Source: Planctomycetia bacterium (lineage in GTDB: Bacteria > Planctomycetota > Planctomycetia > Pirellulales > UBA1268). Taken from it: 64,000 nt of DNA. The notes under the pieces were generated by a model. It was not told the DNA's origin. It worked only from the letters and a program-made list of their open reading frames with translations, and did no database searches. The DNA lies in assembly GCA_046343855.1 (NCBI GenBank), contig JBKDMX010000046.1, positions 4,483 through 68,482 on the forward strand, read 5' to 3'. The translations under genes were made by a program, and so were the position numbers. Shown piece after piece: positions 1-64,000 of the stretch (positions are counted from its first letter, which is position 1; every line of letters begins with the position of its first letter).

Positions 1-46
1 ACCGAGTCCTCGAGGGCCACCGCGAGGCGACTTCTGCCGTTCCGGC
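1..46 (+). repeat. family B core, partial copy at window edge
   Basis: ACCGAGTCCTCGAGGGCCACCGCGAGGCGACTTCTGCCGTTCCGGC matches the 3' half of the other B cores. Confidence 0.75.
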
Positions 47-81
47 GGCAATCCGCGCGGCCTCGAGATGACAAGACCATC

Positions 82-1761
82 CTAGTGCCTGAAGTGCCGG
101 CGCGACGTGAACACCATCGGGATCCCCGCCGCGTCGGCCGCAGCGATCACTTCGGCATCGCGTTTCGAGCCGCCCGGCTGGATGATCGCCGCGATGCCGG
201 CCCGCTTGATGAGTTCGATCGAGTCGGGGAACGGGAAGAAGGCGTCGGAGGCGAGCACGCCCCCCTTGGCCCGATCGCCCGCCTTCTCCAGCGCGATCCG
301 CGTCGCATCGACGCGGCTCGTCTGGCCGATGCCGGCGCCCACGAGGCTCGTGCCCTGGCAGACGGCGATCGCGTTGCTCGTGAGCCGGCGCACCATCGTG
401 AACGCGAAGTCGAGCGGCTGCGTGAGGGCGGGCGACGGGGCCGTCTTCGTGACTACCTTCCAGGCGGCGGGGTCGTCGCAGAGCACGTCGGGCCGCTGGG
501 CGAGGATCGCGCCGGCGATGCTCCGCAGTTCCATGCCCCCGGTCGCCTCCCACGGATCGCCCGGCGGCACCTCGACGAGCCGCACGCTCGCCTTCCAGGT
601 GGGCTTCGTCGTGAGCAAGTCGACGGCCGACTGCTCGAAGGCCGGGGCCGCGATCACCTCGACGAAGAGCCCCGGCGCGAGGAGCAACTCGGCGCAGGCC
701 CGGTCGAACGTGCGGTTGACCGCGACGATCGACCCGAAGGCGCTCGTCGGATCGGCCGCCATCGCCGTGGCGAGCGCCTCGGTCACCGTCACGGCGCTGG
801 CTGCGCCGCAGGGATTCGTGTGCTTGACGACGACGGCCGCCGGCTCTTCGATGAGCCCGGCGAGCCGCGTGGCGCCGTCGAGATCGAGCAGGTTGTTGTA
901 GGAGAGCTCCTTGCCGCAGAGCTGCTTGAGCCCCGCGAGGCCGAGGTGCGAGCCGACGGGGGCATACATTGCCGCCGACTGGTGCGGATTCTCGCCGTAG
1001 CGCAGCGGCAGCCGCTGCTCGAGATCGAGCGAGAACCGGGCCGCGAGCGGCGGGGCATCGGCCGCATCGCCGTCGCGGCCAGGCGCAGTCGGCTTGCCCG
1101 GCGTGGCCACGAGCCCGGCATGGCGGGCCATCCACCGCGAGATCACGGCGTCGTAGCCTGCCGTGTGCTCGAAGGCCCGCGCCGCGAACAGCCGCCGCTC
1201 GGCGAGCGTGGTGCCGCCGCGTTCGAGGGCGGCGACAAAATCGTCGTATTGGTCGGGGCTCGTCACCACCGCCGTGAAGGCATGGTTCTTGGCGGCCGCC
1301 CGCACGAGGCTCGGGCCCCCGATGTCGATCAGCTCGATCGCCTCGGCGGGCTGGCAGTCGGGCTTGGCGATCACGCTCTCGAAGGCGTAGAGATTCACGA
1401 TCACGGCGTCGAACCGCTCGATGCCATGATCGGTGAGCACGGCGAGGTCGTCGGGCCGGTCGCCGCGGGCGAGGATGCCGGCGAAAATGTTGGGGTGAAG
1501 CGTCTTCACGCGGCCGTCGAGCACCTCGGGGAAGCCGGTGATCGCGGAGACGTCTTCGACGGCGACGCCGTGGCTGGCCAGCGCCGTGCTCGTGCCGCCG
1601 GTGCTGGCGACCTTCACGCCCGCCTTCTTGAGGGCGGCGGCGAGGCGGTCGATTCCGGTCTTGTCGAACACGCTGACGAGCACCCGCCGGATCGGCACGA
1701 CGTCGATGGCTGGGGTGGTGGCCTTGTGGCCGCCGTGGTGGGCTGTGTGTGTGGGATTCAT
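82..1761 (-). CDS. purH: bifunctional AICAR formyltransferase / IMP cyclohydrolase
   Basis: C-terminal 559 aa of ORF 82..3180(-). ATG at 1761 (MNPTHTAHH...). MGS-like N-domain (VLVSVFDKTG, GGTSTAL) and AICARFT domain ending MVFTSRRHFRH. The rest of the ORF is an Arg/Ala-rich artefact. Confidence 0.93.
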   Translation of the reverse strand: MNPTHTAHHGGHKATTPAIDVVPIRRVLVSVFDKTGIDRLAAALKKAGVKVASTGGTSTALASHGVAVEDVSAITGFPEVLDGRVKTLHPNIFAGILARGDRPDDLAVLTDHGIERFDAVIVNLYAFESVIAKPDCQPAEAIELIDIGGPSLVRAAAKNHAFTAVVTSPDQYDDFVAALERGGTTLAERRLFAARAFEHTAGYDAVISRWMARHAGLVATPGKPTAPGRDGDAADAPPLAARFSLDLEQRLPLRYGENPHQSAAMYAPVGSHLGLAGLKQLCGKELSYNNLLDLDGATRLAGLIEEPAAVVVKHTNPCGAASAVTVTEALATAMAADPTSAFGSIVAVNRTFDRACAELLLAPGLFVEVIAAPAFEQSAVDLLTTKPTWKASVRLVEVPPGDPWEATGGMELRSIAGAILAQRPDVLCDDPAAWKVVTKTAPSPALTQPLDFAFTMVRRLTSNAIAVCQGTSLVGAGIGQTSRVDATRIALEKAGDRAKGGVLASDAFFPFPDSIELIKRAGIAAIIQPGGSKRDAEVIAAADAAGIPMVFTSRRHFRH

Positions 1762-1805
1762 GCCCCGATTAGACCAGCCTCGCACCCCGACGGAAGCCCG
1801 CGCGA

Positions 1806-2717
1806 CTAGGCCGCCGGGATCTCTACTTCCATGATCGTGCCGCGGTCGGGCAGGCGGCCCCTGACCGTCACCTTGCCGCGCAGCTGCTTCACGAGCGACC
1901 GCACGAGAAACAGGCCGAGGCCGGTGCCGGGGGTCGAACGCTCGAGCTCGCTCCCCAGCCGCGTGAACCGGCGAAACACGTTGGTTCGCTGCGAGACCGG
2001 GATGCCGGGGCCGTTGTCGGACACGAGGACGACCACCCTGCCCTGCGCTGTGGCCTGCGCCGTCACCTCGACGATCGGCTCGGGCAGCGAATACTTCACC
2101 GCATTGTCGACGAGATTGCGAAACACGATCTCGAGATCGGCCTCGCGGCCGCGGACCCGCAGGCCGGCATCGCAGTCGAGCCGCACGCTCCCCTCGGGCA
2201 CGCCATACCGCCGCACGGCATTCGCGCAGGCCCTCACGAGCACCGGCTCGAGCGCCGCGGTCTCCGTCGCCTGTGCCGGCCGGCGTTGCAGCGTCTTGGC
2301 GGCGTCGAGCAGGTGATCGATGAGCGTGTCGAGCCGCTCCACGTCTTGCAGCATGAAGCGGTGGAAGTCGGCCTGCTGCTCGGGCGAGACGGGCCGGCGC
2401 GTGAGCGTCTGCAGATAGAGCTTCAGCGAGGCGAGCGGGCTCTTGAGCTCGTGCGTGACGCTGTCGATGAAGTTGCTCTGCCGCTGCGAGAGCGCGATCG
2501 CCTTCACCGTGAGCGCGAGGTAGACGATCACCCCCACGAGCACGAGCACGAGCAGGGCCACGCCGACCCCAAGGACCGCATAGTAGAAGGCCGCGTTCTC
2601 CGAGCCGAGCGCGGCGGCGATGCTCACGAGCACCCAGCCCACGCCGAGCGCGATGATCGACCCGATGAGCACGACGCCCAGCAGGATCGGCCAGCCGAGC
2701 GAGCGGCGAGGTTCCAC
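1806..2717 (-). CDS. membrane sensor histidine kinase (two TM helices, no obvious sensor domain)
   Basis: GTG start at 2717. Two N-terminal hydrophobic helices, H-box SVTHELKSPL, HATPase boxes (DNAVKYS, DNGPGI, GTGLGL). No response regulator adjacent. Confidence 0.85.
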   Translation of the reverse strand: MEPRRSLGWPILLGVVLIGSIIALGVGWVLVSIAAALGSENAAFYYAVLGVGVALLVLVLVGVIVYLALTVKAIALSQRQSNFIDSVTHELKSPLASLKLYLQTLTRRPVSPEQQADFHRFMLQDVERLDTLIDHLLDAAKTLQRRPAQATETAALEPVLVRACANAVRRYGVPEGSVRLDCDAGLRVRGREADLEIVFRNLVDNAVKYSLPEPIVEVTAQATAQGRVVVLVSDNGPGIPVSQRTNVFRRFTRLGSELERSTPGTGLGLFLVRSLVKQLRGKVTVRGRLPDRGTIMEVEIPAA

Positions 2718-2823
2718 GAGCAGGCTCCGTATCGAAAGGGAAACGACGAGCGTATGCTACCTCCGCCGCCCCCGCGGCGCTCGAGCACGAGCCCACCGCC
2801 CTCATCCCACGGCGTTTCTTCCG

Positions 2824-3321
2824 ATGGCCGCCTCCCTGCCCCACGCCCCGCTCACGCTCGCCATCGGGCCGGTGACGGTCGCCTTCTCCTGGGCGCACGA
2901 CCGTTGGTCGCACCGCGTGACGCTCCGCGACGGCCGCACGTGGCAATCGATCGAGGGGCCGCCGGCCGACGGCGACCCACGCTGGCCGGCCTCCCCCGTA
3001 ATCGTGGAACTCTCGCGGCTCCAGACGCCGCGCGGCGATGCCGTCCTCGGCGTGGGGCTCGCCGGCCGGTCGCATTTCTCGGCATGCGTCGGCCCGGATC
3101 CCCACGATCCGGACCGAGCCCTCTTCGAAATCGCCTGCCGATCGAACGAGCCACCCGTCTGGCTGGGATCGACCTACCACGGTCCGGCCGGCCCCACGAC
3201 CATCGCGCCGCCGCTGGCCGGCCTCGCCCTGCCCGCGACGATCCAGTGGGGCTATGCTTTTTCTGGCCGGGGCCTGGTGCTCCTGCCTTGCGAACCCCCC
3301 CGCGATCGATCAGATTCTTAG
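2824..3321 (+). CDS. hypothetical protein
   Basis: ATG at 2824 inside ORF 2620..3321. Strong GC3 codon bias. Divergent from the kinase. No domain recognised. Confidence 0.4.
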   Translation: MAASLPHAPLTLAIGPVTVAFSWAHDRWSHRVTLRDGRTWQSIEGPPADGDPRWPASPVIVELSRLQTPRGDAVLGVGLAGRSHFSACVGPDPHDPDRALFEIACRSNEPPVWLGSTYHGPAGPTTIAPPLAGLALPATIQWGYAFSGRGLVLLPCEPPRDRSDS

Positions 3322-3366
3322 TCGCATTGGCTGGTTCGTCCCGGCGGAAATTCTTGGAACAGAGTC

Positions 3367-3972
3367 ATGTTTGACGTCATCGAGCGGCTGAAGTCCGAGT
3401 GGACCGACAAGTATGTCGTGATCGACTCCCCCGCCCCCGAACTCGCCCGGTTCGCCACGACGACCGGACAGGTGAAGACGGTCAACATGAATGGCCGCTG
3501 CCTGGTCGAGTTCGATCAATACAACAACATCGGCTGGTACGATATCGACCCCTCGGCGTTGAAGATCGTGCCGAAGCCGCTGCCCAAGCCGCCGGAAGAA
3601 AAGCCGGCCAAGGCGGCCGCGCCGGTGAAGCCCGCTGCGGAAAAGCCCGCCGCCAAGCCGGCCGCCGCCGGGAAACCCTCCACCGCCGACATCCTTGCCG
3701 CCGCGCGGGCGAAGTCGGGCGGCGCGGCAGCCCCGGCCAAGCCTGCCGCCGCCAAGCCTTCCACGGCGGAGATCCTCGCGGCAGCCCGCGCGAAGAAGGC
3801 TCCCGCCGAAGCCGCACCCGTCGCGGAGCCGGCAGCCGAAGAAGCCGAACCTGCCCCCGCAGTCGAGCCGCCCGTCGCTCCCAAAGTGAAGAAGGCGGCT
3901 GCGGGCGGATCGCAGCCAACCACGACGGCCGACAAAATCGCCTGGTGCCGGGCGAACGACGCGAAGGGCTGA
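3367..3972 (+). CDS. hypothetical protein with Ala/Pro/Lys-rich low-complexity region
   Basis: ATG at 3367. About 70-aa globular N-terminus, then an A/P/K-rich region with two copies of KPSTA[DE]ILAAARAK (nt 3673-3714 and 3754-3795). Confidence 0.6.
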   Translation: MFDVIERLKSEWTDKYVVIDSPAPELARFATTTGQVKTVNMNGRCLVEFDQYNNIGWYDIDPSALKIVPKPLPKPPEEKPAKAAAPVKPAAEKPAAKPAAAGKPSTADILAAARAKSGGAAAPAKPAAAKPSTAEILAAARAKKAPAEAAPVAEPAAEEAEPAPAVEPPVAPKVKKAAAGGSQPTTTADKIAWCRANDAKG

Positions 3973-4017
3973 TCGCCCCGAGCGTTCAGTCTTACCACCG
4001 TTCACGGAGGAACGACG

Positions 4018-4482
4018 ATGCTGCGAACCACCACGCTTCTCGCGGTGCTGCTCTGCCTCACCGGCTGCGGCCGGATCGCCAACCACCCGATCGTGGGCGT
4101 GGCGAAGGATGAGGTTTCGAAGAATTCCCGTGTCGTCGAGCTGCTCGGCGGGCCGATCGAATTCAGCCCCACTGTCAACGGCCGCGCTAACGAGACCGAC
4201 GGCATCGCGGCGATGCAGTTCGAGGCCAAGGGCCCGAAAGGCGTCGGGCTCGTCGTCGTGGAGGGAAAGAAGCTCGGACAGGAATGGGGCGTGACGCTGC
4301 TCGAAGTGAGACCCGCCGGCGGTGGCGATCACCTCCACCTCACAGCCGATCTCGTGGAACGCACCGGCACCGACACGCCGAAGTTCGATCCCTCGGCCGC
4401 TGCCAACGCGCCGACCACGCCATCAGCCCCCCCGCCGGGCGATATCGAGATCGCGCTGCCCCCGGGCGGCCCGACGCCGTAG
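4018..4482 (+). CDS. lipoprotein, function unknown (Coa1-like small domain, tentative)
   Basis: GGAGG RBS at 4006-4010, ATG at 4018, lipobox LLCLTGC. Pro-rich C-terminal tail. Confidence 0.6.
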   Translation: MLRTTTLLAVLLCLTGCGRIANHPIVGVAKDEVSKNSRVVELLGGPIEFSPTVNGRANETDGIAAMQFEAKGPKGVGLVVVEGKKLGQEWGVTLLEVRPAGGGDHLHLTADLVERTGTDTPKFDPSAAANAPTTPSAPPPGDIEIALPPGGPTP

Positions 4483-4557
4483 CGGCGCGAAGCTGCGCCG
4501 ATCCTGCCGGCAAAAATGCCCGACATTTCGGAATTTTTTCGCGGTCACGCCAAATGT

Positions 4558-4585
4558 TTGACTCGCGCAAGCGAGGGTCCATAAT
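4558..4585 (+). promoter_or_regulatory. near-consensus sigma70-type promoter
   Basis: TTGACT (4558-4563), 16 nt, CATAAT (4580-4585). T-rich tract GAATTTTTTC at 4531-4540. Confidence 0.5.
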
Positions 4586-4797
4586 GGCCTCGTCCTGTTC
4601 GACCTGCCTCCCGCCGCGGCGCCCTCGGCCGTCCCATCCGCGGGTTGCATGACGACGCGTCCGTTCCCCCGGCCGCGCTCGTGCTCGACATGCATGTTGA
4701 ATCGACGACCGGAAACAAAAGCCCAGAGGTTCGGGATCGCCCCGCCGCCTTGATGGGTGAAGGAATCCACTTTTTAACCAGGAGTTGTTTCGTTCCG

Positions 4798-5019
4798 ATG
4801 GCTCGCATCCGCAACGTCTTCGAAATCATTGAACTCTACGGCCACGACGAGAATTTCGAGCCCCATACGACGCCTGAGTTCGTCCCCACCACGGCGCCCG
4901 CGGGCTCCAGGCAGAAGCTCGACATCCTCGCCGAGCGGATCCAGCGCGGTATGCCCCTGTGGCACCCCGAAGATTCGACCGAATCGTCCGGCGCGCTCGT
5001 CGGCGCCAGCGAAGCCTGA
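4798..5019 (+). CDS. small hypothetical protein (73 aa)
   Basis: Internal ATG at 4798 of ORF 4645..5019, preceded by AGGAG (4780-4784). Coding-like GC3. Hairpin terminator downstream. Confidence 0.4.
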   Translation: MARIRNVFEIIELYGHDENFEPHTTPEFVPTTAPAGSRQKLDILAERIQRGMPLWHPEDSTESSGALVGASEA

Positions 5020-5062
5020 CGGCTACGGTCGGCGTCGTGAGCCGCCGTCCGACTGAACCAAT

Positions 5063-5596
5063 TCATCGCCCTCCGCGGCCTCGGCCGCGGAGGGCGATTT
5101 CAATATCACGCTTCGCCGAGTCGGCCTTGAGCTTCTGCCGCTTGTCGTGAGCCTTTCGGCCCCGGCCGATCCCCATGAGCACTTTCACGCGTCCGTTCTT
5201 GAAATACATCTTCAGGGGCACGAGCGTGAGCCCCTTCTCGTAGGCCTGCGCGGCGAACTTCTTGATCTCGCGGCGGTGCAGCAGGAGCTTTCGCGGCCGC
5301 TTCGGCTTGTGGTTGAGCTGGTTGGCCTTCTCGTATTCGGGGATGTCGCAGCCGAGCAGCCAGGCCTCGTCCCCCTCCACGCGGCCGTAGGCCTCGTCGA
5401 GCGACATCCGCCCCACCCGCAGGCTCTTCACCTCGCTGCCCACCAGCGCGATCCCGCACTCGAGCGTGTCGAGGATCTCGTATTCGTGCCGGGCCTTGCG
5501 GTTTTCGGCGACGACCTTTTCGGCCGGCTTGTCGTCGGCCTTGGCCTTGCCGGACGGCTTGCCAGTCTGGGACTTGGTGGGTTTGGGGGCGGCCAC
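5063..5596 (-). CDS. smpB: SsrA-binding protein (trans-translation)
   Basis: GTG start at 5596. NRKARHEYEILDTLECGIALVGSEVKSLR and the HKPKRPRKLLLHRREI motif are typical of SmpB. Lys-rich N-terminal extension. Confidence 0.93.
   Translation of the reverse strand: MAAPKPTKSQTGKPSGKAKADDKPAEKVVAENRKARHEYEILDTLECGIALVGSEVKSLRVGRMSLDEAYGRVEGDEAWLLGCDIPEYEKANQLNHKPKRPRKLLLHRREIKKFAAQAYEKGLTLVPLKMYFKNGRVKVLMGIGRGRKAHDKRQKLKADSAKRDIEIALRGRGRGGR
5066..5100 (+). terminator. hairpin plus short T-run downstream of the 73-aa ORF (overlaps smpB 3' end on the other strand)
   Basis: TCGCCCTCCGCGGCC-TC-GGCCGCGGAGGGCGA, a perfect 15-bp stem, then TTT. Confidence 0.45.
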
Positions 5597-5698
5597 GGAT
5601 TGCGTGCTCGTGTGTGGGCAGGGCGTCCTCGAACAGATTACACTTTACGGTCTCGTGGCTCTCGGCCGCCCATTCTCCTTCCGCCTTTTGGAGCGCCC

Positions 5699-6907
5699 AT
5701 GCCGATCTTCCGGCTTGCCCGCCTGCTGGTCACGGCCAGCGTCATGATGACATCGCTGACCCTGGCCCTCCCGACGAACGCAGCCGCCGACAGCCCGGGT
5801 TTCGTGGCGGGCGATGCGAAACCGGCCGGCGATGGCCCGGCGATCCAGGTGCCGGGCGGCTGGATGGTGGCCTACGACGAGACGATCCCCGGAACGGACG
5901 TGACGTTTCGGATGATTCCCGTGCCGGGCGGTACGTTCCGCATGGGAAGCCTCGATGGCGAGGCGGACCGGAAGTCCGACGAGGGGCCCGCGTTCGACGT
6001 GAACATCGCGCCCTTCTGGATGGGCAAGTGCGAGGTCTCCTGGCAGGAATACCGCGCCTACATGGCAGCCTGCGATCTCTTCAAGTCGCTGCAGGCGGCC
6101 GGAAAGCGGGTGGTCACCGACGCCAACAAGGCCGACGCGATCACCGCCCCCTCGTCGCTCTACGATCCGACGATGACGTTCACCAACGGCGAAGACCCGC
6201 AGCAGCCGGCGGTCACGATGTCGCAGTTTGCCGCCCGCCAATACACCGGCTGGCTCAGCAGCCTCACGTCGAGGTTCTACCGGCTGCCGAGCGAGAGCGA
6301 ATGGGAGTATGCCTGCCGCGCGGGCACGACCACGCCCTGGTCGAGCGGCGCCGACGCCGCGTCGCTCGCCGACGTCGCCTGGTTCGCCGACACCTCGGAG
6401 GAGACCACGCACGGCGTCGGCACGAAGAAGCCCAACGCCTTCGGCCTGCACGACATGCACGGCAACGTGGCCGAGTGGGTGGTCGATGAACTCGTGGATG
6501 GCGGCTATGCCGGGCAGGCCGCGCTGCCGCAGCCGGTGGCCGCGGCGGCCGCAATCCAGTGGCCGAAGAGGCTCTCGCCGCGAATCGTCCGCGGCGGTGC
6601 GTATTACGACGAGCCCGCGCAGTGCCGCAGTGCCGCCCGCCGCGGCTCCGACGACGTGGCCTGGAAGGACGTCGATCCGAATTTCCCGAAGAGCCCGTGG
6701 TGGTACACGGAAGAACCGGCCCTCGGCGTCGGCATGCGGATCGTGCGGCCGCTCGAGGAGCCGGCCATGGCCGACCGCCGCCGCTGGTGGGATGCCGACA
6801 TCGACAGCATCCGCGACGACGTCGAGAGCCGGATGAACGAAGGCCGCGGCGCCCGGGCCATCATCGACCCCCAGTTGCCGGCCGACGCCAGGGAAGCCGG
6901 TCTCTAA
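5699..6907 (+). CDS. secreted formylglycine-generating-enzyme (SUMF1/FGE-sulfatase) family protein
   Basis: ATG at 5699 inside ORF 5147..6907. Signal peptide. GGTFRMGS, RLPSESEWEYACRAGTTT, GLHDMHGNVAEWV, RGGAY motifs. Confidence 0.85.
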   Translation: MPIFRLARLLVTASVMMTSLTLALPTNAAADSPGFVAGDAKPAGDGPAIQVPGGWMVAYDETIPGTDVTFRMIPVPGGTFRMGSLDGEADRKSDEGPAFDVNIAPFWMGKCEVSWQEYRAYMAACDLFKSLQAAGKRVVTDANKADAITAPSSLYDPTMTFTNGEDPQQPAVTMSQFAARQYTGWLSSLTSRFYRLPSESEWEYACRAGTTTPWSSGADAASLADVAWFADTSEETTHGVGTKKPNAFGLHDMHGNVAEWVVDELVDGGYAGQAALPQPVAAAAAIQWPKRLSPRIVRGGAYYDEPAQCRSAARRGSDDVAWKDVDPNFPKSPWWYTEEPALGVGMRIVRPLEEPAMADRRRWWDADIDSIRDDVESRMNEGRGARAIIDPQLPADAREAGL

Positions 6908-6933
6908 CGCTCGCGACGAAGGAGCAACGCGTG

Positions 6934-9276
6934 ATGTTCAGCCGCGGTGTGATGGTGTGCGCGGTCGCCCTGACCGGCGCGATCGGCGGCGGATGGAGCG
7001 AGGCCGCCGACTGGCCCGACTGGCGCGGGCCGCAGCAAAACCGCCACTACGACGGCCCGCCGCTCGTCACGTCGTTCGATCCGGAAAAGGACACGAACGT
7101 CGTCTGGAAGAACGACGAATCCGGCGGGATCTCCACGCCGGTGATCATGGGCGGAAAACTCTTCACGCTCGTGCGGCACAAGCCAGGCACGCAGGAGGAG
7201 GCCGAGAAGGTGCTCTGCCTCGACGCCGCCACGGGCCAGAAACTCTGGGAGAACGTGTTCAACGTCTATCTCTCCGACGTGCCGGCCGAGCGGGTCGGCT
7301 GGTCGGCCGTCGTGGCCGATCCTGAAAGCAACACCGTCTTCGCCCACGGCGTCTGCGGCGCGTTCACGGCGATCGACGCAGCGACGGGCACGACGAAGTG
7401 GCAGCGGTCGCTGCACGAGGAGTTTGGTTTTCTTTCCACCTACGGCGGCCGGACGAACATCCCCGTCGTGTTCGAGGATCTGGTCATCGCCAGCGCCGTC
7501 GTAACGGGTTGGGGCGACACGGCCCGGCCGGCGCATCGCTTCCTCGGCATGGACAAGGCGACTGGCGCGGTCCGCTGGATGAACGGCACGAAGGAACTGC
7601 CGGAAGACACGACCTACAGCACGCCGTCGCTCGCCGAGTTCGGCGGGCAGGCCGCGCTCGTCTTCGGATCGAGCGACGGGAGCGTGTGGAACTTCCAGCC
7701 GCGCACTGGCAAGGCCATCTGGAACTTCAAGCTCTCGCGCCGCGGCATCAACACGCCGCCGCTCGTGGATGGCGACACCGTGATCATCTCGCAGTCGGAG
7801 GAGAACCTCGACAACACGTCGATGGGCTCGGCCACCGTGTTCAAGGCGGCCGGAGCCGGCGACATCACGGCCACGGCCGCCGTCTGGCAGAAGAAGGGCA
7901 TCATGGACGGCCGCGCGATGCCGGTGGTGCTCGGCGAGCGGGTGTATTTCATCGACGATGGCGCGAAGGTCTACGCCTTCGACAAGTCGACGGGCACGGC
8001 CGTGGGCCGGCCGCAGAAACTCCTCGGCACGATCGTCCGCGGCAGCCCGCTCGTGGCCGACGGCAGGCTCTACGTCTGCTCCACGAGCGGGTGGCATGTG
8101 CTCGAGCCGACGGCCGACGGCGTGAAGTTCGTGAACCGCATGCGGCTCGACGAGGACGACGAGGTCACCGCCTCGCCGATCGCCGCGAACGGCCTCCTCT
8201 ATCTCACGACCGGTGCCCGGCTCTATTGCCTGGGGTCACAAGCGGCGCCGGTCGCGAACGGCCCGGCGGCCTCGCGGGTGGAGGCCGTGTCGGCGGCGAC
8301 GAAGGGCCCGGCGGGCGAAGCGGCGTGGGTGCAGGTCGTCCCGGCCGAGGCCCAGATCGCCGCGGGCGAGACCGTGCAGCTGACGGCCCGCCTCTTCGAC
8401 GCTACGGGCCGGTTCGTGAAGGAATCGCCGGCGACGTTCACCGCGACGGCCGGCACGGTGTCGAGCGACGGCCGCTACACCGCCCCGGCCGGCCAGCATG
8501 CCGCCGCGATCGTCACCGCAAAGGTGGGCAGCCTCGAAGGCCGGGCTCGCATCCGCTCGATGCCGCCACTGCCCTGGACCTTCACCTTCGACGAGATCCC
8601 GTTGGGAAAGGATCCGAAGACGGGCGTGATGAAGGGGGAGCCACCACTACCCTGGATCGGAATGCGGTATCGGCATGCCGTCCGCGAGGTCGATGGCTCG
8701 AAGTGCCTCGTGAAGGTGACCACGATCCCGAAGGGTACGCGGAGCCAGGGCTGGATCGGCCCGATCGGGCTGCATGACTATTCCGTCCGGGCCGACTTCC
8801 GCGCCCAGGAGACGGGCGTGGGCAAGCCGGGCGATCCGGCCGCCGCCTCGGCGAAGACCGCCGATTCCGATGCCGACGCATTTCAAAAAGCCTTCGGCAA
8901 TCCGGCCGCGCTCGAGAAGGCCCGCATGCCCGACATGGGGCTCATTGCGCAGCGTTACACGCTGGACCTGATGGGCGCCGCGCAGCAATTGCAGCTGCGA
9001 TCGTGGCCGCCGCAGGTGGCGACCTACTTCTCAAAGACGATCCCGTTTCCGTGGGAGGCCGGCCGCTGGTACACGATGAAATTCGAGGCCCGCACCTCCG
9101 GCAAGGCGGCGATGCTCCGCGGCAAAGTCTGGCCGCGGGGCGAGCCGGAGCCAACGGCCTGGACGATCGAGGCTACGCACGAGGCGGGCAATCTGCAGGG
9201 CAGCCCCGGCTTCTTCGGCAACTCGAAAGACTCCGAGATCTACATCGACAACGTGTCCGTGGAGGCGGTGCAATGA
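6934..9276 (+). CDS. secreted PQQ-like beta-propeller repeat protein with Big_2-like and lectin-like C-terminal domains
   Basis: ATG at 6934 (GGAG at 6921). Signal peptide, then ADWPDWRGPQQNR, typical of BamB/PQQ-propeller proteins. Ig-like segment (VQLTARLFDATG). ORF 6559..9276. Confidence 0.8.
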   Translation: MFSRGVMVCAVALTGAIGGGWSEAADWPDWRGPQQNRHYDGPPLVTSFDPEKDTNVVWKNDESGGISTPVIMGGKLFTLVRHKPGTQEEAEKVLCLDAATGQKLWENVFNVYLSDVPAERVGWSAVVADPESNTVFAHGVCGAFTAIDAATGTTKWQRSLHEEFGFLSTYGGRTNIPVVFEDLVIASAVVTGWGDTARPAHRFLGMDKATGAVRWMNGTKELPEDTTYSTPSLAEFGGQAALVFGSSDGSVWNFQPRTGKAIWNFKLSRRGINTPPLVDGDTVIISQSEENLDNTSMGSATVFKAAGAGDITATAAVWQKKGIMDGRAMPVVLGERVYFIDDGAKVYAFDKSTGTAVGRPQKLLGTIVRGSPLVADGRLYVCSTSGWHVLEPTADGVKFVNRMRLDEDDEVTASPIAANGLLYLTTGARLYCLGSQAAPVANGPAASRVEAVSAATKGPAGEAAWVQVVPAEAQIAAGETVQLTARLFDATGRFVKESPATFTATAGTVSSDGRYTAPAGQHAAAIVTAKVGSLEGRARIRSMPPLPWTFTFDEIPLGKDPKTGVMKGEPPLPWIGMRYRHAVREVDGSKCLVKVTTIPKGTRSQGWIGPIGLHDYSVRADFRAQETGVGKPGDPAAASAKTADSDADAFQKAFGNPAALEKARMPDMGLIAQRYTLDLMGAAQQLQLRSWPPQVATYFSKTIPFPWEAGRWYTMKFEARTSGKAAMLRGKVWPRGEPEPTAWTIEATHEAGNLQGSPGFFGNSKDSEIYIDNVSVEAVQ

Positions 9277-11105
9277 GCACGGAAAAAACGCTGCACACTG
9301 AGTGCGGGGTGAGCGGGGCTGCCCCTGCCGGTGAGACGGCGTTGGCGGCAAGCGAAGGCAGGATGCCGCAAGCGAAGGCGCTCTGGCTGGCGCAGTCAGC
9401 ATCGAGTGAGCGGAGGCCAGGATTGCCGAAGCGAACGTCCGGCGAGACGGCAGGGGCAGCCCCGCGCGCGGCTCCAGCCAAGGTAGTTCTTGCCTTGCTG
9501 CTGACTGTGCTGCCGGTCACGGCAAGCGCGAATGACTGGAACCAGTGGGGCGGCTCGCCGATACGCAACAACGTGTCGCCGGCGAAGAACATTCCCGCCG
9601 AGTGGGCCCCCGGCGACTTCGATGCGACCACCGGCGTCTGGAAGCCCGAGACGAGCAAGAACGTCGCCTGGGTGGCTGCGCTCGGGAGCCAGTCGTATGG
9701 CAATCCGGTCGTGGCCGGCGGCAAGGCGTATGTCGGTTCCAATAACGGCAAGGGCTGGCTGAAGCGGTATCCCCCCGAGGTCGATCTCGGCTGCCTCCTG
9801 GCCTTCGACGCCACGGACGGCTCGTTCCTCTGGCAGGATTCGAGCGAGAAGCTGCCCACGGGCCGCGTGCACGACTGGCCGCTCCAGGGCATCTGCTGCG
9901 CGCCGCTCGTGGAGGGGGACCGGCTGTGGTACGTGACCAGCCGCGGCGAAGTGAAGTGCCTGGATACCGAGGGCTTTCGCGACGGCGAGAACGACGGGCC
10001 GTTCACGACGGAGAAGGTGCAGGAGAAGGACGAGGCCGACGTGGTGTGGGTGCTCGACATGATGAAGCAGCTCGGCGTCTCGCAGCACAACATGTGCTCC
10101 TGCAGCGTGACGACCGCCGGCGACTTCCTCTTCGTGAACACGAGCAACGGCGTCGACGAGGGGCACATCAATCTTCCCAATGCCGAGGCGCCGAGCTTCC
10201 TCTGCATCGACAAGCGCGACGGCACGGTGCTCTGGGCCGACAACACGCCGGGCGCCAACGTGCTCCACGGCCAGTGGTCGAGCCCGGCCTATGCCGAGCT
10301 CGGCGGTGTGCCGCAGGTGATCTTCGGCGGCGGCGACGGCTGGGTCTACTCGTTCGACGCCCGCGGCGAGAACGGCCGCGCGAAGAAGCTCTGGGAGTTC
10401 GACTGCAATCCCAAGGAATCGAAGTACACGCTCGGCGGCCGGGCCGACCGCAACCACATCATCGGCACGCCGGTGATCCACGAAGGGCTCGTCTACATCG
10501 CCGTCGGCGAAGACCCGGAGCACGGCGAGGGCGTGGGGCATCTCTGGTGCATCGATCCCACGAAGCGGGGTGATGTCTCGAGCGAGCTGGCCGTCAGCCT
10601 CAAGGACCCAAACGCTCCCCTGCCCCGCCGCCGCGAGCAGGCCGTGATCAAAGAGCAGGGGGAAGTGGCTCGGCCGAATCCGAATTCCGCCGCCGTCTGG
10701 CACTACCCCGGCTTCGATGCCGACACAAACGGCAAGCTCGACTTCGAGGAGACGATGCACCGCACCTGCGGCACCGTGGCGATTGCCGACGGCCTGCTTT
10801 TCGTCGCCGACTTCAGCGGCCTCTTCCACTGCCTCGACCTGAAGACGGGCAAGCCGCACTGGACCCACGACATGCTCGCCGCCAGCTGGGGCTCGCCGCT
10901 CATCGTGGATGGGAAGGTCTTTATCGGCGATGAAGATGGCGACATCACGGTCTTCACACTCTCCAAGGAGCAGGAGATCCTCGCCGAGATCAACATGGGC
11001 AACAGCGTCTATTCGACCCCGATCGTCGCCGGCGATACGCTCTACATCGCCAACAAGAGCCACCTTTTCGCAATCCGCGCCGGCGCCGTTCCTGCCGGCA
11101 AGTAA
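9273..11105 (+). CDS. secreted PQQ-like beta-propeller repeat protein (start uncertain; repeat element A inside 5' end)
   Basis: ATG at 9273 overlaps the upstream stop (ATGA). The hydrophobic signal core (KVVLALLLTVLPVTASA, then NDWNQWGG) lies about 70 aa downstream because the family A repeat (9313-9465) is open in frame. Alternative ATG at 9372. Confidence 0.7.
   Translation: MSTEKTLHTECGVSGAAPAGETALAASEGRMPQAKALWLAQSASSERRPGLPKRTSGETAGAAPRAAPAKVVLALLLTVLPVTASANDWNQWGGSPIRNNVSPAKNIPAEWAPGDFDATTGVWKPETSKNVAWVAALGSQSYGNPVVAGGKAYVGSNNGKGWLKRYPPEVDLGCLLAFDATDGSFLWQDSSEKLPTGRVHDWPLQGICCAPLVEGDRLWYVTSRGEVKCLDTEGFRDGENDGPFTTEKVQEKDEADVVWVLDMMKQLGVSQHNMCSCSVTTAGDFLFVNTSNGVDEGHINLPNAEAPSFLCIDKRDGTVLWADNTPGANVLHGQWSSPAYAELGGVPQVIFGGGDGWVYSFDARGENGRAKKLWEFDCNPKESKYTLGGRADRNHIIGTPVIHEGLVYIAVGEDPEHGEGVGHLWCIDPTKRGDVSSELAVSLKDPNAPLPRRREQAVIKEQGEVARPNPNSAAVWHYPGFDADTNGKLDFEETMHRTCGTVAIADGLLFVADFSGLFHCLDLKTGKPHWTHDMLAASWGSPLIVDGKVFIGDEDGDITVFTLSKEQEILAEINMGNSVYSTPIVAGDTLYIANKSHLFAIRAGAVPAGK
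9313..9465 (+). repeat. family A inverted-terminal-repeat element, copy 1
   Basis: Termini GCGGGGCTGCCCCTGCCG / CGGCAGGGGCAGCCCCGC. Internal GGCAGGATGCCG..AAGCGA sub-repeat. Homologous to 33467-33608 and 41860-41998. Confidence 0.85.
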
Positions 11106-11115
11106 TCACAAGGAC

Positions 11116-12774
11116 ATGACCATGCTCCGCACGCTCGCGCTCCTTGGCCTGCTCGTCCTGCCCCTCGCGGCCCAGGCCGACACCCCGGCCGCCAACCCGG
11201 TCGACATGATCCGTCACGCCAAGCGGATCGTCTGCCTCGGCGATTCGATCACGCACGCCGGCGGCTGGGTGGCGCCGTTTGCGGCCTGGCTCGAGCGCGA
11301 GGGCATCGGGACCGAGTTGATCAACATGGGCCTGCCCAGCGAGACCGTCTCGGGCCTCTCCGAAGCCGGGCACGCCGACGGAAAATTCCCGCGGCCCGAT
11401 CTGGCCGAGCGGCTCGACCGCGTGCTGCGGGTGAGCCGCCCCGACCTCGTGATCGCCTGCTACGGGATGAATTGCGGCATCTATCAGCCGCTCGATGAGG
11501 CCCGGTTCACGAAGTTCAAGGAGGGAATCCAGCGGCTGCACGATGCGGTCGAGAAGACGGGCGCGAAGATCATCCACCTCACGCCGCCCCTCTACGACAA
11601 GCGGCCCGACAAGCCCGGCCCGGCCGGCGCGGCCGACTACGACGCCGTCCTCGACACCTATTCGAAGTGGCTGCTCTCGAAGCGGGCCGATGGCTGGGTC
11701 GTGCTCGACATCCACGGGCCGATGAAGGATTTGCTCGCCGCTGCGCGGGCCAAGGATCCGCAGGCGGTTTTTGCGCCCGACGCCGTGCATTCCAACGACG
11801 CCGGCGCGTGGGCCTTCGCCCGTTCGCTGTTCAAGGGGCTTGGCGACCACAAAGCGGCTGCCGCCGAGACGCCCGAGGCGTTTGCCGCATTCGTTCCGGA
11901 TGTGAAGCGGCGGATGGAAGTCCTGCGTGATGCGTACCTGGCGGCGGCCGGGCACCAGCGGCCCGGCATGGCCCCGGGGCTGCCGCTCGGCGAGGCCGAG
12001 GCGCAGGCTCGCGGGCTCACCGAATCGATCCGCTCGCGCCGGCTGCATCTCATGGGCGGCCAGAAGGGCTCGATCGAGTGGAAGAACCCGATCGAGTGGC
12101 CGAAGCCCCGCGTGGTCGATCCGGGGCCGGAGCCGTCGGGGCCCGCCCCCGTTCCCTCCGATGCGATCGTGCTCTTCGACGGCAAGAACCTCGACCAATG
12201 GACCAATGGCGGAAACTGGAAGGTGGCCGGCGGCATCGCCACGGTCGGCAAGGGAAAGATCGAGACGAAGCAGGGCTTCGGCGACTGCCAGCTGCACGTC
12301 GAGTTTCGCACCGCCGCCGACACGAGCGGCGAGGGGCAGCAGCGAAGCAACTCGGGCGTCTTCCTCATGGGGAAATACGAGATTCAGATCCTCGACTCGT
12401 TCCAGGACGGCACCGACAGCCCCATCACCTATTTCGACGGCCAGTGCGGTGCCCTCTACAAGCAGCAGCCGCCGGCCGTGAACGCCTGCCGCAGGCCCGG
12501 GGAGTGGCAGACCTACGACATCCTCTTCACCCGGCCACGCTTCCACGCCGACGGCACGCTCGCGAAGCCCGCCCGGATCAGCGTGCTCCACAACGGCGTG
12601 GCCATCCACTCCGACACGGTGATCAAGGGCGATACGTTCTTCCACGCCCCTCCGAGCTACACGAAGCACGACGACGCCCTGCCGATCGGGCTGCAGGAGC
12701 ACGGCAACCCGGTCCAGTTCCGCAACATCTGGGTCCGCCCCTTCGAGCCCCTCGCCCCAAAGCTCATCCCGTAG
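11116..12774 (+). CDS. secreted SGNH/GDSL hydrolase fused to DUF1080 (3-keto-disaccharide hydrolase-like) domain
   Basis: ATG at 11116, signal peptide, VCLGDSITHAGG block I. C-terminal FDGKNLDQW...NSGVFL...LQEHGNPVQFRNIWVRP is typical of DUF1080. The TAG stop lies in a family D hairpin. Confidence 0.8.
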   Translation: MTMLRTLALLGLLVLPLAAQADTPAANPVDMIRHAKRIVCLGDSITHAGGWVAPFAAWLEREGIGTELINMGLPSETVSGLSEAGHADGKFPRPDLAERLDRVLRVSRPDLVIACYGMNCGIYQPLDEARFTKFKEGIQRLHDAVEKTGAKIIHLTPPLYDKRPDKPGPAGAADYDAVLDTYSKWLLSKRADGWVVLDIHGPMKDLLAAARAKDPQAVFAPDAVHSNDAGAWAFARSLFKGLGDHKAAAAETPEAFAAFVPDVKRRMEVLRDAYLAAAGHQRPGMAPGLPLGEAEAQARGLTESIRSRRLHLMGGQKGSIEWKNPIEWPKPRVVDPGPEPSGPAPVPSDAIVLFDGKNLDQWTNGGNWKVAGGIATVGKGKIETKQGFGDCQLHVEFRTAADTSGEGQQRSNSGVFLMGKYEIQILDSFQDGTDSPITYFDGQCGALYKQQPPAVNACRRPGEWQTYDILFTRPRFHADGTLAKPARISVLHNGVAIHSDTVIKGDTFFHAPPSYTKHDDALPIGLQEHGNPVQFRNIWVRPFEPLAPKLIP

Positions 12775-12794
12775 GACAGGCCTCCGTGCCTGTC
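12771..12794. repeat. family D hairpin (loop CTCCGT)
   Basis: GTAGGACAGGCCTCCGTGCCTGTC. Its TAG is the stop of CDS 11116-12774. Confidence 0.85.
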
Positions 12795-12798
12795 ATTG

Positions 12799-12820
12799 GT
12801 AGGACGGGCTTCAGCCTGTC
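12799..12820. repeat. family D hairpin (loop TTCA, one stem mismatch)
   Basis: GTAGGACGGGCTTCAGCCTGTC. Confidence 0.8.
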
Positions 12821-12827
12821 GAAAGGA

Positions 12828-12850
12828 GACCGCTTGCTCCGCAAGCGGAT
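12828..12850. repeat. family C hairpin (solo)
   Basis: GACCGCTTGCTCCGCAAGCGGAT. Stem CCGCTTG/CAAGCGG. Confidence 0.8.
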
Positions 12851-12875
12851 AGACAGGCACGGAGGCCTGTCCTAC
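12851..12875. repeat. family D hairpin (loop ACGGAG)
   Basis: AGACAGGCACGGAGGCCTGTCCTAC. Its CTA (TAG on the minus strand) is the stop of CDS 12872-13114. Confidence 0.85.
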
Positions 12876-13114
12876 CCGAGCGTCGCCTTGATCGCCTCGA
12901 GTTCGGCGGCGGGCTCGCGATCGACGCAGTCGAGCCGGCCCGCCCGTGCATACCAATAACGGGCGTTGCCGGGATCTCCCTCGACCTTGTGAAGCACCGC
13001 GTGAATCCAGGCGGCCATGCGATCAGCCTCATCCTGCTGCACGATCCCGTGTGCAGCCTCCCAGTCGCCCGCGAGGGCCAGATCGATCGCCGCGAGCAGA
13101 TCGTCGCGGGTCAT
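12872..13114 (-). CDS. small conserved hypothetical protein (80 aa)
   Basis: ATG at 13114 overlaps the upstream stop (ATGA). [20 protein letters not shown] motif recalled from a widespread small-protein family. The TAG stop lies in a family D hairpin. Confidence 0.6.
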
Positions 13115-15105
13115 CGCGTGAACGACACCGACTGGATCGATCCGCCGATTGCTTCACCCCCGATGACTTCACCCTCGATCACCTCGCCCACCTCGCCCTG
13201 CTCGATCGGACCGCTCGAATACACGACCGGGTCTTTCTTCCGCCAGCCGGCGAGCACCCAGCCGTCCTTGCGGGCGACGAGCTGATTCATCGGCAGCGGT
13301 CCGGCGGCGGCCAGTTCGCCTTGGAGCGGCAGCGGCTCGACGTCGATCACCGCCTTGAAGAGCTTGTCGAATCGCTTCTGCAGGATTCGCCGCAGCGAGG
13401 TTTCGGCCATCGTGAGCTTCTCGCTGCCGCCCGGCTTGAATCCGGGCGGATAGATCTGCACGTCTCCGTCGCGGACGAGCCGGGTGCCGGCCGGCGACGA
13501 CTCGATCGCGTAGGTGGCCCAGATGTCCATGCCGGGGAAATCGCGGTCGCCCGACACGAACTTGTCGCCGCGCACCATCAGCTTCACGCGGTCGTCGGCG
13601 GCGGAAATCGTCACCGGCCGCTGCTTGGCAAACGTGATCGCCCAGGGCTTCTGGTCGGCCTCGCTCTCGAGCGACTCGGGCATCGTGAGATTCTGCTCGC
13701 GGGCCAGGCGATCGACGTCGGCCTGCGTGATGATCCGGCCGCCGAGCTTCTCTTCGAGGATGTTGTTCACCGCCGACTCGTGCACCCGCGCGGTGAGCAC
13801 GTTGCCACCGACGGCCGCGGGAGGCGGGCTGAAGGCCGCCAGTTGCGCAGCCAGCGCCTTGCGGGCCACGATCCGCAGGCTCGTGTCGGTGGTGTGCATG
13901 TGCACCATCTCGGGATAGAGGCCGCGTGCCTGGAGCGGCGCCCGGAAACGATTGCGGAACTGCTCGCCGATCTGCGCGACGGCGGGCCGCGTCTGCTCGT
14001 CGAATTGCTGCCGCACGCGGTCCCGGGCCTTGCGCTCGGCGATCGCCTCGGCCTTGGGCTTGGTCTCGGCGACCTTGCGGCTGGCGATCTTGCGGATGAA
14101 CCGCTTGCCGAACCGCGAGTTGACGCCGATTCCGGTCACCTGCGTGTTGGCCGAGGCCGAGGCCTGCACCGACGACGCGGAGACATTGTCACCGTCGAGG
14201 AAGATCCGCCGCCGCGCGTCGAGGTCGGTGACGCCGCGGGTGTGCACCGTGACGGGCCCCTGCGTGCCGCGGGTCTGGGAGATGTTTTGGGCGTCGAGCA
14301 CGAGATCGAAGACGGCACGGTCGTGCGCGGGAACGAAGTCGAGCCGTACGTTGCCGGTGGTGTGGCCCGAGCCGCGGATGCGGGTGCCGAGCACGACGTC
14401 GTCCACGGGCATCACCTGGTCGATCGGGCGGTTGACCGCGCCGGCCAGCAGGTTTTCGTGCACTTCGACCTCGATGTTCGGCCGCGCCATCGCGCCGCGG
14501 ATCGACGAGACGAGCGAACCGGCCTGGCCCGACTCCGTGAGCCGTTCGAGGATCGGCGGCACCGGTGCGAGCATCTCGGCGCTGCCGGTCGAGGCCGTGG
14601 AAAACAGTGCCGAGGCGAGGGTGTCGAGCCGCTTGCCAAACCGCGCGGCGGCGTCGGCACCACGGGCGGCATCGGCCGCCTCGGCATACCGGGTGACGGC
14701 CTTCCGCACGCGGACGAAGTCGGGCATGTCGAGGCCGGTCTCGGTGGCGTTCATCGCCTTTTCGATCCGCCGCAGGGCGGCCGGGTCGGCGGCGGCCCCC
14801 GACGAAGCCTGCGCGGAAAGCGTCGGCCAATCGAGGTATTTCCGCCAATCGTTGCCGCTGGGGCTGCGATTCAGCAGGGAGTCGAGCGGGACGAGGGCAT
14901 TTCGCAGGTTGCTCGCGGCGGCATCGAGGGCGGCGTCGCTGGCCGGCCGGAACGACTCGGTGGCCCGCAGGGCGTCGGTGCCGAGCGACTCGAATGTGTC
15001 GGCCGGGACCTGGGCGATGGCGGGGCTGGAAACAGCGAGGGCCACCAGGCCGCAGGCGACGAGCGGGAGCGTGAGGACTGACCGACTGGAAAACCTGACA
15101 TCCAT
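13111..15105 (-). CDS. large secreted hypothetical protein (664 aa)
   Basis: ATG at 15105 ([32 protein letters not shown] signal peptide) inside ORF 13111..15333. No domain recognised. Confidence 0.7.
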
Positions 15106-15375
15106 GATCGTGGAGCGCCTGGGGCCTCGGAAGCGTTTCAAAACGAGCCGGGAGTCTAGCCGCTCGGAGGCGTGAGCCCCACAGCAGCCTTCCGCGGTCT
15201 CCAATCCCCCCTTTTGCCGAGCACCGACGGAATTTCGTGCCCAAGCGGCGCAAGCATCGGCCTCATCCCGACTTCCGACGAATGGCCCGCGTCCTAAGTC
15301 GAGAAAAGTCGGCCCGAATGAAGCCCCGCGCACGCCCCGGACTCCTTGTCGCCGGCGGCGCCTGTCCCATTCAAT

Positions 15376-15417
15376 CGTGGTTCACCGGAACACCCGCGTG
15401 GTTCGCCGGAACACCCG
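15376..15417 (+). promoter_or_regulatory. tandem 21-bp direct repeat upstream of CDS 15447
   Basis: CGTGGTTCACCGGAACACCCG / CGTGGTTCGCCGGAACACCCG, 20/21 identical. Ends 30 nt before the ATG. Confidence 0.5.
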
Positions 15418-15446
15418 GCGCGTTCACACCCAGGAGAACCCGCATC

Positions 15447-16373
15447 ATGCGTCAGAGCAACATTCGGTCGGTCTTGAGCGTGTCGCTCGCAGCGGGCGCG
15501 ATCGCCGCCATGCTCGTCAATGCGTTCTTCGCTCCTCCTGCCGAAGGCGCGACCCCTGCCCCGCCGTCGGTCGTCGAGGGAGAAGCGATCGCGGGCGGCG
15601 CGGTGCAGAGAATCGACGACTATGCCGCCGCCACCGAGGCGGCCCGCCAATCGCAGGCGATGCTCCTGGTCTCGGTGGAACCGGCCGGGGGCGATCCCGC
15701 CGACGCCGCCGGGCAGAGGCTCGAGCGGCCCGACGTGCAGGAGCGGTTTGCCGCGAGCGGCACGCCATGGGTCTTCTGCCGGCTGGGGCTGCACGACGCC
15801 GGAGCCGGCCTCGTCGGCGATCCTGCGCTCCGCGAGATGCGTCGCGGCCCGGGCGTCTTCGTGGTGGACCACACCCCGGGAGCCTACACCGGCCGGATCG
15901 TCTCGATCCTGCCGCGGACCGCGGGCAAGTATTACTCCTTCAGCCCGTCGCACCTCGACGAACTTGCCTCGCTGCCGCAGGGCTCGCTCACGCAGCGGTC
16001 CCTCATCCTCGCGGTGCGGATTCACCCGGAGCATCCGCAGAGCACGCAGGGCTCGTTCGACCCGACGCTCACGGAGGCGGCCACATCTCACTCCGACCAC
16101 CAGGCCCGGATCGGCCGACAGGGGCACCACGACTGGCAATCGCGTTCGCAAGCGCTCGCCGGCCGCGTCGGTGGCGGCGGCTATCCGCAGGAGGTCTGCG
16201 CGGAGAGCTGGGAGAATCAGGACCTGCTCGACTCGTGCGTCGATTGCGTCGCCAGCTGGCGGCAATCGTCGGGCCACTGGAGCGCCGTTCGCAGCCCGCA
16301 GTCGTCCTACGGCTACGACATCCGCCGCGGCCCCAACGGCATCTGGTACGCCACGGGGATCTTCGTCAGGTAG
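15447..16373 (+). CDS. secreted protein with C-terminal CAP/SCP (PR-1-like) domain, tentative
   Basis: CAGGAG RBS, ATG at 15447, signal peptide. The C-terminus (HSDHQA..GHH...AESW...WRQSSGHWSAV...WYATGIF) resembles bacterial CAP domains. The TAG stop lies in a family C repeat arm. Confidence 0.55.
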   Translation: MRQSNIRSVLSVSLAAGAIAAMLVNAFFAPPAEGATPAPPSVVEGEAIAGGAVQRIDDYAAATEAARQSQAMLLVSVEPAGGDPADAAGQRLERPDVQERFAASGTPWVFCRLGLHDAGAGLVGDPALREMRRGPGVFVVDHTPGAYTGRIVSILPRTAGKYYSFSPSHLDELASLPQGSLTQRSLILAVRIHPEHPQSTQGSFDPTLTEAATSHSDHQARIGRQGHHDWQSRSQALAGRVGGGGYPQEVCAESWENQDLLDSCVDCVASWRQSSGHWSAVRSPQSSYGYDIRRGPNGIWYATGIFVR

Positions 16374-16397
16374 ACCGCGTCGTCCCAAAGCGAATCC
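16370..16397 (+). repeat. family C arm, degenerate (left end of composite element)
   Basis: GTAGACCGCGTCGTCCCAAAGCGAATCC compared with the canonical GTAGACCGCTTGCTCCGCAAGCGGATTCC. Contains the stop codon of CDS 15447-16373. Confidence 0.6.
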
Positions 16398-16415
16398 GCT
16401 GGACGAAGGCGAGCC

Positions 16416-16491
16416 GGAATCGGCGGAAGCGTGACGAGCATTTGGACCGAGTCCGCGAGGGCCACCGCGAGGCACCTTCTGCCGTTCCGGC
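16416..16491 (+). repeat. family B core (inside composite C-B-C element 16370-16540)
   Basis: GGAATCGGCGGAAGCGTGACGAGCATTTGGACCGAGTCCGCGAGGGCCACCGCGAGGCACCTTCTGCCGTTCCGGC. Confidence 0.85.
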
Positions 16492-16513
16492 GAGCCGGTG
16501 CGACACCAATCAA

Positions 16514-16540
16514 GATCCGCTTGCGGAACAAGCGGTCTAC
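16514..16540 (-). repeat. family C arm (right end of composite element)
   Basis: GATCCGCTTGCGGAACAAGCGGTCTAC. Confidence 0.8.
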
Positions 16541-16551
16541 TTTGTGGTGAT

Positions 16552-16854
16552 CTACACGGGCCCCGCGGCCGGCAGGATGAAGATCTTGCCGTCGCCCATG
16601 CGGCCGGTGCGGGCCGCCTCCACGATGCGATCGACCACCTCGTCGACGCGGGCGTCGTCCACCCAGAGCTGGATCTCCACCTTCGGCAGAAAGGCGAGCG
16701 AATACTCGCTGTCGCCGTATTGATCGAGGTAGCTCTTCTGCCGCCCGTAGCCCTTCACCTCGCGAACGGAGCAGGCCTCGAGCGGCGCGAACTTCAGCGC
16801 CTCGAGCACCCGCTCGGCCACGAAGGGCTTCACGATGGCAATGACTTCCTTCAA
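16552..16854 (-). CDS. P-II (GlnB-like) signal-transduction family protein, short form (100 aa)
   Basis: TTG start at 16854 overlapping the ferredoxin stop (TTGA). KEVIAIVKPF, T-loop GYGRQKSYLDQYGDSEY, FLPKVEIQLWV, TGRMGDGKIFI align with GlnB. The C-terminus is shorter than canonical. Confidence 0.75.
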   Translation of the reverse strand: MKEVIAIVKPFVAERVLEALKFAPLEACSVREVKGYGRQKSYLDQYGDSEYSLAFLPKVEIQLWVDDARVDEVVDRIVEAARTGRMGDGKIFILPAAGPV

Positions 16855-17198
16855 CTGAAGAAATTTTCGCCGTAGAGATTCATCCCCGGGCAGGTCGTCA
16901 CGGTGATGTCGCCATTGACCTTCGTCTGGCAGGCGAGACGCATCGTGTTTTCGTTGCCGATGTAGGCGAGCGACACGCCCAGCCGGGCCGATTCGAGGAT
17001 GCCTTTCGAGCTCGTGTTCTCCATGCCCTTGGTGATCAGCACGCGGCAGGAACCGCAGGTGCCGAAGCCGTGGCAATTGGCCACCTTGTGGATGCCCGGG
17101 TAGAGCGACACGCCGGCCTGCAGGGCCTCTTTCCGGAGGTTGGCCCCGGCCGGAACTTGAATTTCCTTCTTTTCATTCGTGAACGTGATGGTGGGCAT
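16851..17198 (-). CDS. 2Fe-2S ferredoxin-like protein
   Basis: ATG at 17198 inside ORF 16851..17690. Cys pattern CHGFGTCGSC ... LAC. 115 aa. Confidence 0.7.
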   Translation of the reverse strand: MPTITFTNEKKEIQVPAGANLRKEALQAGVSLYPGIHKVANCHGFGTCGSCRVLITKGMENTSSKGILESARLGVSLAYIGNENTMRLACQTKVNGDITVTTCPGMNLYGENFFS

Positions 17199-17282
17199 CT
17201 GTTTCTCTCGATGAATCGGGGGGAGTTGTCCGATACTGTAGCCAGCGCAGGGTCGTCCTTCCAGCAGACCGGGGCCAAAGCC

Positions 17283-17543
17283 ATGGCGGAACTCACGAAA
17301 TACCAGCAGTCGATCGTCAAAAACTACTACGAGAACCTCGACACGGCCCTCCTGCAGCGGCTCGGCGAACAGGTGACCGACCTCTATCTCGCCGAGGGCA
17401 AGAAACGGGCGAAGCTCTGGGAGTCGATCGAGAAATCGCTCGAGAAGCTCGGCGTTCCCAAGACGCGGATCGCGCGGGTCGTGACGTCCGACGATGCCCG
17501 CCAGCTCGCCACGCTCCTGCAGGAACTGCTGGCCAAGGACTGA
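17283..17543 (+). CDS. small hypothetical protein (86 aa)
   Basis: ATG at 17283 inside ORF 17070..17543. Helical, charged sequence with coding-like composition. Confidence 0.5.
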   Translation: MAELTKYQQSIVKNYYENLDTALLQRLGEQVTDLYLAEGKKRAKLWESIEKSLEKLGVPKTRIARVVTSDDARQLATLLQELLAKD

Positions 17544-17556
17544 CCGGACCCTAGCG

Positions 17557-17683
17557 CCATTCTGGAATACGTGTAGCGACGACTCGGCACACCACGGACG
17601 GAGGCGAAGGGATCGGCTGAAGCTCGACGAGCATTTGGCCGCCGCGGCCACCGCGAGTCGACTTCTGCCGTCCCGAAGCCGGC
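17557..17683 (+). repeat. family B long variant, copy 1
   Basis: Differs from 32800-32925 by 3 substitutions and 1 indel by my alignment. The last ~95 nt are identical. Confidence 0.9.
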
Positions 17684-17831
17684 GATACACGTACGTCCGA
17701 TGCGCTCGAGCACCCCGGACTCGAGCGCCCCGGCCCCGCGCGAGGGGCGTCGGCCGCGACGGTCAGGCGAGACCCTTGTATCCGGCTCCGGCCTGCCTCA
17801 TTCTGTGTGGCCTCCCCTCGGGAACCACGCG

Positions 17832-18743
17832 ATGAGCACGACCAGATCCGCCGACCGCGCCAGCCTCCTCGAATCGCTTCGCTGGAAGAAGTTTCCGGTG
17901 CTCGACGACGGCTTCGTGGCGCTCGTCGATTGCATGGGCGACGACGGCTCGGTGGTGCAGGCGGCCCGCGTCAGCTACGGCGAGGGCACGCGGAAGGTGA
18001 GCGACGACCGCCAACTCATCCGCTATCTGATGCGGCATGCCCACACCACGCCCTTCGAGATGGCGGAGTTGAAGTTCGTCGTCCGCGTGCCGATGGATTG
18101 CTGGCGGCAGTGGATCCGCCATCGCACCGCGAGCGTGAACGAGTATTCGACGCGGTATTCGCTTGCGATCGATTCGATGCAGGCGACCCACGACAACGAG
18201 TGGCGGGCCCAGGCCGCGAACAACCGCCAGGGCTCGGGCGACCTCCTGCCGAAGGCGGTCGGCCACAAGCTCACGCAATCGGAAACGGAATTGCAGAGCT
18301 TCGCACGCCGCGTCTACGAGGAGCGGCTCGAAGCCGGCATCGCGCGCGAGCAGGCCCGCAAGGATCTGCCGCTGGCGACGTATACCGAGGCCTACTGGAA
18401 GATCGACCTCCACAACCTGCTGCACTTCCTGGCCCTGAGGATGGACTCGCACGCCCAGCTCGAGATCCGCCGCTATGCCGAGACGATCGGCCAGCAGATC
18501 GTGCAGCCGCTCTTCCCGCTCGTCTGGGAGGCGTTTCTCGACTATCGCGTCGAGGCGATGCGGCTCACGAAGCTCGATCGCGGCGTGATCCAACGGCTCG
18601 TCGCCCAGGCCGGCCCCAAGGGACTGCCCGCCTCGCAGGAAGGATTCCTCGCCGCGCAAGACCCATCCTGGCAGAGCCTCGAACGGTCGCGCGAGCGTGA
18701 CGAGTGCCTGCAGAAGCTGATGTCGCTCGGCCTCGTGAAGTAA
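17832..18743 (+). CDS. thyX: FAD-dependent thymidylate synthase
   Basis: ATG at 17832. ThyX signature RHRTASVNEYSTRY, plus HTTPFEM. Confidence 0.92.
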   Translation: MSTTRSADRASLLESLRWKKFPVLDDGFVALVDCMGDDGSVVQAARVSYGEGTRKVSDDRQLIRYLMRHAHTTPFEMAELKFVVRVPMDCWRQWIRHRTASVNEYSTRYSLAIDSMQATHDNEWRAQAANNRQGSGDLLPKAVGHKLTQSETELQSFARRVYEERLEAGIAREQARKDLPLATYTEAYWKIDLHNLLHFLALRMDSHAQLEIRRYAETIGQQIVQPLFPLVWEAFLDYRVEAMRLTKLDRGVIQRLVAQAGPKGLPASQEGFLAAQDPSWQSLERSRERDECLQKLMSLGLVK

Positions 18744-18761
18744 GCACCCCCGGAGCATCGC

Positions 18762-19154
18762 ATGGAACCCGTCGTCGCCGAACTGATCAAGCTCAATCAG
18801 CAGTTGCTCACCGCCATCGCGTCGGGCGACTGGGATGCCTACCGCAGCCTGGTGGCCTCCGACATCACCTGCTTCGAGCCGGAGGCCCGCGGGCATCTCG
18901 TGGAAGGGCTCGCCTTTCACGAGTTTTATTTCAAGCTGTCGGGGGGCACGTCGCAGCCCGCCAAGCATCTCACGACGACGATGGTCGCGCCGAAGGTGCG
19001 GCTGCTGTCCGACACCGCCGCGGTGATCTCGTACGTGCGGCTCGTGCAGAAGCTCGACGACGCCGGCAAGCCGGTGACGGTCAGCTCCGAGGAGACTCGC
19101 GTCTGGCAAAAGCTCGGCGGCCGCTGGCAGCACGTCCACTTCCACCGCTCGTAG
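18762..19154 (+). CDS. CaMKII association-domain-like (NTF2 fold) protein
   Basis: FEPEARGHLVEGLAFHEFYF and the C-terminal EETRVWQKLGGRWQHVHFHRS closely mirror the CaMKII_AD family. The TAG stop lies in a family D hairpin. Confidence 0.75.
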   Translation: MEPVVAELIKLNQQLLTAIASGDWDAYRSLVASDITCFEPEARGHLVEGLAFHEFYFKLSGGTSQPAKHLTTTMVAPKVRLLSDTAAVISYVRLVQKLDDAGKPVTVSSEETRVWQKLGGRWQHVHFHRS

Positions 19155-19174
19155 GACAGGCGTCTCTGCCTGTC
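19151..19174. repeat. family D hairpin (variant loop)
   Basis: GTAGGACAGGCGTCTCTGCCTGTC. Its TAG is the stop of CDS 18762-19154. Confidence 0.8.
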
Positions 19175-19175
19175 T

Positions 19176-19201
19176 GTGACAGGCGCGGAGGCCTGTCGTA
19201 C
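19176..19201. repeat. family D hairpin (loop GCGGAG)
   Basis: GTGACAGGCGCGGAGGCCTGTCGTAC. Confidence 0.8.
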
Positions 19202-19223
19202 GAAAGGGCGGAGCCCGTCAAGC

Positions 19224-19249
19224 AAAAACGGACAGGATGTCCGTGTTTT
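19224..19249. terminator. bidirectional intrinsic terminator-like hairpin between convergent genes
   Basis: AAAAACGGAC-AGGAT-GTCCGTGTTTT. A-run and T-run flank a 6-bp stem. Confidence 0.45.
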
Positions 19250-19260
19250 GCGTGTAGACA

Positions 19261-19282
19261 GACAGGCTGAAGCCTATCCTAC
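19261..19282. repeat. family D hairpin (loop TGAA)
   Basis: GACAGGCTGAAGCCTATCCTAC. It supplies the moeA TAG stop on the minus strand. Confidence 0.8.
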
Positions 19283-20520
19283 CGGATCACGATCTCGACC
19301 TCGTCGCCGGCTTCGAAGCGCGTGCCGCCGGCGGGCAGGGCGATCATCCCGCCGGCGCCGGCGAGGCCGAGCAGGTCGGAGGAGCCGGTCCAGACGAGCG
19401 GCGTGGCATCGATCCCGTGCGACGTGTGCGCGAGCGTGCAGGGCAGGTAGACCGGCCTGTCGGGGGCGGCCTTCGCCGGCGCCGTGAGCCGCGCCCGACC
19501 GCGCGGAAGATGCCAGTGCTCGCGGGCCGCGCCGGCGAGGATCTGGATCGCCGGCCGCGTGAAGAGTTCGAAGCAGACGAGGCTGCTCGCCGGATTGCCC
19601 GGCAGGCCAAAGACGAGCGTGGGGGCCGCCTGCTCACGGGGCAGCGCGCCGAAGAAGACCGGCTTGCCCGGCTTGAGCCGCACCTTGTGGAAGATCTTCT
19701 CGACACCGCAGAGCCGGAAGATCTCCGGCACGAGGTCGAGATCGCCGGCCGACACGCCGCCGGAGAGCACGAGCACGTCGGCCGCGAGCCCCTGCGCCAC
19801 CGCCGCGCGGATCGCCTCCGGCCGGTCGGGGGCGATGCCCAGCGGGATCGGCTCGCCGCCGAGCAGCTTCACGGCGGCGAAGAGCATCGGGCCATTGCTG
19901 TTGCGCGTTTGGCCGAAGGCGGGCACCTCGTCGGTCGGCACGAGCTCGCTGCCGGTCGAGAGGATCGCCACGCGCACCTGCGTCGCGGCGACGACGTGTG
20001 TCGCACCCGCCTCGGCGGCCAGGCCGGTCTCGGCGGCCCCGAGCGTCATCCCGGCGGCGAGCACCTGCTGCCCGCGGCGAAACGCCGCCCCCTGCCGGGC
20101 GATGTGCTGGCCGGGGCGGAACTTCTCGTCGCGGAGCCGCACCTTTGCCCCGGCATGCACGCCGCGGCTATCGTCGACGGCGCACTCGACGGGAATGACG
20201 GCGTCGGCCCCCGCAGGCATCGGCGCCCCGGTCATGATCCGCGCGCACGCGCCGGGCTTGATCTGGAGCGTGGTGACGTCGCCGGCCGCGAGATCCACGA
20301 CGACGTCCAGCTCCAGCACGCCATCGCGGGCGGCGATCGCGTCGTCGCTCAAGAGCGCGAAGCCGTCCATCATCGCCCGGTCCCACGGAGGCGAATCGAC
20401 GTCGGAGACGACGCGCGTTGCGAGCCTGCGGCCGTAGGCGTCGAGCAATCGCGTCCGCCGCGGCGGCAGCGGGGCGGCGGTCTTCTCGATGAGGGCGATG
20501 GCTTCGGCGAGGTCGATCAT
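19279..20520 (-). CDS. moeA: molybdopterin molybdenumtransferase
   Basis: 413 aa. SPPWDRAMMDGFAL, LSTGSEL and GLPGNPAS motifs. The TAG stop lies in a family D hairpin. Confidence 0.9.
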   Translation of the reverse strand: MIDLAEAIALIEKTAAPLPPRRTRLLDAYGRRLATRVVSDVDSPPWDRAMMDGFALLSDDAIAARDGVLELDVVVDLAAGDVTTLQIKPGACARIMTGAPMPAGADAVIPVECAVDDSRGVHAGAKVRLRDEKFRPGQHIARQGAAFRRGQQVLAAGMTLGAAETGLAAEAGATHVVAATQVRVAILSTGSELVPTDEVPAFGQTRNSNGPMLFAAVKLLGGEPIPLGIAPDRPEAIRAAVAQGLAADVLVLSGGVSAGDLDLVPEIFRLCGVEKIFHKVRLKPGKPVFFGALPREQAAPTLVFGLPGNPASSLVCFELFTRPAIQILAGAAREHWHLPRGRARLTAPAKAAPDRPVYLPCTLAHTSHGIDATPLVWTGSSDLLGLAGAGGMIALPAGGTRFEAGDEVEIVIR

Positions 20521-20543
20521 GAATCGTGGCAGGATGAAGATGC

Positions 20544-20565
20544 GACAGGCTGAAGCCTGTCCTAC
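20544..20565. repeat. family D hairpin (loop TGAA)
   Basis: GACAGGCTGAAGCCTGTCCTAC. It supplies the trpG-like gene TAG stop on the minus strand. Confidence 0.85.
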
Positions 20566-21143
20566 CGGTGCAGGAACGTGCGCAGCAGGTCGTAGCCCGC
20601 CGGCGTCAGGAAGCTCTCGGGGTGGAACTGCACGCCATAGATCGGCAGCGTCTGATGGCGGATCGCCATGATCTCGCGCGAGCCGTCGGGTGCGGTGGAC
20701 CAGGCATCGACCTCGAAGTCGCGGGGCAGCGTGGGCGGATCGATCACGAGGCTGTGATACCGCGTGGCCTCGATCGGGCTTTCCAAGCCGGCGAAGAGCC
20801 CCTTGCCCGCATGCTCGATCCGATCGACCTTGCCGTGCATGAGCCGCTTGGCCCGCACGATCCTGCCACCGAAGACCTGGCCGATCGACTGGTGGCCGAG
20901 GCAGACGCCGAGGATCGGCATCCGACCGGCGAACCGCCTGACGACGTCGCAGGAGATGCCGGCATCATCCGGCGTGCACGGCCCCGGCGAGATCACGAGG
21001 TGGCTCGGCGCCTTCTTTGCGATCTCGTCGCCGGTGATCTTGTCGTTGCGATGGACCTCGAGCGGCATCTCGGGCGCGATCTCGCCGATCCGCTGCACGA
21101 GGTTCCAGGTGAACGAGTCGTAATTATCAATGAGGAGGATCAT
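20562..21143 (-). CDS. trpG: anthranilate/aminodeoxychorismate synthase component II (glutamine amidotransferase)
   Basis: ATG at 21143 (GAGGAGG RBS). MILLIDNYDSFTWNLVQ, GVCLGHQ, QFHPES. The TAG stop lies in a family D hairpin. Confidence 0.9.
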   Translation of the reverse strand: MILLIDNYDSFTWNLVQRIGEIAPEMPLEVHRNDKITGDEIAKKAPSHLVISPGPCTPDDAGISCDVVRRFAGRMPILGVCLGHQSIGQVFGGRIVRAKRLMHGKVDRIEHAGKGLFAGLESPIEATRYHSLVIDPPTLPRDFEVDAWSTAPDGSREIMAIRHQTLPIYGVQFHPESFLTPAGYDLLRTFLHR

Positions 21144-21167
21144 GTATTTCGTTTGACGAGGGAGGCT

Positions 21168-21314
21168 GGAATCGGCGGAAGCTCGACGAGCATTTGGACC
21201 GAGTCCGCGAGGGCCACCGCGAGGAGACTTCTGCCGTTCCAGCCGACCGGACCGGCAAAAGGTTCCTCGCGGAAGCCGCGGCGGCCTAACGCTCGTCATG
21301 CTTCCGCCGATTCC
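21168..21314 (+). repeat. family B element with 24-bp terminal inverted repeats (most complete form)
   Basis: GGAATCGGCGGAAGCTCGACGAGC (21168-21191) against the reverse complement of 21291-21314, 22/24 identical. B core in the left half. Confidence 0.85.
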
Positions 21315-21330
21315 GGCCTTTGGTTTTCCG

Positions 21331-21618
21331 TTACTCCAAAAGAGTGCTCGGGTGCCCTTCGCGGTCGACCAGCGGCATGACCTGGGGCCTGTAAATGGTG
21401 GTGTAGGCCTCGGCGAGGCGGTGGGCGTCGATCGCCGCCTGGCTGGCCCAGTGCTCCACGAGCGTGAACCGCTTCAGCTCGGCCGTCGAATGGTAGACGT
21501 CAAACCGCAGGCAGCCGGACTCGGCGCGGCTCTTTCGCATCGCCTGCACGAGCAGGTCGCGAATCTTCGGCACGTCGGCCGGGTCTTTGGCCGTCAGCAG
21601 CACAGTCAGGCAGATCAT
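21331..21618 (-). CDS. antibiotic-biosynthesis-monooxygenase (ABM) domain protein
   Basis: ATG at 21618, 5 nt after AGGAGG. ESGCLRFDVY...FTLVEHWASQAAIDAH is typical of ABM. Confidence 0.7.
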   Translation of the reverse strand: MICLTVLLTAKDPADVPKIRDLLVQAMRKSRAESGCLRFDVYHSTAELKRFTLVEHWASQAAIDAHRLAEAYTTIYRPQVMPLVDREGHPSTLLE

Positions 21619-21634
21619 GGGCACCTCCTGCCCC

Positions 21635-22477
21635 CTACTCTACCAGCACGATCGGTGTGGCGGCGGCCCCGACCGCGATCCTGCGGGCAAGGATGCGGAT
21701 GTAGGGCGGAATGAACGCGGCCCGGTGGGCGAAGGTGCCGGCTACCGCGCCCGGCTGGGTGTGGTCGGGCTCGCAGACATCCTCGATCGTGAAGCCGGCG
21801 GCGCAGATGCCGCCGAGCAGGGCCGAGAGCGAGTGGACGAATTCCTGCGTGCCGGCCTCGCGGAGCCGCGATGGCGGCTCCGGTGGAAGCGGCTGGCCGC
21901 CGGCCTGCGGATGCACGATTGCATAACGACCCAAAGCGTCGGGTTCGAGCGACGCCTGCAGGCTCGCGGGCGACTTGTGCTGGCTGACGTAGAGCCCGCC
22001 CGGCTTCGTCACGCGGGCCACCTCGCGAAACACCCGCGCCACGTCCGATAGGTAGCAGGTGCTCACGGGATGGATCACCAGGTCGAATCGGCCTTCCCTG
22101 AGCATCGAGAGATCGTCCATCGATCCCTGGAGGATCTCGAGGTCGATCTTCCGTTCGCGGGCGACCTGCCGATCGAGGTCGAGCATCGCCGGCGAGATGT
22201 CGAGCACGGTCACCTTCGCGCCGGCAGCCGCATAGAGCGGGCCATGTTTTCCACCGCCGGCGGCGAGGCAGAGCACGGCGAGACCGTCGAGCCGCCCGGG
22301 CAGCCACGAGCGCCCGGCCGCGCCAACCGAGCCGCCGCTGCCGAGCCACGCGCGCGGATCGCCGAACGCCTCGTCCACGGCCGGCCGCGCGAGCGCCGCC
22401 CTGCCCTGCGCGAGACGATCCCACGCGCGGGCATTCTGGTCGAGCACCGCCTCGCGCGACACGGCCGGCCGGTTCAT
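21635..22477 (-). CDS. class I SAM-dependent methyltransferase
   Basis: ATG at 22477 overlaps the upstream stop (ATGA). Motif I VLCLAAGGG, VTVLDISPAML, TKPGGLYV. Confidence 0.8.
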   Translation of the reverse strand: MNRPAVSREAVLDQNARAWDRLAQGRAALARPAVDEAFGDPRAWLGSGGSVGAAGRSWLPGRLDGLAVLCLAAGGGKHGPLYAAAGAKVTVLDISPAMLDLDRQVARERKIDLEILQGSMDDLSMLREGRFDLVIHPVSTCYLSDVARVFREVARVTKPGGLYVSQHKSPASLQASLEPDALGRYAIVHPQAGGQPLPPEPPSRLREAGTQEFVHSLSALLGGICAAGFTIEDVCEPDHTQPGAVAGTFAHRAAFIPPYIRILARRIAVGAAATPIVLVE

Positions 22478-23274
22478 CCCGCCCGCGCCCGCCGCCGCCA
22501 CGCGATCCACGCCGCAGCCCCGCAGGCCGCGAGCACGAAGCCCGACGGCTCGGGCACGGCGTACGTCAGGTTGTCCATCGCGAAATAGGCGGGGGTATTC
22601 AACCCGTAGTCGCCAACGTCACTTCCAGCAAATGAAAACGCCAGGCTGTCGATGGTGTCCAAGCCGCTGAGATCGAACCAGTTCCAACCCGATCGGACAC
22701 CAACGGGCGTTGCACCGCGCAGGTCAGCGAGAAAAAATTCCACGGAACCCACCGTTGCGCCATTCCGTGATCCCGTGGCGGTGACCGAGAACCAGTCGCC
22801 CGGTCCCAGCGGAATTGAGAATCCTTCCGGATCTGTTTCTGTCATGATGCCGTACGCATAAGTCGTATTGGCGATCCGGAAACCGCTGGCCTTGACCGGC
22901 TCCGAAAACACGATGGCCGCGGCGCTCGAGTAGGCGACCGCATAGTTCGTCGACTGATAGCCGCCGCCAGGTTTTGAGGCGTATTGATTGGTCCACGTGC
23001 CGTCGGTCGTGTTTACGACGTTCGAGATGGCAAAGCCGCTCCAATAAGGGAAATTCCATGTGGCGTCGATGCCGAACGTGTTGGAAAACGACACCCCTTC
23101 AAACTGAAAAGGCACACTGACAGAGCCGCCCGGCGACAACGTGCCGGGATTCCCGTTGAGGTAACCGCTCGAGGGCATACTCGCGCTCTCGAACGTAATG
23201 ACGTCAGCTTTTACAGCGATGTTCGCGGTGATCACCAGGGCGACAAGCGTGCAGATACTCTTGCGCAGGTTCAT
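22474..23274 (-). CDS. PEP-CTERM sorting-domain secreted protein (DUF4465-like N-domain, tentative)
   Basis: ATG at 23274, signal peptide, C-terminal VPEPSGFVLAACGAAAWIAWRRR. Confidence 0.75.
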   Translation of the reverse strand: MNLRKSICTLVALVITANIAVKADVITFESASMPSSGYLNGNPGTLSPGGSVSVPFQFEGVSFSNTFGIDATWNFPYWSGFAISNVVNTTDGTWTNQYASKPGGGYQSTNYAVAYSSAAAIVFSEPVKASGFRIANTTYAYGIMTETDPEGFSIPLGPGDWFSVTATGSRNGATVGSVEFFLADLRGATPVGVRSGWNWFDLSGLDTIDSLAFSFAGSDVGDYGLNTPAYFAMDNLTYAVPEPSGFVLAACGAAAWIAWRRRARAG

Positions 23275-24113
23275 GGGGCACTCCAAGGGGAGGTGAGGCT
23301 CTCGCCGCCTGACCGCGTGATCGCGGCGGCGAGAATGCGGAGGTCTGTCGATTCCGCAATAAGGTGGACGGAACCGTCGCCGGCGAGGCCGTGGGCTCCT
23401 TGGGGATGGCGACTGCGAATTTCGTCCTCCCAGGTCGGCCAATTGACCGCGTAACGCTGGTCGAAGAGGTTGTAGCCGTTGATCCACTGGCCATCGGGCC
23501 AGGCTGCAGCGGCGCATTCGCCCACGAATATCGTCCGTGAAAGGCCGTCGGGGATTTCCCGTTCCGCAAAGCCGCGATCGTTGACAAACACACCTTTCGC
23601 AGGATTGTTCGGCGCAAAGATCCGCTCGCCGTTGAGGCCGCCGTAATCGCTTCCGCCAAAGCCATGAACGATCCCCCCTTGCCGGTCAGCCGATGGGCAA
23701 AGGAATACCGTTATCGCGGTCTTCGCAGCGGCTGCATTCGCCGGGTCGTCATAAGGCTTGGTCAGATCGAGGCGATCGGCGATTTCCTGGGCTTCAAGCC
23801 ACGGCAGTATCCAGGCGCTCCACGCCAGGTTGCGTTTCTGTCTCTCGATCGCAGTCGTCGCATTTGGCATTCTCCACTCCGTGCAGCCCACCGGAAACTT
23901 CCGGGTGGCCAGCAGATGCCCGTGGAGCGCGCAGCCGATATGACGGAGATTGTTCGCGCAACTCACCCGCCGGGCCGCCTCGCGGGCCGACTGCACGGCC
24001 GGGAGCAGGAGCGCGACGAGCGCGGCCACGATCGCCACGACGACGAGCAACTCGACGAGCGTCATGCCAACGCGGGAACGCGCGGCAGGTTTCGCGGGAA
24101 TGGTCGTGTCCAT
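23271..24113 (-). CDS. DUF1559 / H-X9-DG family protein with prepilin-type N-terminal methylation motif
   Basis: ATG at 24113. GMTLVELLVVVAI, then AREAARR..C.NNL. C-terminal H-PQGAHGLAG-DG (H-X9-DG). Confidence 0.85.
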   Translation of the reverse strand: MDTTIPAKPAARSRVGMTLVELLVVVAIVAALVALLLPAVQSAREAARRVSCANNLRHIGCALHGHLLATRKFPVGCTEWRMPNATTAIERQKRNLAWSAWILPWLEAQEIADRLDLTKPYDDPANAAAAKTAITVFLCPSADRQGGIVHGFGGSDYGGLNGERIFAPNNPAKGVFVNDRGFAEREIPDGLSRTIFVGECAAAAWPDGQWINGYNLFDQRYAVNWPTWEDEIRSRHPQGAHGLAGDGSVHLIAESTDLRILAAAITRSGGESLTSPWSAP

Positions 24114-24590
24114 ACGCTGCGGGCGCACGCAAGCGCATCGCAAACCCCGGAGGTGAGCGCAGCCCGAACCCGGACCATTCACACCATCGGCGGCGCGATG
24201 CTTGCAGGAGCGTTGCTCGAAGACCTGTCGACCGGCCGCACCGGACTATTCCGGCGCCACCGTGCCTGCCTCCCCGCCCTCGCAGCTTGGCATGCTCTTG
24301 AAAACTGGTAGGTCTTCTGACTCCCAGACTCAGCCGGCTGCATGCCTTCTCGCGAGCAACGAGGCTTTCGCCGCGCCATCGCAATGGCCAGACCACAGCC
24401 AGCCTCGTCGCCTGGATACAGCGGCGGGGCCGTCCCGGAATCACACCGGAGTTCCCTGTTTGCCCATCGAAAGCAGATGCGATCGCTAGGCCACCAGAAT
24501 CGTGAAGGGCAATCTATCGGGGGGTGGGAGCCTGTCAAGCGGCGCCGGTTTCACTCGCCTGACCGGCAGACTTTCACACGCGTCTCGAGC

Positions 24591-24644
24591 GGCTGTGAAA
24601 CTGTGCCGATCAGGGTGCGAAAACGGCTGAAACTATGCCGGTCA
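24591..24644 (+). promoter_or_regulatory. direct repeat pair TGAAACTRTGCCGRTCA spaced 32 bp in the long non-coding region
   Basis: GGCTGTGAAACTGTGCCGATCA (24591-24612) and GGCTGAAACTATGCCGGTCA (24625-24644). Confidence 0.35.
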
Positions 24645-24920
24645 TGCGGTCTCGCGCCGCATAGTTTACGCATGCGGAAAGCGTGGCATTTCTTACCCAA
24701 CGCGCAGCCGTAAGTCGTTGCCATAAAAAAACTTGGAGACACTCAAGCCGCCTTCGTCCATCCGTCGATAGCCACCTTGACCCCCGGGGCAATCACTGTG
24801 CCCGTCGGGCAACCAGGGGGCGGCAGCAACCTGCAATGCTTCGAGTCACGGAATGGCTCGACAGGCCTGTCGCGGAAAAGTTCGTGGATCACAACCTCGG
24901 GGCAACGAAGCCTCAAGAAC

Positions 24921-24934
24921 GGAAGTCGACTTCC
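24921..24934. promoter_or_regulatory. perfect 14-bp palindrome upstream of the Cys-rich protein gene
   Basis: GGAAGTCGACTTCC, 33 nt upstream of ATG 24967. Confidence 0.35.
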
Positions 24935-24966
24935 GGGTGCTCCACAAGCAAAGGAGATGTGGCTCG

Positions 24967-25788
24967 ATGAAGCGTATGATGTTCCTCGGTGCGCTGGTTC
25001 TCGGTGTCACCGTTTGTAGCCAGTCTTTTGGTTTCGAGCTCCTTGACCGGATGCTCGGCCACAAGGGCTGCACCTCGTGCTGTGAGCCCGGCTGCGACGC
25101 CGGCAATGGATGCTGTGAGCCTGGCTGCGGTGCCGGCAACGGCTGTGCGGAACCGGCCTGCGGTGCTGGTAATGGGTGTGCGGAGCCCGCTTGCGACGCC
25201 GGTGCCGGCTGCTGCGAGCCGAGCTGCGGTGCGGCGTCTTGCTGCGGTGTTCGGAAGAAGCATGACCTCTTCGGCGGGCTGAAGGGCCTGTTCGAAAAGT
25301 GCAAGCGGAAGCACCACGGCTGCACCGACAGCTGCTGCGGTGAGCCCGATTGCGGTGCTGGCAACGGTTGCGCCGAGCCCGCTTGCGGTGCTGGCAACGG
25401 CTGTGCGGAACCGGCGTGCGACGCTGGTGCCGGCTGCTGCGAGCCCAGCTGCGGTGCGGCTTCTTGCTGCGGGACCCGTGCTCGGAAGTGCCGTGGCACC
25501 CCGATCCTTGACCTGCTCAAGGCGATCCACGAAGCGAAGAAGGATTGCCTGAGCCGTCGTCGTGCCAGCTGCTGCGATAGCTGCTGCAACGACCCGGATT
25601 GTGGTGCTGGCAACGGCTGCTGCGAGCCCGCCTGTGGCGCTGCCGGCAACGGCTGCTGCGAGCCGGCTTGCGGTGCGGCCTCGACTCCGGTCGAAGCGAC
25701 CCCGGCCGCCCCGACCCCCGATGCCTCGGCTTCGGCCAAGGTCCCGGGCAAGGTCGTGGCGGTGAGCCGCACGGTTGCTGCCAAGTAA
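24967..25788 (+). CDS. secreted Cys-rich repeat protein (EP-x-C-G-A-G-N-G-C repeats), family not recognised
   Basis: AAGGAG at 24951-24956, ATG at 24967, signal peptide, about 44 Cys in 273 aa. Own terminator at 25843-25881. Confidence 0.7.
   Translation: MKRMMFLGALVLGVTVCSQSFGFELLDRMLGHKGCTSCCEPGCDAGNGCCEPGCGAGNGCAEPACGAGNGCAEPACDAGAGCCEPSCGAASCCGVRKKHDLFGGLKGLFEKCKRKHHGCTDSCCGEPDCGAGNGCAEPACGAGNGCAEPACDAGAGCCEPSCGAASCCGTRARKCRGTPILDLLKAIHEAKKDCLSRRRASCCDSCCNDPDCGAGNGCCEPACGAAGNGCCEPACGAASTPVEATPAAPTPDASASAKVPGKVVAVSRTVAAK
25114..25490 (+). repeat. intragenic duplication of a ~45-aa Cys-rich block (period ~226 nt) made of ~36-nt sub-repeats
   Basis: CEPGCGAGNGCAEPACGAGNGCAEPACDAGAGCCEPSCGAASCCG recurs as GEPDCGAGNGCAEPACGAGNGCAEPACDAGAGCCEPSCGAASCCG. 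Confidence 0.85.
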
Positions 25789-25842
25789 GGAGTGAATAGG
25801 TCGAAGCGGTAGAAACACCGTTGCCCGACTTCGGTCAGTGAG

Positions 25843-25881
25843 CTCCGCCCGGGAGGAAACTCCCGGGCGGAGTCGTTTTTT
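25843..25881 (+). terminator. rho-independent terminator of the Cys-rich protein gene
   Basis: CTCCGCCCGGGA-GGAAAC-TCCCGGGCGGAG, a perfect 12-bp stem, then TCGTTTTTT. Confidence 0.8.
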
Positions 25882-25882
25882 G

Positions 25883-25968
25883 GAAAAAGGTGTCAGGACT
25901 CTTTTCCGGCCAAAAAAGTGCCGGATCCCGAAAAAGTGACTTCGGAAAAGAGTCCTGACACCTTTTTC
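25883..25968. repeat. family E long hairpin (26-bp perfect arms, 34-nt loop)
   Basis: GAAAAAGGTGTCAGGACTCTTTTCCG ... CGGAAAAGAGTCCTGACACCTTTTTC. Confidence 0.9.
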
Positions 25969-26653
25969 ACGCAAGCAGGGTGGCGGGGGGGCCGGAGCGT
26001 GCCACGCGGCCGGCGACCAGTTCGATGACCGTCGTCGCGGCCCGTTTCGCGAAGGTGTGGTCGTGGGTCACAACGACCATGGTCTGACCGGCGCGGGCGA
26101 GATCGACGATCACGTCGAGCACCTCCGCCGACATCGCCGGATCGAGGGCGCTCGTCGGCTCGTCGAAGAGCATCACCCGCGGCTGCATCGCCAGCGCCCG
26201 CGCGATCGCCACCCGCTGCTGCTGGCCACCCGAAAGGGTCGCCGGCCGGGCCGACGCGAACGAGGAGAGCCCCACCCGGTCGAGCAGGGCCAGCGCCCGC
26301 TCCCGCGCCGCCTCCAGCGGCACTCGCGCCACCACCCGCGGTGCGGTGGCCACGTTCTCGAGCACCGACATATTGGGGAAGAGATTGAACTGCTGAAACA
26401 CCATGCCCACATCGCGGCGCAGCCGCTCGAGCAGGCCCGGGTGATGCCCGCCCGGCGCAAGCGCGTGGCCCGCGATGCTGACGGCGCCGGAGTCGAAGTT
26501 CTCGAGGCCGTTGAGACACCGCAGGAGCGTGCTCTTGCCGCCGCCCGACGGGCCCACGATCGCCATCACCTCTCCCTCGGCCACGGCCAGGCTCACCGCG
26601 GAGAGCACCGGCACCGCCCCCCGCGCCTTCGAAAGCGCCTCGATCTCGATCAT
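25967..26653 (-). CDS. amino-acid ABC transporter ATP-binding protein
   Basis: ATG at 26653 overlaps the permease stop (ATGA). Walker A GPSGGGKST, LSGGQQQRVAIARAL, Walker B MLFDEPTSALD. Confidence 0.9.
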   Translation of the reverse strand: MIEIEALSKARGAVPVLSAVSLAVAEGEVMAIVGPSGGGKSTLLRCLNGLENFDSGAVSIAGHALAPGGHHPGLLERLRRDVGMVFQQFNLFPNMSVLENVATAPRVVARVPLEAARERALALLDRVGLSSFASARPATLSGGQQQRVAIARALAMQPRVMLFDEPTSALDPAMSAEVLDVIVDLARAGQTMVVVTHDHTFAKRAATTVIELVAGRVARSGPPATLLA

Positions 26654-28164
26654 GGCGACTTCTCCAGCCGTCCCTCGAACCACCGCGAGACGAGCGACAA
26701 GGGCCAGCTCATCGCGAGGTAGAGCAGCGCCGTCACGATCGCGAGCTCCACGATCCGACCGGTCGAGAGCGCGAGCACGCTATATCGCTTCGTCAGCTCG
26801 ATCACCGTGATCACCGAGCAGACGCTCGTGTCTTTGAAGAGCGCGATGAAGTCGCTCGTCACCGGCGGCATCACGAGCCGCACCGCCTGCGGCACGAGCA
26901 CGTACCGCAGCGCCTGCCACTTCGTCATGCCCAGCGACAGCGCCGCCTCGAACTGTCCGAGCGGCACGGCCTTGAGCCCAGCCCGGTAGATCTCCGACTC
27001 GTAGGCGGAATAATTGAGCGCGAGCCCGGCCACTGCGGCCACGAGCGCGGGCAGCGCGAGGCCGATCTTCGGCAGGAGAAAGAAGATCGCGTAGAGCTGA
27101 AGCATGAGCGGTGTGCCGCGCAGCACCTCCACGTAGCCGGCCAGGAGCGGCCTGAGCCACGCCGGCCCGTGGAGCCGCCCGATCGCCACGAAGAGCCCGA
27201 TCAGAACCGCCAGCGGAAACGCGGCGCAGGAGAGGAGCACCGTCATCCCCGCGGCCTTGAGCAACAGCGGCAGCGACTCGCGGGCGAGCTGCGCGAGGCT
27301 GCGGCGGCCTGCGGTCGGAATTTCGGCCGCATCGCGGAGCGCGAGCACCTGCTGGCGGCCGGCCAGATCCCAGCGGTCATACAGCGCCTTGAGCCGGCCG
27401 TCGGCGATGATCGTGCCGAGGGCTTCGTCGATCGCCGCGGAGAGCCGCGGCGTGTCTTGGGCGGTGAGGATCGTGTAGAGCCCGCCGCCGAACGGCCGGC
27501 CCACCATGCGCAGTCCGGCGAAGCGGTCGGCATAGAAATTGAAGATGCAGTCGTCCATCACGGCGGCGTCGAGCACGCCGCTTTGCACCTGTTCGAGCGA
27601 GTCGATCGTGCCGTCGTAGCCGATCACCTCGATCTCGAGGTCGGATCGCGAACGCATCACGATCTCCGCCGCAGAGCCGGTGAGCACGCCCACCCGCCAC
27701 CGACCGCCGGGGCCGAGGGCCGCGAGTTGCTCGAACGAGTCGAGCGGGCCGTCACGCCGGGCGAGCAACTGCAGCGAATAGGCAAAGTAGGGGCGCGAGC
27801 AGTGGTAATCGCGCCGCCGTTCGGGGATCAGCTCGATGCCGTTGATCACGCAGTCGGCGGCGCGACCGAGGAGCAGCGGCAGCCGATCCCATTGCCCCTG
27901 CTGAAACCGCGGCTTCACGCCGAGCTGCGCGGCGACGAGGCCGGCAAGTTCCACCTCGAAACCGGTCAGCCGGCCGGGGTCCTTCGGATCGAGGAAGACG
28001 TGCGGCCCGCCCCCTTCCTGATCGGCGGCCCACACCAGCTCGCCCCGCGCGATCACCGCATCGAGTTCCGCGCCGCTCGCCGCGAGCGCCATGCCCACGG
28101 CCACCACGATCGCGACGCACGTGCGAATCATCCCTGACAGCATCCGCATCCCGATTCCCTTCAT
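26650..28164 (-). CDS. fused periplasmic substrate-binding domain / permease of polar amino-acid ABC transporter
   Basis: Signal peptide, SBP_bac_3-like N-half (GFEVELA, DCVINGI), then His/Glu/Gln/Arg-type permease half (EAALSLGMTKWQALRYVLVPQA). Confidence 0.85.
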   Translation of the reverse strand: MKGIGMRMLSGMIRTCVAIVVAVGMALAASGAELDAVIARGELVWAADQEGGGPHVFLDPKDPGRLTGFEVELAGLVAAQLGVKPRFQQGQWDRLPLLLGRAADCVINGIELIPERRRDYHCSRPYFAYSLQLLARRDGPLDSFEQLAALGPGGRWRVGVLTGSAAEIVMRSRSDLEIEVIGYDGTIDSLEQVQSGVLDAAVMDDCIFNFYADRFAGLRMVGRPFGGGLYTILTAQDTPRLSAAIDEALGTIIADGRLKALYDRWDLAGRQQVLALRDAAEIPTAGRRSLAQLARESLPLLLKAAGMTVLLSCAAFPLAVLIGLFVAIGRLHGPAWLRPLLAGYVEVLRGTPLMLQLYAIFFLLPKIGLALPALVAAVAGLALNYSAYESEIYRAGLKAVPLGQFEAALSLGMTKWQALRYVLVPQAVRLVMPPVTSDFIALFKDTSVCSVITVIELTKRYSVLALSTGRIVELAIVTALLYLAMSWPLSLVSRWFEGRLEKSP

Positions 28165-29984
28165 CCCGCCCCGCCGCGGAGTCGGCCCAGCCCCGCCGCC
28201 GGTTCCGCGAGCCGTGCGGCCAGCGCCGCGGATTCCTGCGCGAGCCGGTCACCGCGGTCGATGAAGCCGCCGGCCTTCGTGGCCGCGTCGGCGAAGTCGG
28301 CGAGCAACGGATCGACGAGCCCCGCCGCCGGCAGCCGCGAGACGAGCGCCGCGATGTCGCGGTCGAGCCCCATCCGCAGCCGCAGGAAGACGAGCCACCG
28401 CAGAAAAAATCCGCACAGGATCACCCAGACAAACGCCTCTTCGAGAAACGCGAGCCCCTCGACGGGCCGGCCGCTCCAGAGATGGCCGTAGAAAAAGTTC
28501 CAGCCGGCCCGCACGAGCACCGCCACGACGAGCGCCGAGAAGAGCAGCTCGCAGCCGATCCGCAGGAAGGGGCTGTCGATCCGACCGCGGCGCTCGGCCA
28601 CGAGCTTGTCGATGCCGGAGGATAGCCAACCTGCCGTGCGATCGAGCAGCGTGCCCACGGTCGCCTGCACGCGATCGTCGTCGAGTCGGGCGCGGCCCAC
28701 GAGCGGCTCGGCGATCTTCGCCCGCGCGGCCAAGCCCACGAGGATGCTGCGCGATTGCTCGACATCCGCCTCGCCGAGGCCGAGCTCCTCGATCGTCTGC
28801 CAGCTCCCGCGGCCCGCCGCCGGAGCCAGGCCGCCGCCGGCGAGGATCCGGCCGATCAAGCCGCCGCCGGCCGACCGGATCCGCGGCCAGAAGGCGCCGA
28901 GCGCCGCGACGATATGAAGAAATGTCGCGAAGGGTCCACCATGCCAGCGATCGACGAGCTCGTCCGTGATGAGCCGCTGCCACGCCGACCGGCTCGCCCG
29001 CAACTTCGATTCGACCGCCTTGCCCAGCAGCCCCTCGAGCCGCGCCCGCTCGTTCCACACGCCGGCAGCGAGCTGCGCCACCGGCTGCCTGAGCGGCTCG
29101 AGATCGCGGTGCGACTGCCGCAGAAACCAGTCGGCGAGATCGGCGGCGCCGGTGCGGCGAACCCGCCTCGCCGCGCGGCCGACCAATTCCTCGTCGATCG
29201 CCCGCACCAATTCCCGGAAGCCGGGCTCGGGCTCGAGCCCCGCCGCCGCGCGGCTGGCCGCGTCGAGCGCGTCGAGCCGGAAGATCCGCGGCACGTCGAA
29301 GCCCTGCGACTCGAGCTCGCGCCGCCAGTCTTCCCGGATATCGGGATCGCGGGAGGCGTGGGTCTGCACGAAGAGGAGCGGCCGGCCCGGCGCGAAGGCC
29401 GCCACCTCGCGCGACACGATCCAGGAGCGGTATTTCTGGGCGGTGGCCACGAGCAGGAGCACGTCGCAGGCGGGCACCACGGCCTCGAGCAGATCGCGGT
29501 TGCGGTTCAAGTCGCTCGGGCGGGCGTGCCCCGCGGCGGCCGGCGCGTCGCCTTGCGTGTCGGGATCGGGGCAGTCGACGAGCACGATGTTGGCCACGGC
29601 CGGCGATTCGCTCCGCACCACGCGGGCCTGCATCTGCTCGAGCGGCAGCCACGAGCAGTCGACGTCCTTCGCGACGATCACGACGGGATTCGTGGTGGTG
29701 GGCCGCGCCACGTCGCCCGCCGGGCTGACGTTGCCGCCGGCCAGCGCGTTGACGAGCGTGCTCTTGCCGGTGCCGGTGCCGCCGATCACGCCGACGACGA
29801 GCACCCGCGAGAGTTCGCGGCGGGCGCGGTCGAGCCGCGGCTCGATCTCCTCCCAGCCGGCGCGCACGCGGCGGGCCGGCGCCCATTCGGGCAGCGATCC
29901 GCTCCAGCGGGCGAGCGATTCGACCAGCTCGTCGAACGTGGCATCGTCGTGGGCGGCGGGGGTCGTGAGGGTGTCGTTGGTCAT
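28161..29984 (-). CDS. dynamin-like / MMR_HSR1-type P-loop NTPase with C-terminal membrane hairpin (paralog 2)
   Basis: ATG at 29984 overlaps the upstream stop (ATGA). P-loop [34 protein letters not shown]. Hydrophobic segments near residues 480-545. Confidence 0.6.
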
Positions 29985-31834
29985 GCGCGCGAAAACTCCC
30001 GCCGCCATTCGAACAGGAGCCGCCGGGCGCCGGCCACCTCGGGCCGCGCGGCGGCGGTCGCGAGCCGATCGATCTCCTCGAGGCGGCCTCCGAGCACGAC
30101 ATCATGGAGCGTCTCGGCGAGCACGCGGCTGCGCTCCGCCGACCAACCCGCGAAGAGCTTCTCGATGAGCGGCTTGAGGCCCGCCATCGTCAGCCCGAGC
30201 GCGCCTTCGCCGGCAAGCGTGGCCGCCGTGCCGACCACCACGTCGCCCACATGGTGCACGAGCGTCGAGATGCCGCCGGCCGTGGCCGCCGCGGCGGGCA
30301 CGACGGCCGCGCCGGCGAGGCCGAGCCCCACGGTGATCGCCGGGCGGGCGACCGCGCCCACGTTGAGGCCCGTGAGGATCCACCGCACCATGTTCGGGTT
30401 TTCCGCGGAGAAGCGGTCGAGCTCGGTGCGGACGAACGTGCGATAGTCGTCCGACACGATCGGCAGCGCCGCATGCCGCCGCTCGAGGTCGGCATACCAG
30501 GCGGCGCGGTCGCCATCCACGAGCGCGGTGTCGAGCATCGCGGCGAGCCGCGGGTTGCGGCGGCTGGCGTCTTCGAGTCGCTCCACGAAGTCGGCGAGCG
30601 CCTGCTTGAGTGCCGCCAGTTCGATCGCGGAAAAATCCTCCCGCTTCTCCTCGTCGCTGCGGGCGAGGCCCATCCGGCGGGCCGCCCACATGACGCCGCC
30701 ACCCGCCACGCGATAGGCCTTGCTCACCGCGAGATCGAACGAGGATCGCCGCGGCTCGAGCCAATCCCAGATCTCGCTCCAGACAAGCTCGCGCGGCGCG
30801 GTCGGCAGCGTCACCCGCACGCGGGCCTCGTCGGCGAGCAGCTGCTTCGCCTCCTGCCATTCCCGGGCCGTCGATTCGAAGGCATCGAGCCAGGCCCCGG
30901 CGCCGGTCGCCGGGTCGAGCACGACGGCCAGCGCGCCGCGCATCGCTTCGAGCTTGATGCGGTCGAAATCGACATGCGCCAGGCTCGCGGCGAGATCCGC
31001 CGGGCCCGCGGGCGCGGCCGAGACGTGCGGCCCGCCGGCGGCATACTCGGGCAGCGCGTGAAACTCGATCCGGCCCGCCTCGGCCTTCGCGAAATCGTGC
31101 GGCGCGGCATAGACCGCGAGCGGCTCGATACCCGTCTCGGCCTTGAAGGTCGCGAGCCAGCCGCCGATTCGCTCCCGCTGTTGCGGCCAGTTGACCATGT
31201 TGAAGACCACGATCACGGTCTTCTTCGCGGCGGCTGCGGCGCTGAAAAAATCGCGGACGGCGGCGTCGTTGTATTTCTGCTGGGTGAGCACGGCGATGAG
31301 CACGTCGCAGGCGTTGCGCACGAGTTCCGCGCGGTGCCAGTTTTCGCGCAGCGTGCCGTCGACGTCGGGCGTGTCGAGCAGGATGAGCCGCGCCGGCTGT
31401 CGGCCGGTCACGTCTTCGCGCCACACGAGCCGGTCGTCGTCGCCGGGGGCGAGGGCGTCTTGCTCACTCGACCAGGCGGTGGGCACGAAGCCTGGAAAGA
31501 GCGCTGCCAGGTCGATCCGCGCGGCGAGCCCCTGCGGCAGGCTGGCGACGGGATGCCTGGTGCGCGCGGCCTCCGGCACCGATCGCGAGATCTCCGCGCC
31601 CACGATCGTGTTGGCGATCAGGCTCTTGCCGGTGTTGGTGCCGCCGCACACGGCCGCCACGAGCACCGGCTCGCGCGACACCTGCGGCTGGAGTTTGCCG
31701 AAGAGCTGCCCATGCCAATCGGAACCGGCGGGATCAGCGACGCCCAGCGCCGCAGCAAGCGGCTCGAGCGCGGCGAGCTGGCCGCAGAGCTCCGTGATGC
31801 TTCCGGCCCACGAGGCATAGCTGGTCGTCTGCAT
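29981..31834 (-). CDS. dynamin-like / MMR_HSR1-type P-loop NTPase with Gly-rich hydrophobic C-terminal region (paralog 1)
   Basis: ATG at 31834 (the track start at 31846 is TTG). P-loop [48 protein letters not shown]. Confidence 0.6.
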
Positions 31835-31881
31835 CGGATCGGACAAACTCTCGCTTCCTCGGGCCGCTCAGGTGCCGTTCA

Positions 31882-31910
31882 TTGCCGCCCGGAAACCGCC
31901 GCGCTACACT
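31882..31910 (+). promoter_or_regulatory. candidate promoter for the MBL-fold hydrolase gene
   Basis: TTGCCG, 17 nt, TACACT. Confidence 0.25.
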
Positions 31911-31996
31911 ACGTCCGGGAGAGAGGCACGCGATGCCCCAAGTGTGTCTTCCCCCGTTTCAGCCCGCAAATCCACCCTCCAACCCCCGCGATCGCC

Positions 31997-32797
31997 ATGC
32001 TCGAACGTCGTCCCGTCTTCCCCGGTGTGATCGAGATGAATCACCAGGCGGGATACCGCATCGGCTGCAACGTGTATTTGGTCTATGAAGGCCGCGACTG
32101 GGCGCTCGTCGACGTCGGCTACGAGGAGACGGTGGATGAGATCATCGAGCTCGTCCGCCAAATGGATTTTCCGCTTTCGCAGTGCCGGGCGCTGGTTGCC
32201 ACCCACGCCGACGTGGACCACATCCAGGGCCTCGCCAAGGCGAAGACCATTCTCAAGGCGCCGGTGCTCGCCCACCCGAAGGCAGTGGCCTCGCTCGAGT
32301 CGGGCGACACGATCAAGACGTTCGCCGAGATCGCCGCACAAAACGTCCATATGCCGATGCCGCCGGTGAAGATCGACCGCGAGATCGCCGACGGCGATAC
32401 GATCGAGATCGGCGCGAGCAGGCTCGAGGTCTGGCACACGCCCGGCCACACCGACAGCCAGCTCGCCTTTCGCCTGGGCAACCTGCTGCTCTCCGGCGAC
32501 AACATCTACCGCGACGGCTCGGTCGGCGCAATCGACGCGCATCACGGCAGCGACATTCCCTCCTTCATCAGGTCGCTCCAGCGGATCGCGAAGAGCGACG
32601 TCGAGTGGCTGCTGCCGAGCCACGGGCCGATCTTCCGCAAGGACGAGAAGCTGCTCGCGAAGACGATCGGCCGGCTGGAGGGCTATCTCACGCTCGCCGA
32701 CTTCGGCACCTGCGCGCCGCACTGGCCGCTGATCGACGAGTGGGATCGCGAACTCGCCGAAGGCCGCTTCCCCAACGCGAAGCCGCAGCCCGCCTAG
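31997..32797 (+). CDS. MBL-fold metallo-hydrolase
   Basis: ATG at 31997 inside ORF 30104..32797. [28 protein letters not shown]. Confidence 0.85.
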
Positions 32798-32799
32798 AG

Positions 32800-32925
32800 C
32801 CGTTCTGGAATACGTGGAGCGACGCTCGGCAAACCACGGACGGAGGCGAAGGGATCGGCTGAAGCTCGACGAGCATTTGGCCGCCGCGGCCACCGCGAGT
32901 CGACTTCTGCCGTCCCGAAGCCGGC
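32800..32925 (+). repeat. family B long variant, copy 2
   Basis: Near-identical to 17557-17683. Starts 2 nt after the MBL gene stop. Confidence 0.9.
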
Positions 32926-33031
32926 TAGGCCGATTCCTGGCCTGGAAAACCCTGAGGGTTTTTCCGTAAAGACCGGTCCTGCGGGCGGCCGATATCTTCC
33001 CTGACGCTGTTTTTTCAGGGGGGACAATCCG

Positions 33032-33364
33032 ATGACACGGCACCTTGCCGCCGCGGCGCTCGTCGCCGGGGCGATGTTCTTCAGCACCAACGCAGCCAAG
33101 GCCCAGCATCCGGGCCAGCAGGCCTACGGCCGCCAGTGGGGCCAATCCGCGGGCAATCCCGATTGGAATCGCTTCTACCACTATCCCTATGTGTGGTATC
33201 CGCAAAACTACTACGCGGACAGCTACTACCAGAGCGCTGACGACCTCTACCACCGCTATCCGCAGGAGATGCGTGTGCCCGTCTACAACCGGCAGTGGCA
33301 AAACGACTATCCGAAGTCGCGCCGCTACCACCAGGGGCACCACTTCCACCTCGACGTGTTCTAG
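33032..33364 (+). CDS. small secreted Tyr/Trp/Gln-rich protein
   Basis: ATG at 33032, signal peptide ending AKAQ. Aromatic-rich mature part (YHYPYVWYPQNYYADSYYQ). Confidence 0.55.
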   Translation: MTRHLAAAALVAGAMFFSTNAAKAQHPGQQAYGRQWGQSAGNPDWNRFYHYPYVWYPQNYYADSYYQSADDLYHRYPQEMRVPVYNRQWQNDYPKSRRYHQGHHFHLDVF

Positions 33365-33466
33365 TGATACGCCTGCAGGGCCATCCATGGCCCCTGCGGG
33401 CTTGGCGGGCTCCGCCCGCTGGCGTGAACCCGGCCCTCCGGGCCTGGCGGTTTGTCGCTCGGGCGA

Positions 33467-33608
33467 GGCGAAGGGCTGCCCGTGCCGTCGAGCCGGCGTT
33501 GGCGGCAAGCGAAGGCAGGATGCCGAAAGCGCAGCCGCCATCGAGTGAACGGAGCCCAGGATGGGCGCAGTGAACGTCCGAGCGAGGCGGCATGGGCAGC
33601 CCCTCGCC
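33467..33608 (+). repeat. family A element, copy 2
   Basis: Termini GGCGAAGGGCTGCCCGTGCCG / CGGCATGGGCAGCCCCTCGCC. Shares CGGCGTTGGCGGCAAGCGAAGGCAGGATGCCG with copy 1. Confidence 0.85.
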
Positions 33609-33632
33609 GGGTGAAGCAACCAGCATGGGCAT

Positions 33633-33656
33633 GACAGGCACGGAGGCCTGTCGTAC
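33633..33656. repeat. family D hairpin (loop ACGGAG)
   Basis: GACAGGCACGGAGGCCTGTCGTAC. Lies 25 nt after family A copy 2. Confidence 0.8.
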
Positions 33657-33675
33657 GCGGGCTAGAATCTTCGCC

Positions 33676-35535
33676 ATGCAGGACTCACGTCACCCGCCGT
33701 TCGAGAATGAGCGCGAGGCCGCGCGGTGGTGGCTCGACAACGTCTATGCCGGCGATGATGCCGTGCAGCTCACGCCGCGGGCCGTGATCAGCGGCATGCT
33801 GATCGGCGGCGTGATGTCGATCAGCAATCTCTACGTCGGCCTGAAGACCGGCTGGGGCCTGGGCGTGACGATCACGTCCTGCATCATCGCCTACGCCGTC
33901 TTCACGTTCCTCGAGCGGATCGTGCCGGCCTATCGCAACCGGCCGTTCTCGACGCTCGAAAACTACACGATGTCGAGCGCCGCGAGCGCCGCCGGCTACA
34001 TGAGCAGCGCCGGCCTCGTCTCGGCGATTCCCGCGCTCTATCTCACGACCGGCCGCACGCTCACCTGGTGGGAGATCGGCCTCTGGCTCTTCGCCCTCTC
34101 GATCCTCGGCGTCTTCATGGCGATCCCGCTCAAGCGGCAGCTGATCAACATCGACCAGCTCCCCTTCCCGTCCGGCATCGCCACCGCCGAAACGCTCAAG
34201 AGCATGCACAGCGAAGGGGGCGAGGCGGTGGCGAAGGCACGGTCGCTCTTCGCCTTCGGCATCGCGGGCGCCGCCGTCGCGGTCTGGCGCGATCTCTTCG
34301 CGCAGGTGAAATTCCTCGCCGCCTACGCCTTTCCGGCCGAGATCCCGTTTTGGCCGTCCGCCTTCGGCCGCGACCTGCTCGCGAAATACACGATCGGCAT
34401 CGAGGGCTCGCTGATCATGGTCGCCGCCGGCGCGATCATGGGCATGCGGGTGGCGGCGTCGATGCTCGTGGGCTCGATCATCTTCTACGGTGTCATCGGG
34501 CCGATCCTCGTGGATCGCGGCATCGCCCAGCCCGGCTACCGCGGGATCGTGTCGTGGGTGCTCTGGCCCTCGACGGCGATGATGGTCGCCTCGGGGCTCT
34601 TGTCATTTGGACTCAAGTGGCGGACGGTGGCCCGCGCCTTCGGCGGCCTCTCGCGGCTCTTCGGCACCACGGCGGCGGCCGACGACGACGATCCGCTCGC
34701 GCACGTCGAGGTGCCCGCGTCATGGTTCATCGTCGGCACGCTCACTGCGGGCACGGCCTGCGTGATCCTCGGCCACTATCTCTTCGGCATCACATGGTGG
34801 ATGGGCATCCTCGCGGTGCTCGTGACGTTCCTCCTCTCGATCGTCGCCGCCCGGGCCACCGGTGAGACCGACATCACGCCGATCGGTGCGATGGGGAAGA
34901 TCACGCAGCTGATCTACGGCGTTGTCGCGCCGACGAACATCACCACGAACCTGATGACCGCCTCGATCACGTCTGGCGCCGCATCGCACGCCGCCGATCT
35001 GCTCACCGATCTCAAGAGCGGCCACCTGCTCGGCGGCAATCCCCGCAAGCAGACGATCTCACAGCTCTTCGGCGTCTTGGCTGGCACGCTCGTGAGCGTG
35101 CCGGCCTATCTCTTCGTGGTGCAGCGCAACCCCGAGCGGCTCGGCTCGGAGGCGCTCCCCGCGCCGTCGGCGAAAGTGTGGGCGGGCGTGGCCGAACTGC
35201 TCGCCAAGGGCATCGACGCCCTGCCCGCCGGGGCGCTCACCGCGATCGTGGTGGGCGCCGCGATCGGGATCGCGCTGACGCTCCTCGAGGAATTCGCTCC
35301 GAAGTCGTGGCGTCCGTGGCTCCCCTCGACGACGGGCCTCGGGATCGCCGGCGTGATCCCGGCGTTCAATGCCTTCGCGATGTTCGCCGGGGCGCTCGCC
35401 GCGTGGCTCTTCGCGAAGGCGCGGCCGCAGGCGGCGGAGACCTACACCGTGCCCATCTCGAGCGGCCTCATCGCCGGCGAAAGCCTGATGGGCGTGGCGA
35501 TCATCCTCACCATCGAACTGCTGAAACTCTGGTGA
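33676..35535 (+). CDS. OPT family oligopeptide transporter
   Basis: ATG at 33676. Many TM helices. NLYVGLKTGWGLGVTITS and TGETDITPIGAMGK are typical of OPT. Confidence 0.85.
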   Translation: MQDSRHPPFENEREAARWWLDNVYAGDDAVQLTPRAVISGMLIGGVMSISNLYVGLKTGWGLGVTITSCIIAYAVFTFLERIVPAYRNRPFSTLENYTMSSAASAAGYMSSAGLVSAIPALYLTTGRTLTWWEIGLWLFALSILGVFMAIPLKRQLINIDQLPFPSGIATAETLKSMHSEGGEAVAKARSLFAFGIAGAAVAVWRDLFAQVKFLAAYAFPAEIPFWPSAFGRDLLAKYTIGIEGSLIMVAAGAIMGMRVAASMLVGSIIFYGVIGPILVDRGIAQPGYRGIVSWVLWPSTAMMVASGLLSFGLKWRTVARAFGGLSRLFGTTAAADDDDPLAHVEVPASWFIVGTLTAGTACVILGHYLFGITWWMGILAVLVTFLLSIVAARATGETDITPIGAMGKITQLIYGVVAPTNITTNLMTASITSGAASHAADLLTDLKSGHLLGGNPRKQTISQLFGVLAGTLVSVPAYLFVVQRNPERLGSEALPAPSAKVWAGVAELLAKGIDALPAGALTAIVVGAAIGIALTLLEEFAPKSWRPWLPSTTGLGIAGVIPAFNAFAMFAGALAAWLFAKARPQAAETYTVPISSGLIAGESLMGVAIILTIELLKLW

Positions 35536-35569
35536 CTCGTGCATCGAGGGTGGCGCGCCGGCTCGCGGG

Positions 35570-35633
35570 CGGCAGAAGGCTCCTCGCGTTGCCCCACGCG
35601 GACTCGGTTCAAAAGCTCGTCACGCTTCTGCCG
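35570..35633 (-). repeat. family B core, inverted orientation, diverged
   Basis: Reverse complement reads CGGCAGAAGCGTGACGAGCTTTTGAACCGAGTCCGCGTGGGGCAACGCGAGGAGCCTTCTGCCG. Confidence 0.75.
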
Positions 35634-35708
35634 ACCCGCGAGCCTACGTCATCCCTGTCGAAGAGCCGAGGCGCTGAGCAATTGAGCCGGCTTTTTTCCA
35701 CAGCGCGT

Positions 35709-36893
35709 CTACGGCCAGACGACGCCGCAGAGGATGGTGGCCGCCTGATCGACCTCGTGGAGGTCGATCCACTCGTCGGCCGTGTGGGCCTGGGCGATCG
35801 AGCCCGGTCCGAAGACGACGCTCGGCACGCCGGCCGCCGCGAAGATGCTGGCATTGGTGCCGTAGCGGGCGGCCGTGCGCCGCGTTTCGACGCCACACGC
35901 TGCCGCCGCCGCTTCGATCGCCTTCGCGCACGCAGCCGCATCGGCCTCCGGCAGACCGGCGCTCTCCACGAATGGCGGTTCGTGCTCGATCCGCGCTCCC
36001 GGGGCGGCCGTGGCGATCCGGCGGATCACCTCGTCGCGGGCCTCGCTCGGCGACTCGCCCGGCACGATCCGGCGGTCGATCTCGAGCACGACGAGGTCGG
36101 GCACGAGGTTCACGCCCGTGCCGCCGCGGATGGTGCCCAGGCTCAGCGTGGGCGGGCCGCACGGCTGCTCGGGCCGGCGCCGCAGCAATTCCCGCGCGAG
36201 TTCCTCGATCGCGAGGATCACGCGGCCTGACGGATAGATCGCGTTTTCTCCCTGCTCGGGGAAGGCGCTGTGGCAGGCCCGCCCATGGATGCGGATTCGC
36301 CAGCGGACGGCGCCCTTGTGCTGCGTGACGATGTCGAGATCGGTCGGCTCGGCGACGATCGCAGCCGACGGCCGTGCCTTCACGAGCCCGCCGGCGGGTT
36401 GGCCGGCGTCTGGCGTCGTCCAGAGCTTCGCGAGCGCCTTCGCGCCCGAGAAGCCAAACTCCTCGTTCACCGTCGCCGAGAAGATCACCGTCTTCCTGCG
36501 CGGCTTGGTCGAGGCCCGCAGCCGGTCGAGCGCCACGAGCATCGCCGCCATGCCCCCCTTCACGTCGCAGGATCCGCGGCCATAGAGCCGGCCGTCGCGG
36601 ACCAAGGGCGCAAAAGGCTCGATCGTCATGCCGCCGGCAGGCACCGTGTCTTGATGGGCGTCCCAGAGGATCACCGGGGCCTTGGCGACCGTCGCTTCGA
36701 GACGCGCGATCACGTTGTCGCGGCCGGGGGCGACGTGCTGCCGCGCCCAGGGAATGCCCGCCGCGGAGAACCGTTGCACGAGGTAGTCGGTGACGCGGCC
36801 CTCGAGATACTCGGGGCCGGAGACATCGCGGCCCATCGGGTTGACGCTCGGACGGCGAACGAGATCGGCGAGAGTGGCGACGTGGTCTGACAT
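35709..36893 (-). CDS. M20 family metallopeptidase (ArgE/DapE-like deacylase)
   Basis: ATG at 36893 (the track start at 36902 is GTG). ILWDAHQDTVP, GRGSCDVKGG, NEEFGFSG, GTNAS. Confidence 0.8.
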   Translation of the reverse strand: MSDHVATLADLVRRPSVNPMGRDVSGPEYLEGRVTDYLVQRFSAAGIPWARQHVAPGRDNVIARLEATVAKAPVILWDAHQDTVPAGGMTIEPFAPLVRDGRLYGRGSCDVKGGMAAMLVALDRLRASTKPRRKTVIFSATVNEEFGFSGAKALAKLWTTPDAGQPAGGLVKARPSAAIVAEPTDLDIVTQHKGAVRWRIRIHGRACHSAFPEQGENAIYPSGRVILAIEELARELLRRRPEQPCGPPTLSLGTIRGGTGVNLVPDLVVLEIDRRIVPGESPSEARDEVIRRIATAAPGARIEHEPPFVESAGLPEADAAACAKAIEAAAAACGVETRRTAARYGTNASIFAAAGVPSVVFGPGSIAQAHTADEWIDLHEVDQAATILCGVVWP

Positions 36894-37033
36894 CGCAAAC
36901 ACCCTACCAAACCGGGGCGTTTCTTTCCCGCCGCACCGGGTGCGTGATACGATTTGCCGGTCGCGGGGTCGTGTCGCCGCCGAGGCGATGCAATCGACGG
37001 CGTTTCACTTCGCAGTTCCGGCAAAGGTGCTTC

Positions 37034-37984
37034 ATGACTCGAACATTCGTCGGCGTCGCGGCGCCGCTCGTGATGATGGTGATCGCGATCGTCGCGGCCG
37101 CCCCCGCCCGCGGGCAGACCTCCGAAGACGAGCGGGCCATCCGCACCGCAGGCGTTGCCTATCAGCAGGCGCTCGAGCGCGGGGACGGCAAGGCGGTCGC
37201 CGAATTCTGGACGGCCGACGGCGACATCGTCGATGACGTCGGCAACGTGATGAAGGGCCGCGAGACGGCGTCGCTGGCGGTCGCGCCGGAGCCGGGCTCG
37301 CCGCGGCCCGAATTGAAACTCCGAGACACGAGCCTGCGGTTTCTCGCTCCGGGCGTGGCGCTCGAGGATGGCGTGATCGAGGTGAAGGCGCCGGGCGCTG
37401 CCGTGCCGACGACCGGCCGCTTTTCGGCCACATGGGTGAAGCAGGGCGATGGCTGGAAGATCGCGAGCCTACGTGAGGCCCGGCTCGGCGCCGCGGGCGG
37501 ACAGGAGCAGTTGGCCGATCTCGACTGGATGGTGGGAGATTGGAACGTCATCGACAACGCGCCCGCAAAGCAGGGCGCCCGGAAGCCAACGATCGAGGTG
37601 TCCGTGCGCTGGAACGCCAACCGTACCTACCTGCTCCGCGACATGAAGATCACGCCTCCGGCCGGACCGGGCGCGGAACCGGCCGCCCCGATGCACGTCA
37701 CGCAGCGGATCGGCTGGGATCCGCTTTTGCGGCAGATCCGCTCCTGGGTGTTCAGCAGCGACGGCGGGCACGGTGAGGCCTTCTGGAGCCGCGATGGCGG
37801 CTCGTGGCTCGCCCGCACGACGGCCGTGCTTCCAGACGGATCGCAGACGGCGTCGCTCAACGTCTACAACTACGATGGCAAGGACCGCTGCACGTGGCAG
37901 TCGATCCACACGCACGCCGGCAGCGAACACGCGCCGCCGGTCAACATGACGATGATCCGCAAGCCGGGGAGGCCGACGAAATGA
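37034..37984 (+). CDS. secreted tandem SnoaL/DUF4440-like (NTF2 fold) protein
   Basis: ATG at 37034, signal peptide. Two NTF2-like halves (AIRTAGVAYQQALERGDGKAVAEFWTADGD; LDWMVGDWNV...). Confidence 0.6.
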   Translation: MTRTFVGVAAPLVMMVIAIVAAAPARGQTSEDERAIRTAGVAYQQALERGDGKAVAEFWTADGDIVDDVGNVMKGRETASLAVAPEPGSPRPELKLRDTSLRFLAPGVALEDGVIEVKAPGAAVPTTGRFSATWVKQGDGWKIASLREARLGAAGGQEQLADLDWMVGDWNVIDNAPAKQGARKPTIEVSVRWNANRTYLLRDMKITPPAGPGAEPAAPMHVTQRIGWDPLLRQIRSWVFSSDGGHGEAFWSRDGGSWLARTTAVLPDGSQTASLNVYNYDGKDRCTWQSIHTHAGSEHAPPVNMTMIRKPGRPTK

Positions 37985-38727
37985 TGTCTCGCGTCTGTGC
38001 CACGCACTGCAACCTCCTCGCGGTTTCGGCGATCGCCGCAATCCTCGCGGCCGCCCCCGCTGCGGCGCAGCCCGCCGCCGACGCCAAAAACGACTCCGCT
38101 GCCACCGACGACATCGCCCAGAAGGCGGAGATCCTCCGCAGTTCGCGGTGGCGGCGGGCCATCTTCGAACTCGGCGAGTGGCTCGACACGCAGGAGATCT
38201 ACCCACCCAAGCAGGTGTTGAAGATCAAGTCGGACTTCAATCGCCGCGTTGCGAAGATGTCGTCCTACGAACTTGAATACCTGCTCGAAGACCTCGAGGC
38301 GAAATTCAAGGTGATCGATTCACCTGAGGCGAAGGATGCCCGCGCCTGGGTCGGGCAATACCTCTCGGCGATGTCGGATCGCAAGCGCGAGGAGGTTCTG
38401 AAAGACATCCCCGACATCGTGACGATGTCTTCGGGCCAGCTCTCCCAGGAGATCCAGAAGATCGAGGAGAAGCGTCGGTCGCTCCAGCAGCAGCAGGCGG
38501 CCTTCGATCAGGGCCGCCAGGCGCTCGCCGAGCAGGCGCAGACGGCGCGGCAGCAGACCGCGATGGCCGCCGCGCGGTCGGCGGCGCAGGCGAGCGGCCC
38601 GGCCTACTCCCCCTATCGCAGCCAGGGAGGCGGCAAGCCCCCCTTCTCCGACGTGCACGGCTCCGGCATGTCGATCGGCGTCGGTCCGTTCGGCGCCTAC
38701 GTGGGCTTCAACGTCGGCAACTTTTAG
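37981..38727 (+). CDS. secreted coiled-coil hypothetical protein
   Basis: ATG at 37981 overlaps the upstream stop (ATGA). Signal peptide, Gln-rich coiled segment, Gly-rich C-terminus. Confidence 0.55.
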   Translation: MMSRVCATHCNLLAVSAIAAILAAAPAAAQPAADAKNDSAATDDIAQKAEILRSSRWRRAIFELGEWLDTQEIYPPKQVLKIKSDFNRRVAKMSSYELEYLLEDLEAKFKVIDSPEAKDARAWVGQYLSAMSDRKREEVLKDIPDIVTMSSGQLSQEIQKIEEKRRSLQQQQAAFDQGRQALAEQAQTARQQTAMAAARSAAQASGPAYSPYRSQGGGKPPFSDVHGSGMSIGVGPFGAYVGFNVGNF

Positions 38728-38739
38728 GACGCTTCCGAC

Positions 38740-38821
38740 AAAAGGTGTCAGGACTCTTTTCCCGACGCCGTTCTGTGGAAAACGGGACCGTTTGGACCGG
38801 AAAAGAGTCCTGACACCTTTT
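38740..38821. repeat. family E long hairpin (23-bp perfect arms, 36-nt loop)
   Basis: AAAAGGTGTCAGGACTCTTTTCC ... GGAAAAGAGTCCTGACACCTTTT. The arms are shared with 25883-25968 and the loops are unrelated. Confidence 0.9.
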
Positions 38822-38883
38822 TAAATGGCCCGCCTCGTCGGCCGCGGCCCCGGGCTGTATAACTCTTACGGTTATGACGGCTG

Positions 38884-38914
38884 GCCGGCGGTCCCTTCGG
38901 GCCCCGGCTTTTTT
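38884..38914 (+). terminator. GC-rich hairpin plus T6, upstream of nuoA
   Basis: GCCGGcGGtCCC-TTC-GGGCCCCGGC (10 bp with two single-nt bulges, 3-nt loop) followed by TTTTTT. Confidence 0.45.
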
Positions 38915-38923
38915 GGGCGTCGA

Positions 38924-38945
38924 CTTCGTGACGAATTTCACGAAG
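38924..38945. promoter_or_regulatory. inverted repeat CTTCGTGA-N6-TCACGAAG upstream of nuoA (CRP/FNR- or Rex-type geometry)
   Basis: Perfect 8-bp arms. The GTGA-N6-TCAC core lies between terminator 38884-38914 and the nuoA ATG at 39011. Confidence 0.35.
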
Positions 38946-39010
38946 TGGCGTCCCACGGCCGATTTTCAGAGGTGACCGGACCCGCTGACCGTTTCCGCCA
39001 GGCAACGCCC

Positions 39011-39406
39011 ATGGACGCCATCCTCCCCGTGCTGCTCTTCGTCGCCATCGCGGCGGCGGTGTCGGTGGGTCTGGTGGGATTCGCGCAGCTCGTCGGCCCC
39101 AAACGGTCGAGCGCCGTGAAGGAGATGCCCTACGAGAGCGGCATGGACCCGATTCACGACACGCGGCGGCGGTTCGACGTGCGGTTTCACCTCGTGGCGC
39201 TCACGTTCCTCGTCTTCGACGTCGAACTGCTCTTCCTCTATCCCTGGGCGGTGGCCAGCCGCTCGGCCGCCGGCATCGATGCCGCGGTCGCGGGCGGCCT
39301 TGTTTCGTCGCGGCTGCTCGTCTTCGCCGGGGCCATGCTCTTCATCGCGATGGTGGTGATCGGGTTCGCCTACGACTGGCGGAAGGGGGTCTTCAAATGG
39401 CGGTAG
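39011..39406 (+). CDS. nuoA: NADH-quinone oxidoreductase subunit A
   Basis: ATG at 39011. PYESGMDP...RF.VRF...[16 protein letters not shown]. Confidence 0.9.
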
Positions 39407-40014
39407 GACAGTCCCAGAAGCTGGAACTTCCGGAAAACGTCGTCGTCAGCAAGCTCGACGAACTGGCGAACTGGTGCCGCAAAAACAGCCTTTGGCCGAT
39501 GCCTTTCGCAACGGCCTGCTGCGGCATCGAGCTGATGGCCACCGGCGCGAGCAAGCATGACCTGGCGCGATTCGGCGCCGAGGTCTTCCGCTTCAGCCCG
39601 CGGCAGTGTGACCTGATGATCGTCGCCGGCCGCGTGGTAATGAAGATGCTGCCGGTGCTGCAGCGAATCTGGCTGCAGATGCACGAGCCGAAGTGGTGCA
39701 TCTCCATGGGCGCCTGTGCGAGCACGGGTGGCGTGTTCGACACCTACGCCGTCGTGCAAGGGATCGACCGCTTCATCCCGGTCGACATGTACGTGCCGGG
39801 CTGCCCGCCGCGGCCGGAGCAGCTCATCCAGGCCATCATCGACCTGCAGGACAAGATCCAGCGCGAGGGCACGATCACCGGCCGCGAGTTCGACACCGCG
39901 GAGCGGCAGCGGCGGAAGCGGGCGCTCGTCGAGCAGTCCTTGCCGCTCACGATCGATGCCTCCCGCAACCCCGTCATCCAGCGCGAACTCGCCGACACCA
40001 TCCAGCACGGCTGA
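39397..40014 (+). CDS. nuoB: NADH-quinone oxidoreductase subunit B
   Basis: [31 protein letters not shown]. Confidence 0.95.
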
Positions 40015-40034
40015 CGCCGTCGTTTCCCCCCGCC

Positions 40035-40544
40035 ATGCCCCACCAGCCCACCCCCGTCGACGACGTCCTCGCCGCCCTCGCGGCGAAGTTCGGCCCGCTC
40101 GAGACATCCGTGTTTCGCGATGAAACGCGGGTCGTCGTGCCGGAGCCGAAGTCGTTCGCAGTGTTCGAGTTTCTGAAGGCGGGCGGCTTCGACCTGCTCA
40201 TCGACGTCAGCTGCGTCGACTACCTCGAATACAAGGGGGCGAAGCATCGCTACGGGCTCGTCTACCTGCTCGCCTCGACGACCACCAACCAGCGGCTCAC
40301 CATTCGCGTCTTCGTCGACGATCCCGACCCGAGCGTCCGCAGCGTCGTGCCGCTCTGGGAGGGCGCCAACTGGCTCGAACGCGAGGTCTGGGACCTCTTC
40401 GGCATCCGCTTCGAAGGCCACCCCGATCTGCGCCGGCTGGTGATGCCGGAGCAGTTCACCGCCCATCCGCTCCGCAAGGACTACCCGCTGCAAGGCCGCG
40501 GCGAACGCCACAACTTCCCCGTGCTCACGAGAGACGACGGCTGA
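40035..40544 (+). CDS. nuoC: NADH-quinone oxidoreductase subunit C
   Basis: ATG at 40035. WEGANWLEREVWDLFGIRFEGHPDLRRL. Confidence 0.92.
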   Translation: MPHQPTPVDDVLAALAAKFGPLETSVFRDETRVVVPEPKSFAVFEFLKAGGFDLLIDVSCVDYLEYKGAKHRYGLVYLLASTTTNQRLTIRVFVDDPDPSVRSVVPLWEGANWLEREVWDLFGIRFEGHPDLRRLVMPEQFTAHPLRKDYPLQGRGERHNFPVLTRDDG

Positions 40545-40554
40545 ACACTACCTC

Positions 40555-40576
40555 GACAGGCTGAAGCCTGTCCTAC
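40555..40576. repeat. family D hairpin (loop TGAA) in nuoC-nuoD spacer
   Basis: GACAGGCTGAAGCCTGTCCTAC, identical to 20544-20565. Confidence 0.85.
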
Positions 40577-40578
40577 TT

Positions 40579-41814
40579 ATGGCAATCGCGACCAACGATT
40601 TTGATTCCGCAACCGGCGCCCCAGACGGCGCGCGCAGCGAAGACTATCTCTGGACGCTGAACTTCGGGCCGCAGCACCCCGCGACCCACACGACGCTCCG
40701 GCTCGTGCTCAAGCTCGAGGGAGAGCGGGTCGTCGACGCCATGCCGGAGATGGGCTACCTGCACTCCGGATTCGAGAAGATCGGCGAGCACCTCACGTTC
40801 AACCAATACGTGACGGTCACCGACCGGATGAACTACATCTCGCCGATGGCCAACAACGTGGCCTGGCACCATGCGGTCGAGAAGCTCCTGGGCATCGAGC
40901 TCACGCCGCGCTGCAAATACATCCGCACGATCATCACCGAGCTCGCGCGGATCAGCGACCACCTGCTCTGCAATGGCGCCGTCGGCCTTGACACCGGCGC
41001 CTTCACGTTCTTTCTGTACGCCTTCTATCAGCGCGAGGTGATCTACGACATCTTCGAGACGCTCTGCGGCGCCCGCTTTACGAATTCCTACACGCGGGTG
41101 GGCGGGGTCTCGCAGGATTTCACGCCGCTGGTGATCGAGAAGATCCGCACGTTCGTGAAGACCTTCCCGAAGACACTCGACGACATGGAGCGGCTGCTCA
41201 CGCGCAACCGCATCTTCGTCGATCGCACGAAGGGCGTGGGCGTGCTCACCAAAGACGAGGCGATCAATCGGAGCGCGTCCGGCCCGGTCGCCCGCGCCAG
41301 CGGCGTCACCCGCGATCTGCGGAAAGACGAGCCCTACCTCGCCTACGAAGACTTCCAGTTCCAGATCTGCTGTGCCTCGGCCGGCGACTGCTACGCCCGC
41401 TACCTCGTGCGGATGCAGGAGATGCGGGAGAGCCTGAAGATCGTCACGCAGGCGCTCGAAAACCTCCCCTCCGGGGCGGTGAACGTGGGCATCGACCAGC
41501 GGACGGCGCTGCCGACGAAGAAGCAGGTCTACTCGACGATCGAGGGCACGATCTCGCACTTCGAGCTCTCGATGAGCAATCGCGGTTTCGAGGTGCCAAA
41601 CGAGGAGGCCTACGGCGCGATCGAGGCTCCCAACGGCGAGCTCGGCTTCTACATCGTGGGCGACGGCAACGAAACGGCCTACCGCGCCCGCTGCCGCCCC
41701 CCCTCCGTGCTCCACTTCGCGCTCTTCCCCCACCTGATCCGCGGCCACACGCTGTCCGACGTGGTGGCGGTGCTCGGCAGCCTCAACATCATCGCCGCGG
41801 AGCTCGACCGATGA
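40579..41814 (+). CDS. nuoD: NADH-quinone oxidoreductase subunit D
   Basis: LNFGPQHPATHTTLRL, GYLHSGFEK, APNGELGFY. Confidence 0.95.
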   Translation: MAIATNDFDSATGAPDGARSEDYLWTLNFGPQHPATHTTLRLVLKLEGERVVDAMPEMGYLHSGFEKIGEHLTFNQYVTVTDRMNYISPMANNVAWHHAVEKLLGIELTPRCKYIRTIITELARISDHLLCNGAVGLDTGAFTFFLYAFYQREVIYDIFETLCGARFTNSYTRVGGVSQDFTPLVIEKIRTFVKTFPKTLDDMERLLTRNRIFVDRTKGVGVLTKDEAINRSASGPVARASGVTRDLRKDEPYLAYEDFQFQICCASAGDCYARYLVRMQEMRESLKIVTQALENLPSGAVNVGIDQRTALPTKKQVYSTIEGTISHFELSMSNRGFEVPNEEAYGAIEAPNGELGFYIVGDGNETAYRARCRPPSVLHFALFPHLIRGHTLSDVVAVLGSLNIIAAELDR

Positions 41815-41859
41815 TAAACCCGGCCAAACCGGCCAAACTGGCGAACTCAACGACGAGGA

Positions 41860-41998
41860 GGACGGGGCTGCCCGTATCGTCGAGCCGGCGTTGCCGTCCA
41901 GCGCAGGCAGGATGCCGGAGCGCAGACGGCATCGAGCGAGCGAAGGGCAGGATGCCCGAAGCGAGCGTCCGAGCGAGGCGGTACGGGCAGCCCCGTCC
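41860..41998 (+). repeat. family A element, copy 3 (nuoD-nuoE spacer)
   Basis: 20-bp termini GGACGGGGCTGCCCGTATCG / CGGTACGGGCAGCCCCGTCC (1 mismatch). Same internal modules. Confidence 0.85.
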
Positions 41999-42042
41999 GG
42001 AGCCAACCACATGAGAAGGTTTTCGGAGACTTCGCACGAAGC

Positions 42043-42540
42043 ATGATCGCCCCCAAACAAATCCTCACCGACGAGATGGTGGCCAAGATCGAGGCGCTCG
42101 CGCCGCGGTATCCCAACCGCCGCGCCCTCACGCTTCCGGCGCTCCACATCGTCAATGCCGAGCTGCGGCACGTGCCGATGGAGGCGGTGGTCGAGATCGC
42201 CGCGGTGCTGGGGCTCGCGCCGGCGGAGGTGCAAGACACGCTCACCTTCTACCAGTTCTTCCACCAGGAGAAGCCGCACGGCACGGTGCGGGCCTTCGTC
42301 TGCCGGTCGGTCTCGTGTGCGCTTCGCGGCGGCGACCACCTGCTCGAGCACCTCTGCCATAAAAACGGCATCAAGCCCTACGGCACCACGCCCGACGGCG
42401 AACTGACGATCGAGCCGGCCGAGTGCCTGGGGGCCTGCGACTTCGCCCCCTGCATCCTCGCCAACGACGACCTGCTCAAGAACATGACGCCCGAGGCCGC
42501 CGAGGCCGAGCTCAAGAAACCCCGTGCGAGGGCCACCTGA
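42043..42540 (+). CDS. nuoE: NADH-quinone oxidoreductase subunit E
   Basis: Thioredoxin-like 2Fe-2S subunit. CRSVSCALRG ... ECLGACDFAP. Confidence 0.92.
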   Translation: MIAPKQILTDEMVAKIEALAPRYPNRRALTLPALHIVNAELRHVPMEAVVEIAAVLGLAPAEVQDTLTFYQFFHQEKPHGTVRAFVCRSVSCALRGGDHLLEHLCHKNGIKPYGTTPDGELTIEPAECLGACDFAPCILANDDLLKNMTPEAAEAELKKPRARAT

Positions 42541-42541
42541 C

Positions 42542-43909
42542 ATGCCGGCGGACATGCCCCCCTTCAAGCCCGTCCTGCTCGAAGCCGTCGGCGTGCCCGA
42601 TGGCCACACGCTGGCCAGCTACAAGAGCCGCGGCGGCTACGCGCCGCTCGAAAAGCTGCTCCAGGAGAAGCAGCCGGGCGACGTCGTCGAGATGGTGAAG
42701 TCGTCGGGCCTGCGGGGCCGCGGCGGCGCCGGGTTTTCGACCGGCCTCAAGTGGACGTTCCTGCCGAAGGACCATCCGGGGCCGATCTACCTCTGCATCA
42801 ACGCCGACGAGAGCGAGCCCGGCACGTTCAACAACCGCATCCTCATGGAGGACGATCCCCACCAGGTGATCGAGGGGATCATCATCTCGGCCTACGCCAC
42901 CAAGGCATCGACGGCCTACCTCTACCTGCGCTACGAGTATCCGCACAGCTGGCATCGCCTGCAGGCGGCGATCGACGAGGCCTATGCGGCGGGCTACCTC
43001 GGGAAGAACATCAAAGGCAGCGGCTTCTCGCTCGACATCTATCTCCACCGCGGCGCCGCCGCCTACATCTGCGGCGAGGAGACGGGCCTCATCGAGAGCC
43101 TCGAGGGGAAGCGGGCCTGGCCGCGGATCAAGCCGCCGTTCCCGGCGATCGAGGGGCTCTTCCGCAAGCCGACGGTCGTCAATAACATTGAGACGATGGC
43201 CTGCGTGGCGCAGATCGCCCGCCGCGGCGTCGAGTGGTTCAAGTCAATCGGCGTGCCGGCCGACCCGAACAATCCCCGCGATCCCGGCTCCTACGGCCCG
43301 AAGCTGTACTGCCTGTCGGGCCACGTCGAGAAGCCCGGCTGCTACGAGGCGCCGCTCGGCATCACGGCGCGGCAGCTCATCGATGAATTCGGCGGCGGCG
43401 TCTGGAAGGGCCGCAAGGCCAAGGCGGTGATCCCCGGCGGCATCTCGATGGGCCTCATGACGGAGAGCGAGCTCGACACGCCGCTCGACTTCGCCGGGCC
43501 CGGCAAGGTGGGCTGCCTCGGCCTCGGCACGGCGGCCGTCGTCGTCATCGACGACCAGACGAGCATCGTCGACTTTCTCCACAACTCCTGCCGGTTCTTC
43601 GCCCACGAGTCGTGTGGCCAGTGCACGCCGTGCCGCGAGGGCACGAGCTGGTCGCTGCGGATGCTCGAGCGGATCAAGGCGGGCAAGGGGCGGCTCAAGG
43701 ATCTCGACCTCCTGCTCGAGCTCGGCCAGACGATGGGCATGATGCCCGGCAGCACGATCTGCGGACTGGCCGACGGCGCCGCCTGGCCGATCAAGAACGC
43801 GATCAAGAAATTCCGTGGCGAGTTCGAGGACTACATCAAGCGGACCAATCCGTCGGGCTGGATGGTCACCGAGCCCGTGCCCGCCCTCCAAATCGTGGAA
43901 GCTCATTGA
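42542..43909 (+). CDS. nuoF: NADH-quinone oxidoreductase subunit F
   Basis: ATG at 42542, just after the nuoE stop. GLRGRGGAGFSTG, INADESEPGTF, ESCGQCTPCREG. Confidence 0.95.
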   Translation: MPADMPPFKPVLLEAVGVPDGHTLASYKSRGGYAPLEKLLQEKQPGDVVEMVKSSGLRGRGGAGFSTGLKWTFLPKDHPGPIYLCINADESEPGTFNNRILMEDDPHQVIEGIIISAYATKASTAYLYLRYEYPHSWHRLQAAIDEAYAAGYLGKNIKGSGFSLDIYLHRGAAAYICGEETGLIESLEGKRAWPRIKPPFPAIEGLFRKPTVVNNIETMACVAQIARRGVEWFKSIGVPADPNNPRDPGSYGPKLYCLSGHVEKPGCYEAPLGITARQLIDEFGGGVWKGRKAKAVIPGGISMGLMTESELDTPLDFAGPGKVGCLGLGTAAVVVIDDQTSIVDFLHNSCRFFAHESCGQCTPCREGTSWSLRMLERIKAGKGRLKDLDLLLELGQTMGMMPGSTICGLADGAAWPIKNAIKKFRGEFEDYIKRTNPSGWMVTEPVPALQIVEAH

Positions 43910-45573
43910 TGCCCACAGTCATCGTTGACGGACAAGAGATCGAGATCGGCGCCGACGAGCGGCTCAACTGCATCGAGGCCGCGCGGCGGGCCGGCAAGGA
44001 GATTCCGCACTATTGCTGGCACCCGGGGCTGTCGGTCGTGGCCAGCTGCCGGATGTGCCTGATCGAGACGGGGCAGCGCGACGCCGCCACCGGCAAGATC
44101 ACGATGGTGCCGAAGCTCGTGCCTGGCTGCCAGACGCCGGTCAAGGACGGCACCGTGATCGTCACCGAGAGCGACCTCGTGCGAGACAGCCGCGCTCGCG
44201 TGGAAGAGGCGCTGCTCATCGACCACCCGATCGACTGCCCGATCTGCGACAAGGCGGGCGAGTGCCTCCTGCAGGACTACCACTTCGAGCACGGCCAGGC
44301 GGAGCGGCGGGCCGACCTGCAGCCCTTCACCAGCCGGCGCCGCGACGTCGGCCCGACCGTCACGCTCTTCGTCGACCGCTGCATCATGTGCACTCGCTGC
44401 GTGCGGTTTACCCGCGAGGTGTCCGGCACGAGCGAGCTGATGGTCACCTCCCGTGGCGCCAAGGAAGAAATCGACGTCTTCCCGGGCTTCCCGCTCGACA
44501 ACAAGCTCGCCGGCAACGTCGTCGATCTCTGCCCGGTCGGCGCGCTCGGCGACAAGGACTTCCTCTACCAGCAGCGGGTCTGGTTTCTGAAACGCGAGGC
44601 GAATGTCTGCGGCGGCTGCTCGGCCGGCTGCTCGATCTACACCGAGCACAACCAGGACACCGTCTACCGGCTCAAGCCCCGCGAGAACATGCACGTCAAC
44701 AAGTGGTGGATCTGCGACGAGGGCCGCTACGGCTGGCACCACCTCCACGATCCGTCGCGGCTCCTCGCAGCGGGTCGCCGCGAGGAATCCTCCCGCCGCC
44801 AGGCCGCGCCGACCTTCGCGGCGGTCGAGTGGGCCGATGTCGTCACCAGGCTTCGCGACGACCTCAAGACCGCTGGCCGGCTGGCCGTGGCGGTCTCGCC
44901 GATGCTCACGGTCGAGGAGGCCTGGATGCTCTGCGCCGTCGCGCGGTCGATCGACCCGCAGGCCTATCTCGCCGTCGGCCACGTGCCGACAAGCGAGGCC
45001 GACGAAACGTTCCCCGGCGGCTTTACGATCCGCGCCGAGAAATGCCCCAACCGCCTCGGCGTGGAGGGCGTGATCGCGCTGTTCGATCCGGCCGTGCACG
45101 GCTGGGACGACCTCGTGGCGCACGTCCGCGCGGGCAACGCCGACGCGGCCTGGGTCACCGCGGGGTATGCCATCACGACCGGCTCCCCGGGTATTGAAGG
45201 AACATCGTGGATCGACGCCGACACCGCCGCGGCGTTCGCCGAACTCACGTGCCTCGTCGTGCAGGATCTCTTCGATTCGCCACTGGCGAAACTCGCCACC
45301 TGGCGGCTCCCGGCCGCCGGGTTCGCCGAGCGTGGCGGCACATGGGTAAACGTCGCCCACCGCGCGCAGAGCTTCGCGCAGGCGATCAAGCCGCCCGCCG
45401 GCGTCTGGCCCGAGGGGCGGCTCTTCTGGAACATGCTCGGCCGCCGCGGGCTCTACGACGGCGTCGCGGTCCGCCGCCAGATCGCCGAATCGTCGGCGGC
45501 CTTCGCAGCGCTCGCCGGCGAGATCCCCGCCACGGGCGTCGACCTCCGACTCCAGCAACTGGCCTCCACATGA
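43909..45573 (+). CDS. nuoG: NADH-quinone oxidoreductase subunit G (short form)
   Basis: ATG at 43909 (TGATG overlap). CWHPGLSVVASCRMC, HPIDCPICDKAGEC, RCIMCTRCVRF. Confidence 0.92.
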   Translation: MPTVIVDGQEIEIGADERLNCIEAARRAGKEIPHYCWHPGLSVVASCRMCLIETGQRDAATGKITMVPKLVPGCQTPVKDGTVIVTESDLVRDSRARVEEALLIDHPIDCPICDKAGECLLQDYHFEHGQAERRADLQPFTSRRRDVGPTVTLFVDRCIMCTRCVRFTREVSGTSELMVTSRGAKEEIDVFPGFPLDNKLAGNVVDLCPVGALGDKDFLYQQRVWFLKREANVCGGCSAGCSIYTEHNQDTVYRLKPRENMHVNKWWICDEGRYGWHHLHDPSRLLAAGRREESSRRQAAPTFAAVEWADVVTRLRDDLKTAGRLAVAVSPMLTVEEAWMLCAVARSIDPQAYLAVGHVPTSEADETFPGGFTIRAEKCPNRLGVEGVIALFDPAVHGWDDLVAHVRAGNADAAWVTAGYAITTGSPGIEGTSWIDADTAAAFAELTCLVVQDLFDSPLAKLATWRLPAAGFAERGGTWVNVAHRAQSFAQAIKPPAGVWPEGRLFWNMLGRRGLYDGVAVRRQIAESSAAFAALAGEIPATGVDLRLQQLAST

Positions 45574-46856
45574 CCGCCTACCTCCCCTCCCTTGAAACGA
45601 TCGCCGCCCTCGTGAAGATCGGCCTGCTCGTCGGCGGGCTGATGACGGCGGCCGCCTACCTCGTGCTCCTCGAGCGGTGGATCGCCGCCTGGGTGCAGGA
45701 TCGCCGCGGGCCGAACCGCGTGGGCATTCCGCTCACGAAGATCCGGCTCTTCGGCCTGGGCCAGCCGCTCGCCGACGGCCTCAAGATCATCCTCAAGGAA
45801 GACTTCACGCCGAAGCACGTCGACAAGGTGCTCTACAACGCGGCGCCGCTCGTCATTCTCGCCGCGTCGCTGGCGATCTTCGCGGCGATCCCGTTCGGCA
45901 GCGTGTTGCCTCCGCTCAATATTCCCGGCCTGCCCGACCCGGTGCCCTTTCTCGTGGCGCCGGGCCTCGACGTGGGCGTGCTCTGGGTCTTCGCCCTCTC
46001 GAGCATCGCCGTCTACGGCGTGCTCCTCGGCGGCTGGGCGAGCAACAACAAATACGGCTTCTTGGGCGGCCTGCGGAGCAGCGCCCAACTCGTGGCCTAC
46101 GAGATCCCGCTCGGCCTCGGCCTGCTCGGCGTCGTGCTCGCGGCCGGCTCGCTCAAGCTCGACGCGATCATGAACGCCCAGGCCCAGAGCGGCGTCTGGT
46201 ATGCCTTCGCGCAGCCGCTCGGATTTCTCGTCTTCATGGTGGCGAGCTTCGCCGAGGCGGCGCGGTTGCCGTTCGATCTTCCCGAGGCGGAGCAGGAGCT
46301 CGTCGGCGGTTATCACACGGAGTATTCGGGGATCAAGCTGCTCCTGTTTCTCGTCTCCGAGTTTCTCCACATGATCACGGCGGCGTTTTTGATCGTGATC
46401 ATGTTCCTCGGCGGCTGGCACCTCTGGGGCGTGACGGGCGCCGGACAGGAGGTGACGTGGGCCGGGGCCCTGCTCCGGTTCGGTGTCCTTTCGGCGAAGA
46501 TCCTCGCCGTCATCGTCTTCTTCATGCTCGTCCGCTGGAGCTGGCCGAGGTTTCGGTTCGACCAGCTCATGAGCCTCGCCTGGAAGGTGATGCTGCCGCT
46601 GGGCCTCGCCAATCTCGTGACGGTGGCCGCGGTGGAGGAGTTTCGCCCGCAGCTCGTCGCCGCGCTCGGCGAAAGCTGGGCGACGTGCGCGGCGATCGCC
46701 GCGCCCTGGGCCGTCTTCTTCGTCGGCTGGATCGCATCCGGCATCCTCACTCCATCCGGCACCGACAACCGGCCGATCCTCACGCACGGCCCGCTCGACA
46801 TCGAACACGAACTCCTACACGGAACCAGCGAGCACGAACTGGCAGGCACCCGATGA
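45570..46856 (+). CDS. nuoH: NADH-quinone oxidoreductase subunit H (with C-terminal extension)
   Basis: ATG at 45570 (ATGA overlap). QDRRGPNRVG, PFDLPEAEQELVGGYHTEYSG. Confidence 0.93.
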   Translation: MTAYLPSLETIAALVKIGLLVGGLMTAAAYLVLLERWIAAWVQDRRGPNRVGIPLTKIRLFGLGQPLADGLKIILKEDFTPKHVDKVLYNAAPLVILAASLAIFAAIPFGSVLPPLNIPGLPDPVPFLVAPGLDVGVLWVFALSSIAVYGVLLGGWASNNKYGFLGGLRSSAQLVAYEIPLGLGLLGVVLAAGSLKLDAIMNAQAQSGVWYAFAQPLGFLVFMVASFAEAARLPFDLPEAEQELVGGYHTEYSGIKLLLFLVSEFLHMITAAFLIVIMFLGGWHLWGVTGAGQEVTWAGALLRFGVLSAKILAVIVFFMLVRWSWPRFRFDQLMSLAWKVMLPLGLANLVTVAAVEEFRPQLVAALGESWATCAAIAAPWAVFFVGWIASGILTPSGTDNRPILTHGPLDIEHELLHGTSEHELAGTR

Positions 46857-47386
46857 AACCATCCGATCCCGGCATCACGTGGCTGGAAGAAAAGCCTCTC
46901 GGGCTCACCGAGCGGCTCTACCTGCCGCTCTTTCTCCAGGGCCTCACGACCACCGCCCGGCACATGGTGAGCCCGAAGGTCACGGTGAATTTCCCCGAGC
47001 AGCGGCCCGCCGTGGGCAACCCGCTCATCTACCGCGGCGTGCACCGGCTCAACCGCGACGACGAGGGCCGCGTGAAGTGCGTCGCCTGCTTTCTCTGCGC
47101 GACGGCCTGCCCCGCCCACTGCATCGACATCGTCGCCACCGAGAGCCCCTGGCCCGACCGCGAAAAGTATCCCGAGAGCTTCCAGATCGACGAGCTGCGG
47201 TGCATCTTCTGCGGCATGTGCGAAGAGGCCTGCCCGGTCGATGCGATCGAGCTCACGAGCCTGCTCGATCTCACCGGCAAGAGCCGCGAGGAGATGATCT
47301 TCGACAAGGAGAAGCTGCTGAGCGTCTACGACATGACGAAAGATGCCGAGCCGATGAAGTCGGCGTCGCTGGGAGGCACGCTGTGA
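46853..47386 (+). CDS. nuoI: NADH-quinone oxidoreductase subunit I
   Basis: ATG at 46853 (ATGA overlap). Two 4Fe-4S motifs: CVACFLCATACP and CIFCGMCEEACP. Confidence 0.95.
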   Translation: MKPSDPGITWLEEKPLGLTERLYLPLFLQGLTTTARHMVSPKVTVNFPEQRPAVGNPLIYRGVHRLNRDDEGRVKCVACFLCATACPAHCIDIVATESPWPDREKYPESFQIDELRCIFCGMCEEACPVDAIELTSLLDLTGKSREEMIFDKEKLLSVYDMTKDAEPMKSASLGGTL

Positions 47387-48195
47387 ATCCGGCCCTGCCC
47401 GCGCTCTCCCCCGGCCTGATCCTGGCCGGCGCCGTCACTGCCGCCGCCGCGAGCCTCTGGCTGCTCCTGCCACGCGGCAGTGAGTCGCCCGCCGCCCGGT
47501 GGCTCGGCCTCCTGCTCGGCGCCGCGGCGCTCGCCGGCTTCGTGGCCACGGGCCGCCGGCTCGGCGGCCTCGGCGAGGAATCGGTGTTTCTCATCGTCTC
47601 GCTCGTTGCGATCGTGTCGGGCGCGGCGACGATCGTCACGCGGTCCCCCGTCTACTCGGCGATCTGGTTTGCACTCGCGCTGGCGGGCGTGGCGGGTGTC
47701 TTGCTCGTGCTCGGCGCACAGTTTCTGGGCGTCGCCACGATCGTGGTGTATGCCGGTGCGATCCTCGTGATGTTTCTCTTCGTGCTCATGCTCGCGCAGC
47801 CGTCGGGGCTCGCCCCGTACGACCGCGTGTCGAGCGAGCCACTGCTTTCGGCCGTGGCCGGCGCGATCCTCCTCGGCCTGCTCACGCTCGCGATCGGCCG
47901 GCTCTCGACGGAGCCCTCGCTCTGCTGTGCCGTGCCCTCGCGATCAGCGGCGGTGACGGCCACCCCACCCGGTGCGTCGACCGCGAATGACGCCGCCGTG
48001 GTCGCGGTCGACCCGCTCGCGAAGGATCAGGTCGCCCGCCTCGGCGCCGAACTCTTCGGCCGCCACCTCCTCGCCGTCGAGGTCGCGGGCGTGCTCCTGC
48101 TCGCCGCCCTGATCGGAGCGATCGCGGTCGTCTCACGGGGCGAAGCCGCCCTGGAGGAAGACCGCCGGACGGCGATCGGGAGGGCCACGCGATGA
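47383..48195 (+). CDS. nuoJ: NADH-quinone oxidoreductase subunit J (extended)
   Basis: GTG at 47383 overlapping the nuoI stop (GTGA). VYSAIWFALALAG...QFLGVATIVVYAGAILVMFLFV. Confidence 0.85.
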   Translation: MNPALPALSPGLILAGAVTAAAASLWLLLPRGSESPAARWLGLLLGAAALAGFVATGRRLGGLGEESVFLIVSLVAIVSGAATIVTRSPVYSAIWFALALAGVAGVLLVLGAQFLGVATIVVYAGAILVMFLFVLMLAQPSGLAPYDRVSSEPLLSAVAGAILLGLLTLAIGRLSTEPSLCCAVPSRSAAVTATPPGASTANDAAVVAVDPLAKDQVARLGAELFGRHLLAVEVAGVLLLAALIGAIAVVSRGEAALEEDRRTAIGRATR

Positions 48196-48665
48196 TGCCG
48201 CTCGCCGCACCCCTGTTGGCCGCCACCTCGATGGCCCTCCTGCAAAACGCGCTCATCGTCGGCGCGATCCTCTTCGCGCTCGGGCTCGTCGGCATCCTCA
48301 CCCGGCGCAACCTGATCGTGATGTTTCTCTCCGCGGAGCTCATGCTGCAGGGCATCTCCGTGAGCCTCGTCGCCTGGAGCCGCCACCACGGCGACTGGGG
48401 CGGGCAGGTGCTCGTGATCTTCGTCCTCACCGTCGCGGCCTGCGAGGCGGCCGTCGCGCTCGTCTTCGTGCTGCAGGCGTTCGCCCGCACCGGCCGGCTC
48501 GATGCGGCCGCCTGGCAGGCGCTCCGCGAAGCGATTCTCGTGCGGTCGGTCGACCGCGAGCTGCCCCCGTCCGACGCCGCGGCGGCCTCGTGGCCGCGGC
48601 TCACGCCCGCGGGTGTGCTGCCGGAGCGCACGGCCGACACTCCGCTCGAGCGCGAGCACGTCTAA
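48192..48665 (+). CDS. nuoK: NADH-quinone oxidoreductase subunit K (with ~50-aa C-terminal extension)
   Basis: ATG at 48192 (ATGA overlap). RRNLIVMFLSAELMLQG, TVAACEAAVAL. Confidence 0.9.
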   Translation: MMPLAAPLLAATSMALLQNALIVGAILFALGLVGILTRRNLIVMFLSAELMLQGISVSLVAWSRHHGDWGGQVLVIFVLTVAACEAAVALVFVLQAFARTGRLDAAAWQALREAILVRSVDRELPPSDAAAASWPRLTPAGVLPERTADTPLEREHV

Positions 48666-48689
48666 CCCGTCTTCCACTCTCTCCGAACC

Positions 48690-50915
48690 ATGCCGCCACT
48701 CTCCCCCGCCACGCTCCTCGTTCTCGTGCCGCTCTTGCCGCTCGTGGGCGCGATCCTCACGATCCTGCTCGGTCGGGTGCTCGGCTCACGGGCGCACCTG
48801 CCGGCCATCGCGGGCATCGCGGCCGCGGCCGGCGCCGCCGTGATGCTGCTGTTGGCGACGGCCAACCAGGTGGGCAGCCCGCACGGCTCGCATCAGGAGC
48901 CGATCCGTCCGGTCGAGATGATCTCGACGCTCTGGCAGTGGGCGACGGTGGACGAGGCCTACACCCCCGCTGCCGACAGCGCCGCGGCCATCCCCGGCAC
49001 CGCGGTGAGTCGCCAGCCCTCCGATGCGCGTTCCTTCTCGATCCCGGTGGCGCTGCGGCTCGATCCACTCACCGCCACGATGCTCACGATCATCACCTGC
49101 GTGGGCCTGCTCGTGGCGATCTATTCCGTGGGCTACATGCACGACGATCCCGGTTACCCGCGGTTCTTCGCGCTCGTGTCGATGTTCGTCTTCTCGATGG
49201 CGATGCTCGTGGCGGCGAGCAATTTCCTGATCGTCTATGTCTTCTGGGAGGCGGTGGGCGCCTGCAGCTACCTGCTGATCGGCTTCTGGTTTCGGAAGCC
49301 CGAGGCGGCCCGGGCGGCGAAGAAGGCGTTTCTCGTCAACCGCGTCGGCGACTTCGGGCTGGCCATCGCCACGTTCCTGCTCTGGATGACCTACGGCACG
49401 CTTGACTTCCACGACACGCTCTCCCCCGACGGCACGATTCTTCCCGGCATCCTCGGGCAGACCCGCCTCGCCGACGCAGCCGGCATCGTGGGCGGCGTGG
49501 TGGGCACCGCGATCTGCCTGCTCTTGCTTTTGGCCGCCTGCGGCAAGAGCGCTCAGCTGCCGCTGCACGTCTGGCTGCCCGACGCGATGGAAGGCCCCAC
49601 GCCGGCCAGCGCCCTGATCCACGCCGCCACGATGGTCACGGCGGGCATCTATTTGATCACCCGCTGTGCGCCGCTCTTTGTGGCCTGCCCCGGCGCCCTG
49701 TCGGCCGTGTCGATCGTCGGTGGCACGACGGCCCTCGTCGCGGCGCTCATCGCCACGGTGCAGAACGACCTCAAGCGGGTGCTCGCCTATTCCACGATCA
49801 GTCAGCTCGGCTACATGTTTGCGAGCCTCGGCACCGGCACGATGCTCGGCTTCACGGCGGCGATCTTCCACCTCGTGACCCACGCCTTCTTCAAGGCGCT
49901 CCTCTTCATGGGTGCAGGCTCCGTGATGCACGCGATGGGGGGCGTGATCGACATGCGGCGGTTCGGCGGCCTGCGACGCGTCATGCCGATCACCGCGGCC
50001 ACGTTCTTGATCGGTTCGCTCGCGCTCGCCGGCGTCGCACCGTTTGCAGGCTTCTTCAGCAAGGATGAAATCCTCGCCACGCTCCACTCCCGCGGCTGGC
50101 CCGACGCCCATTCCGAACACCACGACGCGGCGGCGAGCCCCGCCGTGGCCGCCGCCGTACGACAGGCCTCCGTGCCTGTCTTATTTGCCGCGCATTCACA
50201 AACCGCGTCGCAGCCCCTTTCCACCCTCGACACGCCCGCAACGTTTCGCACGCTCTTCTGGATGGCGCTCGTCACCGCGGGGCTCACGGCCTTCTACACG
50301 TTTCGCGCCGTCTTCATGACGTTCACCGGCCCCACGCGGGTGCCGGAGGAGGCGGGGCACCATGCCCACGAATCCCCGCCGGTGATGACGCTCCCGCTGG
50401 TGATCCTCGCCGTGCCGTCGGCCCTCGCCGGCTGGTGGCTCTTCAGCACCAACTGGCTGGCCCACTTCCTCTCCGCGACGCCCTCGCTCACCGCTCCTTC
50501 CGTGGCGAAGACGGCGGCTCCACACGTCTTCCACATGGATCTCGCGATCCAGGGCTCGCTGGCCGCGGCGATCGGGATCGTGATCGCCGCGATCGGCCAC
50601 CTCGGTCGCCGCAGCGACGCCCCGCAGATGGAGCGTTTCCTCGGGCCGCTCCAGACGGTCTTCGCCAACAAGTTCTACTTCGACCAGCTCTATTCCGCGC
50701 TCGTCGTGCGGCCGCTCGAGGCGCTGGCGATGGTCGCGGCGCTCATCGACCGCTACGTGATCGACGGCCTCGTCAATGGCGTCGCCACGATCCCCGTCGT
50801 GCTCGGCGGCATCGTCCGCCGCCTGCAGTCGGGGCTCGTGCAGCGATATGCTCTGGCCGGCGTCATGGGTGTGCTCATGATCGTCCTCGCCCTCGCCTGG
50901 CAGCTCCGCGGCTGA
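48690..50915 (+). CDS. nuoL: NADH-quinone oxidoreductase subunit L (741 aa, with loop insertion carrying a family D hairpin)
   Basis: WEAVGACSYLLIGFW, KSAQLPLHVWLPDAMEGPTP, GFFSKDEIL. Confidence 0.93.
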   Translation: MPPLSPATLLVLVPLLPLVGAILTILLGRVLGSRAHLPAIAGIAAAAGAAVMLLLATANQVGSPHGSHQEPIRPVEMISTLWQWATVDEAYTPAADSAAAIPGTAVSRQPSDARSFSIPVALRLDPLTATMLTIITCVGLLVAIYSVGYMHDDPGYPRFFALVSMFVFSMAMLVAASNFLIVYVFWEAVGACSYLLIGFWFRKPEAARAAKKAFLVNRVGDFGLAIATFLLWMTYGTLDFHDTLSPDGTILPGILGQTRLADAAGIVGGVVGTAICLLLLLAACGKSAQLPLHVWLPDAMEGPTPASALIHAATMVTAGIYLITRCAPLFVACPGALSAVSIVGGTTALVAALIATVQNDLKRVLAYSTISQLGYMFASLGTGTMLGFTAAIFHLVTHAFFKALLFMGAGSVMHAMGGVIDMRRFGGLRRVMPITAATFLIGSLALAGVAPFAGFFSKDEILATLHSRGWPDAHSEHHDAAASPAVAAAVRQASVPVLFAAHSQTASQPLSTLDTPATFRTLFWMALVTAGLTAFYTFRAVFMTFTGPTRVPEEAGHHAHESPPVMTLPLVILAVPSALAGWWLFSTNWLAHFLSATPSLTAPSVAKTAAPHVFHMDLAIQGSLAAAIGIVIAAIGHLGRRSDAPQMERFLGPLQTVFANKFYFDQLYSALVVRPLEALAMVAALIDRYVIDGLVNGVATIPVVLGGIVRRLQSGLVQRYALAGVMGVLMIVLALAWQLRG
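50157..50180. repeat. family D hairpin inside the nuoL reading frame
   Basis: GTACGACAGGCCTCCGTGCCTGTC, translated in frame as VRQASVPV. Confidence 0.8.
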
Positions 50916-50952
50916 GAAACACACCACTCCCCTCCACCCCCACGCTCCATCC

Positions 50953-52677
50953 ATGAACGGCCCTTCCCCCGGCATGCATCTGCTCCTCACGATCGTCACT
51001 CCCCTGGTCGGGGCGGTCGTGGCCTGGCTGCTCGGCAGCCGCGGCCGCCATGCCGTGCGGCAGAGCGCGGTCGTCACCGCGCTGATCACGCTCACGCTCG
51101 CCGGCTGGCTCGTCGTCCGCTATCTGCAGAGCCCCGAGGCGGCCGTCGGCGAGCCCTATGCCGTGATCTCGGCCCCGTGGCTCGTCGATGGCGCGTTCAA
51201 CGTGCAGCTGTCGCTCGGGCTCGACGGGCTGTCGCTCTGGCTCTTCGGCCTGTCGGCCCTGCTCTCGCTGACGGCCGTGCTGGTCTCCTGGGAGGCGGTC
51301 GAGGAGCGGCCCGTCGGCTTCTACGTGCTGCTGCTCGTGCTCGAGGCGGCGATGCTCGGCGTCTTCGCCGCTCGCGACGTGATTCTTTTCTACGTGTTCT
51401 TCGAGTTCACGCTCGTGCCGCTCTTCTTCCTGATTGGCATCTGGGGGCACGACGACCGCCGCAAGGCCGCGATCAAGTTCTTCCTCTACACGCTCGCCGG
51501 CAGCGTGCTCACGTTCCTCGGCCTGCTCACGATCGTCCTCTGGAACGCCGCCCACACCGGCACCGTCACGTTCGACATCGCCGCGCTCACGGCGGGCCTC
51601 GCCGCCCATCCGCTGCCGATGTCGGCCCAGGGGGGCTGGCTGCAGATGATCGTCTTCTTCGCGCTCTTCATCGGCTTCGCGATCAAGGTGCCGATCGTCC
51701 CCTTCCACACCTGGCTGCCGCTGGCGCACGTCGAGGCGCCGACGGGGGGCAGCGTGGATCTCGCCGGCATCCTGCTCAAGCTCGGCATCTACGGCTTCCT
51801 CCGGTTTTCGCTGCCAATGCTGCCCGACGCAGCGGCGGTGGCGGCCCCCTGGCTCTTCGGTCTGGGTGTCGCGGGGATCATCTACGGGGCGCTCGTGGCC
51901 CTGGTGCAGACCGACCTCAAGCGGCTGATCGCCTATTCGTCGGTGAGCCACATGGGCTACTGCGTCATGGGTCTCTTCGCGCTCGAGCCGGTTGCGGTCG
52001 AGGGTGCGACGCTGCAACTCGTGAACCACGGCCTGTCCGCGGCCGGCCTGTTCGCGATGGTCGGCATGATCTACGAGCGGTTCCACACGCGGTCGATCGC
52101 GAATCTCGGCGGCATCGCCAGCCGCGCCCCCTGGCTCGCCGTGCTCTTCATGCTCTTCACGTTCTCGAGCATCGGCCTGCCGGGGCTCAATGGCTTCGTC
52201 GGCGAGTTCATGATCCTCGCCGGCTCGTTCCAGCGGGCCTGGGGAGGCGTGTCGCCCGAGTGGCAGTTTGCCTATCTCACGATGGCAGTCCTCGCCGTCG
52301 CGGGTGTCGTGCTCGGCGCCTGGTACATGCTCTGGGCGGTCGAGCGGGTGCTCTTCGGCCCGTCGCGGCAGCCGCCCGGCCATGCCTCCGTCCACGCGGC
52401 CCACTCCCCAAGCGACCACGCCGGCCATGCCCATGGCGGCCACGGTCACTCGAGCCACGAGCCGGCCGGCGATTCCTGCGACCTCCGTTGGTATGAGCTC
52501 GCTGCGGTGCTGCCGCTGGCGGTGTTCGCGCTCTGGATCGGCCTCGTGCCATCGATGTTCCTCAAGCCTTCGGCCGCAGCCGTCCGTTCGGCCACGGCTC
52601 GGAGCGCCGCCGCCTTCGACGAGCGGATGGAGGGCCCCGCGGCCTCCGCCGCCGACAAGGTCGTCCACCTCCCCTGA
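50953..52677 (+). CDS. nuoM: NADH-quinone oxidoreductase subunit M
   Basis: FYVFFEFTLVPLFFLIGIWG, KVPIVPFHTWLPLAHVEAPT. Confidence 0.93.
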   Translation: MNGPSPGMHLLLTIVTPLVGAVVAWLLGSRGRHAVRQSAVVTALITLTLAGWLVVRYLQSPEAAVGEPYAVISAPWLVDGAFNVQLSLGLDGLSLWLFGLSALLSLTAVLVSWEAVEERPVGFYVLLLVLEAAMLGVFAARDVILFYVFFEFTLVPLFFLIGIWGHDDRRKAAIKFFLYTLAGSVLTFLGLLTIVLWNAAHTGTVTFDIAALTAGLAAHPLPMSAQGGWLQMIVFFALFIGFAIKVPIVPFHTWLPLAHVEAPTGGSVDLAGILLKLGIYGFLRFSLPMLPDAAAVAAPWLFGLGVAGIIYGALVALVQTDLKRLIAYSSVSHMGYCVMGLFALEPVAVEGATLQLVNHGLSAAGLFAMVGMIYERFHTRSIANLGGIASRAPWLAVLFMLFTFSSIGLPGLNGFVGEFMILAGSFQRAWGGVSPEWQFAYLTMAVLAVAGVVLGAWYMLWAVERVLFGPSRQPPGHASVHAAHSPSDHAGHAHGGHGHSSHEPAGDSCDLRWYELAAVLPLAVFALWIGLVPSMFLKPSAAAVRSATARSAAAFDERMEGPAASAADKVVHLP

Positions 52678-52691
52678 CTCATTCGCCCGCC

Positions 52692-54452
52692 ATGACGCCG
52701 ACGCCCGACATGACCTCGCTGCAAACCTTCTCCCTGCTCGCGCCCGAGATCGCGCTCGTGGCCGCGGCCATCGTGGCCTACCTCGCCGGCGCGTTCGCCG
52801 GCCTGCGGAGCGGCTGGCTCGTGGCCCTTGTGGGCATCGCGGCGGCGATGGCCCTCGCCGGCGGCCAGCCGGCGGCCGACGCAACCTCGGTCGTGGCCGG
52901 GCCAATCTCGATCAACGCCTTTTCGTCCTACATCCGCTGGACGGTGCTCGCCCTCGGCGCGCTGTTGGCGCTCGTCCAGGCAGGTGACCTCTTTCCGTCG
53001 GCTGTGAGCCGAGGGAATGCGGCCTGGCGCGGCGGCACCTGCGAGGAGGCGGGCACGTTTCTCCTCTTGCTCGCCGGGCTCTCGCTCGTGGGCGTGAGCG
53101 ACGATCTCGTGCTGCTCTTCGCCGGCCTCGAGCTCGTCTCGATCCCGACCTACATCCTGCTGGCCCTCAAACGGACCGACCCGCACGGACAGGAGGCGAG
53201 CCTCAAGTATTTCTTCCTCTCGCTCGTCGCCTCGGCGCTCTTTCTCTATGCCCTCGTCTGCCTCTACGGGATCGGCGGCTCGACGAGCCTCACCTCTATC
53301 GGCGAACGCCTGCGGTCCACGGACGTGTCGACTGTCGGCATCGCCACGGTCTTGTTGCCAGTGGTGCTCGGCATGGCGATGGCCGGCGCCGCGTTCCGCC
53401 TCGCGGCCGTGCCGATGCACTTCTACGCTCCCGACGTCTACGAGGGCACGAGCCCCGGCAATGCGGCGCTCCTCTCGACGCTGCCGAAGGTTGCGGGCGT
53501 CGTGGTGCTCCTGCGGCTTCTCGGCCTTGCCGTCACCGGTCCGACACAGGCTGCGGCGGTGGGCCCGGCAGCGGCGGCCTACACGACGCTCTTCTGGCAG
53601 CTGGCGGCGATCCTCGCCGCGATCACGATGACCGTCGGCAACGTGATGGCGCTGGTGCAGAAGAACCTCCGCCGCATGCTCGCCTGCTCGTCGATCGCCC
53701 ACGCCGGCTACCTGCTGCTTGGCGTGGCCGCGGCGGCCGCCTTCGCGGCGACGGGGGCGGCCGGCACTGGCAGCCAGGGAGCCATCACGGCCGCCGACGC
53801 CGGCTGGACCCGCGGCCTGGGGGGCACCGGCGCGACGCTCTTCTATCTGGCAACCTACGCCCTGGCGACGATCGGGGTCTTCGCGGCGATCACCTACCTC
53901 GGCCACCGCTGGCCCGAATGGTCCACCGGCAGCGGCCCGCGTCCGCCGCGCGAGGAGATCACGACGGTGGACGATCTCAACGGGCTTTCCAGCACCAACC
54001 CCGTGGCTGCGTTCGCGATCGCCACGTTCCTCCTGAGCCTCGCCGGCATTCCACCGCTGCCCGGGTTTTGGGGCAAGCTCTCGCTCGCCACCGCCGCGCT
54101 CGAGATCGACTGGAATGCGCCGGTCACGTTCGGCAGCCGCCGCGCCGTCTTCGTGGCGTTGGCCGTGATCCTCGTGCTCAACGCCGCGATCGCCGCCGCC
54201 TATTACCTGCGGATCATCGCGGCGATGTACTTCCGCTCGACGAAGCGCGGCGTGCAGGCCGATGGCGGCATTTCCGCGGGCTTGGCGATGCTCGCCTGCC
54301 TTGGCCTCGTCTTCGCGGCCACCGTGGCCCCGCGGTGGCTCTTCCATCCGGCGGTGCAGGCGGGCATGGCGGTGCGGGCAGGTGCCACGGCGGCAGTGAC
54401 GCCTCCAATCGACAAGCTTCATGCCCGGCACCTCCCCATCGAGACGCGATGA
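52692..54452 (+). CDS. nuoN: NADH-quinone oxidoreductase subunit N
   Basis: GLELVSIPTYILL, VPMHFYAPDVYEG, MLACSSIAHAGY. Confidence 0.92.
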   Translation: MTPTPDMTSLQTFSLLAPEIALVAAAIVAYLAGAFAGLRSGWLVALVGIAAAMALAGGQPAADATSVVAGPISINAFSSYIRWTVLALGALLALVQAGDLFPSAVSRGNAAWRGGTCEEAGTFLLLLAGLSLVGVSDDLVLLFAGLELVSIPTYILLALKRTDPHGQEASLKYFFLSLVASALFLYALVCLYGIGGSTSLTSIGERLRSTDVSTVGIATVLLPVVLGMAMAGAAFRLAAVPMHFYAPDVYEGTSPGNAALLSTLPKVAGVVVLLRLLGLAVTGPTQAAAVGPAAAAYTTLFWQLAAILAAITMTVGNVMALVQKNLRRMLACSSIAHAGYLLLGVAAAAAFAATGAAGTGSQGAITAADAGWTRGLGGTGATLFYLATYALATIGVFAAITYLGHRWPEWSTGSGPRPPREEITTVDDLNGLSSTNPVAAFAIATFLLSLAGIPPLPGFWGKLSLATAALEIDWNAPVTFGSRRAVFVALAVILVLNAAIAAAYYLRIIAAMYFRSTKRGVQADGGISAGLAMLACLGLVFAATVAPRWLFHPAVQAGMAVRAGATAAVTPPIDKLHARHLPIETR

Positions 54453-55537
54453 GCACCACACCCGACCAGTCCACCGTCACTGCCATCCTCGCTGACATCG
54501 CCGATCCGGAGACGGGCCGACCGCTCACCGCGATGGGCCAGGTCAAATCGGTCGAGGCTTCGCCCACGGCGATCAAAGTGACGATCGGCCTCACGACCCA
54601 CTCCGCGATCCTCTGGAAGCAGACCCGCGGCCGCATCGAAGAACTCGTGCGCTCGCGGTTCCCGCAGGTGGCAACCGTCACGATCGAGGTCGTGCCGCAC
54701 GATCGCCCGCCCGGCAAGCTCGGCCAGATCGGCCTCGAGGCCAAGAGTGTGATCGCAGTCGGCTCCGGCAAGGGAGGCGTGGGCAAGAGCACGATCGCCA
54801 CCTCGATCGCCATCGGCCTCGCGCGGGCCGGCAGCCGCGTGGGCCTCCTCGATGCCGACGTCTACGGCCCGAGCGTGCCGCACCTGCTGGGCCTCTCCGG
54901 CCGCCCGCAGATCGAGCAGGGCAAGATCCAGCCGATGCACCTCGCGCTCGGCGCGAACCAGATGCCAGTGATGTCGATGGGCTTCCTCGTGCCGCCGGGC
55001 GAGGCGGTCGTCTGGCGCGGTCCGATGCTCCACGGCGCCATCTCGCAGATGCTCCGCGACACCGCCTGGGGCCCGCTCGACTATCTGATCATCGACATGC
55101 CGCCCGGCACCGGCGACATCGCGCTGACGCTCTCGCAGGTCCTGCCGCTCACCGGCGCCGTGGTCGTCTGCACGCCGCAAGACGTGGCCCTGCTCGACGC
55201 GACCAAGGCGATCGCGATGTTTCGCAAGGTGAATATCCCGATCCTGGGCATGGTGGAGAACATGAGCTTCTTCGTCTGCCCCGACACGCAAAAGCGCTAC
55301 GACATCTTCGGCACCGGCGGCGCGAAGCGCACGGCCAAGGACCTCGACATCCCGTTCCTCGGCGAGGTGCCGATCCAGATCCCGATCCGCGAGCACGGCG
55401 ACGCAGGCCAGACCGCGGCCAACTACGACGACCCCGCCTCGCGTCGGTATCTCGAGTCGATCTGCGAACGGCTCGCCGGCAACCTCGCCGCCGCCACCGC
55501 CGCCCGCCCCCCGATGCCCTCTCTGCCGGTCCTGTAA
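54449..55537 (+). CDS. apbC: Mrp/NBP35/ApbC family Fe-S cluster carrier ATPase
   Basis: ATG at 54449 overlaps the nuoN stop (ATGA). DUF59-like N-terminus, GSGKGGVGKST, DADVYGPS, DYLIIDMPPGTGD. Confidence 0.9.
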   Translation: MSTTPDQSTVTAILADIADPETGRPLTAMGQVKSVEASPTAIKVTIGLTTHSAILWKQTRGRIEELVRSRFPQVATVTIEVVPHDRPPGKLGQIGLEAKSVIAVGSGKGGVGKSTIATSIAIGLARAGSRVGLLDADVYGPSVPHLLGLSGRPQIEQGKIQPMHLALGANQMPVMSMGFLVPPGEAVVWRGPMLHGAISQMLRDTAWGPLDYLIIDMPPGTGDIALTLSQVLPLTGAVVVCTPQDVALLDATKAIAMFRKVNIPILGMVENMSFFVCPDTQKRYDIFGTGGAKRTAKDLDIPFLGEVPIQIPIREHGDAGQTAANYDDPASRRYLESICERLAGNLAAATAARPPMPSLPVL

Positions 55538-55563
55538 CTACGAACAGCGACCGCTTGCTCAAA

Positions 55564-55589
55564 GTAGACCGCTTGCTCCGCAAGCGGAT
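55564..55589 (+). repeat. family C arm (left end of composite element; partial extra copy at 55549-55563)
   Basis: GTAGACCGCTTGCTCCGCAAGCGGAT. Confidence 0.85.
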
Positions 55590-55613
55590 TCCTACACGCG
55601 AGCGAGCACGGGT

Positions 55614-55677
55614 CGGCGGAAGCTCGCGGAGCATTTGGACCGAGTCCGCGAGGGCCACCGCGACGCGACTTCTGCCG
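55614..55677 (+). repeat. family B core (inside composite C-B-C element 55564-55731)
   Basis: CGGCGGAAGCTCGCGGAGCATTTGGACCGAGTCCGCGAGGGCCACCGCGACGCGACTTCTGCCG. Confidence 0.85.
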
Positions 55678-55704
55678 CCCGGGCGAGCGGCTGCGGCACA
55701 AAAA

Positions 55705-55731
55705 GATCCGCTTGCGGAGCAAGCGGTCTAC
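55705..55731 (-). repeat. family C arm (right end of composite element)
   Basis: GATCCGCTTGCGGAGCAAGCGGTCTAC. Contains the HEPN gene TAG stop (55728-55730). Confidence 0.85.
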
Positions 55732-56132
55732 ACATGCGGCTGCACGGCGGCCACGGTCTTGCGGGCGATGTCGCGGGCGGCGACGGCGTCTTCTTTCGTG
55801 TAGAAGCCCGAAGGGGTGAGGTCCTCGGCACCGTAAAACGCGAGTTCGCGGTCCCGTCGCAGCGTCCGCGATCCGGCCGCGAGCGCCTCCACCTCCCGCT
55901 GGATCGCCTTGGGCAGCCGCGACCGCTCGGCCACCAGCACGTCCGACACGTCGTGGATCCGCGGCGGCTCGATGCCGGACGCCCGCAAAAGCCCTTTGAG
56001 CGCGAGCTCGACGACCTCCTGCGACTCGCGGACCACGTCGGCCCAGCTTTGGGCTGCGAACAGCGAATCGAGCGCCGCCAGCCGCGCGGCTGCTCGACGG
56101 ACGTAGTCGGCGGCAAGGTCAGGACTGCGCAC
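55728..56132 (-). CDS. HEPN domain protein (putative toxin partner of the adjacent nucleotidyltransferase)
   Basis: GTG at 56132, overlapping the upstream gene by 14 nt. HEPN-like helices (ESQEVVELALKGLLRASGIEPPRIHDV ... RRDRELAFYG). The TAG stop lies in a family C repeat arm. Confidence 0.6.
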   Translation of the reverse strand: MRSPDLAADYVRRAAARLAALDSLFAAQSWADVVRESQEVVELALKGLLRASGIEPPRIHDVSDVLVAERSRLPKAIQREVEALAAGSRTLRRDRELAFYGAEDLTPSGFYTKEDAVAARDIARKTVAAVQPHV

Positions 56133-56733
56133 GGGAACCCTCGTGAATCCAGTAGGGCTGGCCCTGGGCCATGCGCCGCACCAGTTCTCCGCTCGCGATC
56201 CGGCCGCGGATGGCGATGAGCCGTCGGGAGACGACGAGATCGCGGTCGTGGAGCACGATCCCGCAGACGGCGGCTTCCGCCCAACTGCCGGAAACGGCCG
56301 CTGTCGGATCGGGCAGGTGCACGAAGTGCAGGTCGACCTCGCGGCCGTCCCACGGCGGCACGCCCCCCTCCCATTCTCGATAGAGCGCTCGCGTGATCGG
56401 CACACGCTCCGCAACCACCACCAGCAGATCGACATCCGAAGTTGTCGACAGCTCGCCCCGCGCGAACGAACCGTAGACGACGACCCCGAGCAGGGCGTCT
56501 CCCAGCCGCGCACGCAGCGGCAAGACGACCGCCGCCGCGGCATCGATCCCGGCCGCGCCCGGGGCCGCCAGCGTGCGGCTGCACCACTCGTTGAGCGACG
56601 CGCCGGCGGTCGCCGCTTCCCGCCGCAGAAGCCCGTGCAACCGCGGATCGATCCGCAGCACGAACGTGCCGGAGGCCTGCTCTCGGCCCTTGGTGCGGGC
56701 TGCCGGTTTCGACGGCCTGATACTACTGCTCAT
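56119..56733 (-). CDS. minimal nucleotidyltransferase (MNT) with N-terminal HicB/RHH-like segment
   Basis: ATG at 56733. FVLRIDPRLHGLLRREAATAGASLNEWCSRTL (antitoxin-like), then VVVYGSFARGELSTTSDVDLLVVV (NTase GS...DxD). Confidence 0.65.
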   Translation of the reverse strand: MSSSIRPSKPAARTKGREQASGTFVLRIDPRLHGLLRREAATAGASLNEWCSRTLAAPGAAGIDAAAAVVLPLRARLGDALLGVVVYGSFARGELSTTSDVDLLVVVAERVPITRALYREWEGGVPPWDGREVDLHFVHLPDPTAAVSGSWAEAAVCGIVLHDRDLVVSRRLIAIRGRIASGELVRRMAQGQPYWIHEGSRAQS

Positions 56734-56760
56734 GCATGAATGATACCGTTGCGGCTGGCC

Positions 56761-57546
56761 TCAGTACAGCCACAGCCGCAGGGCATCGCGGTCGATCGTT
56801 GGCTGCCGGGTATACCGCATCACCCTGCCCAGCGATCGCACCTCGGGAGCTCGCGAGCCCAGCCGGGCCCACTCGGCAAGCGTCGCCCGCGGCGTTCGCG
56901 GTGCAGCAGGGAGCCCCCAGGCGTCGCCGACGCTGCGCCACAATGCGTCGAGCCGGGACCGCTTCAGGTGGATCGCGTCGAGCCCGTACCAGTCTCCTGG
57001 CTGCTCGATGGAGGTCGCGCCCAGTTCCGCGGCGAGGGCCAGCAGCTCATCGTCGAGCCACTGCGCCGCTTCTTTGAGTTCGTCGAGTGCGAGCAGACAG
57101 CCGGGCACGTAAAGGGTCCGCAGGAGGCTGTAGCGCGTGGCGCCCACGCTGAAGATGCTTGCCAGCGGCAGGCCCGTGATCGCGAGGCGGGCCCCACGGT
57201 CGGCGAGCCGTCGGGCTGCTTCTTTGACCGCCCCCGCCACCGCCGCGACGCCGAGGCCGTAGAGCAGTTCGTTGCCGACGTCCGTCACGAGCGCCAGCGG
57301 CTTCTCCACCTGCGTGCGGTCGAGCGCCCGCCAGAGGCCGCTCGAGAGGATCGACGGCAATCGCCGCGCCCAGACGCGGCTGCTCACACCGTAGGCGCGG
57401 CCGTGACCGGCCGCCACGTAGAGATCGATCGGCCCGCTCGAGCGGGCCCGCGCCGTGGCTGCCAGCCGCGCAAGCCCCCGCGCCACGTTGCTCGCGCCGA
57501 GCACGACGATCGGGCGGCGGGAAGCGGTCAGTTCCACCGCCGCCAC
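56761..57546 (-). CDS. hypothetical protein, possibly SGNH-hydrolase-like fold
   Basis: GTG start at 57546. VVLGASNV, VTDVGNELLYG and GLDAIHL loosely resemble SGNH blocks I, III and V. Confidence 0.4.
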   Translation of the reverse strand: MAAVELTASRRPIVVLGASNVARGLARLAATARARSSGPIDLYVAAGHGRAYGVSSRVWARRLPSILSSGLWRALDRTQVEKPLALVTDVGNELLYGLGVAAVAGAVKEAARRLADRGARLAITGLPLASIFSVGATRYSLLRTLYVPGCLLALDELKEAAQWLDDELLALAAELGATSIEQPGDWYGLDAIHLKRSRLDALWRSVGDAWGLPAAPRTPRATLAEWARLGSRAPEVRSLGRVMRYTRQPTIDRDALRLWLY

Positions 57547-58316
57547 GGCGTGCCCCCTGAAAGATTTTGCCAGCAGGAGACCGCGAGCATCGCAAACATG
57601 ATGCCGAGATAGGGCTCGTTGTTCGTGTATCCCCAGAAGGCGACCAATCCACCAGCAACCACCCCGAGCATGCCGGCGATCCGCGGCGCGTCGTCGATGC
57701 CGAGGCTCGCCAGCCCCTCCCGCACGATCTGCCCGCCGTCGAGCGGGGGCACCGGCAGGAGGTTCAAAAGCGGCCAGAAGATGTTCACCTGCAGGAGAAA
57801 CCAGACAAGGGCAAACCCGATCGGCGATGCAAAGGGCCGCCCCTCGGAGAGCCCGAGCGCCGTGCCGACCGACCGGATCGGGAAGGGCACGCGATAGCCC
57901 CAGGCCTTCAGCGCGGCGACGATCGCCGCGGCCAGGAGCAACTGCGCGAGCGGCCCGGCTGCCGACACGATGAGCCGCTCGATCGGGCGGCGGGCACCGC
58001 GGCGGCCCCAGCCATCGGGCACGGCGAGTCCGCCGAAGTGGTAGAGGATCACGTGCGCGGACTGTCCAAACCGGCGATAGGCGAGCGCGTGGCCCAGTTC
58101 ATGAACGAGCAGCGACACGAGCACCACGCCGACCCAGGCCGCCAGGTATCTCAAGAGGTCCCGCTGGTCTCCCTCGGCGAGGCTCTGGCAGAGGTTCCAG
58201 CCGAGCAGGACGGCCGCCACCCAAAACCAGCCCGACACGCGCACGGGAATGCCGAGCAGCGAAAACCGCAGATCGGCCGGCGTCGGCTGTGGCTCACCGA
58301 GAACCATGCCCGCCAT
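57528..58316 (-). CDS. M50 family (site-2 protease-like) membrane metalloprotease
   Basis: ATG at 58316 (TAATG junction with lpxB). HELGHALAY and NLLPVPPLDGG. The upstream 390 aa of ORF 57528..59486 is an artefact. Confidence 0.85.
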   Translation of the reverse strand: MAGMVLGEPQPTPADLRFSLLGIPVRVSGWFWVAAVLLGWNLCQSLAEGDQRDLLRYLAAWVGVVLVSLLVHELGHALAYRRFGQSAHVILYHFGGLAVPDGWGRRGARRPIERLIVSAAGPLAQLLLAAAIVAALKAWGYRVPFPIRSVGTALGLSEGRPFASPIGFALVWFLLQVNIFWPLLNLLPVPPLDGGQIVREGLASLGIDDAPRIAGMLGVVAGGLVAFWGYTNNEPYLGIMFAMLAVSCWQNLSGGTPWRRWN

Positions 58317-59578
58317 TATGCCGCATGATCGGCCACCACGACCGGCCAGCTGCGTTTCTGCTTGTCCGCAGGGTTTCCTTGGGCGTTCGTGCCCGTGGCG
58401 ATCGCCAGCACCGCCGCGGCGGCCCGTTCGGCCGAGCCCTCCACGGCGACATCGGCGGCGATGCGCTCGAGCCGAGCCACGGTGCGGCCGCGGACCACGG
58501 GATTGCATAGCCACTCGACAACGTGGTCGGCCGCGCGGCCGGCCGGATCCTGCACGGCGAGAAACTCCGGATAGACGGCCTCGGGATCGGCGGGCTCGAC
58601 GTCGCGCGGCACGCGCCAGCCGCCCCGCGCCGGCCGAATCGGCTCCGGGCAGCCGAGCAGGTTGACGAGCGTGATGAACCGGGCGTGGCGACACCAGCTC
58701 TGCACGACATAGGCCAGGCGGCTGATGCGGTAAACGATCACGGTCGGCACCCGGGCGGCGAGCAGTTCGAGCGACACCGAGCCGCTGACGGCGATCGCAC
58801 AAGCGGCCTCGGCGATCAGGCTCCGCGTGCGGCCCGCCGCGACCTCCAGATCGAGACCGCGGAGTTCGTGCCCCAGCGCCGCCATCATCTCGCGCACCCG
58901 CGCCGCATGCCGCTCGTGCAGGGCTCCGATGGCAAACCGTGCCTCCGGCACGCGGGCATGCACCGCCGCGGCGGCGCGGAGGATCGGCCCGAGATTGCTT
59001 TCGATCTCCTGGCCGCGGGATCCGGGCAGCAGAAGGACGAGCGGTCTGCCAGACGCGCCGCGTCCCGGCTCGACCGGCTCGAGTTCGTCGAAGAACGGAT
59101 GGCCCACGAGCGTGCTCGGCATTCCCTGCGCGGTAAACCAGTCGTGCTCGAAGGGCAGCGCCGAAAGCACATGGTCGATGAGCCGCCGCATCTTCTTGAT
59201 CCGCCAACTCGCCCAGGCCCAGATCTGCGGTGGGCAGTAGAACACGACCGGAATCCCATGCCGCTTCGCCCGCCACGCGAGCCACCAGTGGAAGCCCGGG
59301 AAGTCGACGAGCACGCAGATATCGGGGCGGGCATCGAGAAAGCTGCGCTCGGCCCGCCGCGCGAGCTCGACGAAGCGATGGATGTTGAGGATCACCCGCA
59401 AAAACCACATGACGGCGAGTTTCGTCATGTCGGCCACGAGCGTGCAGCCCTCGGCGGCCATACACGGCCCGCCCAGGCCGACGCACTCGACATCGGGCCG
59501 CCGCGCCTTCAGCGCGCGCACGAGCAGCGCCGCATGATGGTCGCCCGAAGGCTCGCCCGCCGAGAGAAACACGCGCAT
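58316..59578 (-). CDS. lpxB: lipid-A-disaccharide synthase
   Basis: ATG at 59578 (MRVFLSAGEPSGDHHAA...). DFPGFH, YYCPPQIWAW, LLPGSR. Confidence 0.9.
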   Translation of the reverse strand: MRVFLSAGEPSGDHHAALLVRALKARRPDVECVGLGGPCMAAEGCTLVADMTKLAVMWFLRVILNIHRFVELARRAERSFLDARPDICVLVDFPGFHWWLAWRAKRHGIPVVFYCPPQIWAWASWRIKKMRRLIDHVLSALPFEHDWFTAQGMPSTLVGHPFFDELEPVEPGRGASGRPLVLLLPGSRGQEIESNLGPILRAAAAVHARVPEARFAIGALHERHAARVREMMAALGHELRGLDLEVAAGRTRSLIAEAACAIAVSGSVSLELLAARVPTVIVYRISRLAYVVQSWCRHARFITLVNLLGCPEPIRPARGGWRVPRDVEPADPEAVYPEFLAVQDPAGRAADHVVEWLCNPVVRGRTVARLERIAADVAVEGSAERAAAAVLAIATGTNAQGNPADKQKRSWPVVVADHAA

Positions 59579-59614
59579 GAAAAACTCCGCATGGGACCTC
59601 TGTCCCACGCGGAG
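59579..59614 (-). terminator. terminator-like hairpin plus T5 immediately upstream of the lpxB start codon
   Basis: Minus strand reads CTCCGCGTGGGAC-AGAG-GTCCCATGCGGAG-TTTTTC-ATG. The 13-bp stem has 1 mismatch, and the 3' arm contains the GGAG likely used as the lpxB RBS. Confidence 0.5.
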
Positions 59615-59692
59615 TATTTCAAGTTCTTGCCGCCCCCCCTAGGCCATTTTCAAGAGGGTTTTGTGGGCTTTCCGGCCCGTGCCAAGCGACGC

Positions 59693-60136
59693 TCACTTCG
59701 CAGCCGGCGCGAATCCCTTCTCGATATTCCCAAACACCATGTTCACCTGCTCCTCAGCCGATGCCTTCTCGACCTTGCCCTTGCAGTTCGGGCAGCAGAA
59801 GCCGACCTCGACGCCATCGACGCTGACCTGCGTGCCGGGCTTCACCGGGCCGCCGCTGAAGGGGCAGCCCTTCTGCACGAGCTGGCCCGTGCTCACCATC
59901 TGCTGGTGGGCCTTGGCGGCAAACTTCGTCGAGTCTCCCTCGAAGGCGTTCTGGCAGTTGCCACAGCAGAAGTAGACCGAGCCGCCGTCGAAGGCGACGC
60001 TCTTCTCCGGGTTGCAGCCCTTGCCCGAGACGGGGCACTTCGCATCCTTCGGCTCCTTCACGGCGGCCACGCCGATCACGGCCGAGCAGCAGACGGCGGC
60101 CAGCAAGGCCGCGGCGATCATGAGTCGCGTCTTCAT
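59693..60136 (-). CDS. secreted protein with two YHS/TRASH-like Cys motifs (putative metal binding)
   Basis: AAGGAA RBS, signal peptide. Repeated CP.SG...V.FCC.NC pattern (VYFCCGNCQNAF; VGFCCPNCKGK). Confidence 0.55.
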   Translation of the reverse strand: MKTRLMIAAALLAAVCCSAVIGVAAVKEPKDAKCPVSGKGCNPEKSVAFDGGSVYFCCGNCQNAFEGDSTKFAAKAHQQMVSTGQLVQKGCPFSGGPVKPGTQVSVDGVEVGFCCPNCKGKVEKASAEEQVNMVFGNIEKGFAPAAK

Positions 60137-60253
60137 GGAATTATTCCTTTATTGACGGTGAGCACTTCAGAGGGCGGATCGACGCCGCCCGATGGCCACT
60201 GATGATAGGGCGGAGACGGATGCCGCCGCAACAGAATCGTCAGCCGCGTCGAA

Positions 60254-61228
60254 TCACGCCCACAACCGGCTGATGACCCCGTAATAGAGCGGAATCCCCA
60301 GGCTGATGTTGAACGGGAACGTCACACTCAGCGACAGGAGTTCGAAGAGGCCGGGATTGGCCTCCGGCACCGCCTGCCGCATCGCCGCGGGCACGACGAT
60401 ATAGGAGGAACTGGCGCAGAGCAGCGTAAAGAGGAGCGCGTCACCCTTGCTCATCCCGAGGGCATAGGCCAGGCCGATGCCGATCGCCGCGTTCGCCAGC
60501 GGCGCGAGGATTCCGAAGGCCACCAGTTTCGGCCCCACCTCGATCAGCTTGCCCGCCTTCCTGGCGGCGAGCATGCCGACATCGAGGAGGAAGAGCAGCA
60601 CGATCCCCTTGAAGATCCCCGACATGAACGGCTTCAGACTCTCGCCCGACGTTGGCCCGGTGATCACGCCGATGATCAGGCTACCGATCAGAAGCAGGAC
60701 GGTGCCGTTGAAAAACGACTCGTGGAGAATCGCCTTCATGCCCGCCCGTCCGCCCTCTTCTTTTCGCGGGGCGAACATCCGCACGAGCATGATGCCCATG
60801 ATGACCGCCGGCGATTCCATCAGCGACATGACAGCGACCATATGCCCGCCGAATTCGACGTGCTGCCGACTGAGGAATTCGGTGCCGACGACGAATGTCA
60901 CGATGCTGATCGAGCCATAGGTCGCCGCCATCGCCGCGGCGTCATACACGCTGAGAATGCGTCTGAGGAAGAAGAACGTATAGAACGGCACGAATAGGGC
61001 CATCGCCATCGCGGCCACGATCGTGGCGGCCACCTCCGTCGTCAGCCCGGCCTGGGCGAGCTTTTCGCCCCCCGTGTAGCCGATCGAGATCAGCAGATAG
61101 GTCGAGAAGAATTTCGGCAACGGATAGGGCAGTTCGAGATCGGAGTGCAGCAAGACCGACACGAACCCCAAGAAGAAGAACAGGGCCGCGGGGCTCAGCA
61201 CGTTCGCCAGAATCGTCTGCGTGTCCAT
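60254..61228 (-). CDS. SbtA-family (DUF897) putative sodium-dependent bicarbonate transport permease
   Basis: 324 aa polytopic protein. The N-terminal LSPAALFFFLGFVSVLLHSDLELPYP...LLISIGYTGG resembles the Sbt_1 family. Confidence 0.65.
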   Translation of the reverse strand: MDTQTILANVLSPAALFFFLGFVSVLLHSDLELPYPLPKFFSTYLLISIGYTGGEKLAQAGLTTEVAATIVAAMAMALFVPFYTFFFLRRILSVYDAAAMAATYGSISIVTFVVGTEFLSRQHVEFGGHMVAVMSLMESPAVIMGIMLVRMFAPRKEEGGRAGMKAILHESFFNGTVLLLIGSLIIGVITGPTSGESLKPFMSGIFKGIVLLFLLDVGMLAARKAGKLIEVGPKLVAFGILAPLANAAIGIGLAYALGMSKGDALLFTLLCASSSYIVVPAAMRQAVPEANPGLFELLSLSVTFPFNISLGIPLYYGVISRLWA

Positions 61229-61298
61229 GGATCCTCGTCCTTTCGTCGCGGTCGTCGCGGCTCGGGGACAATGTCGTCATCGCGGTGGCGCGCGGCCA

Positions 61299-61402
61299 AT
61301 AGAGAAGACAGGTTTTTGCATAGAAAAAACCGATGGTTTGCCATTACCCATCCCGCCTGTCATCGCATTGCTTTTTTCTATTGCTTGTGACTCTTTCTCT
61401 AT
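61299..61402. promoter_or_regulatory. symmetric array of four ATAGA(G/A)AA half-sites in the sbtA-like / carbonic anhydrase divergent promoter
   Basis: ATAGAGAA 61299-61306, ATAGAAAA 61320-61327, TTTTCTAT 61374-61381, TTCTCTAT 61395-61402. 21-bp spacing within each pair, and both pairs are centred on 61350.5. Confidence 0.5.
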
Positions 61403-61495
61403 TTGCGTCGCAGGCGGAAGATGCCGATAAGCAGCAAGACGCGGAGTCCGAGCCTGCGCAGCCCCGCCGTATTTTTCTTGTGGGAGGCATGCCGA

Positions 61496-62200
61496 ATGTG
61501 CACCATCGACTCGCTCTCGACGAACAGCCGCCGACGATGGCTGGCGAGCATGGTGGCTGGGGGGATGGCAGCGTCGTGGCACGCGAGCCTGGCATCACAC
61601 GCGCAGGCCGCTCAGTCGGCCGCCGAGGGCATGAGCCCAGCGCAGGCCCTCGACTTTCTCCAGGAGGGCAATTCCCGGTTCGTCGCCGGCAAGACCGCGG
61701 CCCCGAATCGCGACATCGACCGGCTGCGGGAGGTGGCGCCGCGACAGACGCCGTTCGCTGCCTTTCTCGGCTGCGCCGACTCGCGCGTGCCGATCGAGAT
61801 CGTCTTCGATCAGGGCTTCGGCGACCTGTTCGTCAGCCGCATCGCGGGCAACGTGGCCGCCACTGAAAATATCGCCAGCCTCGAATTCGCCACGCAGGTG
61901 CTGGGGGCAAAGGTGCTCTACGTCCTGGGCCATACCTCCTGCGGTGCCGTTGCCGCCGCGGCCAAGGCCGAGCCGGTGCCCGGGCAGATCTCGGCACTGT
62001 TTCAGCTCATCCGGCCCGCCGTCCGCGCCGCCAAGGGGGATGTCGAAGCGGCCATCCGTGAAAACGTGAAGCTTCAGGCCCAGACGCTGGTGGAGGCGTC
62101 CACGGTGATCTCGTCGCTTGTCTCGGCTGGGAAGGTCTTGGTCGCCGGAGGTATCTTCGACCTCCAGACCGGCCGCGTCGAGCCGGTGCGATTGGGATAG
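61496..62200 (+). CDS. beta-class carbonic anhydrase with twin-arginine signal peptide
   Basis: GGGAGG RBS, ATG at 61496. Tat motif NSRRRWLASMVAGG. CADSRVP and GHTSCGAV zinc ligand motifs. Confidence 0.88.
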   Translation: MCTIDSLSTNSRRRWLASMVAGGMAASWHASLASHAQAAQSAAEGMSPAQALDFLQEGNSRFVAGKTAAPNRDIDRLREVAPRQTPFAAFLGCADSRVPIEIVFDQGFGDLFVSRIAGNVAATENIASLEFATQVLGAKVLYVLGHTSCGAVAAAAKAEPVPGQISALFQLIRPAVRAAKGDVEAAIRENVKLQAQTLVEASTVISSLVSAGKVLVAGGIFDLQTGRVEPVRLG

Positions 62201-62213
62201 CAGACGGCCGTGC

Positions 62214-63113
62214 ATGGACTGGCTCAACTACCACCACCTGCTCTACTTCTGGACCGTCGCCAAGGAGAACAGCGTCTCCAAGGCGGCGGCGGCCCTCCAC
62301 GTGGCCCAGCCCACGGTGAGCGCCCAACTGCGGTCGCTCGAACGGTCGCTCGGCCAGAAACTCTTCGAGCGGCAAGGACGGCATCTGAAGCTGACGCTCG
62401 AAGGGGAAAAGGTCTTTCGCTACGCCGACGAGATTTTTTCCCTCGGGCGTGAATTGCTGCAGTCCGTGAAGGGCGAACCGCTGCACGCCCCGAAGCGGTT
62501 TCGCGTCGGCGTCTCCGATGCGCTCCCGAAATTGACGACCTATCGGCTGATCGAGCCGGCGCTCGCCATGCAGCCGGCCTTCCGGCTGCACGTGCGGATC
62601 GACAAGACGGAACGGCTGCTGGGGGAGCTCGCCGTGCATGCGGTCGATCTCGTGATCGCCGACGCGCCGATGATGCCGTCGCTGCGGGTGCGGGCCTTCA
62701 GCCATTTGCTGGGCGAGACGAGCGTGTCGATCTACGGGTCGGCCGGCCTGGCCCGCGGCGCGCGACGGAAGTTTCCACAGTCGCTGCACGGCGCGCCGAT
62801 GCTGCTCCAGACCGCCAACACCGCTCTGCGCCAGTCGCTCGACCAATGGTTCGACGTCCACCAGATCGCGCCCACGATCGTGGGCGAGGTGGAAGACATG
62901 GCCATGCTGCAGACGCTCGGCGAGCATGGTCTCGGTCTTTTCGCCGCTCCCACCGTGATGCGCAAGGAAATCTGCCGCCGCTACCATGTCGCCTGGGTGG
63001 GTGAACTCGACAAAGTGCGTGAAAAGTTCTATGCAATCTCGGTCGAGCGAAGGATCACGCACCCCGCCGTGCGGCTGATCGCCGATCAGGCGAAGCGACG
63101 CCTGTTCACCTGA
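62214..63113 (+). CDS. LysR family transcriptional regulator, NhaR-like
   Basis: ATG at 62214. MDWLNYHHLLYFWTVAKENSVSKAAAALHVAQPTVSAQLRSLE closely parallels the NhaR N-terminus. Confidence 0.88.
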   Translation: MDWLNYHHLLYFWTVAKENSVSKAAAALHVAQPTVSAQLRSLERSLGQKLFERQGRHLKLTLEGEKVFRYADEIFSLGRELLQSVKGEPLHAPKRFRVGVSDALPKLTTYRLIEPALAMQPAFRLHVRIDKTERLLGELAVHAVDLVIADAPMMPSLRVRAFSHLLGETSVSIYGSAGLARGARRKFPQSLHGAPMLLQTANTALRQSLDQWFDVHQIAPTIVGEVEDMAMLQTLGEHGLGLFAAPTVMRKEICRRYHVAWVGELDKVREKFYAISVERRITHPAVRLIADQAKRRLFT

Positions 63114-63144
63114 CCGTTCAAACGCTTTGTGAGGGCCCCACGCC

Positions 63145-64000
63145 TTGAGTTATTCCCTGCGCAATCTCGACGCCCTCGAGTCCGAGGCCATCCACACGAT
63201 CCGCGAGGTGGCGGCGGCCTTCGAGAATCCCGTCCTGCTCTATTCGATCGGCAAAGACTCGATGTGCATGCTGCACGTCGCCCGCAAGGCGTTCGCGCCG
63301 GGGCCCGTGCCCTTCCCGCTGTTGCACATCGACACCACGTGGAACTTCCGCGCGATGATCGAGTTTCGCGACCGCTATTGCGCGGAGCACGGCTTCAGGC
63401 TGATCGTGCACGTCAACGAGAAGGCGCTGGCCGCCGGCATGAACCCCTTCGACTATCCGAGCAGCGTCTACACGCCGACGATGAACACCCACGCCCTCAT
63501 CGACGCCCTCGACACCTACCGTTTCGACGCCGCCCTCGGCGGCGGACGGCGCGACGAGGAAAAGTCGCGGGCCAAGGAGCGGGTGTTTTCCTTCCGCGAC
63601 GCCAACCACCAGTGGAACCCGAAGAACCAGCGGCCGGAGCTCTGGGATCTCTATAACACGCGGATCAGCCGCGGCGAGAACATCCGCGTCTTTCCGCTCT
63701 CCAATTGGACCGAGCTCGACATCTGGCAATACATCCACCGCGAGAACATCCCGCTCGTGCCGCTTTACTTCGCCGCCGAACGGCCGGTGGTGGAGCGCGA
63801 AGGGCAGCTGATCATGGTCGATGACGAACGCTTCCGGCTGCATCCCGGCGAGGTGCCGCAGATGAAGCGGGTGCGATTTCGCACGATGGGCGACTATCCG
63901 CTCACGGCGGCCCATGAATCGACCGCCTTCACCGTGCCGGAGGTGATCGAGGAGATGCTGCTCACGAAGACGAGCGAGCGGCAGGGACGGCTCATCGACA
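63145..64000 (+). CDS. cysD: sulfate adenylyltransferase subunit 2 (3' end beyond window)
   Basis: Not in the ORF track (no stop in the window). Frame opens after TGA at 63130, and the only start is TTG at 63145. [57 protein letters not shown]. Confidence 0.9.

Follow-up and report, generated by a model that had tools for sequence, protein, structure and literature searches.

Short hairpins recur at gene ends in a planctomycete genome and in several cases contribute the stop codon of the neighboring gene, which raises the question of what these hairpins are and whether they brought the stop codons with them or settled beside codons already in place. In the 64,000-nt stretch of DNA analyzed here (the window), they very probably constitute a family of GTAG-tagged REPs (repetitive extragenic palindromes) of a freshwater Planctomycetia (Pirellulales-like) genome. 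In the repeat unit, which is 22-24 nt long, a single-stranded 5' head precedes a G+C-rich stem of 7 bp (GACAGGC/GCCTGTC) that closes a loop of 4-6 nt. The exact pattern GACAGGC-N2-8-GCCTGTC has eight matches in the window (starts at 12775, 12852, 19155, 19178, 20544, 33633, 40555 and 50161) and none in 100 dinucleotide-preserving shuffles; one-mismatch stems add two further copies, at 12803 (GACGGGC) and 19261 (GCCTATC). The stem repeat described in the first-pass annotation is thus not a product of chance, and its ten hairpin coordinates are correct once the 4-nt head is counted. Written in a single orientation, all ten copies read 5'-GTA[G/C]-GACAGGC-(CTCCGT-like or TTCA)-GCCTGTC-3'. When copies are oriented by loop sequence, the head is found 5' of the stem only, and the 3' flank is unconserved. 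The GTAG/CTAC flank noted earlier therefore holds as a one-sided GTAG head in seven of the ten copies, the other three (19178, 33633 and 50157) carrying GTAC. Likewise, the two loop types first proposed account for eight copies (CTCCGT/ACGGAG, n = 4; TTCA/TGAA, n = 4), the loops at 19155 (GTCTCT) and 19178 (GCGGAG) being variants. Single copies have fold energies of -12 to -17 kcal/mol, and nine of the ten lie within the non-coding 10% of the window (binomial P about 1e-8). Among single-mismatch stems, G·T pairs on the GTAG strand outnumber A·C mismatches (25 vs 7, P = 0.002), a bias which indicates that the hairpin fold is maintained on that strand.

Six copies form two three-copy clusters, which had been noticed before; their GTAG heads point outward, and they fill the convergent gene gaps 12771-12875 and 19151-19282. 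In the first gap, copy 1 (12771-12794, plus strand; GTAG head, consensus stem, CTCCGT loop) ends a GDSL lipase / 3-keto-disaccharide hydrolase gene (11116-12774) with the TAG of its head (12772-12774). The inner member, copy 2 (12799-12820, plus strand), has a GTAG head, a TTCA loop and one G·T pair in the head strand (GACGGGC against GCCTGTC). Copy 3 (12852-12875, minus strand) carries CTAC at 12872-12875, within which lies the TAG stop of an 80-aa gene on the minus strand (12872-13114). The outer pair, copies 1 and 3, can pair over 24 bp in a REPIN-like structure of -78.8 kcal/mol. In the second gap, copy 4 (19151-19174, plus strand; GTAG head, consensus stem, GTCTCT loop) supplies the TAG of a SnoaL/CaMKII_AD-like gene (18762-19154), and copy 5 (19178-19201, minus strand) has a GTAC head at 19198-19201 and, in element orientation, a CTCCGC loop. 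Copy 6 (19261-19282, minus strand), which in element orientation reads GTAG, GATAGGC, TTCA and GCCTGTC, provides the TAG stop of moeA (19279-20520, minus strand), and on the mRNA strand of that gene its stem contains a U·G pair.

The remaining copies are dispersed. Copy 7 (20544-20565, minus strand) provides the TAG stop of a glutamine amidotransferase (GATase) gene (20562-21143, minus strand) and is part of a 42-nt insertion at about 20521-20562. Copy 8 (33633-33656, minus strand), with a GTAC head, lies 20 nt upstream of the start codon of an OPT transporter gene (33676). Copy 9 (40555-40576, minus strand) occupies the 34-nt nuoC/nuoD spacer antisense to the operon and is kept in all six related contigs (6/6), and copy 10 (50157-50180, plus strand), again with a GTAC head, lies in frame within nuoL, where the peptide it specifies, VRQASVPV, falls in a variable loop close to residue 490. 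A 12-nt palindrome, GACAGGCCTGTC, at 24860-24871, about 100 nt ahead of the point where a Cys-rich repeat protein probably starts, had been listed as a loop-less variant (24859-24872). It lacks both a loop and a GTAG head, cannot form a hairpin and is a doubtful member; it may be a REP remnant or a chance occurrence.

Five of the seven GTAG heads therefore provide the TAG stop of genuine genes, as the first reading of the sequence had claimed. Four of these genes (11116-12774, 18762-19154, moeA and GATase) have full-length Pfam matches, and the fifth (12872-13114, minus strand) encodes a real conserved protein of 80-81 aa with 902 homologues. The shared ending CGG TAG GAY AGG C of moeA and the GATase gene, described earlier as trpG-like, is also present as stated. 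Head-derived codons make up five of the 19 TAG stops in the window, or about a quarter. In other genomes, an open frame of at least 100 codons lies upstream of the head TAG in 44 of 160 copies, compared with 8% of all TAGs, a difference that counts as weak support, since the VGQA read-through frame of the same 160 copies is often open too (34) and open frames tend to be overlong in G+C-rich DNA.

Which state came first can be read from related genomes, which differ in the presence of REPs at the GATase/moeA junction, in nuoL (the copy is absent from the diverged strain L002) and at the ends of moeA and the SnoaL-like gene. In four related contigs (L127-L130; MoeA identity 80-92%), the GATase and moeA genes overlap as ATGA. 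In the window, the same junction holds the 42-nt REP-bearing insertion, and the TAG within it is the new GATase stop. This comparison shows that the ATGA overlap is ancestral and that insertion of the REP-bearing segment separated the two genes, a clean polarized case in which REP insertion created a new stop and broke a stop/start overlap; earlier published surveys claimed a stop-creating effect from position alone. It could be argued instead that GTAG is an insertion target rather than a donated sequence, the hairpin inserting after a pre-existing (G)TAG in the manner of IS200/IS605. RAYTs (REP-associated tyrosine transposases) are related to the TnpA of IS200/IS605, which inserts 3' of a specific tetranucleotide (PMC6006769), each of the five head-TAG genes has a final sense codon ending in G, and the GATase insertion can be drawn between CGGT and CATGA, in which case the GT of the head would be pre-existing. 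However, the four relatives have TGA in the overlap and no TAG at that junction, and where no REP adjoins, relatives end moeA with TGA (L130, which has a REP at neither gene end) and the SnoaL-like gene with TAA (L130) or TGA (L127). Moreover, GTAG is borne by copies distant from stops (12799, 40573) and by nearly all copies in other phyla, which argues that it travels with the element and makes a pre-existing target unlikely.

The placement of stable folds at gene 3' ends and in convergent gaps would also suit locally evolved U-tract-less terminators or attenuators, with no mobile repeat involved. Nevertheless, a T tract is absent after all copies in the window, and a terminator scan called no REP copy, the called sites being two separate canonical hairpins with T tracts, one in each convergent gap. 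One, CCGCTTGCGGAGCAAGCGG (12830-12848, minus strand), has a T-rich tail and belongs to a different family that is also found at 16517-16535; the other, AAAAACGGACAGGATGTCCGTGTTTT (19228-19244), is a bidirectional terminator-like hairpin with A and T runs. Both lie between REPs, and termination in these gaps thus need not fall to the REPs. These sites, together with the copy in the short spacer that separates nuoC from nuoD, two genes of the same orientation, and that within nuoL, weaken the terminator part of the earlier, hedged suggestion of a U-tract-less terminator or mRNA stabilizer, and the REP hairpin is probably not the transcription terminator. Convergent evolution would not yield the same 11-nt head and stem in many phyla, flanking transposases, which renders local origin as terminators very improbable. 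A further possibility is that the palindromes act as duplex sites for a dimeric regulator or nucleoid protein, in an operator or architectural role. In E. coli, IHF and gyrase bind to REP/BIMEs, and the stems are perfect palindromes, but the conserved head is one-sided, loop length and sequence are free to vary while stem pairing is retained, the G·T bias on one strand would be meaningless in duplex DNA, and most copies lie at 3' ends rather than promoters. Such a function as the explanation of the family is thus extremely unlikely. Other classes of element were ruled out by anatomy (CRISPR, integron attC sites and tRNA-like elements) or by size and flanks: MITEs have terminal inverted repeats and a target-site duplication and typically span 50-400 nt, whereas this unit has only 22-24 nt, with no duplicated flank or conserved sequence outside the hairpin. 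At the gathering score, Rfam gave no REP match in the window, and the sole match was a cobalamin riboswitch (24290-24513, minus strand).

For a GTAG REP family, the expected mechanism would follow that of E. coli, where recognition of single-stranded DNA is established for the REP-associated transposase TnpA(REP). By analogy, a cognate RAYT would make or maintain the copies by recognizing the GTAG strand in its folded, single-stranded form. Copies would survive mainly just beyond gene ends, presumably because insertions elsewhere are harmful, and a copy landing on the final codons of a gene would turn its head TAG into the stop. At the mRNA level, the hairpin would then begin 1 nt past the stop codon, where it would probably block 3'-to-5' exonucleases, as work in E. 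coli and Pseudomonas suggests, and may influence termination or translational coupling. Liang, Rudd and Deutscher reportedly found in 2015 that REPs near stop codons lead to ribosome stalling and trans-translation.

RAYT genes accompany this repeat in other genomes. Its head and stem recur at no fewer than 120 loci across many phyla, 65 of which have at least two copies (genome_contigs), with a GTAG head in 160 of 168 copies. There, inverted pairs are common, and loop length and sequence vary while stem pairing is retained. In Cylindrospermum (L022), a RAYT gene lies between inverted REP copies; its product has a Pfam Y1_Tnp match and HVH and YIRQNP motifs, and the annotation of its homologues is REP-associated tyrosine transposase. 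At a second locus (L104), a RAYT (Y1 HUH) gene is flanked by the same REPs, and among metagenome contigs with a REP beside a PHWE motif, 14 of 18 contain a RAYT, several of them with REP clusters at either side of the gene. In the window and a few related contigs, a search of all ORFs (phmmer, then a two-sequence HMM) gave no RAYT, and across the window and the fetched loci only L022 and L104 matched, so that the REP-RAYT link rests on other genomes. A profile search for a Pirellulales RAYT returned almost exclusively cyanobacterial sequences among its best 120 matches. Together, the one-sided head and hairpin, the flanking RAYTs elsewhere, the insertion that yielded a TAG stop and the published description of such repeats (PMC3733652) bear out the initial suggestion that a REP/BIME-like element donates TAG stops and remodels the 3' ends of genes.

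Much of this is shared with known systems. GTAG REPs have been described in Planctomycetes, Verrucomicrobia, Cyanobacteria and Chloroflexi (Di Nocera et al. 2013, BMC Genomics 14:522; PMC3733652), in a superfamily to which the Stenotrophomonas maltophilia SMAG repeats also belong (Di Nocera, De Gregorio & Rocco 2013; PMC3733652) and whose termini "often provide the stop codon (TAG)"; REPs inside genes were also reported (PMC3733652). GTAG REPs in Planctomycetes, TAG donation and intragenic REPs are thus already known, and the window hairpins belong there. Like them, members of the superfamily carry GTAG unpaired at one end of a short-looped, G+C-rich stem of 6-9 bp, occur as singletons and as head-outward dimers or clusters, and lie mostly between convergent or co-directional ORFs near 3' ends, with TAG donated and some copies within ORFs. 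The window differs in its host, an uncultured freshwater Planctomycetia lineage, and in the GTAC of three of ten heads. The GACAGGC stem string is absent from the text and supplements of Di Nocera 2013, in which family consensuses are given as a figure, and no assignment to GTAG-1 to GTAG-24 is therefore made; a literature string search with GTAGGACAGGC gave unrelated eukaryotic primer matches only.

The E. coli REPtron (REP/BIME plus TnpA(REP)) likewise combines a 5' GTAG guide-like tetranucleotide with a hairpin recognized as single-stranded DNA, and in genomes other than the source the RAYT gene lies between copies of the window repeat whose heads point towards it. However, the window unit is much shorter than the E. 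coli REP (22-24 nt vs about 35 nt) and has no bulge, and the RAYT of the other genomes is of a different subclass, with [DN]HVH and YIRQNP motifs as in subclass 2.7 (PMC6006769). As in the REPINs of Pseudomonas (Bertels & Rainey 2011), copies 12771-12794 and 12852-12875 can pair into a long hairpin, but their 57-nt spacer holds another REP and a terminator-like hairpin, and copies in the window are mostly singletons or irregularly spaced. IS200/IS605 subterminal hairpins share the Y1 HUH enzyme and the folded single strand beside a tetranucleotide; unlike them, these REPs are not insertion-sequence ends, mostly have no transposase between them and lack paired left and right ends. The in-frame nuoL copy, with its placement in a variable loop, resembles Rickettsia palindromic elements (RPE) and intragenic REPs, although RPEs are 100-150 nt long and of other families and the nuoL copy encodes only eight residues. 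Apparent in-frame REP-RAYT-REP units inside housekeeping genes, such as valS and carB, were seen in passing.

REPs are usually lineage-specific, whereas the GACAGGC stem is conserved across phyla, which hints at more than a simple lineage-bound REP family. A tentative reading, somewhat doubtful at present, is that GTAG-GACAGGC and its subclass 2.7-like RAYT form one REPtron lineage with the same 11-nt head and stem in ten-plus phyla, its copies systematically rewriting gene ends. Were this so, either repeated transfer between phyla or great age and tight constraint of the enzyme-substrate pair would be implied; stops would have been converted to TAG and overlapping genes uncoupled, and even essential genes such as valS and carB would retain whole REP-RAYT-REP units in frame. 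One REP stem spanning many phyla, together with in-frame REP-RAYT insertions, would merit separate study if confirmed. For annotation, the hairpins can serve as gene-end markers in the source genome, with the caution that some apparent extensions of ORFs and of N termini are REP artefacts.

The pattern GACAGGC-N2-8-GCCTGTC has eight exact matches in the window and none in 100 shuffles of it, and once one mismatch per arm is permitted two additional copies are recovered, at 12803 (GACGGGC) and 19261 (GCCTATC). The heptamer by itself is found 27 times where 13 are expected, the surplus being hairpin arms. This search returned all ten hairpin positions of the first-pass annotation, and its two main loop types, its two three-copy clusters and the common CGG TAG GAY AGG C ending of moeA and the GATase gene are also correct. 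When copies are oriented by the reading direction of the loop (CTCCGT-like or TTCA), all read 5'-GTA[G/C]-GACAGGC-loop-GCCTGTC-3' over 22-24 nt, with a tetranucleotide head on one side (GTAG in seven; GTAC at 19178, 33633 and 50157) and no conservation in the four bases on the other. Single copies have fold energies of -12 to -17 kcal/mol, and the outer inverted copies of the cluster at 12771-12875 can form a joint 24-bp stem (-78.8 kcal/mol; shuffle mean -40). Neither target duplications nor terminal repeats outside the hairpin were found in the window copies. GTAG-tagged REPs form a superfamily known from Planctomycetes, Verrucomicrobia, Cyanobacteria and Chloroflexi; its 24 families have short loops and stems of 6-13 bp, are arranged as head-outward dimers and clusters, and are found for the most part in gaps separating convergent or co-directional ORFs, no more than 20 bp from a 3' end (Di Nocera et al. 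2013; PMC3733652). Each element of the REP-like reading made at first pass is a known property of this superfamily (PMC3733652), and the overall novelty of the window's REPs is modest. What is new is the GACAGGC family in an uncultured freshwater planctomycete (its stem may belong to one of the 24 published families), a case of stop donation polarised by comparison with relatives, the breadth over which a single stem is conserved and a G·T bias on the head strand.

Genes of the window were called with a codon-usage model and then checked with Pfam; nine of the ten copies fall in its non-coding 10% (P about 1e-8). Five GTAG heads serve as gene stop codons, ending a GDSL lipase/3-keto-disaccharide hydrolase (11116-12774), a SnoaL/CaMKII_AD-like protein (18762-19154), MoeA (19279-20520, minus strand), a class-I glutamine amidotransferase (GATase; 20562-21143, minus strand) and an 80-aa protein (12872-13114, minus strand). 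Pfam matches of the first four genes extend to the profile ends, so these genes are untruncated; the fifth encodes a real protein, for which there are 902 homologues, most of them 81 aa long and some from other phyla. Two GTAG heads are not used as stops: that of an inner cluster member (12799) and one (40573) whose copy lies antisense to the nuo operon. The copy between nuoC and nuoD was found in all six related contigs. The copy at 50157 is tolerated in frame within nuoL, where independent gene callers give one 741-aa gene; it encodes VRQASVPV in a variable loop, where the corresponding stretch of a diverged strain (L002) is unrelated in sequence and similar in length, with no REP.

The polarity of stop donation can be read from four contigs (L127-L130) with conserved gene order and MoeA homologues 80-92% identical. 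In each of them GATase stops and moeA starts within a shared ATGA. The window instead carries 42 nt (AGGACAGGCTTCAGCCTGTC and 22 more bases) between CGGT and CATGA, so that GATase is shortened by one or two residues, its stop now being the TAG of the REP, and lies 41 nt from moeA. Insertion, replacement of a stop codon and uncoupling of an overlapping gene pair are all evident here, and the earlier proposal that the element reshapes gene 3' ends is supported by this new TAG. The moeA/SnoaL-like gap of L130 is without REPs and its genes stop at TGA (moeA) and TAA (SnoaL-like); the SnoaL-like gene of L127 stops at TGA with no abutting REP, and at the moeA end of both L127 and L129 REPs are present and the stop is TAG. 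The non-TAG stops of relatives without a REP, together with the ATGA overlap, argue that the TAG comes in with the element and was probably not a target present beforehand. At L129:4240-4298, the moeA and SnoaL-like gene ends carry GTAG hairpins with altered stems (GTCAGGCC/GGCCTGAC and GTCGGGCC/GGCCCGAC), which are still complementary and likewise donate TAG stops; they are a related sub-family or compensated copies.

Stems that depart from Watson-Crick pairing at exactly one position, taken from all loci listed, have 25 G·T mismatches on the GTAG strand vs 7 A·C (P = 0.002), the latter being G·T on the opposite strand. Both imperfect copies of the window follow this rule, their GTAG strand coinciding with the mRNA strand of the abutting gene. 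This bias shows that the hairpin fold is maintained on the head strand, which fits a single-stranded DNA substrate of the REP-associated tyrosine transposase (RAYT) or an mRNA 3' hairpin alike. As an mRNA hairpin, and by extension from E. coli REP work, the REP would shield upstream mRNA from 3'-to-5' exonucleases; mRNAs with REPs depend on RNase R and PNPase for decay (PMC12320835). In window genes ending on the head TAG the stem begins 1 nt past the stop, and the terminating ribosome must therefore melt it. Liang, Rudd and Deutscher reportedly found in 2015 that expression is lower with a REP within about 15 nt of the stop, via ribosome stalling. A role as transcription terminator is unlikely, because none of the ten window copies is followed by a T tract, both convergent gaps hold separate hairpin-plus-T-tract sites between the REPs (12830-12848; 19228-19244, bidirectional), and copies occur within both an operon and an ORF.

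Other genomes link the repeat to a RAYT. In Cylindrospermum (L022), a 176-aa protein that matches Pfam Y1_Tnp and has the motifs HVH and YIRQNP lies between two inverted copies with heads inward, and proteins homologous to it bear the annotation REP-associated tyrosine transposase. When metagenomes were scanned for the hairpin with the RAYT N-terminal PHWE motif 78-108 nt further on, 18 contigs resulted, 14 of them with a RAYT (HMM E below 1e-20), and several had GT[AG]G-NACAGGC REP clusters on both sides of the gene. These motifs agree with subclass 2.7 (Quentin et al. 2018; PMC6006769), described from Cyanobacteria and several further phyla, in which long canonical REPs headed by a 5' GT[AG]G lie on either side of the gene (PMC6006769). 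RAYT genes flanked by the same REPs therefore characterise the repeat family in other genomes; for the source genome the association is putative, no RAYT gene having been found in the 64-kb window or in the few source-lineage contigs searched. Whole REP-RAYT-REP units also occur in frame inside host genes or at their ends, uninterrupted by a stop codon and with the REP translated as V-G-Q-A-S-x-L-S. They lie in valS (L104:97-2340) and carB (L138:1-2646, minus strand), where the Pfam domain is broken and resumes past the RAYT, and in a methylase-like ORF with a TDPPYY motif (L137:1-3156); the RAYT is fused to the 3' end of thiE (L140:8208-9914, minus strand) and dtd (L134:491-1810).

The head and hairpin pattern was found at at least 120 loci of a one-genome-per-species collection. 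Hosts among the matches listed include Planctomycetota, Acidobacteriota, Verrucomicrobiota, Chloroflexota, Cyanobacteria, Nitrospirota, Armatimonadota, Saccharimonadales and others, as read from MAG record titles, some possibly mis-binned. Across these matches G+C ranges from 36% to 71% and the loop sequence is characteristic of the genome. Two or more copies lie within 8 kb at 65 of the at least 120 loci listed, and chance singletons therefore do not account for the matches. Among those listed, a Lake Mendota Pirellulales MAG (L017, L070, L090) comes closest in loop types (TTCA and CTCCGT). Freshwater metagenome contigs and the NCBI MAG GCA_046306175.1 match the window itself, and close homologues carry Planctomycetia or Pirellulales labels. 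MAG contig JBKDXW010000073 matches the window up to nuoD and then has unrelated genes (L003:11236-11470 vs window 41814-42043); a REP is present at this junction, its TAG being the stop of a PTPS gene, and the junction reflects either a rearrangement or contigs wrongly joined at the repeat.

Other repeats accompany the REPs. A dispersed family of about 100 nt (core GGCCACCGCGAG..GACTTCTGCCGT; two copies 99% identical) lies at 1-47, 16409-16509, 17583-17683, 21161-21261, 32825-32925 and 55602-55702. An intergenic repeat of about 140 nt (GGGCTGCCC...GCAGGATGCC...) lies at 9316-9464, 33473-33603 and 41865-41994 and at L130:4246-4494, where it occupies the moeA/SnoaL-like gap that holds REPs in the window instead. 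A third, small hairpin family (CCGCTTGC-GGA/TCC-GCAAGCGG; 12830-12848 and 16517-16535) has T-rich tails and is terminator-like, and a similar hairpin adjoins a REP at a Pirellulales locus (L020). The sole Rfam match in the window is a cobalamin riboswitch at 24290-24513 on the minus strand (RF00174, 78 bits). The plus-strand ORF at 24853-25788 encodes a Cys-rich protein with a signal-peptide-like start and, at 25052-25680, about ten 33-nt (11-aa) repeats of C-x-E-P-x-C-G-A-G-N-G.

Follow-up and report, generated by a model that had tools for sequence, protein, structure and literature searches.

Inverted pairs of GTAG-headed repeats around a palindromic core: a probable REPIN- or BIME-like mosaic in an uncultured freshwater Pirellulales lineage

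Two units of about 170 bp, found in a 64,000-nucleotide stretch of Pirellulales DNA (the whole of which is here called the window), represent an ordinary kind of bacterial repeat from an uncultured freshwater lineage. We consider it likely that each unit is a head-out dimer of GTAG-type REPs whose spacer is filled by an independently repeated palindrome, B, the whole forming a mosaic of the REPIN or BIME kind. The structural reading of the preliminary description, in which arms that are themselves hairpins and modules C, B and D combine in a BIME-like manner, was correct. The resemblance to BIMEs, which it had already qualified by noting unrelated sequences, is an analogy of architecture only, the host being a member of the Pirellulales.

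The units at 16370–16540 (copy 1) and 55564–55731 (copy 2) had been reported as co-linear over their whole length, and an end-to-end alignment with a mean column identity of 85% agrees; BLASTN aligned 121 bp of the two at 86% (E=1e-30). In both, the B core stands between hairpin arms of 27 nt that are inverted to each other and have GTAG outermost. In copy 1 the B unit (16397–16509, plus strand; nhmmer 95 bits, with covariation) is an extended hairpin with the basal stems GCCGGAA.CGGCGGAAG and CTTCTGCCG.TTCCGGC, and the right arm, a putative C-type GTAG REP reading GTAGACCGCTTGTTCCGCAAGCGGATC on the minus strand (16514–16540), is followed by AAA at 16541–16543. The left arm of copy 1 (16370–16397, plus strand; GTAGACCGCGTCGTCCCAAAGCGAATCC) had been taken for a degenerate C; it is instead the decayed hairpin of another arm type, C2 (GTAGACCGCTTCGTCCCGAAGCGGATC), to whose consensus it has three mismatches, and the arm of sister strain L108 at this site, GTAGACCGCGTCGTCCCGAAGCGGATCC, has a single mismatch to C2. 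Copy 2 consists of a C-type arm (55564–55590, plus strand), a B unit (55590–55702, plus strand; nhmmer 87.6 bits) and an inverted C-type arm (55705–55731, minus strand), and its ends form perfect 26-bp terminal inverted repeats (55564–55589 against 55731–55706, 100%). Directly 5' of its head lies a partial arm cut at its 3' side (GACCGCTTGCTC, 55549–55560) and followed by AAA (together 55549–55563, plus strand), a feature absent from the preliminary description.

The predicted fold of the whole unit has an energy of −88.8 kcal/mol in copy 1 (z = −5.2); in copy 2 the value is −110.5 kcal/mol (z = −10). The identical unit sequence is found in independent JGI, ENA and NCBI assemblies, which rules out an assembly artefact. 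Two other classes of element were considered and rejected: the spacing is not regular as in a CRISPR, and neither the R' and R'' motifs nor the cassette array of integron attC sites is present.

The C arm, CCGCTTGC-TCC-GCAAGCGG, has an 8-bp stem and a 3-nt loop, and C2 is built likewise as CCGCTTCG-TCC-CGAAGCGG. With one mismatch at most, the arm GACCGCTTGCTCCGCAAGCGGAT has four sites in the window, at 12828 (+), 16515 (−), 55567 (+) and 55706 (−), against none expected from 100 shuffles. The first of these had been recorded as a solo C hairpin at 12828–12850, and it is indeed present, enclosed together with a second D variant (12799–12820) in a cluster of REP-like arms at 12771–12875 whose outer members form a D-type head-out dimer (GTAGGACAGGCCTCCGTGCCTGTC at 12771–12794, inverted at 12852–12875).

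Arms of these types are abundant beyond the window. Related Pirellulales genomes and lake metagenomes, about 1.7 Mb in all, yielded at least 392 arms or heads, the genome scan giving at least 138 arm matches in at least 105 blocks and the metagenome scan at least 241 further arms in at least 119 blocks; all arm and block totals are lower bounds. The MAG JBIIOM alone contributes at least 52 arm-bearing blocks of up to 8 kb each. Measured with a search pattern that left out the head itself, G, T and A occupy positions −3, −2 and −1 before the G of GACC in 92%, 91% and 92% of the 138 matches listed, and most of the 13 exceptions to the GTA head are chance matches in non-Pirellulales genomes. Tight head-out dimers of 56 bp number about 117 (53 and 64 in the two samples) among the matches listed, and 41 of the 53 in the first sample are C/C2 heterodimers with the centre GGATC-NNN-GATCC. 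Coding strand being taken from GC periodicity and not from annotation, head-out dimers lie between convergent genes in 49 cases, tandem genes in 49 and divergent genes in 10, against a background of 494 convergent to 505 divergent. The arms avoid such divergent regions, where promoters would lie, and in many cases overlap stop codons. Judged by such sequence-defined features, namely stem-loop, head, copy number, extragenic position and dimers, the arms fit GTAG-type REPs. Short-read contigs break 26–36 nt into the arms, as is expected of a multi-copy repeat.

The preliminary description had likened the units to a MITE, and the most conventional form of this idea would make them deletion derivatives of an insertion sequence, moved by cut and paste through a DDE transposase that binds 27-bp terminal repeats, with B as an internal remnant. 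The perfect 26-bp terminal inverted repeats of copy 2, the size of about 170 bp, the intergenic position and the occurrence of composite copies at several unrelated loci are all in keeping with this. However, no target-site duplication, for which a search had been advised, was found at the flanks of 55 dimers or composites, where the sequence instead extends the inverted repeat (AAA...TTT) or carries inverted partial arms, and "MITE" is overstated for that reason. The arms are also far commoner without B, as 56-bp dimers or singly, and B exists without arms. Searches for Y1/HUH (RAYT-type) genes in the roughly 1.7 Mb of arm-bearing DNA recovered no transposase gene or parent IS with these 27-bp ends, and an unpaired GTAG head on an arm that is a hairpin by itself is a hallmark of REPs and not of IS (PMC3733652). 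A classical MITE is thus a most improbable explanation; of the likeness, the terminal inverted repeats stand, while the arms behave as independent REP-like repeats.

The B module has a distribution of its own. Its 28-mer core has four copies in the window against none expected, and nhmmer detected eight copies of B or its variant B' there. They include the 3' half of an armless unit cut by the window start (1–45, plus strand), an inverted armless pair (21148–21317) composed of B on the plus strand at 21148–21257 and a B'-like unit on the minus strand at 21247–21317, and a naked unit between convergent genes (35548–35655, minus strand) in which compensatory changes are apparent (A-U for G.U; CGCGU/ACGCG). 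The B' variant, whose apical part is replaced by GGCCGCCGCGGCC, occurs at 17550–17690 and 32793–32930, both on the plus strand, and the first is 96% identical over 134 bp to 32793–32925. B is accordingly a palindromic repeat of about 110 nt that is encountered naked, in inverted pairs, or with its 3' end joined to an inverted C arm. While arms stand mostly in tight 56-bp dimers without B, every long-spacer head-out dimer contained it: five among the window and genome loci and five in the metagenomes, ten of ten. The left junction of the C-B-C' composites is variable, and a D-type arm sometimes lies between C and B; this variability, a further point against a MITE, fits repeated assembly as well as it fits transposition of the unit.

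The stems of B are kept paired by compensatory changes. Of the hairpin cells, 97.8% are paired. Double-change cells number 53, whereas shuffles give 16.8 ± 2.9 and sliding the partner gives no more than 7. Such covariation would also be consistent with a structured RNA selected by the host as a 3'-UTR stabiliser, bidirectional terminator or small RNA; B, alone or with its arms, would then be kept by selection on RNA structure and not be selfish DNA. This reading gains from a strand-marking G.U pair that 24 of 27 copies keep, from an apical sequence, GAGCAUUUGGACCGAGUC, conserved across species, and from the position of the element, which lies downstream of at least one gene in every case (B between convergent genes in 9, tandem in 12 and divergent in none). 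The arms score as terminator-like on both strands, with a hairpin and then a T-run, and the two copies in the window show fixation within their population. However, B is antisense (7) about as often as sense (5) in tandem contexts, which argues against a strand-specific RNA function. It is multi-copy, its several subfamilies (B', the L016 variant) having distinct apical parts, and it varies in presence between species. Rfam 15 at gathering thresholds returned only a cobalamin riboswitch elsewhere in the window; at E <= 10 the locus gave chance-level matches and no family reached its gathering score on the element, and the tRNA/tmRNA scan found none. Covariation and G.T wobbles are moreover equally expected of a single-stranded DNA hairpin recognised by a transposase, or of subfamilies derived from different master copies. 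We therefore regard a host-selected RNA as distinctly unlikely and retain the mosaic of head-out dimers with a B-filled spacer.

Placement next to genes follows the preliminary description closely. Each copy is situated between two convergent genes. The TAG at 16371–16373, within the left arm of copy 1, ends the plus-strand ORF 15237–16373, and the minus-strand TAG at 55730–55728, within the right arm of copy 2, ends the HEPN ORF. The P-II gene does stop beside the right arm of copy 1 (16552–16554), at 11 nt and not 12 nt from the head at 16540. Pfam confirmed P-II, HEPN, its MNT partner and Mrp/ParA, whereas the "CAP domain" assigned to the upstream gene is backed by a sub-threshold match only (E=0.0098, 17.2 bits against a cut-off of 21.1). 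Repeat heads supply the stop codon of the CAP-like, HEPN and DUF1080-like genes near the units and of two more genes in the window, the GTAG at 12771 being among these heads and giving the TAG stop of the gene upstream of the REP-like cluster. In one such gene the last six codons, which the orthologue in a related genome retains, have been replaced by the repeat. These heads are a small but clear case of repeats reshaping the ends of genes.

The two units are not the only copies, as mobility would have been doubted had they been: at least four genomes of relatives contain arms, B cores and full C-B-C' composites at numerous loci that are unrelated to each other. Between species the unit content of orthologous sites differs. 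L085 has a B' unit that L077 lacks at the same site, a dimer and a B-like unit in L016 correspond to a 29-nt palindrome in L019, L059 and L086 differ at a shared site, and the L064 site orthologous to the cluster at 12771–12875 contains other units. The presence or absence polymorphism between strains that had been proposed as a check was not seen for the two window copies: within the window population every contig that spans the sites carries them. Most short contigs in that comparison end inside an arm, and L110 was left out of it owing to a palindromic misassembly. No clean empty site for a whole C dimer or composite was recovered among the orthologous sites compared.

Another observation is the regular occurrence of incomplete copies. 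A partial copy cut at its 3' side lies within 40 nt upstream of 144 of the 392 heads, most commonly 3 nt (AAA) before the next head. L059 contains the 13-nt GTAGACCGCCAAA six times in tandem, and dimers are found flanked on both sides by partial arms in inverted order. Under the preferred reading, the units would be DNA elements that are not autonomous and that spread in the form of single-stranded hairpins, probably through a Y1 (HUH) REP-associated tyrosine transposase (RAYT) acting in trans and recognising the GTAG head and stem. New copies may tend to land in or beside existing ones, which could lead to nested "onion" palindromes and to the 5' partial copies. The composite may have arisen when a B-C' unit joined a C dimer or when B inserted into such a dimer, and it may since have moved as a unit.

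The expected gene was sought with tblastn and hmmsearch, using ten published RAYT/TIRYT sequences and a profile of 120 Planctomycete RAYTs, together with HUH...Y motif regular expressions and tblastn with E. coli RayT and IS608 TnpA; the E. coli RayT query agrees with PMC3733652 Additional file 5. In the two sets of DNA chosen for carrying C or C2 arms, of 845 kb and 852 kb (about 1.7 Mb together), no RAYT/TIRYT gene came to light. Inverted arms at gene-sized distances from each other enclose pyrE, a small ORF and a beta-carbonic anhydrase, none of them a transposase. Homologues of R. baltica RB11751 gave 863 matches, and Planctomycete RAYT genes on the four contigs checked belong to real REPtrons flanked by GTAG REPs of another sequence type. 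The REPs of this abundant RAYT family have a TCGCCAGA loop, which differs from the loops described here, and no REPs with that loop occur in the window or the genome-scan loci searched; the RB11751 homologues did not lead to a RAYT of this lineage.

The negative search, the partial copies upstream of heads, the six tandem 13-nt repeats and the inverted partial arms on both sides of dimers could together suggest spread without a dedicated transposase, in which nested palindromes and tandem partials are built when replication switches template or slips at palindromes and when copies recombine. Dispersal to hundreds of unrelated loci is hard to explain in this way, as is the strict conservation of an unpaired GTAG head that has no role in slippage, and we hold such an origin to be very improbable. 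Local amplification does not preclude dispersal by a transposase. A broader proposal is that B and several abundant REP families with GTAG heads might persist in this lineage in the absence of a conventional cognate RAYT. Movement of the units would in that case fall to an unrecognised enzyme or to replication errors driven by hairpins, the arrays of GTAG, 5–12 nt and AAA (up to six in tandem) would be footprints of abortive copying started at the head, and B would be a separate structured element that targets the centres of REP dimers specifically. As a combined reading this is unlikely, and mobilisation of the head-out dimers by a RAYT remains what we infer.

A role at the 3' ends of transcripts is likewise conceivable. 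Transcripts of both convergent genes would include the element at their 3' ends, and on modelled energies of about −90 to −110 kcal/mol its hairpin could block 3' exonucleases, or it could act as a weak bidirectional terminator (hairpin and then UCUACUUU). By analogy, a hairpin that overlaps or abuts the stop codon may dampen the termination of translation; for REPs of E. coli that stand near stop codons, a link with tmRNA is reported.

The present finding extends the REP, REPIN and BIME genome architecture to uncultured freshwater Pirellulales and leaves the current understanding of REPs unchanged. The consensus sequences of C, C2, D and B explain assembly breaks at intergenic sites of these genomes. 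The lineage could also serve as a test case for the spread of REPs, since the expected transposase was not seen and the footprints of partial copies are unusually regular.

Correia elements of Neisseria and BOX elements of pneumococci are modular units of about 100–200 bp with a conserved core, transcribed into long hairpins, and the size, terminal inverted repeats, core and modular build of the units described here are alike. In Correia elements the target duplication is TA and the TIRs are plain sequences that form no hairpin, whereas no target duplication was found for the units here and their arms are self-hairpins with GTAG heads. BIMEs reportedly combine inverted REP variants (Y and Z) with other conserved motifs into a mosaic. 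Their arrangements are limited, they are extragenic at the 3' ends of genes, and their linker motifs are short, some of them binding IHF. C and C2 parallel Y and Z, and the mosaic build with few arrangements and the extragenic 3'-end location are common to both systems. However, the sequences are unrelated and belong to another phylum, and B is a self-pairing unit of 110 nt that is also free-standing.

In the REPINs of Pseudomonas an inverted REP pair and its spacer fold into one long hairpin, the doublet is the common unit and singletons look like doublet remnants (Bertels and Rainey 2011, PMC3116915). The folding of inverted doublets and the doublet as the common unit are the same here. REPIN populations are linked to a RAYT gene, present as a single copy, that has the same REPs at its flanks (PMC3116915); here the RAYT was not found in the DNA searched, and most doublets have an almost empty spacer (about 7 nt), a minority containing B.

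The closest system is that of the GTAG-tagged REPs, of which families GTAG-20 and GTAG-21 reside in Rhodopirellula baltica (Di Nocera, De Gregorio and Rocco 2013, PMC3733652). These are stem-loops of 20–40 bp with a stem of 6–13 bp, a loop of 2–4 nt and an unpaired terminal GTAG conserved in >90% of copies. They reach high copy numbers, form GTAG-outside dimers that are often heterodimers with conserved and structured spacers, lie mostly between convergent or co-directional genes where GTAG supplies TAG stops, and coexist as several families per genome (PMC3733652). The stem and loop sequences here differ from those of the R. baltica families, as judged from the peptides encoded (PMC3733652 Additional file 3), the spacer, of about 115 nt against a typical 20–100 bp, is a repeat family of its own, and no RAYT with flanking REPs (a REPtron) was found in the 1.7 Mb. 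TAG stops, head-out dimers, structured conserved spacers and convergent placement are already published for REPs, including those of Rhodopirellula baltica, and the short stem, the GTAG head, the copy number, the head-out heterodimers, the conserved and structured spacers, the gene context, the TAG stops and the coexisting families are all found here as well.

The two ~170-bp units in the window (copy 1, 16370–16540; copy 2, 55564–55731) are head-out dimers of repetitive extragenic palindromes (REPs) with a second module, B, as the spacer. Both start with GTAG and a hairpin and close with that arm in reverse complement, and they align end to end with a mean column identity of 85%, which bears out the co-linearity and the inverted, self-hairpin arms claimed in the preliminary description. 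Self-BLAST recovers the central 121 bp at 86% identity (E=1e-30) and, in copy 2, perfect 26-bp inverted ends (55564–55589 and 55731–55706); in copy 1 the right arm (16514–16540) is clean with one G.T in the stem, and the left arm carries several changes. The arm 23-mer and a B 28-mer each occur four times in the window and never in 100 shuffles. As RNA or single-stranded DNA the whole unit is predicted to fold into a single long hairpin, at −110.5 kcal/mol (z = −10) on the plus strand and −105.8 on the minus strand for copy 2, and at −88.8 kcal/mol for copy 1. An assembly artefact is ruled out, because JGI, ENA and NCBI assemblies, which are independent of one another, agree exactly on the unit sequence; JGI contig Ga0315903_10000364 and MAG GCA_046338045.1 match the window.

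The arms, C and its variant C2 (GTAGACCGCTTCGTCCCGAAGCGGATC), were searched for in one genome per species using the arm core without its head. At least 105 blocks were returned, nearly all from three Lake Mendota Pirellulales MAGs, and among the matches listed the three bases preceding the core were G, T and A in 91–92%. Matches without the GTA head were mostly scattered in Streptomyces, Comamonadaceae and other non-Pirellulales genomes and act as a built-in control. A second scan, of JGI metagenomes, added at least 119 blocks and at least 241 arms. The commonest form of the arm is not the 170-bp unit but a tight dimer of 56 bp whose GTAG heads face outwards around a GGATC-NNN-GATCC centre (53 such dimers in the first sample, 64 in the second, among the matches listed), the majority pairing a C arm with C2. 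The left arm of copy 1, previously called degenerate, is altered, but as a decayed C2 with three mismatches rather than a degenerate C, and the sister strain GCA_964417705.1 keeps this arm with one mismatch to C2.

Dimers lie between convergent genes in 49 cases, tandem genes in 49 and divergent genes in 10, with gene strands called by GC periodicity (checked on eight window genes), against a background in the same DNA where strand switches of the convergent kind are as frequent as divergent ones (494 vs 505). No target-site duplication is visible at the flanks of dimers or composites, which consist of an AAA...TTT inverted-repeat extension or of partial arms. Just upstream of 144 of 392 full heads is a 3'-truncated arm copy (GTAG plus 5–12 nt), usually separated from the head by AAA (modal gap 3 nt), and the lengths of these partial copies peak at 9, 13 and 16 nt. 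One such copy stands 5' of copy 2 (55549–55563), and others are found at related loci (for example L059 2573–2650, L002 and L067). Dimers often have partial arms on both sides in inverted order, giving nested palindromes.

A profile of B built from 18 copies finds eight B or variant B' units in the window. Strong copies, after removal of redundancy, number 26 in the window plus the genome-scan loci; the metagenome blocks add another 36. The module forms a hairpin of ~110 nt in which compensatory changes preserve the pairing of the basal stems: 97.8% of stem cells are paired, and double changes occupy 53 cells as compared to 16.8 ± 2.9 in shuffles and at most 7 after the 3' partner is slid by 1–3 columns. 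Of 27 copies, 24 keep one particular G.U pair. The apical part distinguishes the subfamilies (B, B' and, in locus L016, a longer variant); the conserved basal 20 bp therefore behave as inverted ends would in a small element. Among the 26 strong copies, 10 stand naked, 12 are followed directly at the 3' end by an inverted C or C2 arm and 5 are full head-out composites; in the metagenome sample, all five long-spacer dimers (176–254 nt) enclose B. Across 10 composites the right junction is constant (GAGCCGG, 15–25 nt, GATCC) and the left junction is variable, sometimes with a REP of the second GTAG-headed family, D. No B unit lies between divergent genes (0 of 21), and in tandem contexts B is sense in 5 cases and antisense in 7.

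The stop codons attributed to the units hold: TAG at 16371–16373 closes a plus-strand ORF, and the minus-strand TAG at 55730–55728 closes the HEPN gene; the stop of the P-II gene is at 16552–16554. P-II, HEPN, its nucleotidyltransferase partner, Mrp/ParA and ThyX are confirmed by Pfam; the CAP label given to the gene upstream of copy 1 is tentative, being a sub-threshold hit (E=0.0098, 17.2 bits; cut-off 21.1). GTAG heads of D-type REPs (GTAGGACAGGC...) give TAG stops to three more window genes (12771–12774, 19151–19154 and 20561–20564, the last on the minus strand), making five REP-supplied stops in 64 kb. The HEPN orthologue in MAG JBIIOK (L080 885–1000 vs window 55705–55760) is six codons longer and ends in TGA; in the window the arm has replaced the six-codon tail and supplies the stop. 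In L080 a tight C dimer without B lies 55 nt beyond this orthologue, with a tRNA gene, not Mrp, on its other side. The HEPN gene (55728–56132) belongs to a minus-strand HEPN/MNT-type toxin-antitoxin pair, whose nucleotidyltransferase (56119–56733; NTP_transf_2 E=2e-9) carries a HicB-like domain at its N terminus (Pfam HicB E=8e-9). Terminator-like scores are obtained for the arms (a hairpin and then UCUACUUU), and the unit may serve as a 3'-end hairpin on both convergent transcripts. By analogy with E. coli, a hairpin that overlaps the stop codon may influence termination.

D has the form GTAGGACAGGC-N4-6-GCCTGTC, with window copies at 12771, 12799, 12852 (minus strand), 19150–19285, 20543, 33631, 40554 and 50155. 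The C hairpin at 12828 described as solo is present but sits within a D dimer. The D-type REP at 50155–50180 has a GTAC head, is followed by AT-rich sequence and lies inside a 749-codon stop-to-stop ORF (48666–50915) of a nuo-like operon; either a REP within a gene or the loss of a TAG stop, fusing two reading frames, could explain it. The window further harbours three copies (82–89% identity) of a ~130–150-nt palindromic family with GGGGCTGCCC...GGGCAGCCCC ends (9316–9464, 33473–33603 and 41865–41994), and two copies of a ~85-nt element (25883–25968 and 38740–38822) with perfect 23–26-bp AT-rich inverted ends (AAAAAGGTGTCAGGACTCTTTTCC...) and differing interiors. A cobalamin riboswitch (24290–24513, minus strand; Rfam RF00174, 78 bits, E=1.7e-17) is found a few hundred bases from 33-nt tandem repeats (25052–25680; three blocks totalling about 10 units), apparently the coding sequence of a Cys-rich Gly/Ala repeat protein.

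No empty site was seen in the population to which the window belongs: each contig spanning either site has the element. Most short-read contigs stop 26–36 nt into an arm, as is typical of repeats. One ENA contig (L110 1019–1228) folds back after the B unit and then reads the P-II gene end in reverse complement, which looks like palindrome-induced misassembly. Comparison between species shows different content at orthologous sites. L085 has a 156-nt B' unit that L077 lacks; L019 has only a 29-nt palindrome (GTAGACCGCTTGCTCCGCAAGCGGTCTAC) at a site that in L016 is occupied by a partial arm, CAAA, a full dimer and a B-like unit; L086 has only GTAGACCG where L059 has six tandem copies of GTAGACCGCCAAA and then a dimer; and unit content downstream of the window gene ending at 12774 is different in L064. 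Clean insertions are also seen for an unrelated palindromic family of ~150 nt. A palindromic family of ~130–185 nt with ends like GGAAGCCCGACGCGCGAGCGAGG (L030 1170–1322, L097 6130–6282, L059 334–466 and 1424–1609) is cleanly present in some and absent from other related MAGs (for example 151 nt in L030 vs 2 nt in L078), and fragments of its end sequence adjoin C arms in L003, L005, L055, L064 and L097.

REPs of the GTAG type are thought to be moved by REP-associated tyrosine transposases (RAYTs). RAYT motif expressions gave no match in arm-bearing DNA, and tblastn with E. coli RayT and IS608 TnpA as queries was negative. Nor did ten RAYT/TIRYT sequences from the literature (PMC3733652, Additional file 5) or a profile made from 120 Planctomycete RAYTs, used in tblastn and hmmsearch, reveal a RAYT in 845 kb + 852 kb of arm-containing blocks; in this sample of blocks rather than whole genomes, we estimate that one or two matches would be expected if each genome had one C-flanked RAYT. 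The ~190-aa, highly conserved family of the Rhodopirellula baltica RAYT RB11751 is widespread in Planctomycetota (863 homologues, mostly ~60% identical). GTAG REPs with a common TCGCCAGA loop, in tandem or inverted, border the RAYT gene in all four homologues examined (L126 2250–2500 and 3083–3400; flanks of L127, L130 and L133). This type does not occur in the window or in the genome-scan loci searched.

The REP arms and B are both multi-copy, excluded from promoter regions, structurally constrained and different between species at orthologous sites. Their spread could take place in the form of single-stranded hairpins, by way of a Y1 transposase working in trans, and new copies would preferentially enter or adjoin existing ones. 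The preliminary structural description was accurate, and the features that looked special in it are standard for REPs; what novelty is left concerns the transposase not seen in the blocks searched and the very regular footprints of partial copies. GTAG-tagged REPs are known from eight phyla, R. baltica included (Di Nocera et al. 2013, PMC3733652). They have stems of 6–13 bp and a head kept in more than 90% of copies, form head-out dimers, commonly heterodimers, with conserved spacers of 20–100 bp that may carry stem-loops, are sited between convergent and co-directional genes, and can supply TAG stops from their heads; in Pseudomonas they are joined to unrelated stem-loops (PMC3733652). RAYT linkage aside, the window arms show every sequence-defined feature of this class that was tested. 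The resemblance to a classical MITE proposed earlier fails on the target-site duplication, which the units lack, while the likeness to E. coli BIMEs stands as it was drawn, as a parallel in modular architecture between unrelated sequences.

Follow-up and report, generated by a model that had tools for sequence, protein, structure and literature searches.

The present locus raises the question of whether an open reading frame at positions 24967..25788 of the + strand (stop codon 25786-25788 included) of the 64,000-nucleotide stretch of DNA analysed here (the window) encodes a genuine Cys-rich secreted protein and, if so, what an exported protein of such composition may do. The product is 273 aa long with 44 Cys, matching the approximate count in a preliminary description of the locus, and 43 of these lie past residue 22; an identical sequence is found on 11 contigs in public collections, where it is labelled 'hypothetical protein'. 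Direct reading of the sequence places a Shine-Dalgarno (SD) element, AAGGAG, at 24951..24956 (+), 10 nt 5' of the ATG, as had been described. It could be argued that the + frame is non-coding and that an ORF on the opposite strand, or a tandem DNA repeat rich in GC, gives rise to its signal, as the two antisense frames reported previously (24846..25784 and 24913..25974) are both open in the window and the codon-aligned one is open at 68 of 78 loci. However, the latter remains open because TTA, CTA, and TCA codons are avoided, and in distant relatives neither antisense frame remains open. Further, a 41-aa block occurs in two internal copies that are 100% identical as protein and 86% identical as DNA, the 17 differences over 123 nt being all synonymous and falling 0/0/17 by codon position. 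Orthologue divergence is likewise dominated by third positions (substitution entropy by codon position of 5.5 / 2.7 / 14.9 over the first 31 codons of 74 orthologues), such that the frame is conserved in relatives, a feature whose lack the preliminary description had named as grounds for abandoning the gene. These two patterns together indicate selection on the amino acids of the repeat and not on its DNA. In addition, the + strand keeps a signal peptide, the SD, and a terminator, which again argues against a non-coding origin. The antisense ORFs are a by-product of GC content and codon usage, an antisense or tandem-repeat origin is refuted by the duplicate, orthologue, and distant-relative frame tests to the point of being hardly conceivable, and, judged from these sequence comparisons, 24967..25788 (+) is the coding frame, upholding the original choice.

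Transcription of the gene appears self-contained. An intrinsic terminator follows at 25842..25883 (+), consisting of a stem-loop (25842-25873; 14 bp, 11 of them G-C) with a GAAA loop and then a T-run; the gene was thus correctly said to have its own terminator, although the stem is slightly longer than the perfect 12 bp reported. In marine clades an equivalent strong terminator lies 60-95 nt past the stop codon. Its neighbours are a divergent gene upstream and a convergent gene downstream, in agreement with the proposed monocistronic unit, and it is virtually certain that the gene is real and forms its own stand-alone transcription unit.

The protein begins with a Sec-type signal peptide predicted from its sequence, MKRMMFLGALVLGVTVCSQSFG (24967..25032, +), with a KR-containing n-region, a hydrophobic core, and a cleavage region at SQS/SFG. 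Its position is kept across related proteins, as FGFE begins with residue 21 in almost every member whose start codon is called correctly, and the signal peptide proposed previously is thereby borne out by sequence conservation. What is conserved is SQS-FGFE, in keeping with cleavage by signal peptidase I, and the product is almost certainly exported via the Sec pathway, to judge from these motifs. The signal peptide contains neither a twin-arginine motif, which led us to reject Tat export, nor a conserved lipobox. A lipoprotein was rejected as well, as the window sequence VTVC has Val at -1, off the lipobox [LVI][ASTVI][GAS]C; the Cys of the h/c region is not conserved across the family, is missing in several clades (GLSTQS, GISSPS), and forms part of a VLGC- or VIGC-like box only in some marine clades. 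Sorting of the PEP-CTERM/sortase type was dismissed given that the tail has no hydrophobic helix and no PEP-CTERM Pfam match.

At or near the mature N-terminus lies the signature FGFELLDRMLG (aa 21-31; 25027..25059, +), which is predicted to be helical (AlphaFold2 pLDDT 74-83) and shows no variation at G22, F23, L26, M29, L30, and G31 across 92 sequences. Three Cys blocks alternate with two basic linkers thereafter. Block 1 (aa 32-92; 25060..25242, +) contains 15 Cys, seven acidic, one basic, and no aromatic residues, and is built of five 11-aa CxEPxCGAGNG units (AlphaFold2 pLDDT 38-43). Basic linker 1, CGVRKKHDLFGGLKGLFEKCKRKHH (aa 93-117; 25243..25317, +), has eight basic and two acidic residues and three His, and its GGL(K/L)xLF motif is kept family-wide. 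Block 2 (aa 118-170; 25318..25476, +; 13 Cys, seven acidic, no basic) contains the second copy of the 41-aa stretch that it shares with block 1. Basic linker 2, an amphipathic helix containing TPILDLLKAIHEAKKDCLSRRR (aa 171-203; 25477..25575, +), has ten basic and three acidic residues. Block 3 (aa 204-237; 25576..25677, +) has nine Cys, five acidic, and no basic residues in three repeat units. The preliminary description of a block of approximately 45 aa present twice and a third time in shorter form fits this arrangement, the identical stretch being 41 aa, and all 11 EPxC units and the one DPxC unit it had listed are located in the ORF (aa 40, 51, 62, 73, 84 / 126, 137, 148, 159 / 209, 220, 232), with a repeat period of 11 aa, or 33 nt. 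Both linkers are basic as described, but a confident helix is predicted only in linker 2 (aa 179-203, pLDDT 83-89), linker 1 having a short helix at aa 106-110 alone. A Pro/Ala/Thr spacer leads into the conserved tail that ends the protein, APTPDASAS...KVVAVSRTVAAK (spacer and tail together 25678..25785, +), whose equivalent in distant clades reads PPAPVVDPSA...RRVIQAS...R. Of 92 sequences, at least 90% keep P249, D252, S254, A255, and S267.

This layout defines a family of at least 749 clusters at 90% identity, or 423 at 50% identity, found in 282 GTDB species. All members with a name belong to Planctomycetota/Pirellulales, among them the cultured Rosistilla and Novipirellula as well as 'Ca. 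Laterigemmans', and the window likewise comes from a planctomycete, as the preliminary description had implied. Members share a signal peptide, the invariant QSFGFELLDRMLG, acidic Cys blocks, basic amphipathic linkers, and a conserved C-terminal tail behind a Pro-rich spacer, and the family is defined by [FY]GF[ED]LL[DN]RMLG near residue 21, at least 12% Cys in acidic blocks, GGLxxLF-type linkers, and a D[PA]SA…R tail; the window protein has every one of these features, the signal peptide and P-rich spacer included, and its closest homologue matches at E 1e-175. Homologues in cultured Pirellulales, all annotated 'hypothetical protein', comprise Rosistilla oblonga CA51_05110 (QDV10661.1 / A0A518INE1), Rosistilla ulvae EC9_06230 (QDS86461.1), Novipirellula artificiosorum Poly41_12050 (TWU42904.1), and 'Ca. 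Laterigemmans baculatus' WP_164102195.1. They match the window protein at E 1e-8 to 1e-60 in single-sequence or profile searches, with 33-50% identity, and share a signal peptide, FGF(E/D)LLDRMLG, Cys blocks, GGLLxKLF linkers, and a PPAP..DPSA..RRVIQAS tail; like the window gene, each is monocistronic with a long leader. However, their repeats are of the CEPxCGCE type, in contrast to CxEPxCGAGNG in the window protein, and their genomic neighbourhood also differs. The C(C/A)EPxCGAGNGC pattern noted earlier thus holds for the window protein but, family-wide, is typical of the freshwater clade only. As to distribution and variation in repeat number, points that the preliminary description had raised, the architecture is shared by hundreds of homologues, well past anything expected by chance, with between 0 and 17 EPxC units. 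What all of them keep is the composition, the density of Cys, the segregation of charge, and the non-Cys motifs at both termini, which are the most conserved parts of the protein. The family always occurs as one stand-alone architecture. We are highly confident that the window protein belongs to a large Pirellulales-wide family with a signal peptide, an invariant FGFELLDRMLG helix, three acidic Cys blocks free of aromatic residues and set apart by two strongly basic amphipathic helices, a spacer, and a tail.

The conservation of the terminal motifs bears on a further possibility, that the protein is a polyprotein precursor cut at dibasic linkers into small Cys-rich peptides serving as antimicrobials or signals. 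In favour of such a precursor, near-identical Cys blocks are separated by K/R-dense linkers; however, the linkers hold conserved hydrophobic helical motifs (GGLKGLF, ILDLLKAI) and not only cleavage sites, the strongest conservation lies in the termini and so argues for a function of the whole protein, and no protease, maturase, radical-SAM, or export gene is adjacent. Such processing is very improbable. A precursor of RiPP/radical-SAM type was rejected outright, there being no maturase nearby in either type of conserved neighbourhood.

That the protein belongs to no named family, as had been suspected, is supported by the window protein having no Pfam and no NCBIfam match at E<=10 and by a PDB sequence profile search that returned noise only (E 1.7). 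Among 56 members, the only Pfam similarity is to Keratin_B2 / Keratin_B2_2, in five members with a best E of 0.002, and one further member has a precomputed match to PF13885 (keratin high-sulfur). These member matches are weak and compositional, and none involves the window protein, so that membership of the keratin-associated high-sulfur proteins (PF01500 / PF13885) was rejected. At E<=1, Pfam scans of the same 56 members contain no metallothionein model, no YTV match, and no match to the chlamydial OMP3/OMP6 families (OmcA/OmcB). The searchable literature on Cys-rich Rhodopirellula or Planctomycetes proteins and on metallothioneins holds nothing on the family, which is large, unnamed, and previously uncharacterised. 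A formylglycine (CxPxR) motif was also considered and rejected, as the repeat is CxPxC without Arg.

Function may be approached through comparable systems. Mammalian keratin-associated proteins work via extensive disulfide crosslinking into a matrix, and the keratin-associated (B2) proteins resemble the present family in having CCxPxC-type repeats, low complexity, no autonomous fold, and a similar Cys content (15-25%). However, they are not homologous, are cytoplasmic and eukaryotic, and have no signal peptide, no basic helical linkers, and none of the conserved terminal motifs. The CCxPxC unit, being the pattern of keratin-associated proteins, was nonetheless counted in favour of a structural reading. 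The chlamydial OmcA and OmcB are exported Cys-rich envelope proteins presumed to confer rigidity by disulfide crosslinking, and both they and the YTV proteins are, like the present family, exported, Cys-rich, and from the PVC superphylum, with an envelope location in the present case being a proposal. There is no sequence relationship to either, and whereas YTV proteins were identified in wall preparations, the present family is known here from sequence. The nature of the planctomycete envelope, whether protein wall or peptidoglycan, has been debated for decades, as have its cystine- and proline-rich sacculi. Planctomycete walls have been proposed to consist mainly of protein, and the Cys-rich YTV proteins found in wall preparations are thought to give rigidity via disulfide crosslinking (PMC8567305). 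The wall-preparation literature, as far as it could be searched, reports YTV proteins and does not mention the family of the window protein.

The spacing of Cys provides a means to weigh disulfide crosslinking against metal binding. Of all Cys-Cys gaps, 21% are CC and 56% are Cx3C, Cx4C, or Cx5C, together 77%, whereas CxC and CxxC make up 13%. The mature sequences carry an odd number of Cys in 51% of 256 cases; such near-random parity indicates no constraint for all-intrachain pairing and is compatible with intermolecular crosslinks. We tentatively propose that the protein is an abundant component of the envelope or of a matrix, crosslinked by disulfides and controlled by its leader, which is possible rather than probable. 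According to this proposal, the exported chain would meet the oxidising periplasm or cell surface, where CC, Cx3C, and Cx4-5C pairs would form intra- and intermolecular disulfides, giving rise to a crosslinked, detergent-resistant protein network. In function, though not by homology, the protein would be comparable to mammalian keratin-associated proteins and to the Cys-rich envelope proteins of chlamydiae. The N-terminal helix, basic amphipathic linkers, and C-terminal tail may dock the protein to membranes or partners, and repeat number may tune its size.

A less likely scenario is that the protein is a periplasmic metal-thiolate (metallothionein-like) protein, in which the acidic Cys blocks wrap Zn(II), Cu(I), Cd(II), or a similar ion. 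The blocks would then be disordered without metal, metal would be buffered or stored outside the cytoplasm, and the leader would tie synthesis to metal status. Metallothioneins, among them the bacterial SmtA/BmtA type, are likewise Cys-rich, aromatic-poor, small, and without a fold in the absence of metal, and the composition found here (17.8% Cys, approximately 0% Trp, 0.3% Tyr, with aromatic-free Cys blocks) agrees with theirs. Structure prediction, which the preliminary description had recommended, assigned the Cys blocks no fold in two AlphaFold2 runs of up to 92 sequences (mean pLDDT 47 and 52 with 41- and 92-sequence alignments; Cys blocks 35-43). This fits a metal-dependent fold equally well and counts against the structural reading. 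The random parity of Cys would also be in keeping with metal binding. Metal binding would also be suited by the acidic residues beside nearly every Cys pair, Asp or Glu being present in each repeat, by the His in the linkers, which cluster beside the blocks (KRKHHGC, KKH), by the variable number of repeats, and by a conserved, riboswitch-like leader that has a pseudoknot in marine clades. A precedent exists in Csp1, an exported Cys-rich store of Cu(I); however, Csp proteins fold into four-helix bundles, whereas AlphaFold2 predicts no fold for the Cys blocks. Further, no metallothionein model of Pfam or NCBIfam matches any of the 56 members, the CxC and CxxC spacing typical of metallothioneins is the minority class of gaps in a Sec-exported family dominated by CC and Cx3-5C, and export to an oxidising compartment disfavours free thiolates. 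The same AlphaFold2 models gave no support to a disulfide-stapled beta-solenoid like the insect antifreeze proteins with 12-residue repeats, a candidate that was therefore set aside.

Gene neighbourhood and distribution also bear on the choice. Synteny is stable within lineages, with a B12 operon / ABC transporter in freshwater genomes and cupin, BamB-like propellers, and LpxB in marine genomes; no gene partner common to the two was found, and neither type has a metal-homeostasis gene (transporter, sensor, or resistance) nearby. The occurrence in 282 GTDB species, the stable synteny, and the lack of metal genes are the behaviour of a core gene of the lineage and not of an accessory resistance gene, which argues against a metal-thiolate function, as does a leader without a match to known metal riboswitches in Rfam. 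In addition, a consensus SD, a long structured leader, a strong terminator, and marine contigs that look like full-length transcripts are signals expected of a structural gene under heavy expression. Of the two functions raised in the preliminary description, that of a structural protein of the envelope or a matrix, crosslinked by disulfides, is favoured over that of a periplasmic metal-thiolate protein, albeit as a modest lean. The divergent operon adjacent to the window gene is a cobalamin-riboswitch operon, which had escaped the preliminary description, and a neighbouring DUF4465 protein does have a PEP-CTERM Pfam match.

Two further functions would draw on the same features. The protein may be a surface adhesive, coating, or mineral-binding protein, such as a holdfast component, in which acidic blocks and basic linkers self-associate or coacervate and disulfides cure the material. 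The charge segregation is strict (19 acidic and one basic residue in the Cys blocks; 18 basic and five acidic in the linkers), the predicted secretion and the low-complexity repeats of variable number would be in keeping with such a role, as would the holdfast attachment of Pirellulales, and barnacle cement protein cp-20k, which is Cys- and charge-rich, and mussel Cys-rich proteins offer analogues. However, the case is purely one of analogy, polysaccharide or adhesin genes are not found nearby, and nothing indicates that the protein crosses the outer membrane. An adhesive is improbable. Slightly more improbable still is an extracytoplasmic thiol redox buffer, sacrificial antioxidant, or cysteine (sulfur) store. 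A protein so extremely rich in Cys, apparently disordered, and apparently expressed at a high level could serve this purpose, but exact repeats, E-P and G positions, and non-Cys terminal motifs are preserved beyond what a store would need, and no reductase partner is linked.

Pirellulales are abundant in lakes, oceans, and biofilms. If the envelope proposal is true, the family would help to account for the planctomycete wall as classically described, rich in protein, cystine, and proline. A lineage-wide exported protein that is one-sixth Cys and apparently highly expressed is an obvious candidate for an envelope component that has so far gone unnoticed; otherwise, it could represent a new kind of extracytoplasmic metal buffer. 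The existence of cultured carriers (Rosistilla, Novipirellula) makes direct testing possible.

The mRNA almost certainly carries a long, conserved, structured 5' leader in addition to its strong terminator. Leaders of the family are 200-350 nt long, and the core in the window spans 24765..24966 (+), a feature not contained in the preliminary description. Over 75 loci, mean pairwise identity is 0.92 at 24783-24903 and 0.97 in the SD region (24944-24966), whereas third codon positions reach 0.80 and the neighbouring intergenic sequence 0.52. On the + strand, the helices are H1 (24765-24773 / 24953-24962), predicted to pair with the SD region, H2 (24782-85 / 24816-19), H3 (24787-93 / 24798-803), H5 (24820-26 / 24867-73), H6 (24830-33 / 24862-65), the hairpin H7 (24841..24861; stem 24841-48/24854-61), which reads UCGAGUCA-CGGAA-UGGCUCGA with GGA in its loop, and H8 (24884-92 / 24937-45). 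By RNAalifold and pair counts, 99.3% of cells are paired, and six pairs covary, as compared with 2.1+-0.9 in shuffled and 0-1 in slid controls. Single-nucleotide indels occur within the core and exclude a coding function. A covariance model (R1) has a single match in the window, namely the leader (223.8 bits), while Rfam 15 gives no match on the + strand at E<=1 for the window, marine, or Rosistilla leader. The leader is a previously undescribed conserved structured RNA, supported by covariation; it has a clear regulatory logic and joins the very few cis-regulatory RNAs known so far from the PVC group. Marine-clade leaders have a pseudoknot-type topology, and the freshwater covariance model recovers only the closing helix with the SD in them; as whole marine leaders are missed, there is no single family alignment, and each clade was analysed on its own. 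In marine clade A, a TTGGAG...CTCCAA pairing involves the start codon, but it is not kept in other clades and was discarded.

The leader may set production post-transcriptionally, its 5' end pairing with the SD region, and the GGA-loop hairpin probably binds a trans-acting factor, for which a CsrA-type protein would be the obvious candidate. The hairpin, which we take to resemble a CsrA site, is present in 128 of 129 distinct leaders from all clades, a lenient criterion finding it in 42% of leaders after shuffling; H7 is invariant within the freshwater clade, and between clades the stem sequence varies while the loop context stays. The two elements expected of a CsrA-type target, a GGA in a hairpin loop and a GGA in the SD (AAGGAG or AGGGAG), are both found. 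In CsrA/RsmA leaders such as that of B. subtilis hag, as here, the GGA of a hairpin loop is embedded in ...CA-N-GGA-UG... and another GGA lies at the SD, and the hag target is likewise the monocistronic mRNA of an abundant exported protein, abundance being putative in the present case. However, CsrA binding is a proposal, the GGA sites here are 100-260 nt apart, longer than in classical CsrA examples, and unlike a simple CsrA site the leader has extra covarying helices, a pseudoknot-type topology in marine clades, and no Rfam match. A combined model, in which this family is the major cystine-rich, disulfide-crosslinked protein of the Pirellulales envelope and its synthesis is gated by a leader of a new class that senses a protein such as CsrA or a small ligand, is doubtful; alternatively, the family may be a periplasmic metallothionein under a new metal-responsive riboswitch. 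The extent of the leader can be approximated from marine relatives, in which at least seven independent contigs of ~1.1 kb start within ~17 nt of one another, at -333 to -350, two of them with sequencing adapters fused at the start. These contigs, of which Ga0247566_1015547, Ga0115100_10758691, and Ga0129349_1079214 are examples, look like assembled full-length transcripts, and by analogy the window transcript probably starts near 24700, or about -265.

The Cys-rich gene encodes a real, exported and lineage-wide protein that belongs to a new family of defined modular layout. The open reading frame that the preliminary description had placed at window 24967..25788 (+) is present there and specifies 273 aa, including 44 Cys, 43 Gly, 42 Ala and 18 Pro. 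The choice of the forward frame is supported by three independent tests (orthologue divergence, an internal duplicate and antisense breakage), and a non-coding reading of the interval is refuted by them. Among 74 distinct orthologues of the window's freshwater clade, substitution entropy is 5.5, 2.7 and 14.9 at codon positions 1, 2 and 3, respectively, over the first 31 codons, the portion alignable without gaps. Within the gene, a 41-aa block (CGAGNGCAEPACGAGNGCAEPACDAGAGCCEPSCGAASCCG) occurs in two copies that are identical as protein and differ at 17 of 123 nt, every difference being third-position and synonymous, which shows that strong purifying selection acts on the precise order of residues in the repeat and not on composition alone. 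Both antisense frames are open in the window, as had been remarked; the codon-aligned one is open in 68/78 loci and the other in 39/78, and both are interrupted in distant relatives. The openness of the codon-aligned frame arises because its stops need TTA, CTA or TCA sense codons, which are avoided by a 68%-GC genome. The claimed EPxC repeat was recovered as twelve [E/D]PxC units of 11-aa period, grouped 5 + 4 + 3, and at the DNA level Tandem Repeats Finder and a repeat finder report three arrays of 33-nt period and a 163-nt block that recurs 225 nt downstream with 80% identity. No paralogue of the gene was found in the window. Third-position GC of the gene is 0.74, much below that of the neighbours at 25967-26683 and 26650-28164 (0.89), and position-2 GC is unusual at 0.66; this pattern reflects Cys, Gly, Ala and Pro codon content and possibly also a distinct codon preference.

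The expression signals proposed earlier largely hold. AAGGAG lies 10 nt 5' of the ATG, and the unit is monocistronic, since its neighbours on both sides are transcribed from the other strand, the upstream one diverging from it and the downstream one converging on it. The terminator is present at 25842-25873, with a GAAA loop and T-run, although its stem comprises 14 pairs (11 G-C) and not 12 bp; a strong terminator follows the stop codon by 60-95 nt in all clades. In marine clade A, five contigs of ~1.1-1.2 kb, which come from distinct samples, have their 5' end between -339 and -350 relative to the ATG, and another two have Illumina adapter sequence joined on at about -338 and -333; in clade B, three contigs start at -328 to -340 (all ~1.0-1.2 kb; clade A L103, L105, L109, L110, L115, L118, L125; clade B L146, L149, L151). 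A conserved CGATA..GATACAGA box precedes all of these 5' ends by 8-16 nt, and longer genomic contigs run on through this point without a break. These short contigs look like assembled full-length monocistronic transcripts, in which case mRNA abundance would be high and transcription would start 8-16 nt downstream of the box. Directly past the window gene's terminator sits one of two copies of a ~90-nt palindromic element (25880-25972 and 38744-38817), with arms AAAAAGGTGTCAGGACTCTTTTCCG / CGGAAAAGAGTCCTGACACCTTTTT and spurious miRNA-precursor matches in Rfam, which is probably a REP- or MITE-like intergenic repeat.

The transcript begins with a highly conserved, structured leader of about 200-350 nt, located at window 24700-24966 (+), at 4650-5000 and 7430-8000 in loci L094 and L006, and in about 130 other loci. 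Conserved non-coding DNA was suspected here because some homologues are annotated with long gene models that read this DNA in different frames, and a coding function is excluded by single-base indels inside the block. Across 75 distinct freshwater loci, mean pairwise identity is 0.92 at window 24783-24903 and 0.97 in the Shine-Dalgarno region, compared with 0.80 at third positions of the most conserved coding segment and 0.52 in neighbouring intergenic DNA. The fold predicted by RNAalifold has several helices and pairs 99.3% of cells; six of its pairs show compensatory changes (for example, GCGGCAG/CTGCCGC to GCGACAG/CTGTCGC) vs. 2.1±0.9 after shuffling and 0-1 in slid controls, the structure having been derived from the same alignment used for these counts. 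A predicted helix, H1 (24765-24773 with 24953-24962), covers GGAG of the Shine-Dalgarno sequence; it is invariant in the freshwater clade, and at locus L116 an A-U pair is replaced by G-C, a compensatory change. The freshwater covariance model matches the window solely at the leader site (223.8 bits) and does not recover the leaders of other clades as a whole. Another arrangement, specified by hand and then tested against slid controls and 500 shuffles, is common to 21 diverse marine/saline leaders, pairing 90.9% of cells vs. 36-44% in slid controls. Fifteen pairs are changed on both sides vs. 9.2±1.8 in shuffles (reached by 1/500), as are 51 cells vs. 17.4±3.6 (0/500), and G-U pairs fix the forward strand as the structured one. 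Helix 4 (GAGGUG...CACCUC) covaries strongly, while the 3' arm of the nearly invariant helix 1 (ACGAAGUC...GACUUCGU) lies inside the loop of helix 4, implying a pseudoknot or alternative structures. A GGA-loop hairpin is found in 128/129 distinct leaders from all clades vs. 42% of shuffled ones when scored leniently; its stems vary by clade and its ...CA-N-GGA-(N)-UG... context is kept, which resembles the CsrA/RsmA binding consensus and is offered as a lead. None of the window, marine or Rosistilla leader types matches Rfam, and the leader is a new candidate for a cis-regulatory RNA family, of CsrA or riboswitch type.

The family extends well beyond the window. A single-sequence search of 5.8 billion proteins returned 170 homologues, a profile built on distant members reached at least 749 clusters at 90% identity, and an exhaustive search with HMMER through 1.84 billion representatives gave 423 clusters at 50% identity (235 with E<=1e-10), all stand-alone proteins of about 200-300 aa aligned end to end, with no domain fusions among the 423. 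The family is encoded in 282 GTDB species representatives; those members that carry a name belong to Planctomycetota/Pirellulales, come from freshwater, marine and saline samples, and include cultured Rosistilla oblonga, R. ulvae, Novipirellula artificiosorum and 'Ca. Laterigemmans baculatus', whose homologues are annotated 'hypothetical' throughout. The suggested survey of distribution and repeat number yields a Pirellulales-wide family with 0 to 17 EPxC units per member, so that the CxEPxCGAGNG form of the unit is a trait of the clade. A protein identical to that of the window is encoded on 11 public contigs, and its 90% cluster holds variants of 273, 279, 282 and 284 aa, indicating repeat-number polymorphism between close strains. 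Conserved across members are a signal peptide; the motif [FY]GF[ED]LL[DN]RMLG from residue 21, in which G22, F23, L26, M29, L30 and G31 do not vary over 92 sequences; blocks rich in Cys; basic linkers carrying GGL(K/L)xLF or LLxxI/F motifs; a spacer rich in Pro; and a tail that follows P-x-x-D-[PA]-S-A...R(V/I)xxAS...[KRN].

That the protein had not been recognised as a named family is borne out by Pfam, NCBIfam and PDB searches. The window protein has no Pfam or NCBIfam match at E<=10 and no PDB sequence match; among 56 members (two alignments), Pfam returns only Keratin_B2 or Keratin_B2_2 (5/56, best E 0.002), with no match to metallothionein, YTV, chlamydial OMP or PEP-CTERM models. Neither homology to a characterised family nor a paper on this one was found; in kind, it resembles both Cys-rich crosslinked envelope proteins and metallothioneins. 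The 256 distinct mature sequences average 41 Cys (range 13-66; 17.8%), with an odd count in 51%, Trp at about 0% and Tyr at 0.3%. Cys-Cys gaps (CC 21%, CxC 6.7%, CxxC 6.3%, Cx3C 25%, Cx4C 13%, Cx5C 18%) are closer to those of keratin-associated proteins than to those of metallothioneins. Structure prediction, also suggested earlier, gave no fold for the Cys blocks: AlphaFold2 mean pLDDT was 47 with 41 sequences and 52 with 92, with confident helices limited to the signal peptide and N-terminal motif (74-83) and the second basic linker (83-89), the Cys blocks remaining at 35-43.

Genomic context differs between lineages. In the freshwater clade, a cobalamin riboswitch (RF00174; 24290-24513 (-), 78 bits, E 5e-19), preceded by a promoter-like TTGACA-16-TAGATT at 24538-24511 (-), heads the divergent upstream operon, which encodes a DUF1559 protein (23271-24182), a DUF4465 protein with a PEP-CTERM tail (within 22474-23517) and, in syntenic relatives, methyltransferase, ABM and GATase proteins. 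Because DUF4465 was recently shown to be a B12-binding domain (PMC13398666), the operon looks to be a planctomycete system for scavenging B12 whose B12 binder is sorted by an exosortase. An amino-acid-type ABC transporter lies downstream and convergent. In marine and Rosistilla-type lineages (L006-L009, L091, L094, L119, L143), the homologue occupies a conserved position: a small cupin and two large BamB-like (PQQ_2) beta-propellers (about 750-830 aa) are upstream and divergent, with a response regulator beyond them in annotated loci, and lpxB is downstream, replaced in two loci by a transglutaminase-like gene. The two arrangements have no neighbour in common, and neither contains metal or thiol-redox genes.

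The favoured reading, held tentatively, is that the protein may be a disulfide-crosslinked envelope or matrix component, as the Sec pathway delivers it to an oxidising compartment, its Cys spacing is closer to that of keratin-associated proteins than to that of metallothioneins, its Cys parity is random, its distribution is core-gene-like with metal genes absent nearby, its expression signals are typical of abundant structural proteins, and the PVC group offers a precedent for Cys-rich envelope proteins (PMC8567305). A serious, if less likely, rival is a periplasmic metal-thiolate protein, given the lack of a predicted fold in the Cys blocks, the riboswitch-like leader, and the aromatic-free, acidic and His-flanked character of the blocks. 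In the window protein, the three blocks, which lack aromatics, have 19 acidic residues and 1 basic, and the two linkers have 18 basic, 5 acidic and 4 His residues. An adhesive or coating protein, a redox buffer or sulfur store, and a polyprotein precursor are minor alternatives to the envelope or matrix reading.

Several metagenome-assembled genomes with close homologues, the same leader and the same synteny are titled 'Candidatus Kuenenia stuttgartiensis', 'Kuenenia sp.', 'Planctomicrobium piriforme' or 'Chitinophagaceae' (L015, L023, L034, L039-L041, L043, L044, L050, L057, L065, L068, L075, L081, L086); their gene content makes it almost certain that these are freshwater Pirellulales bins under wrong labels.
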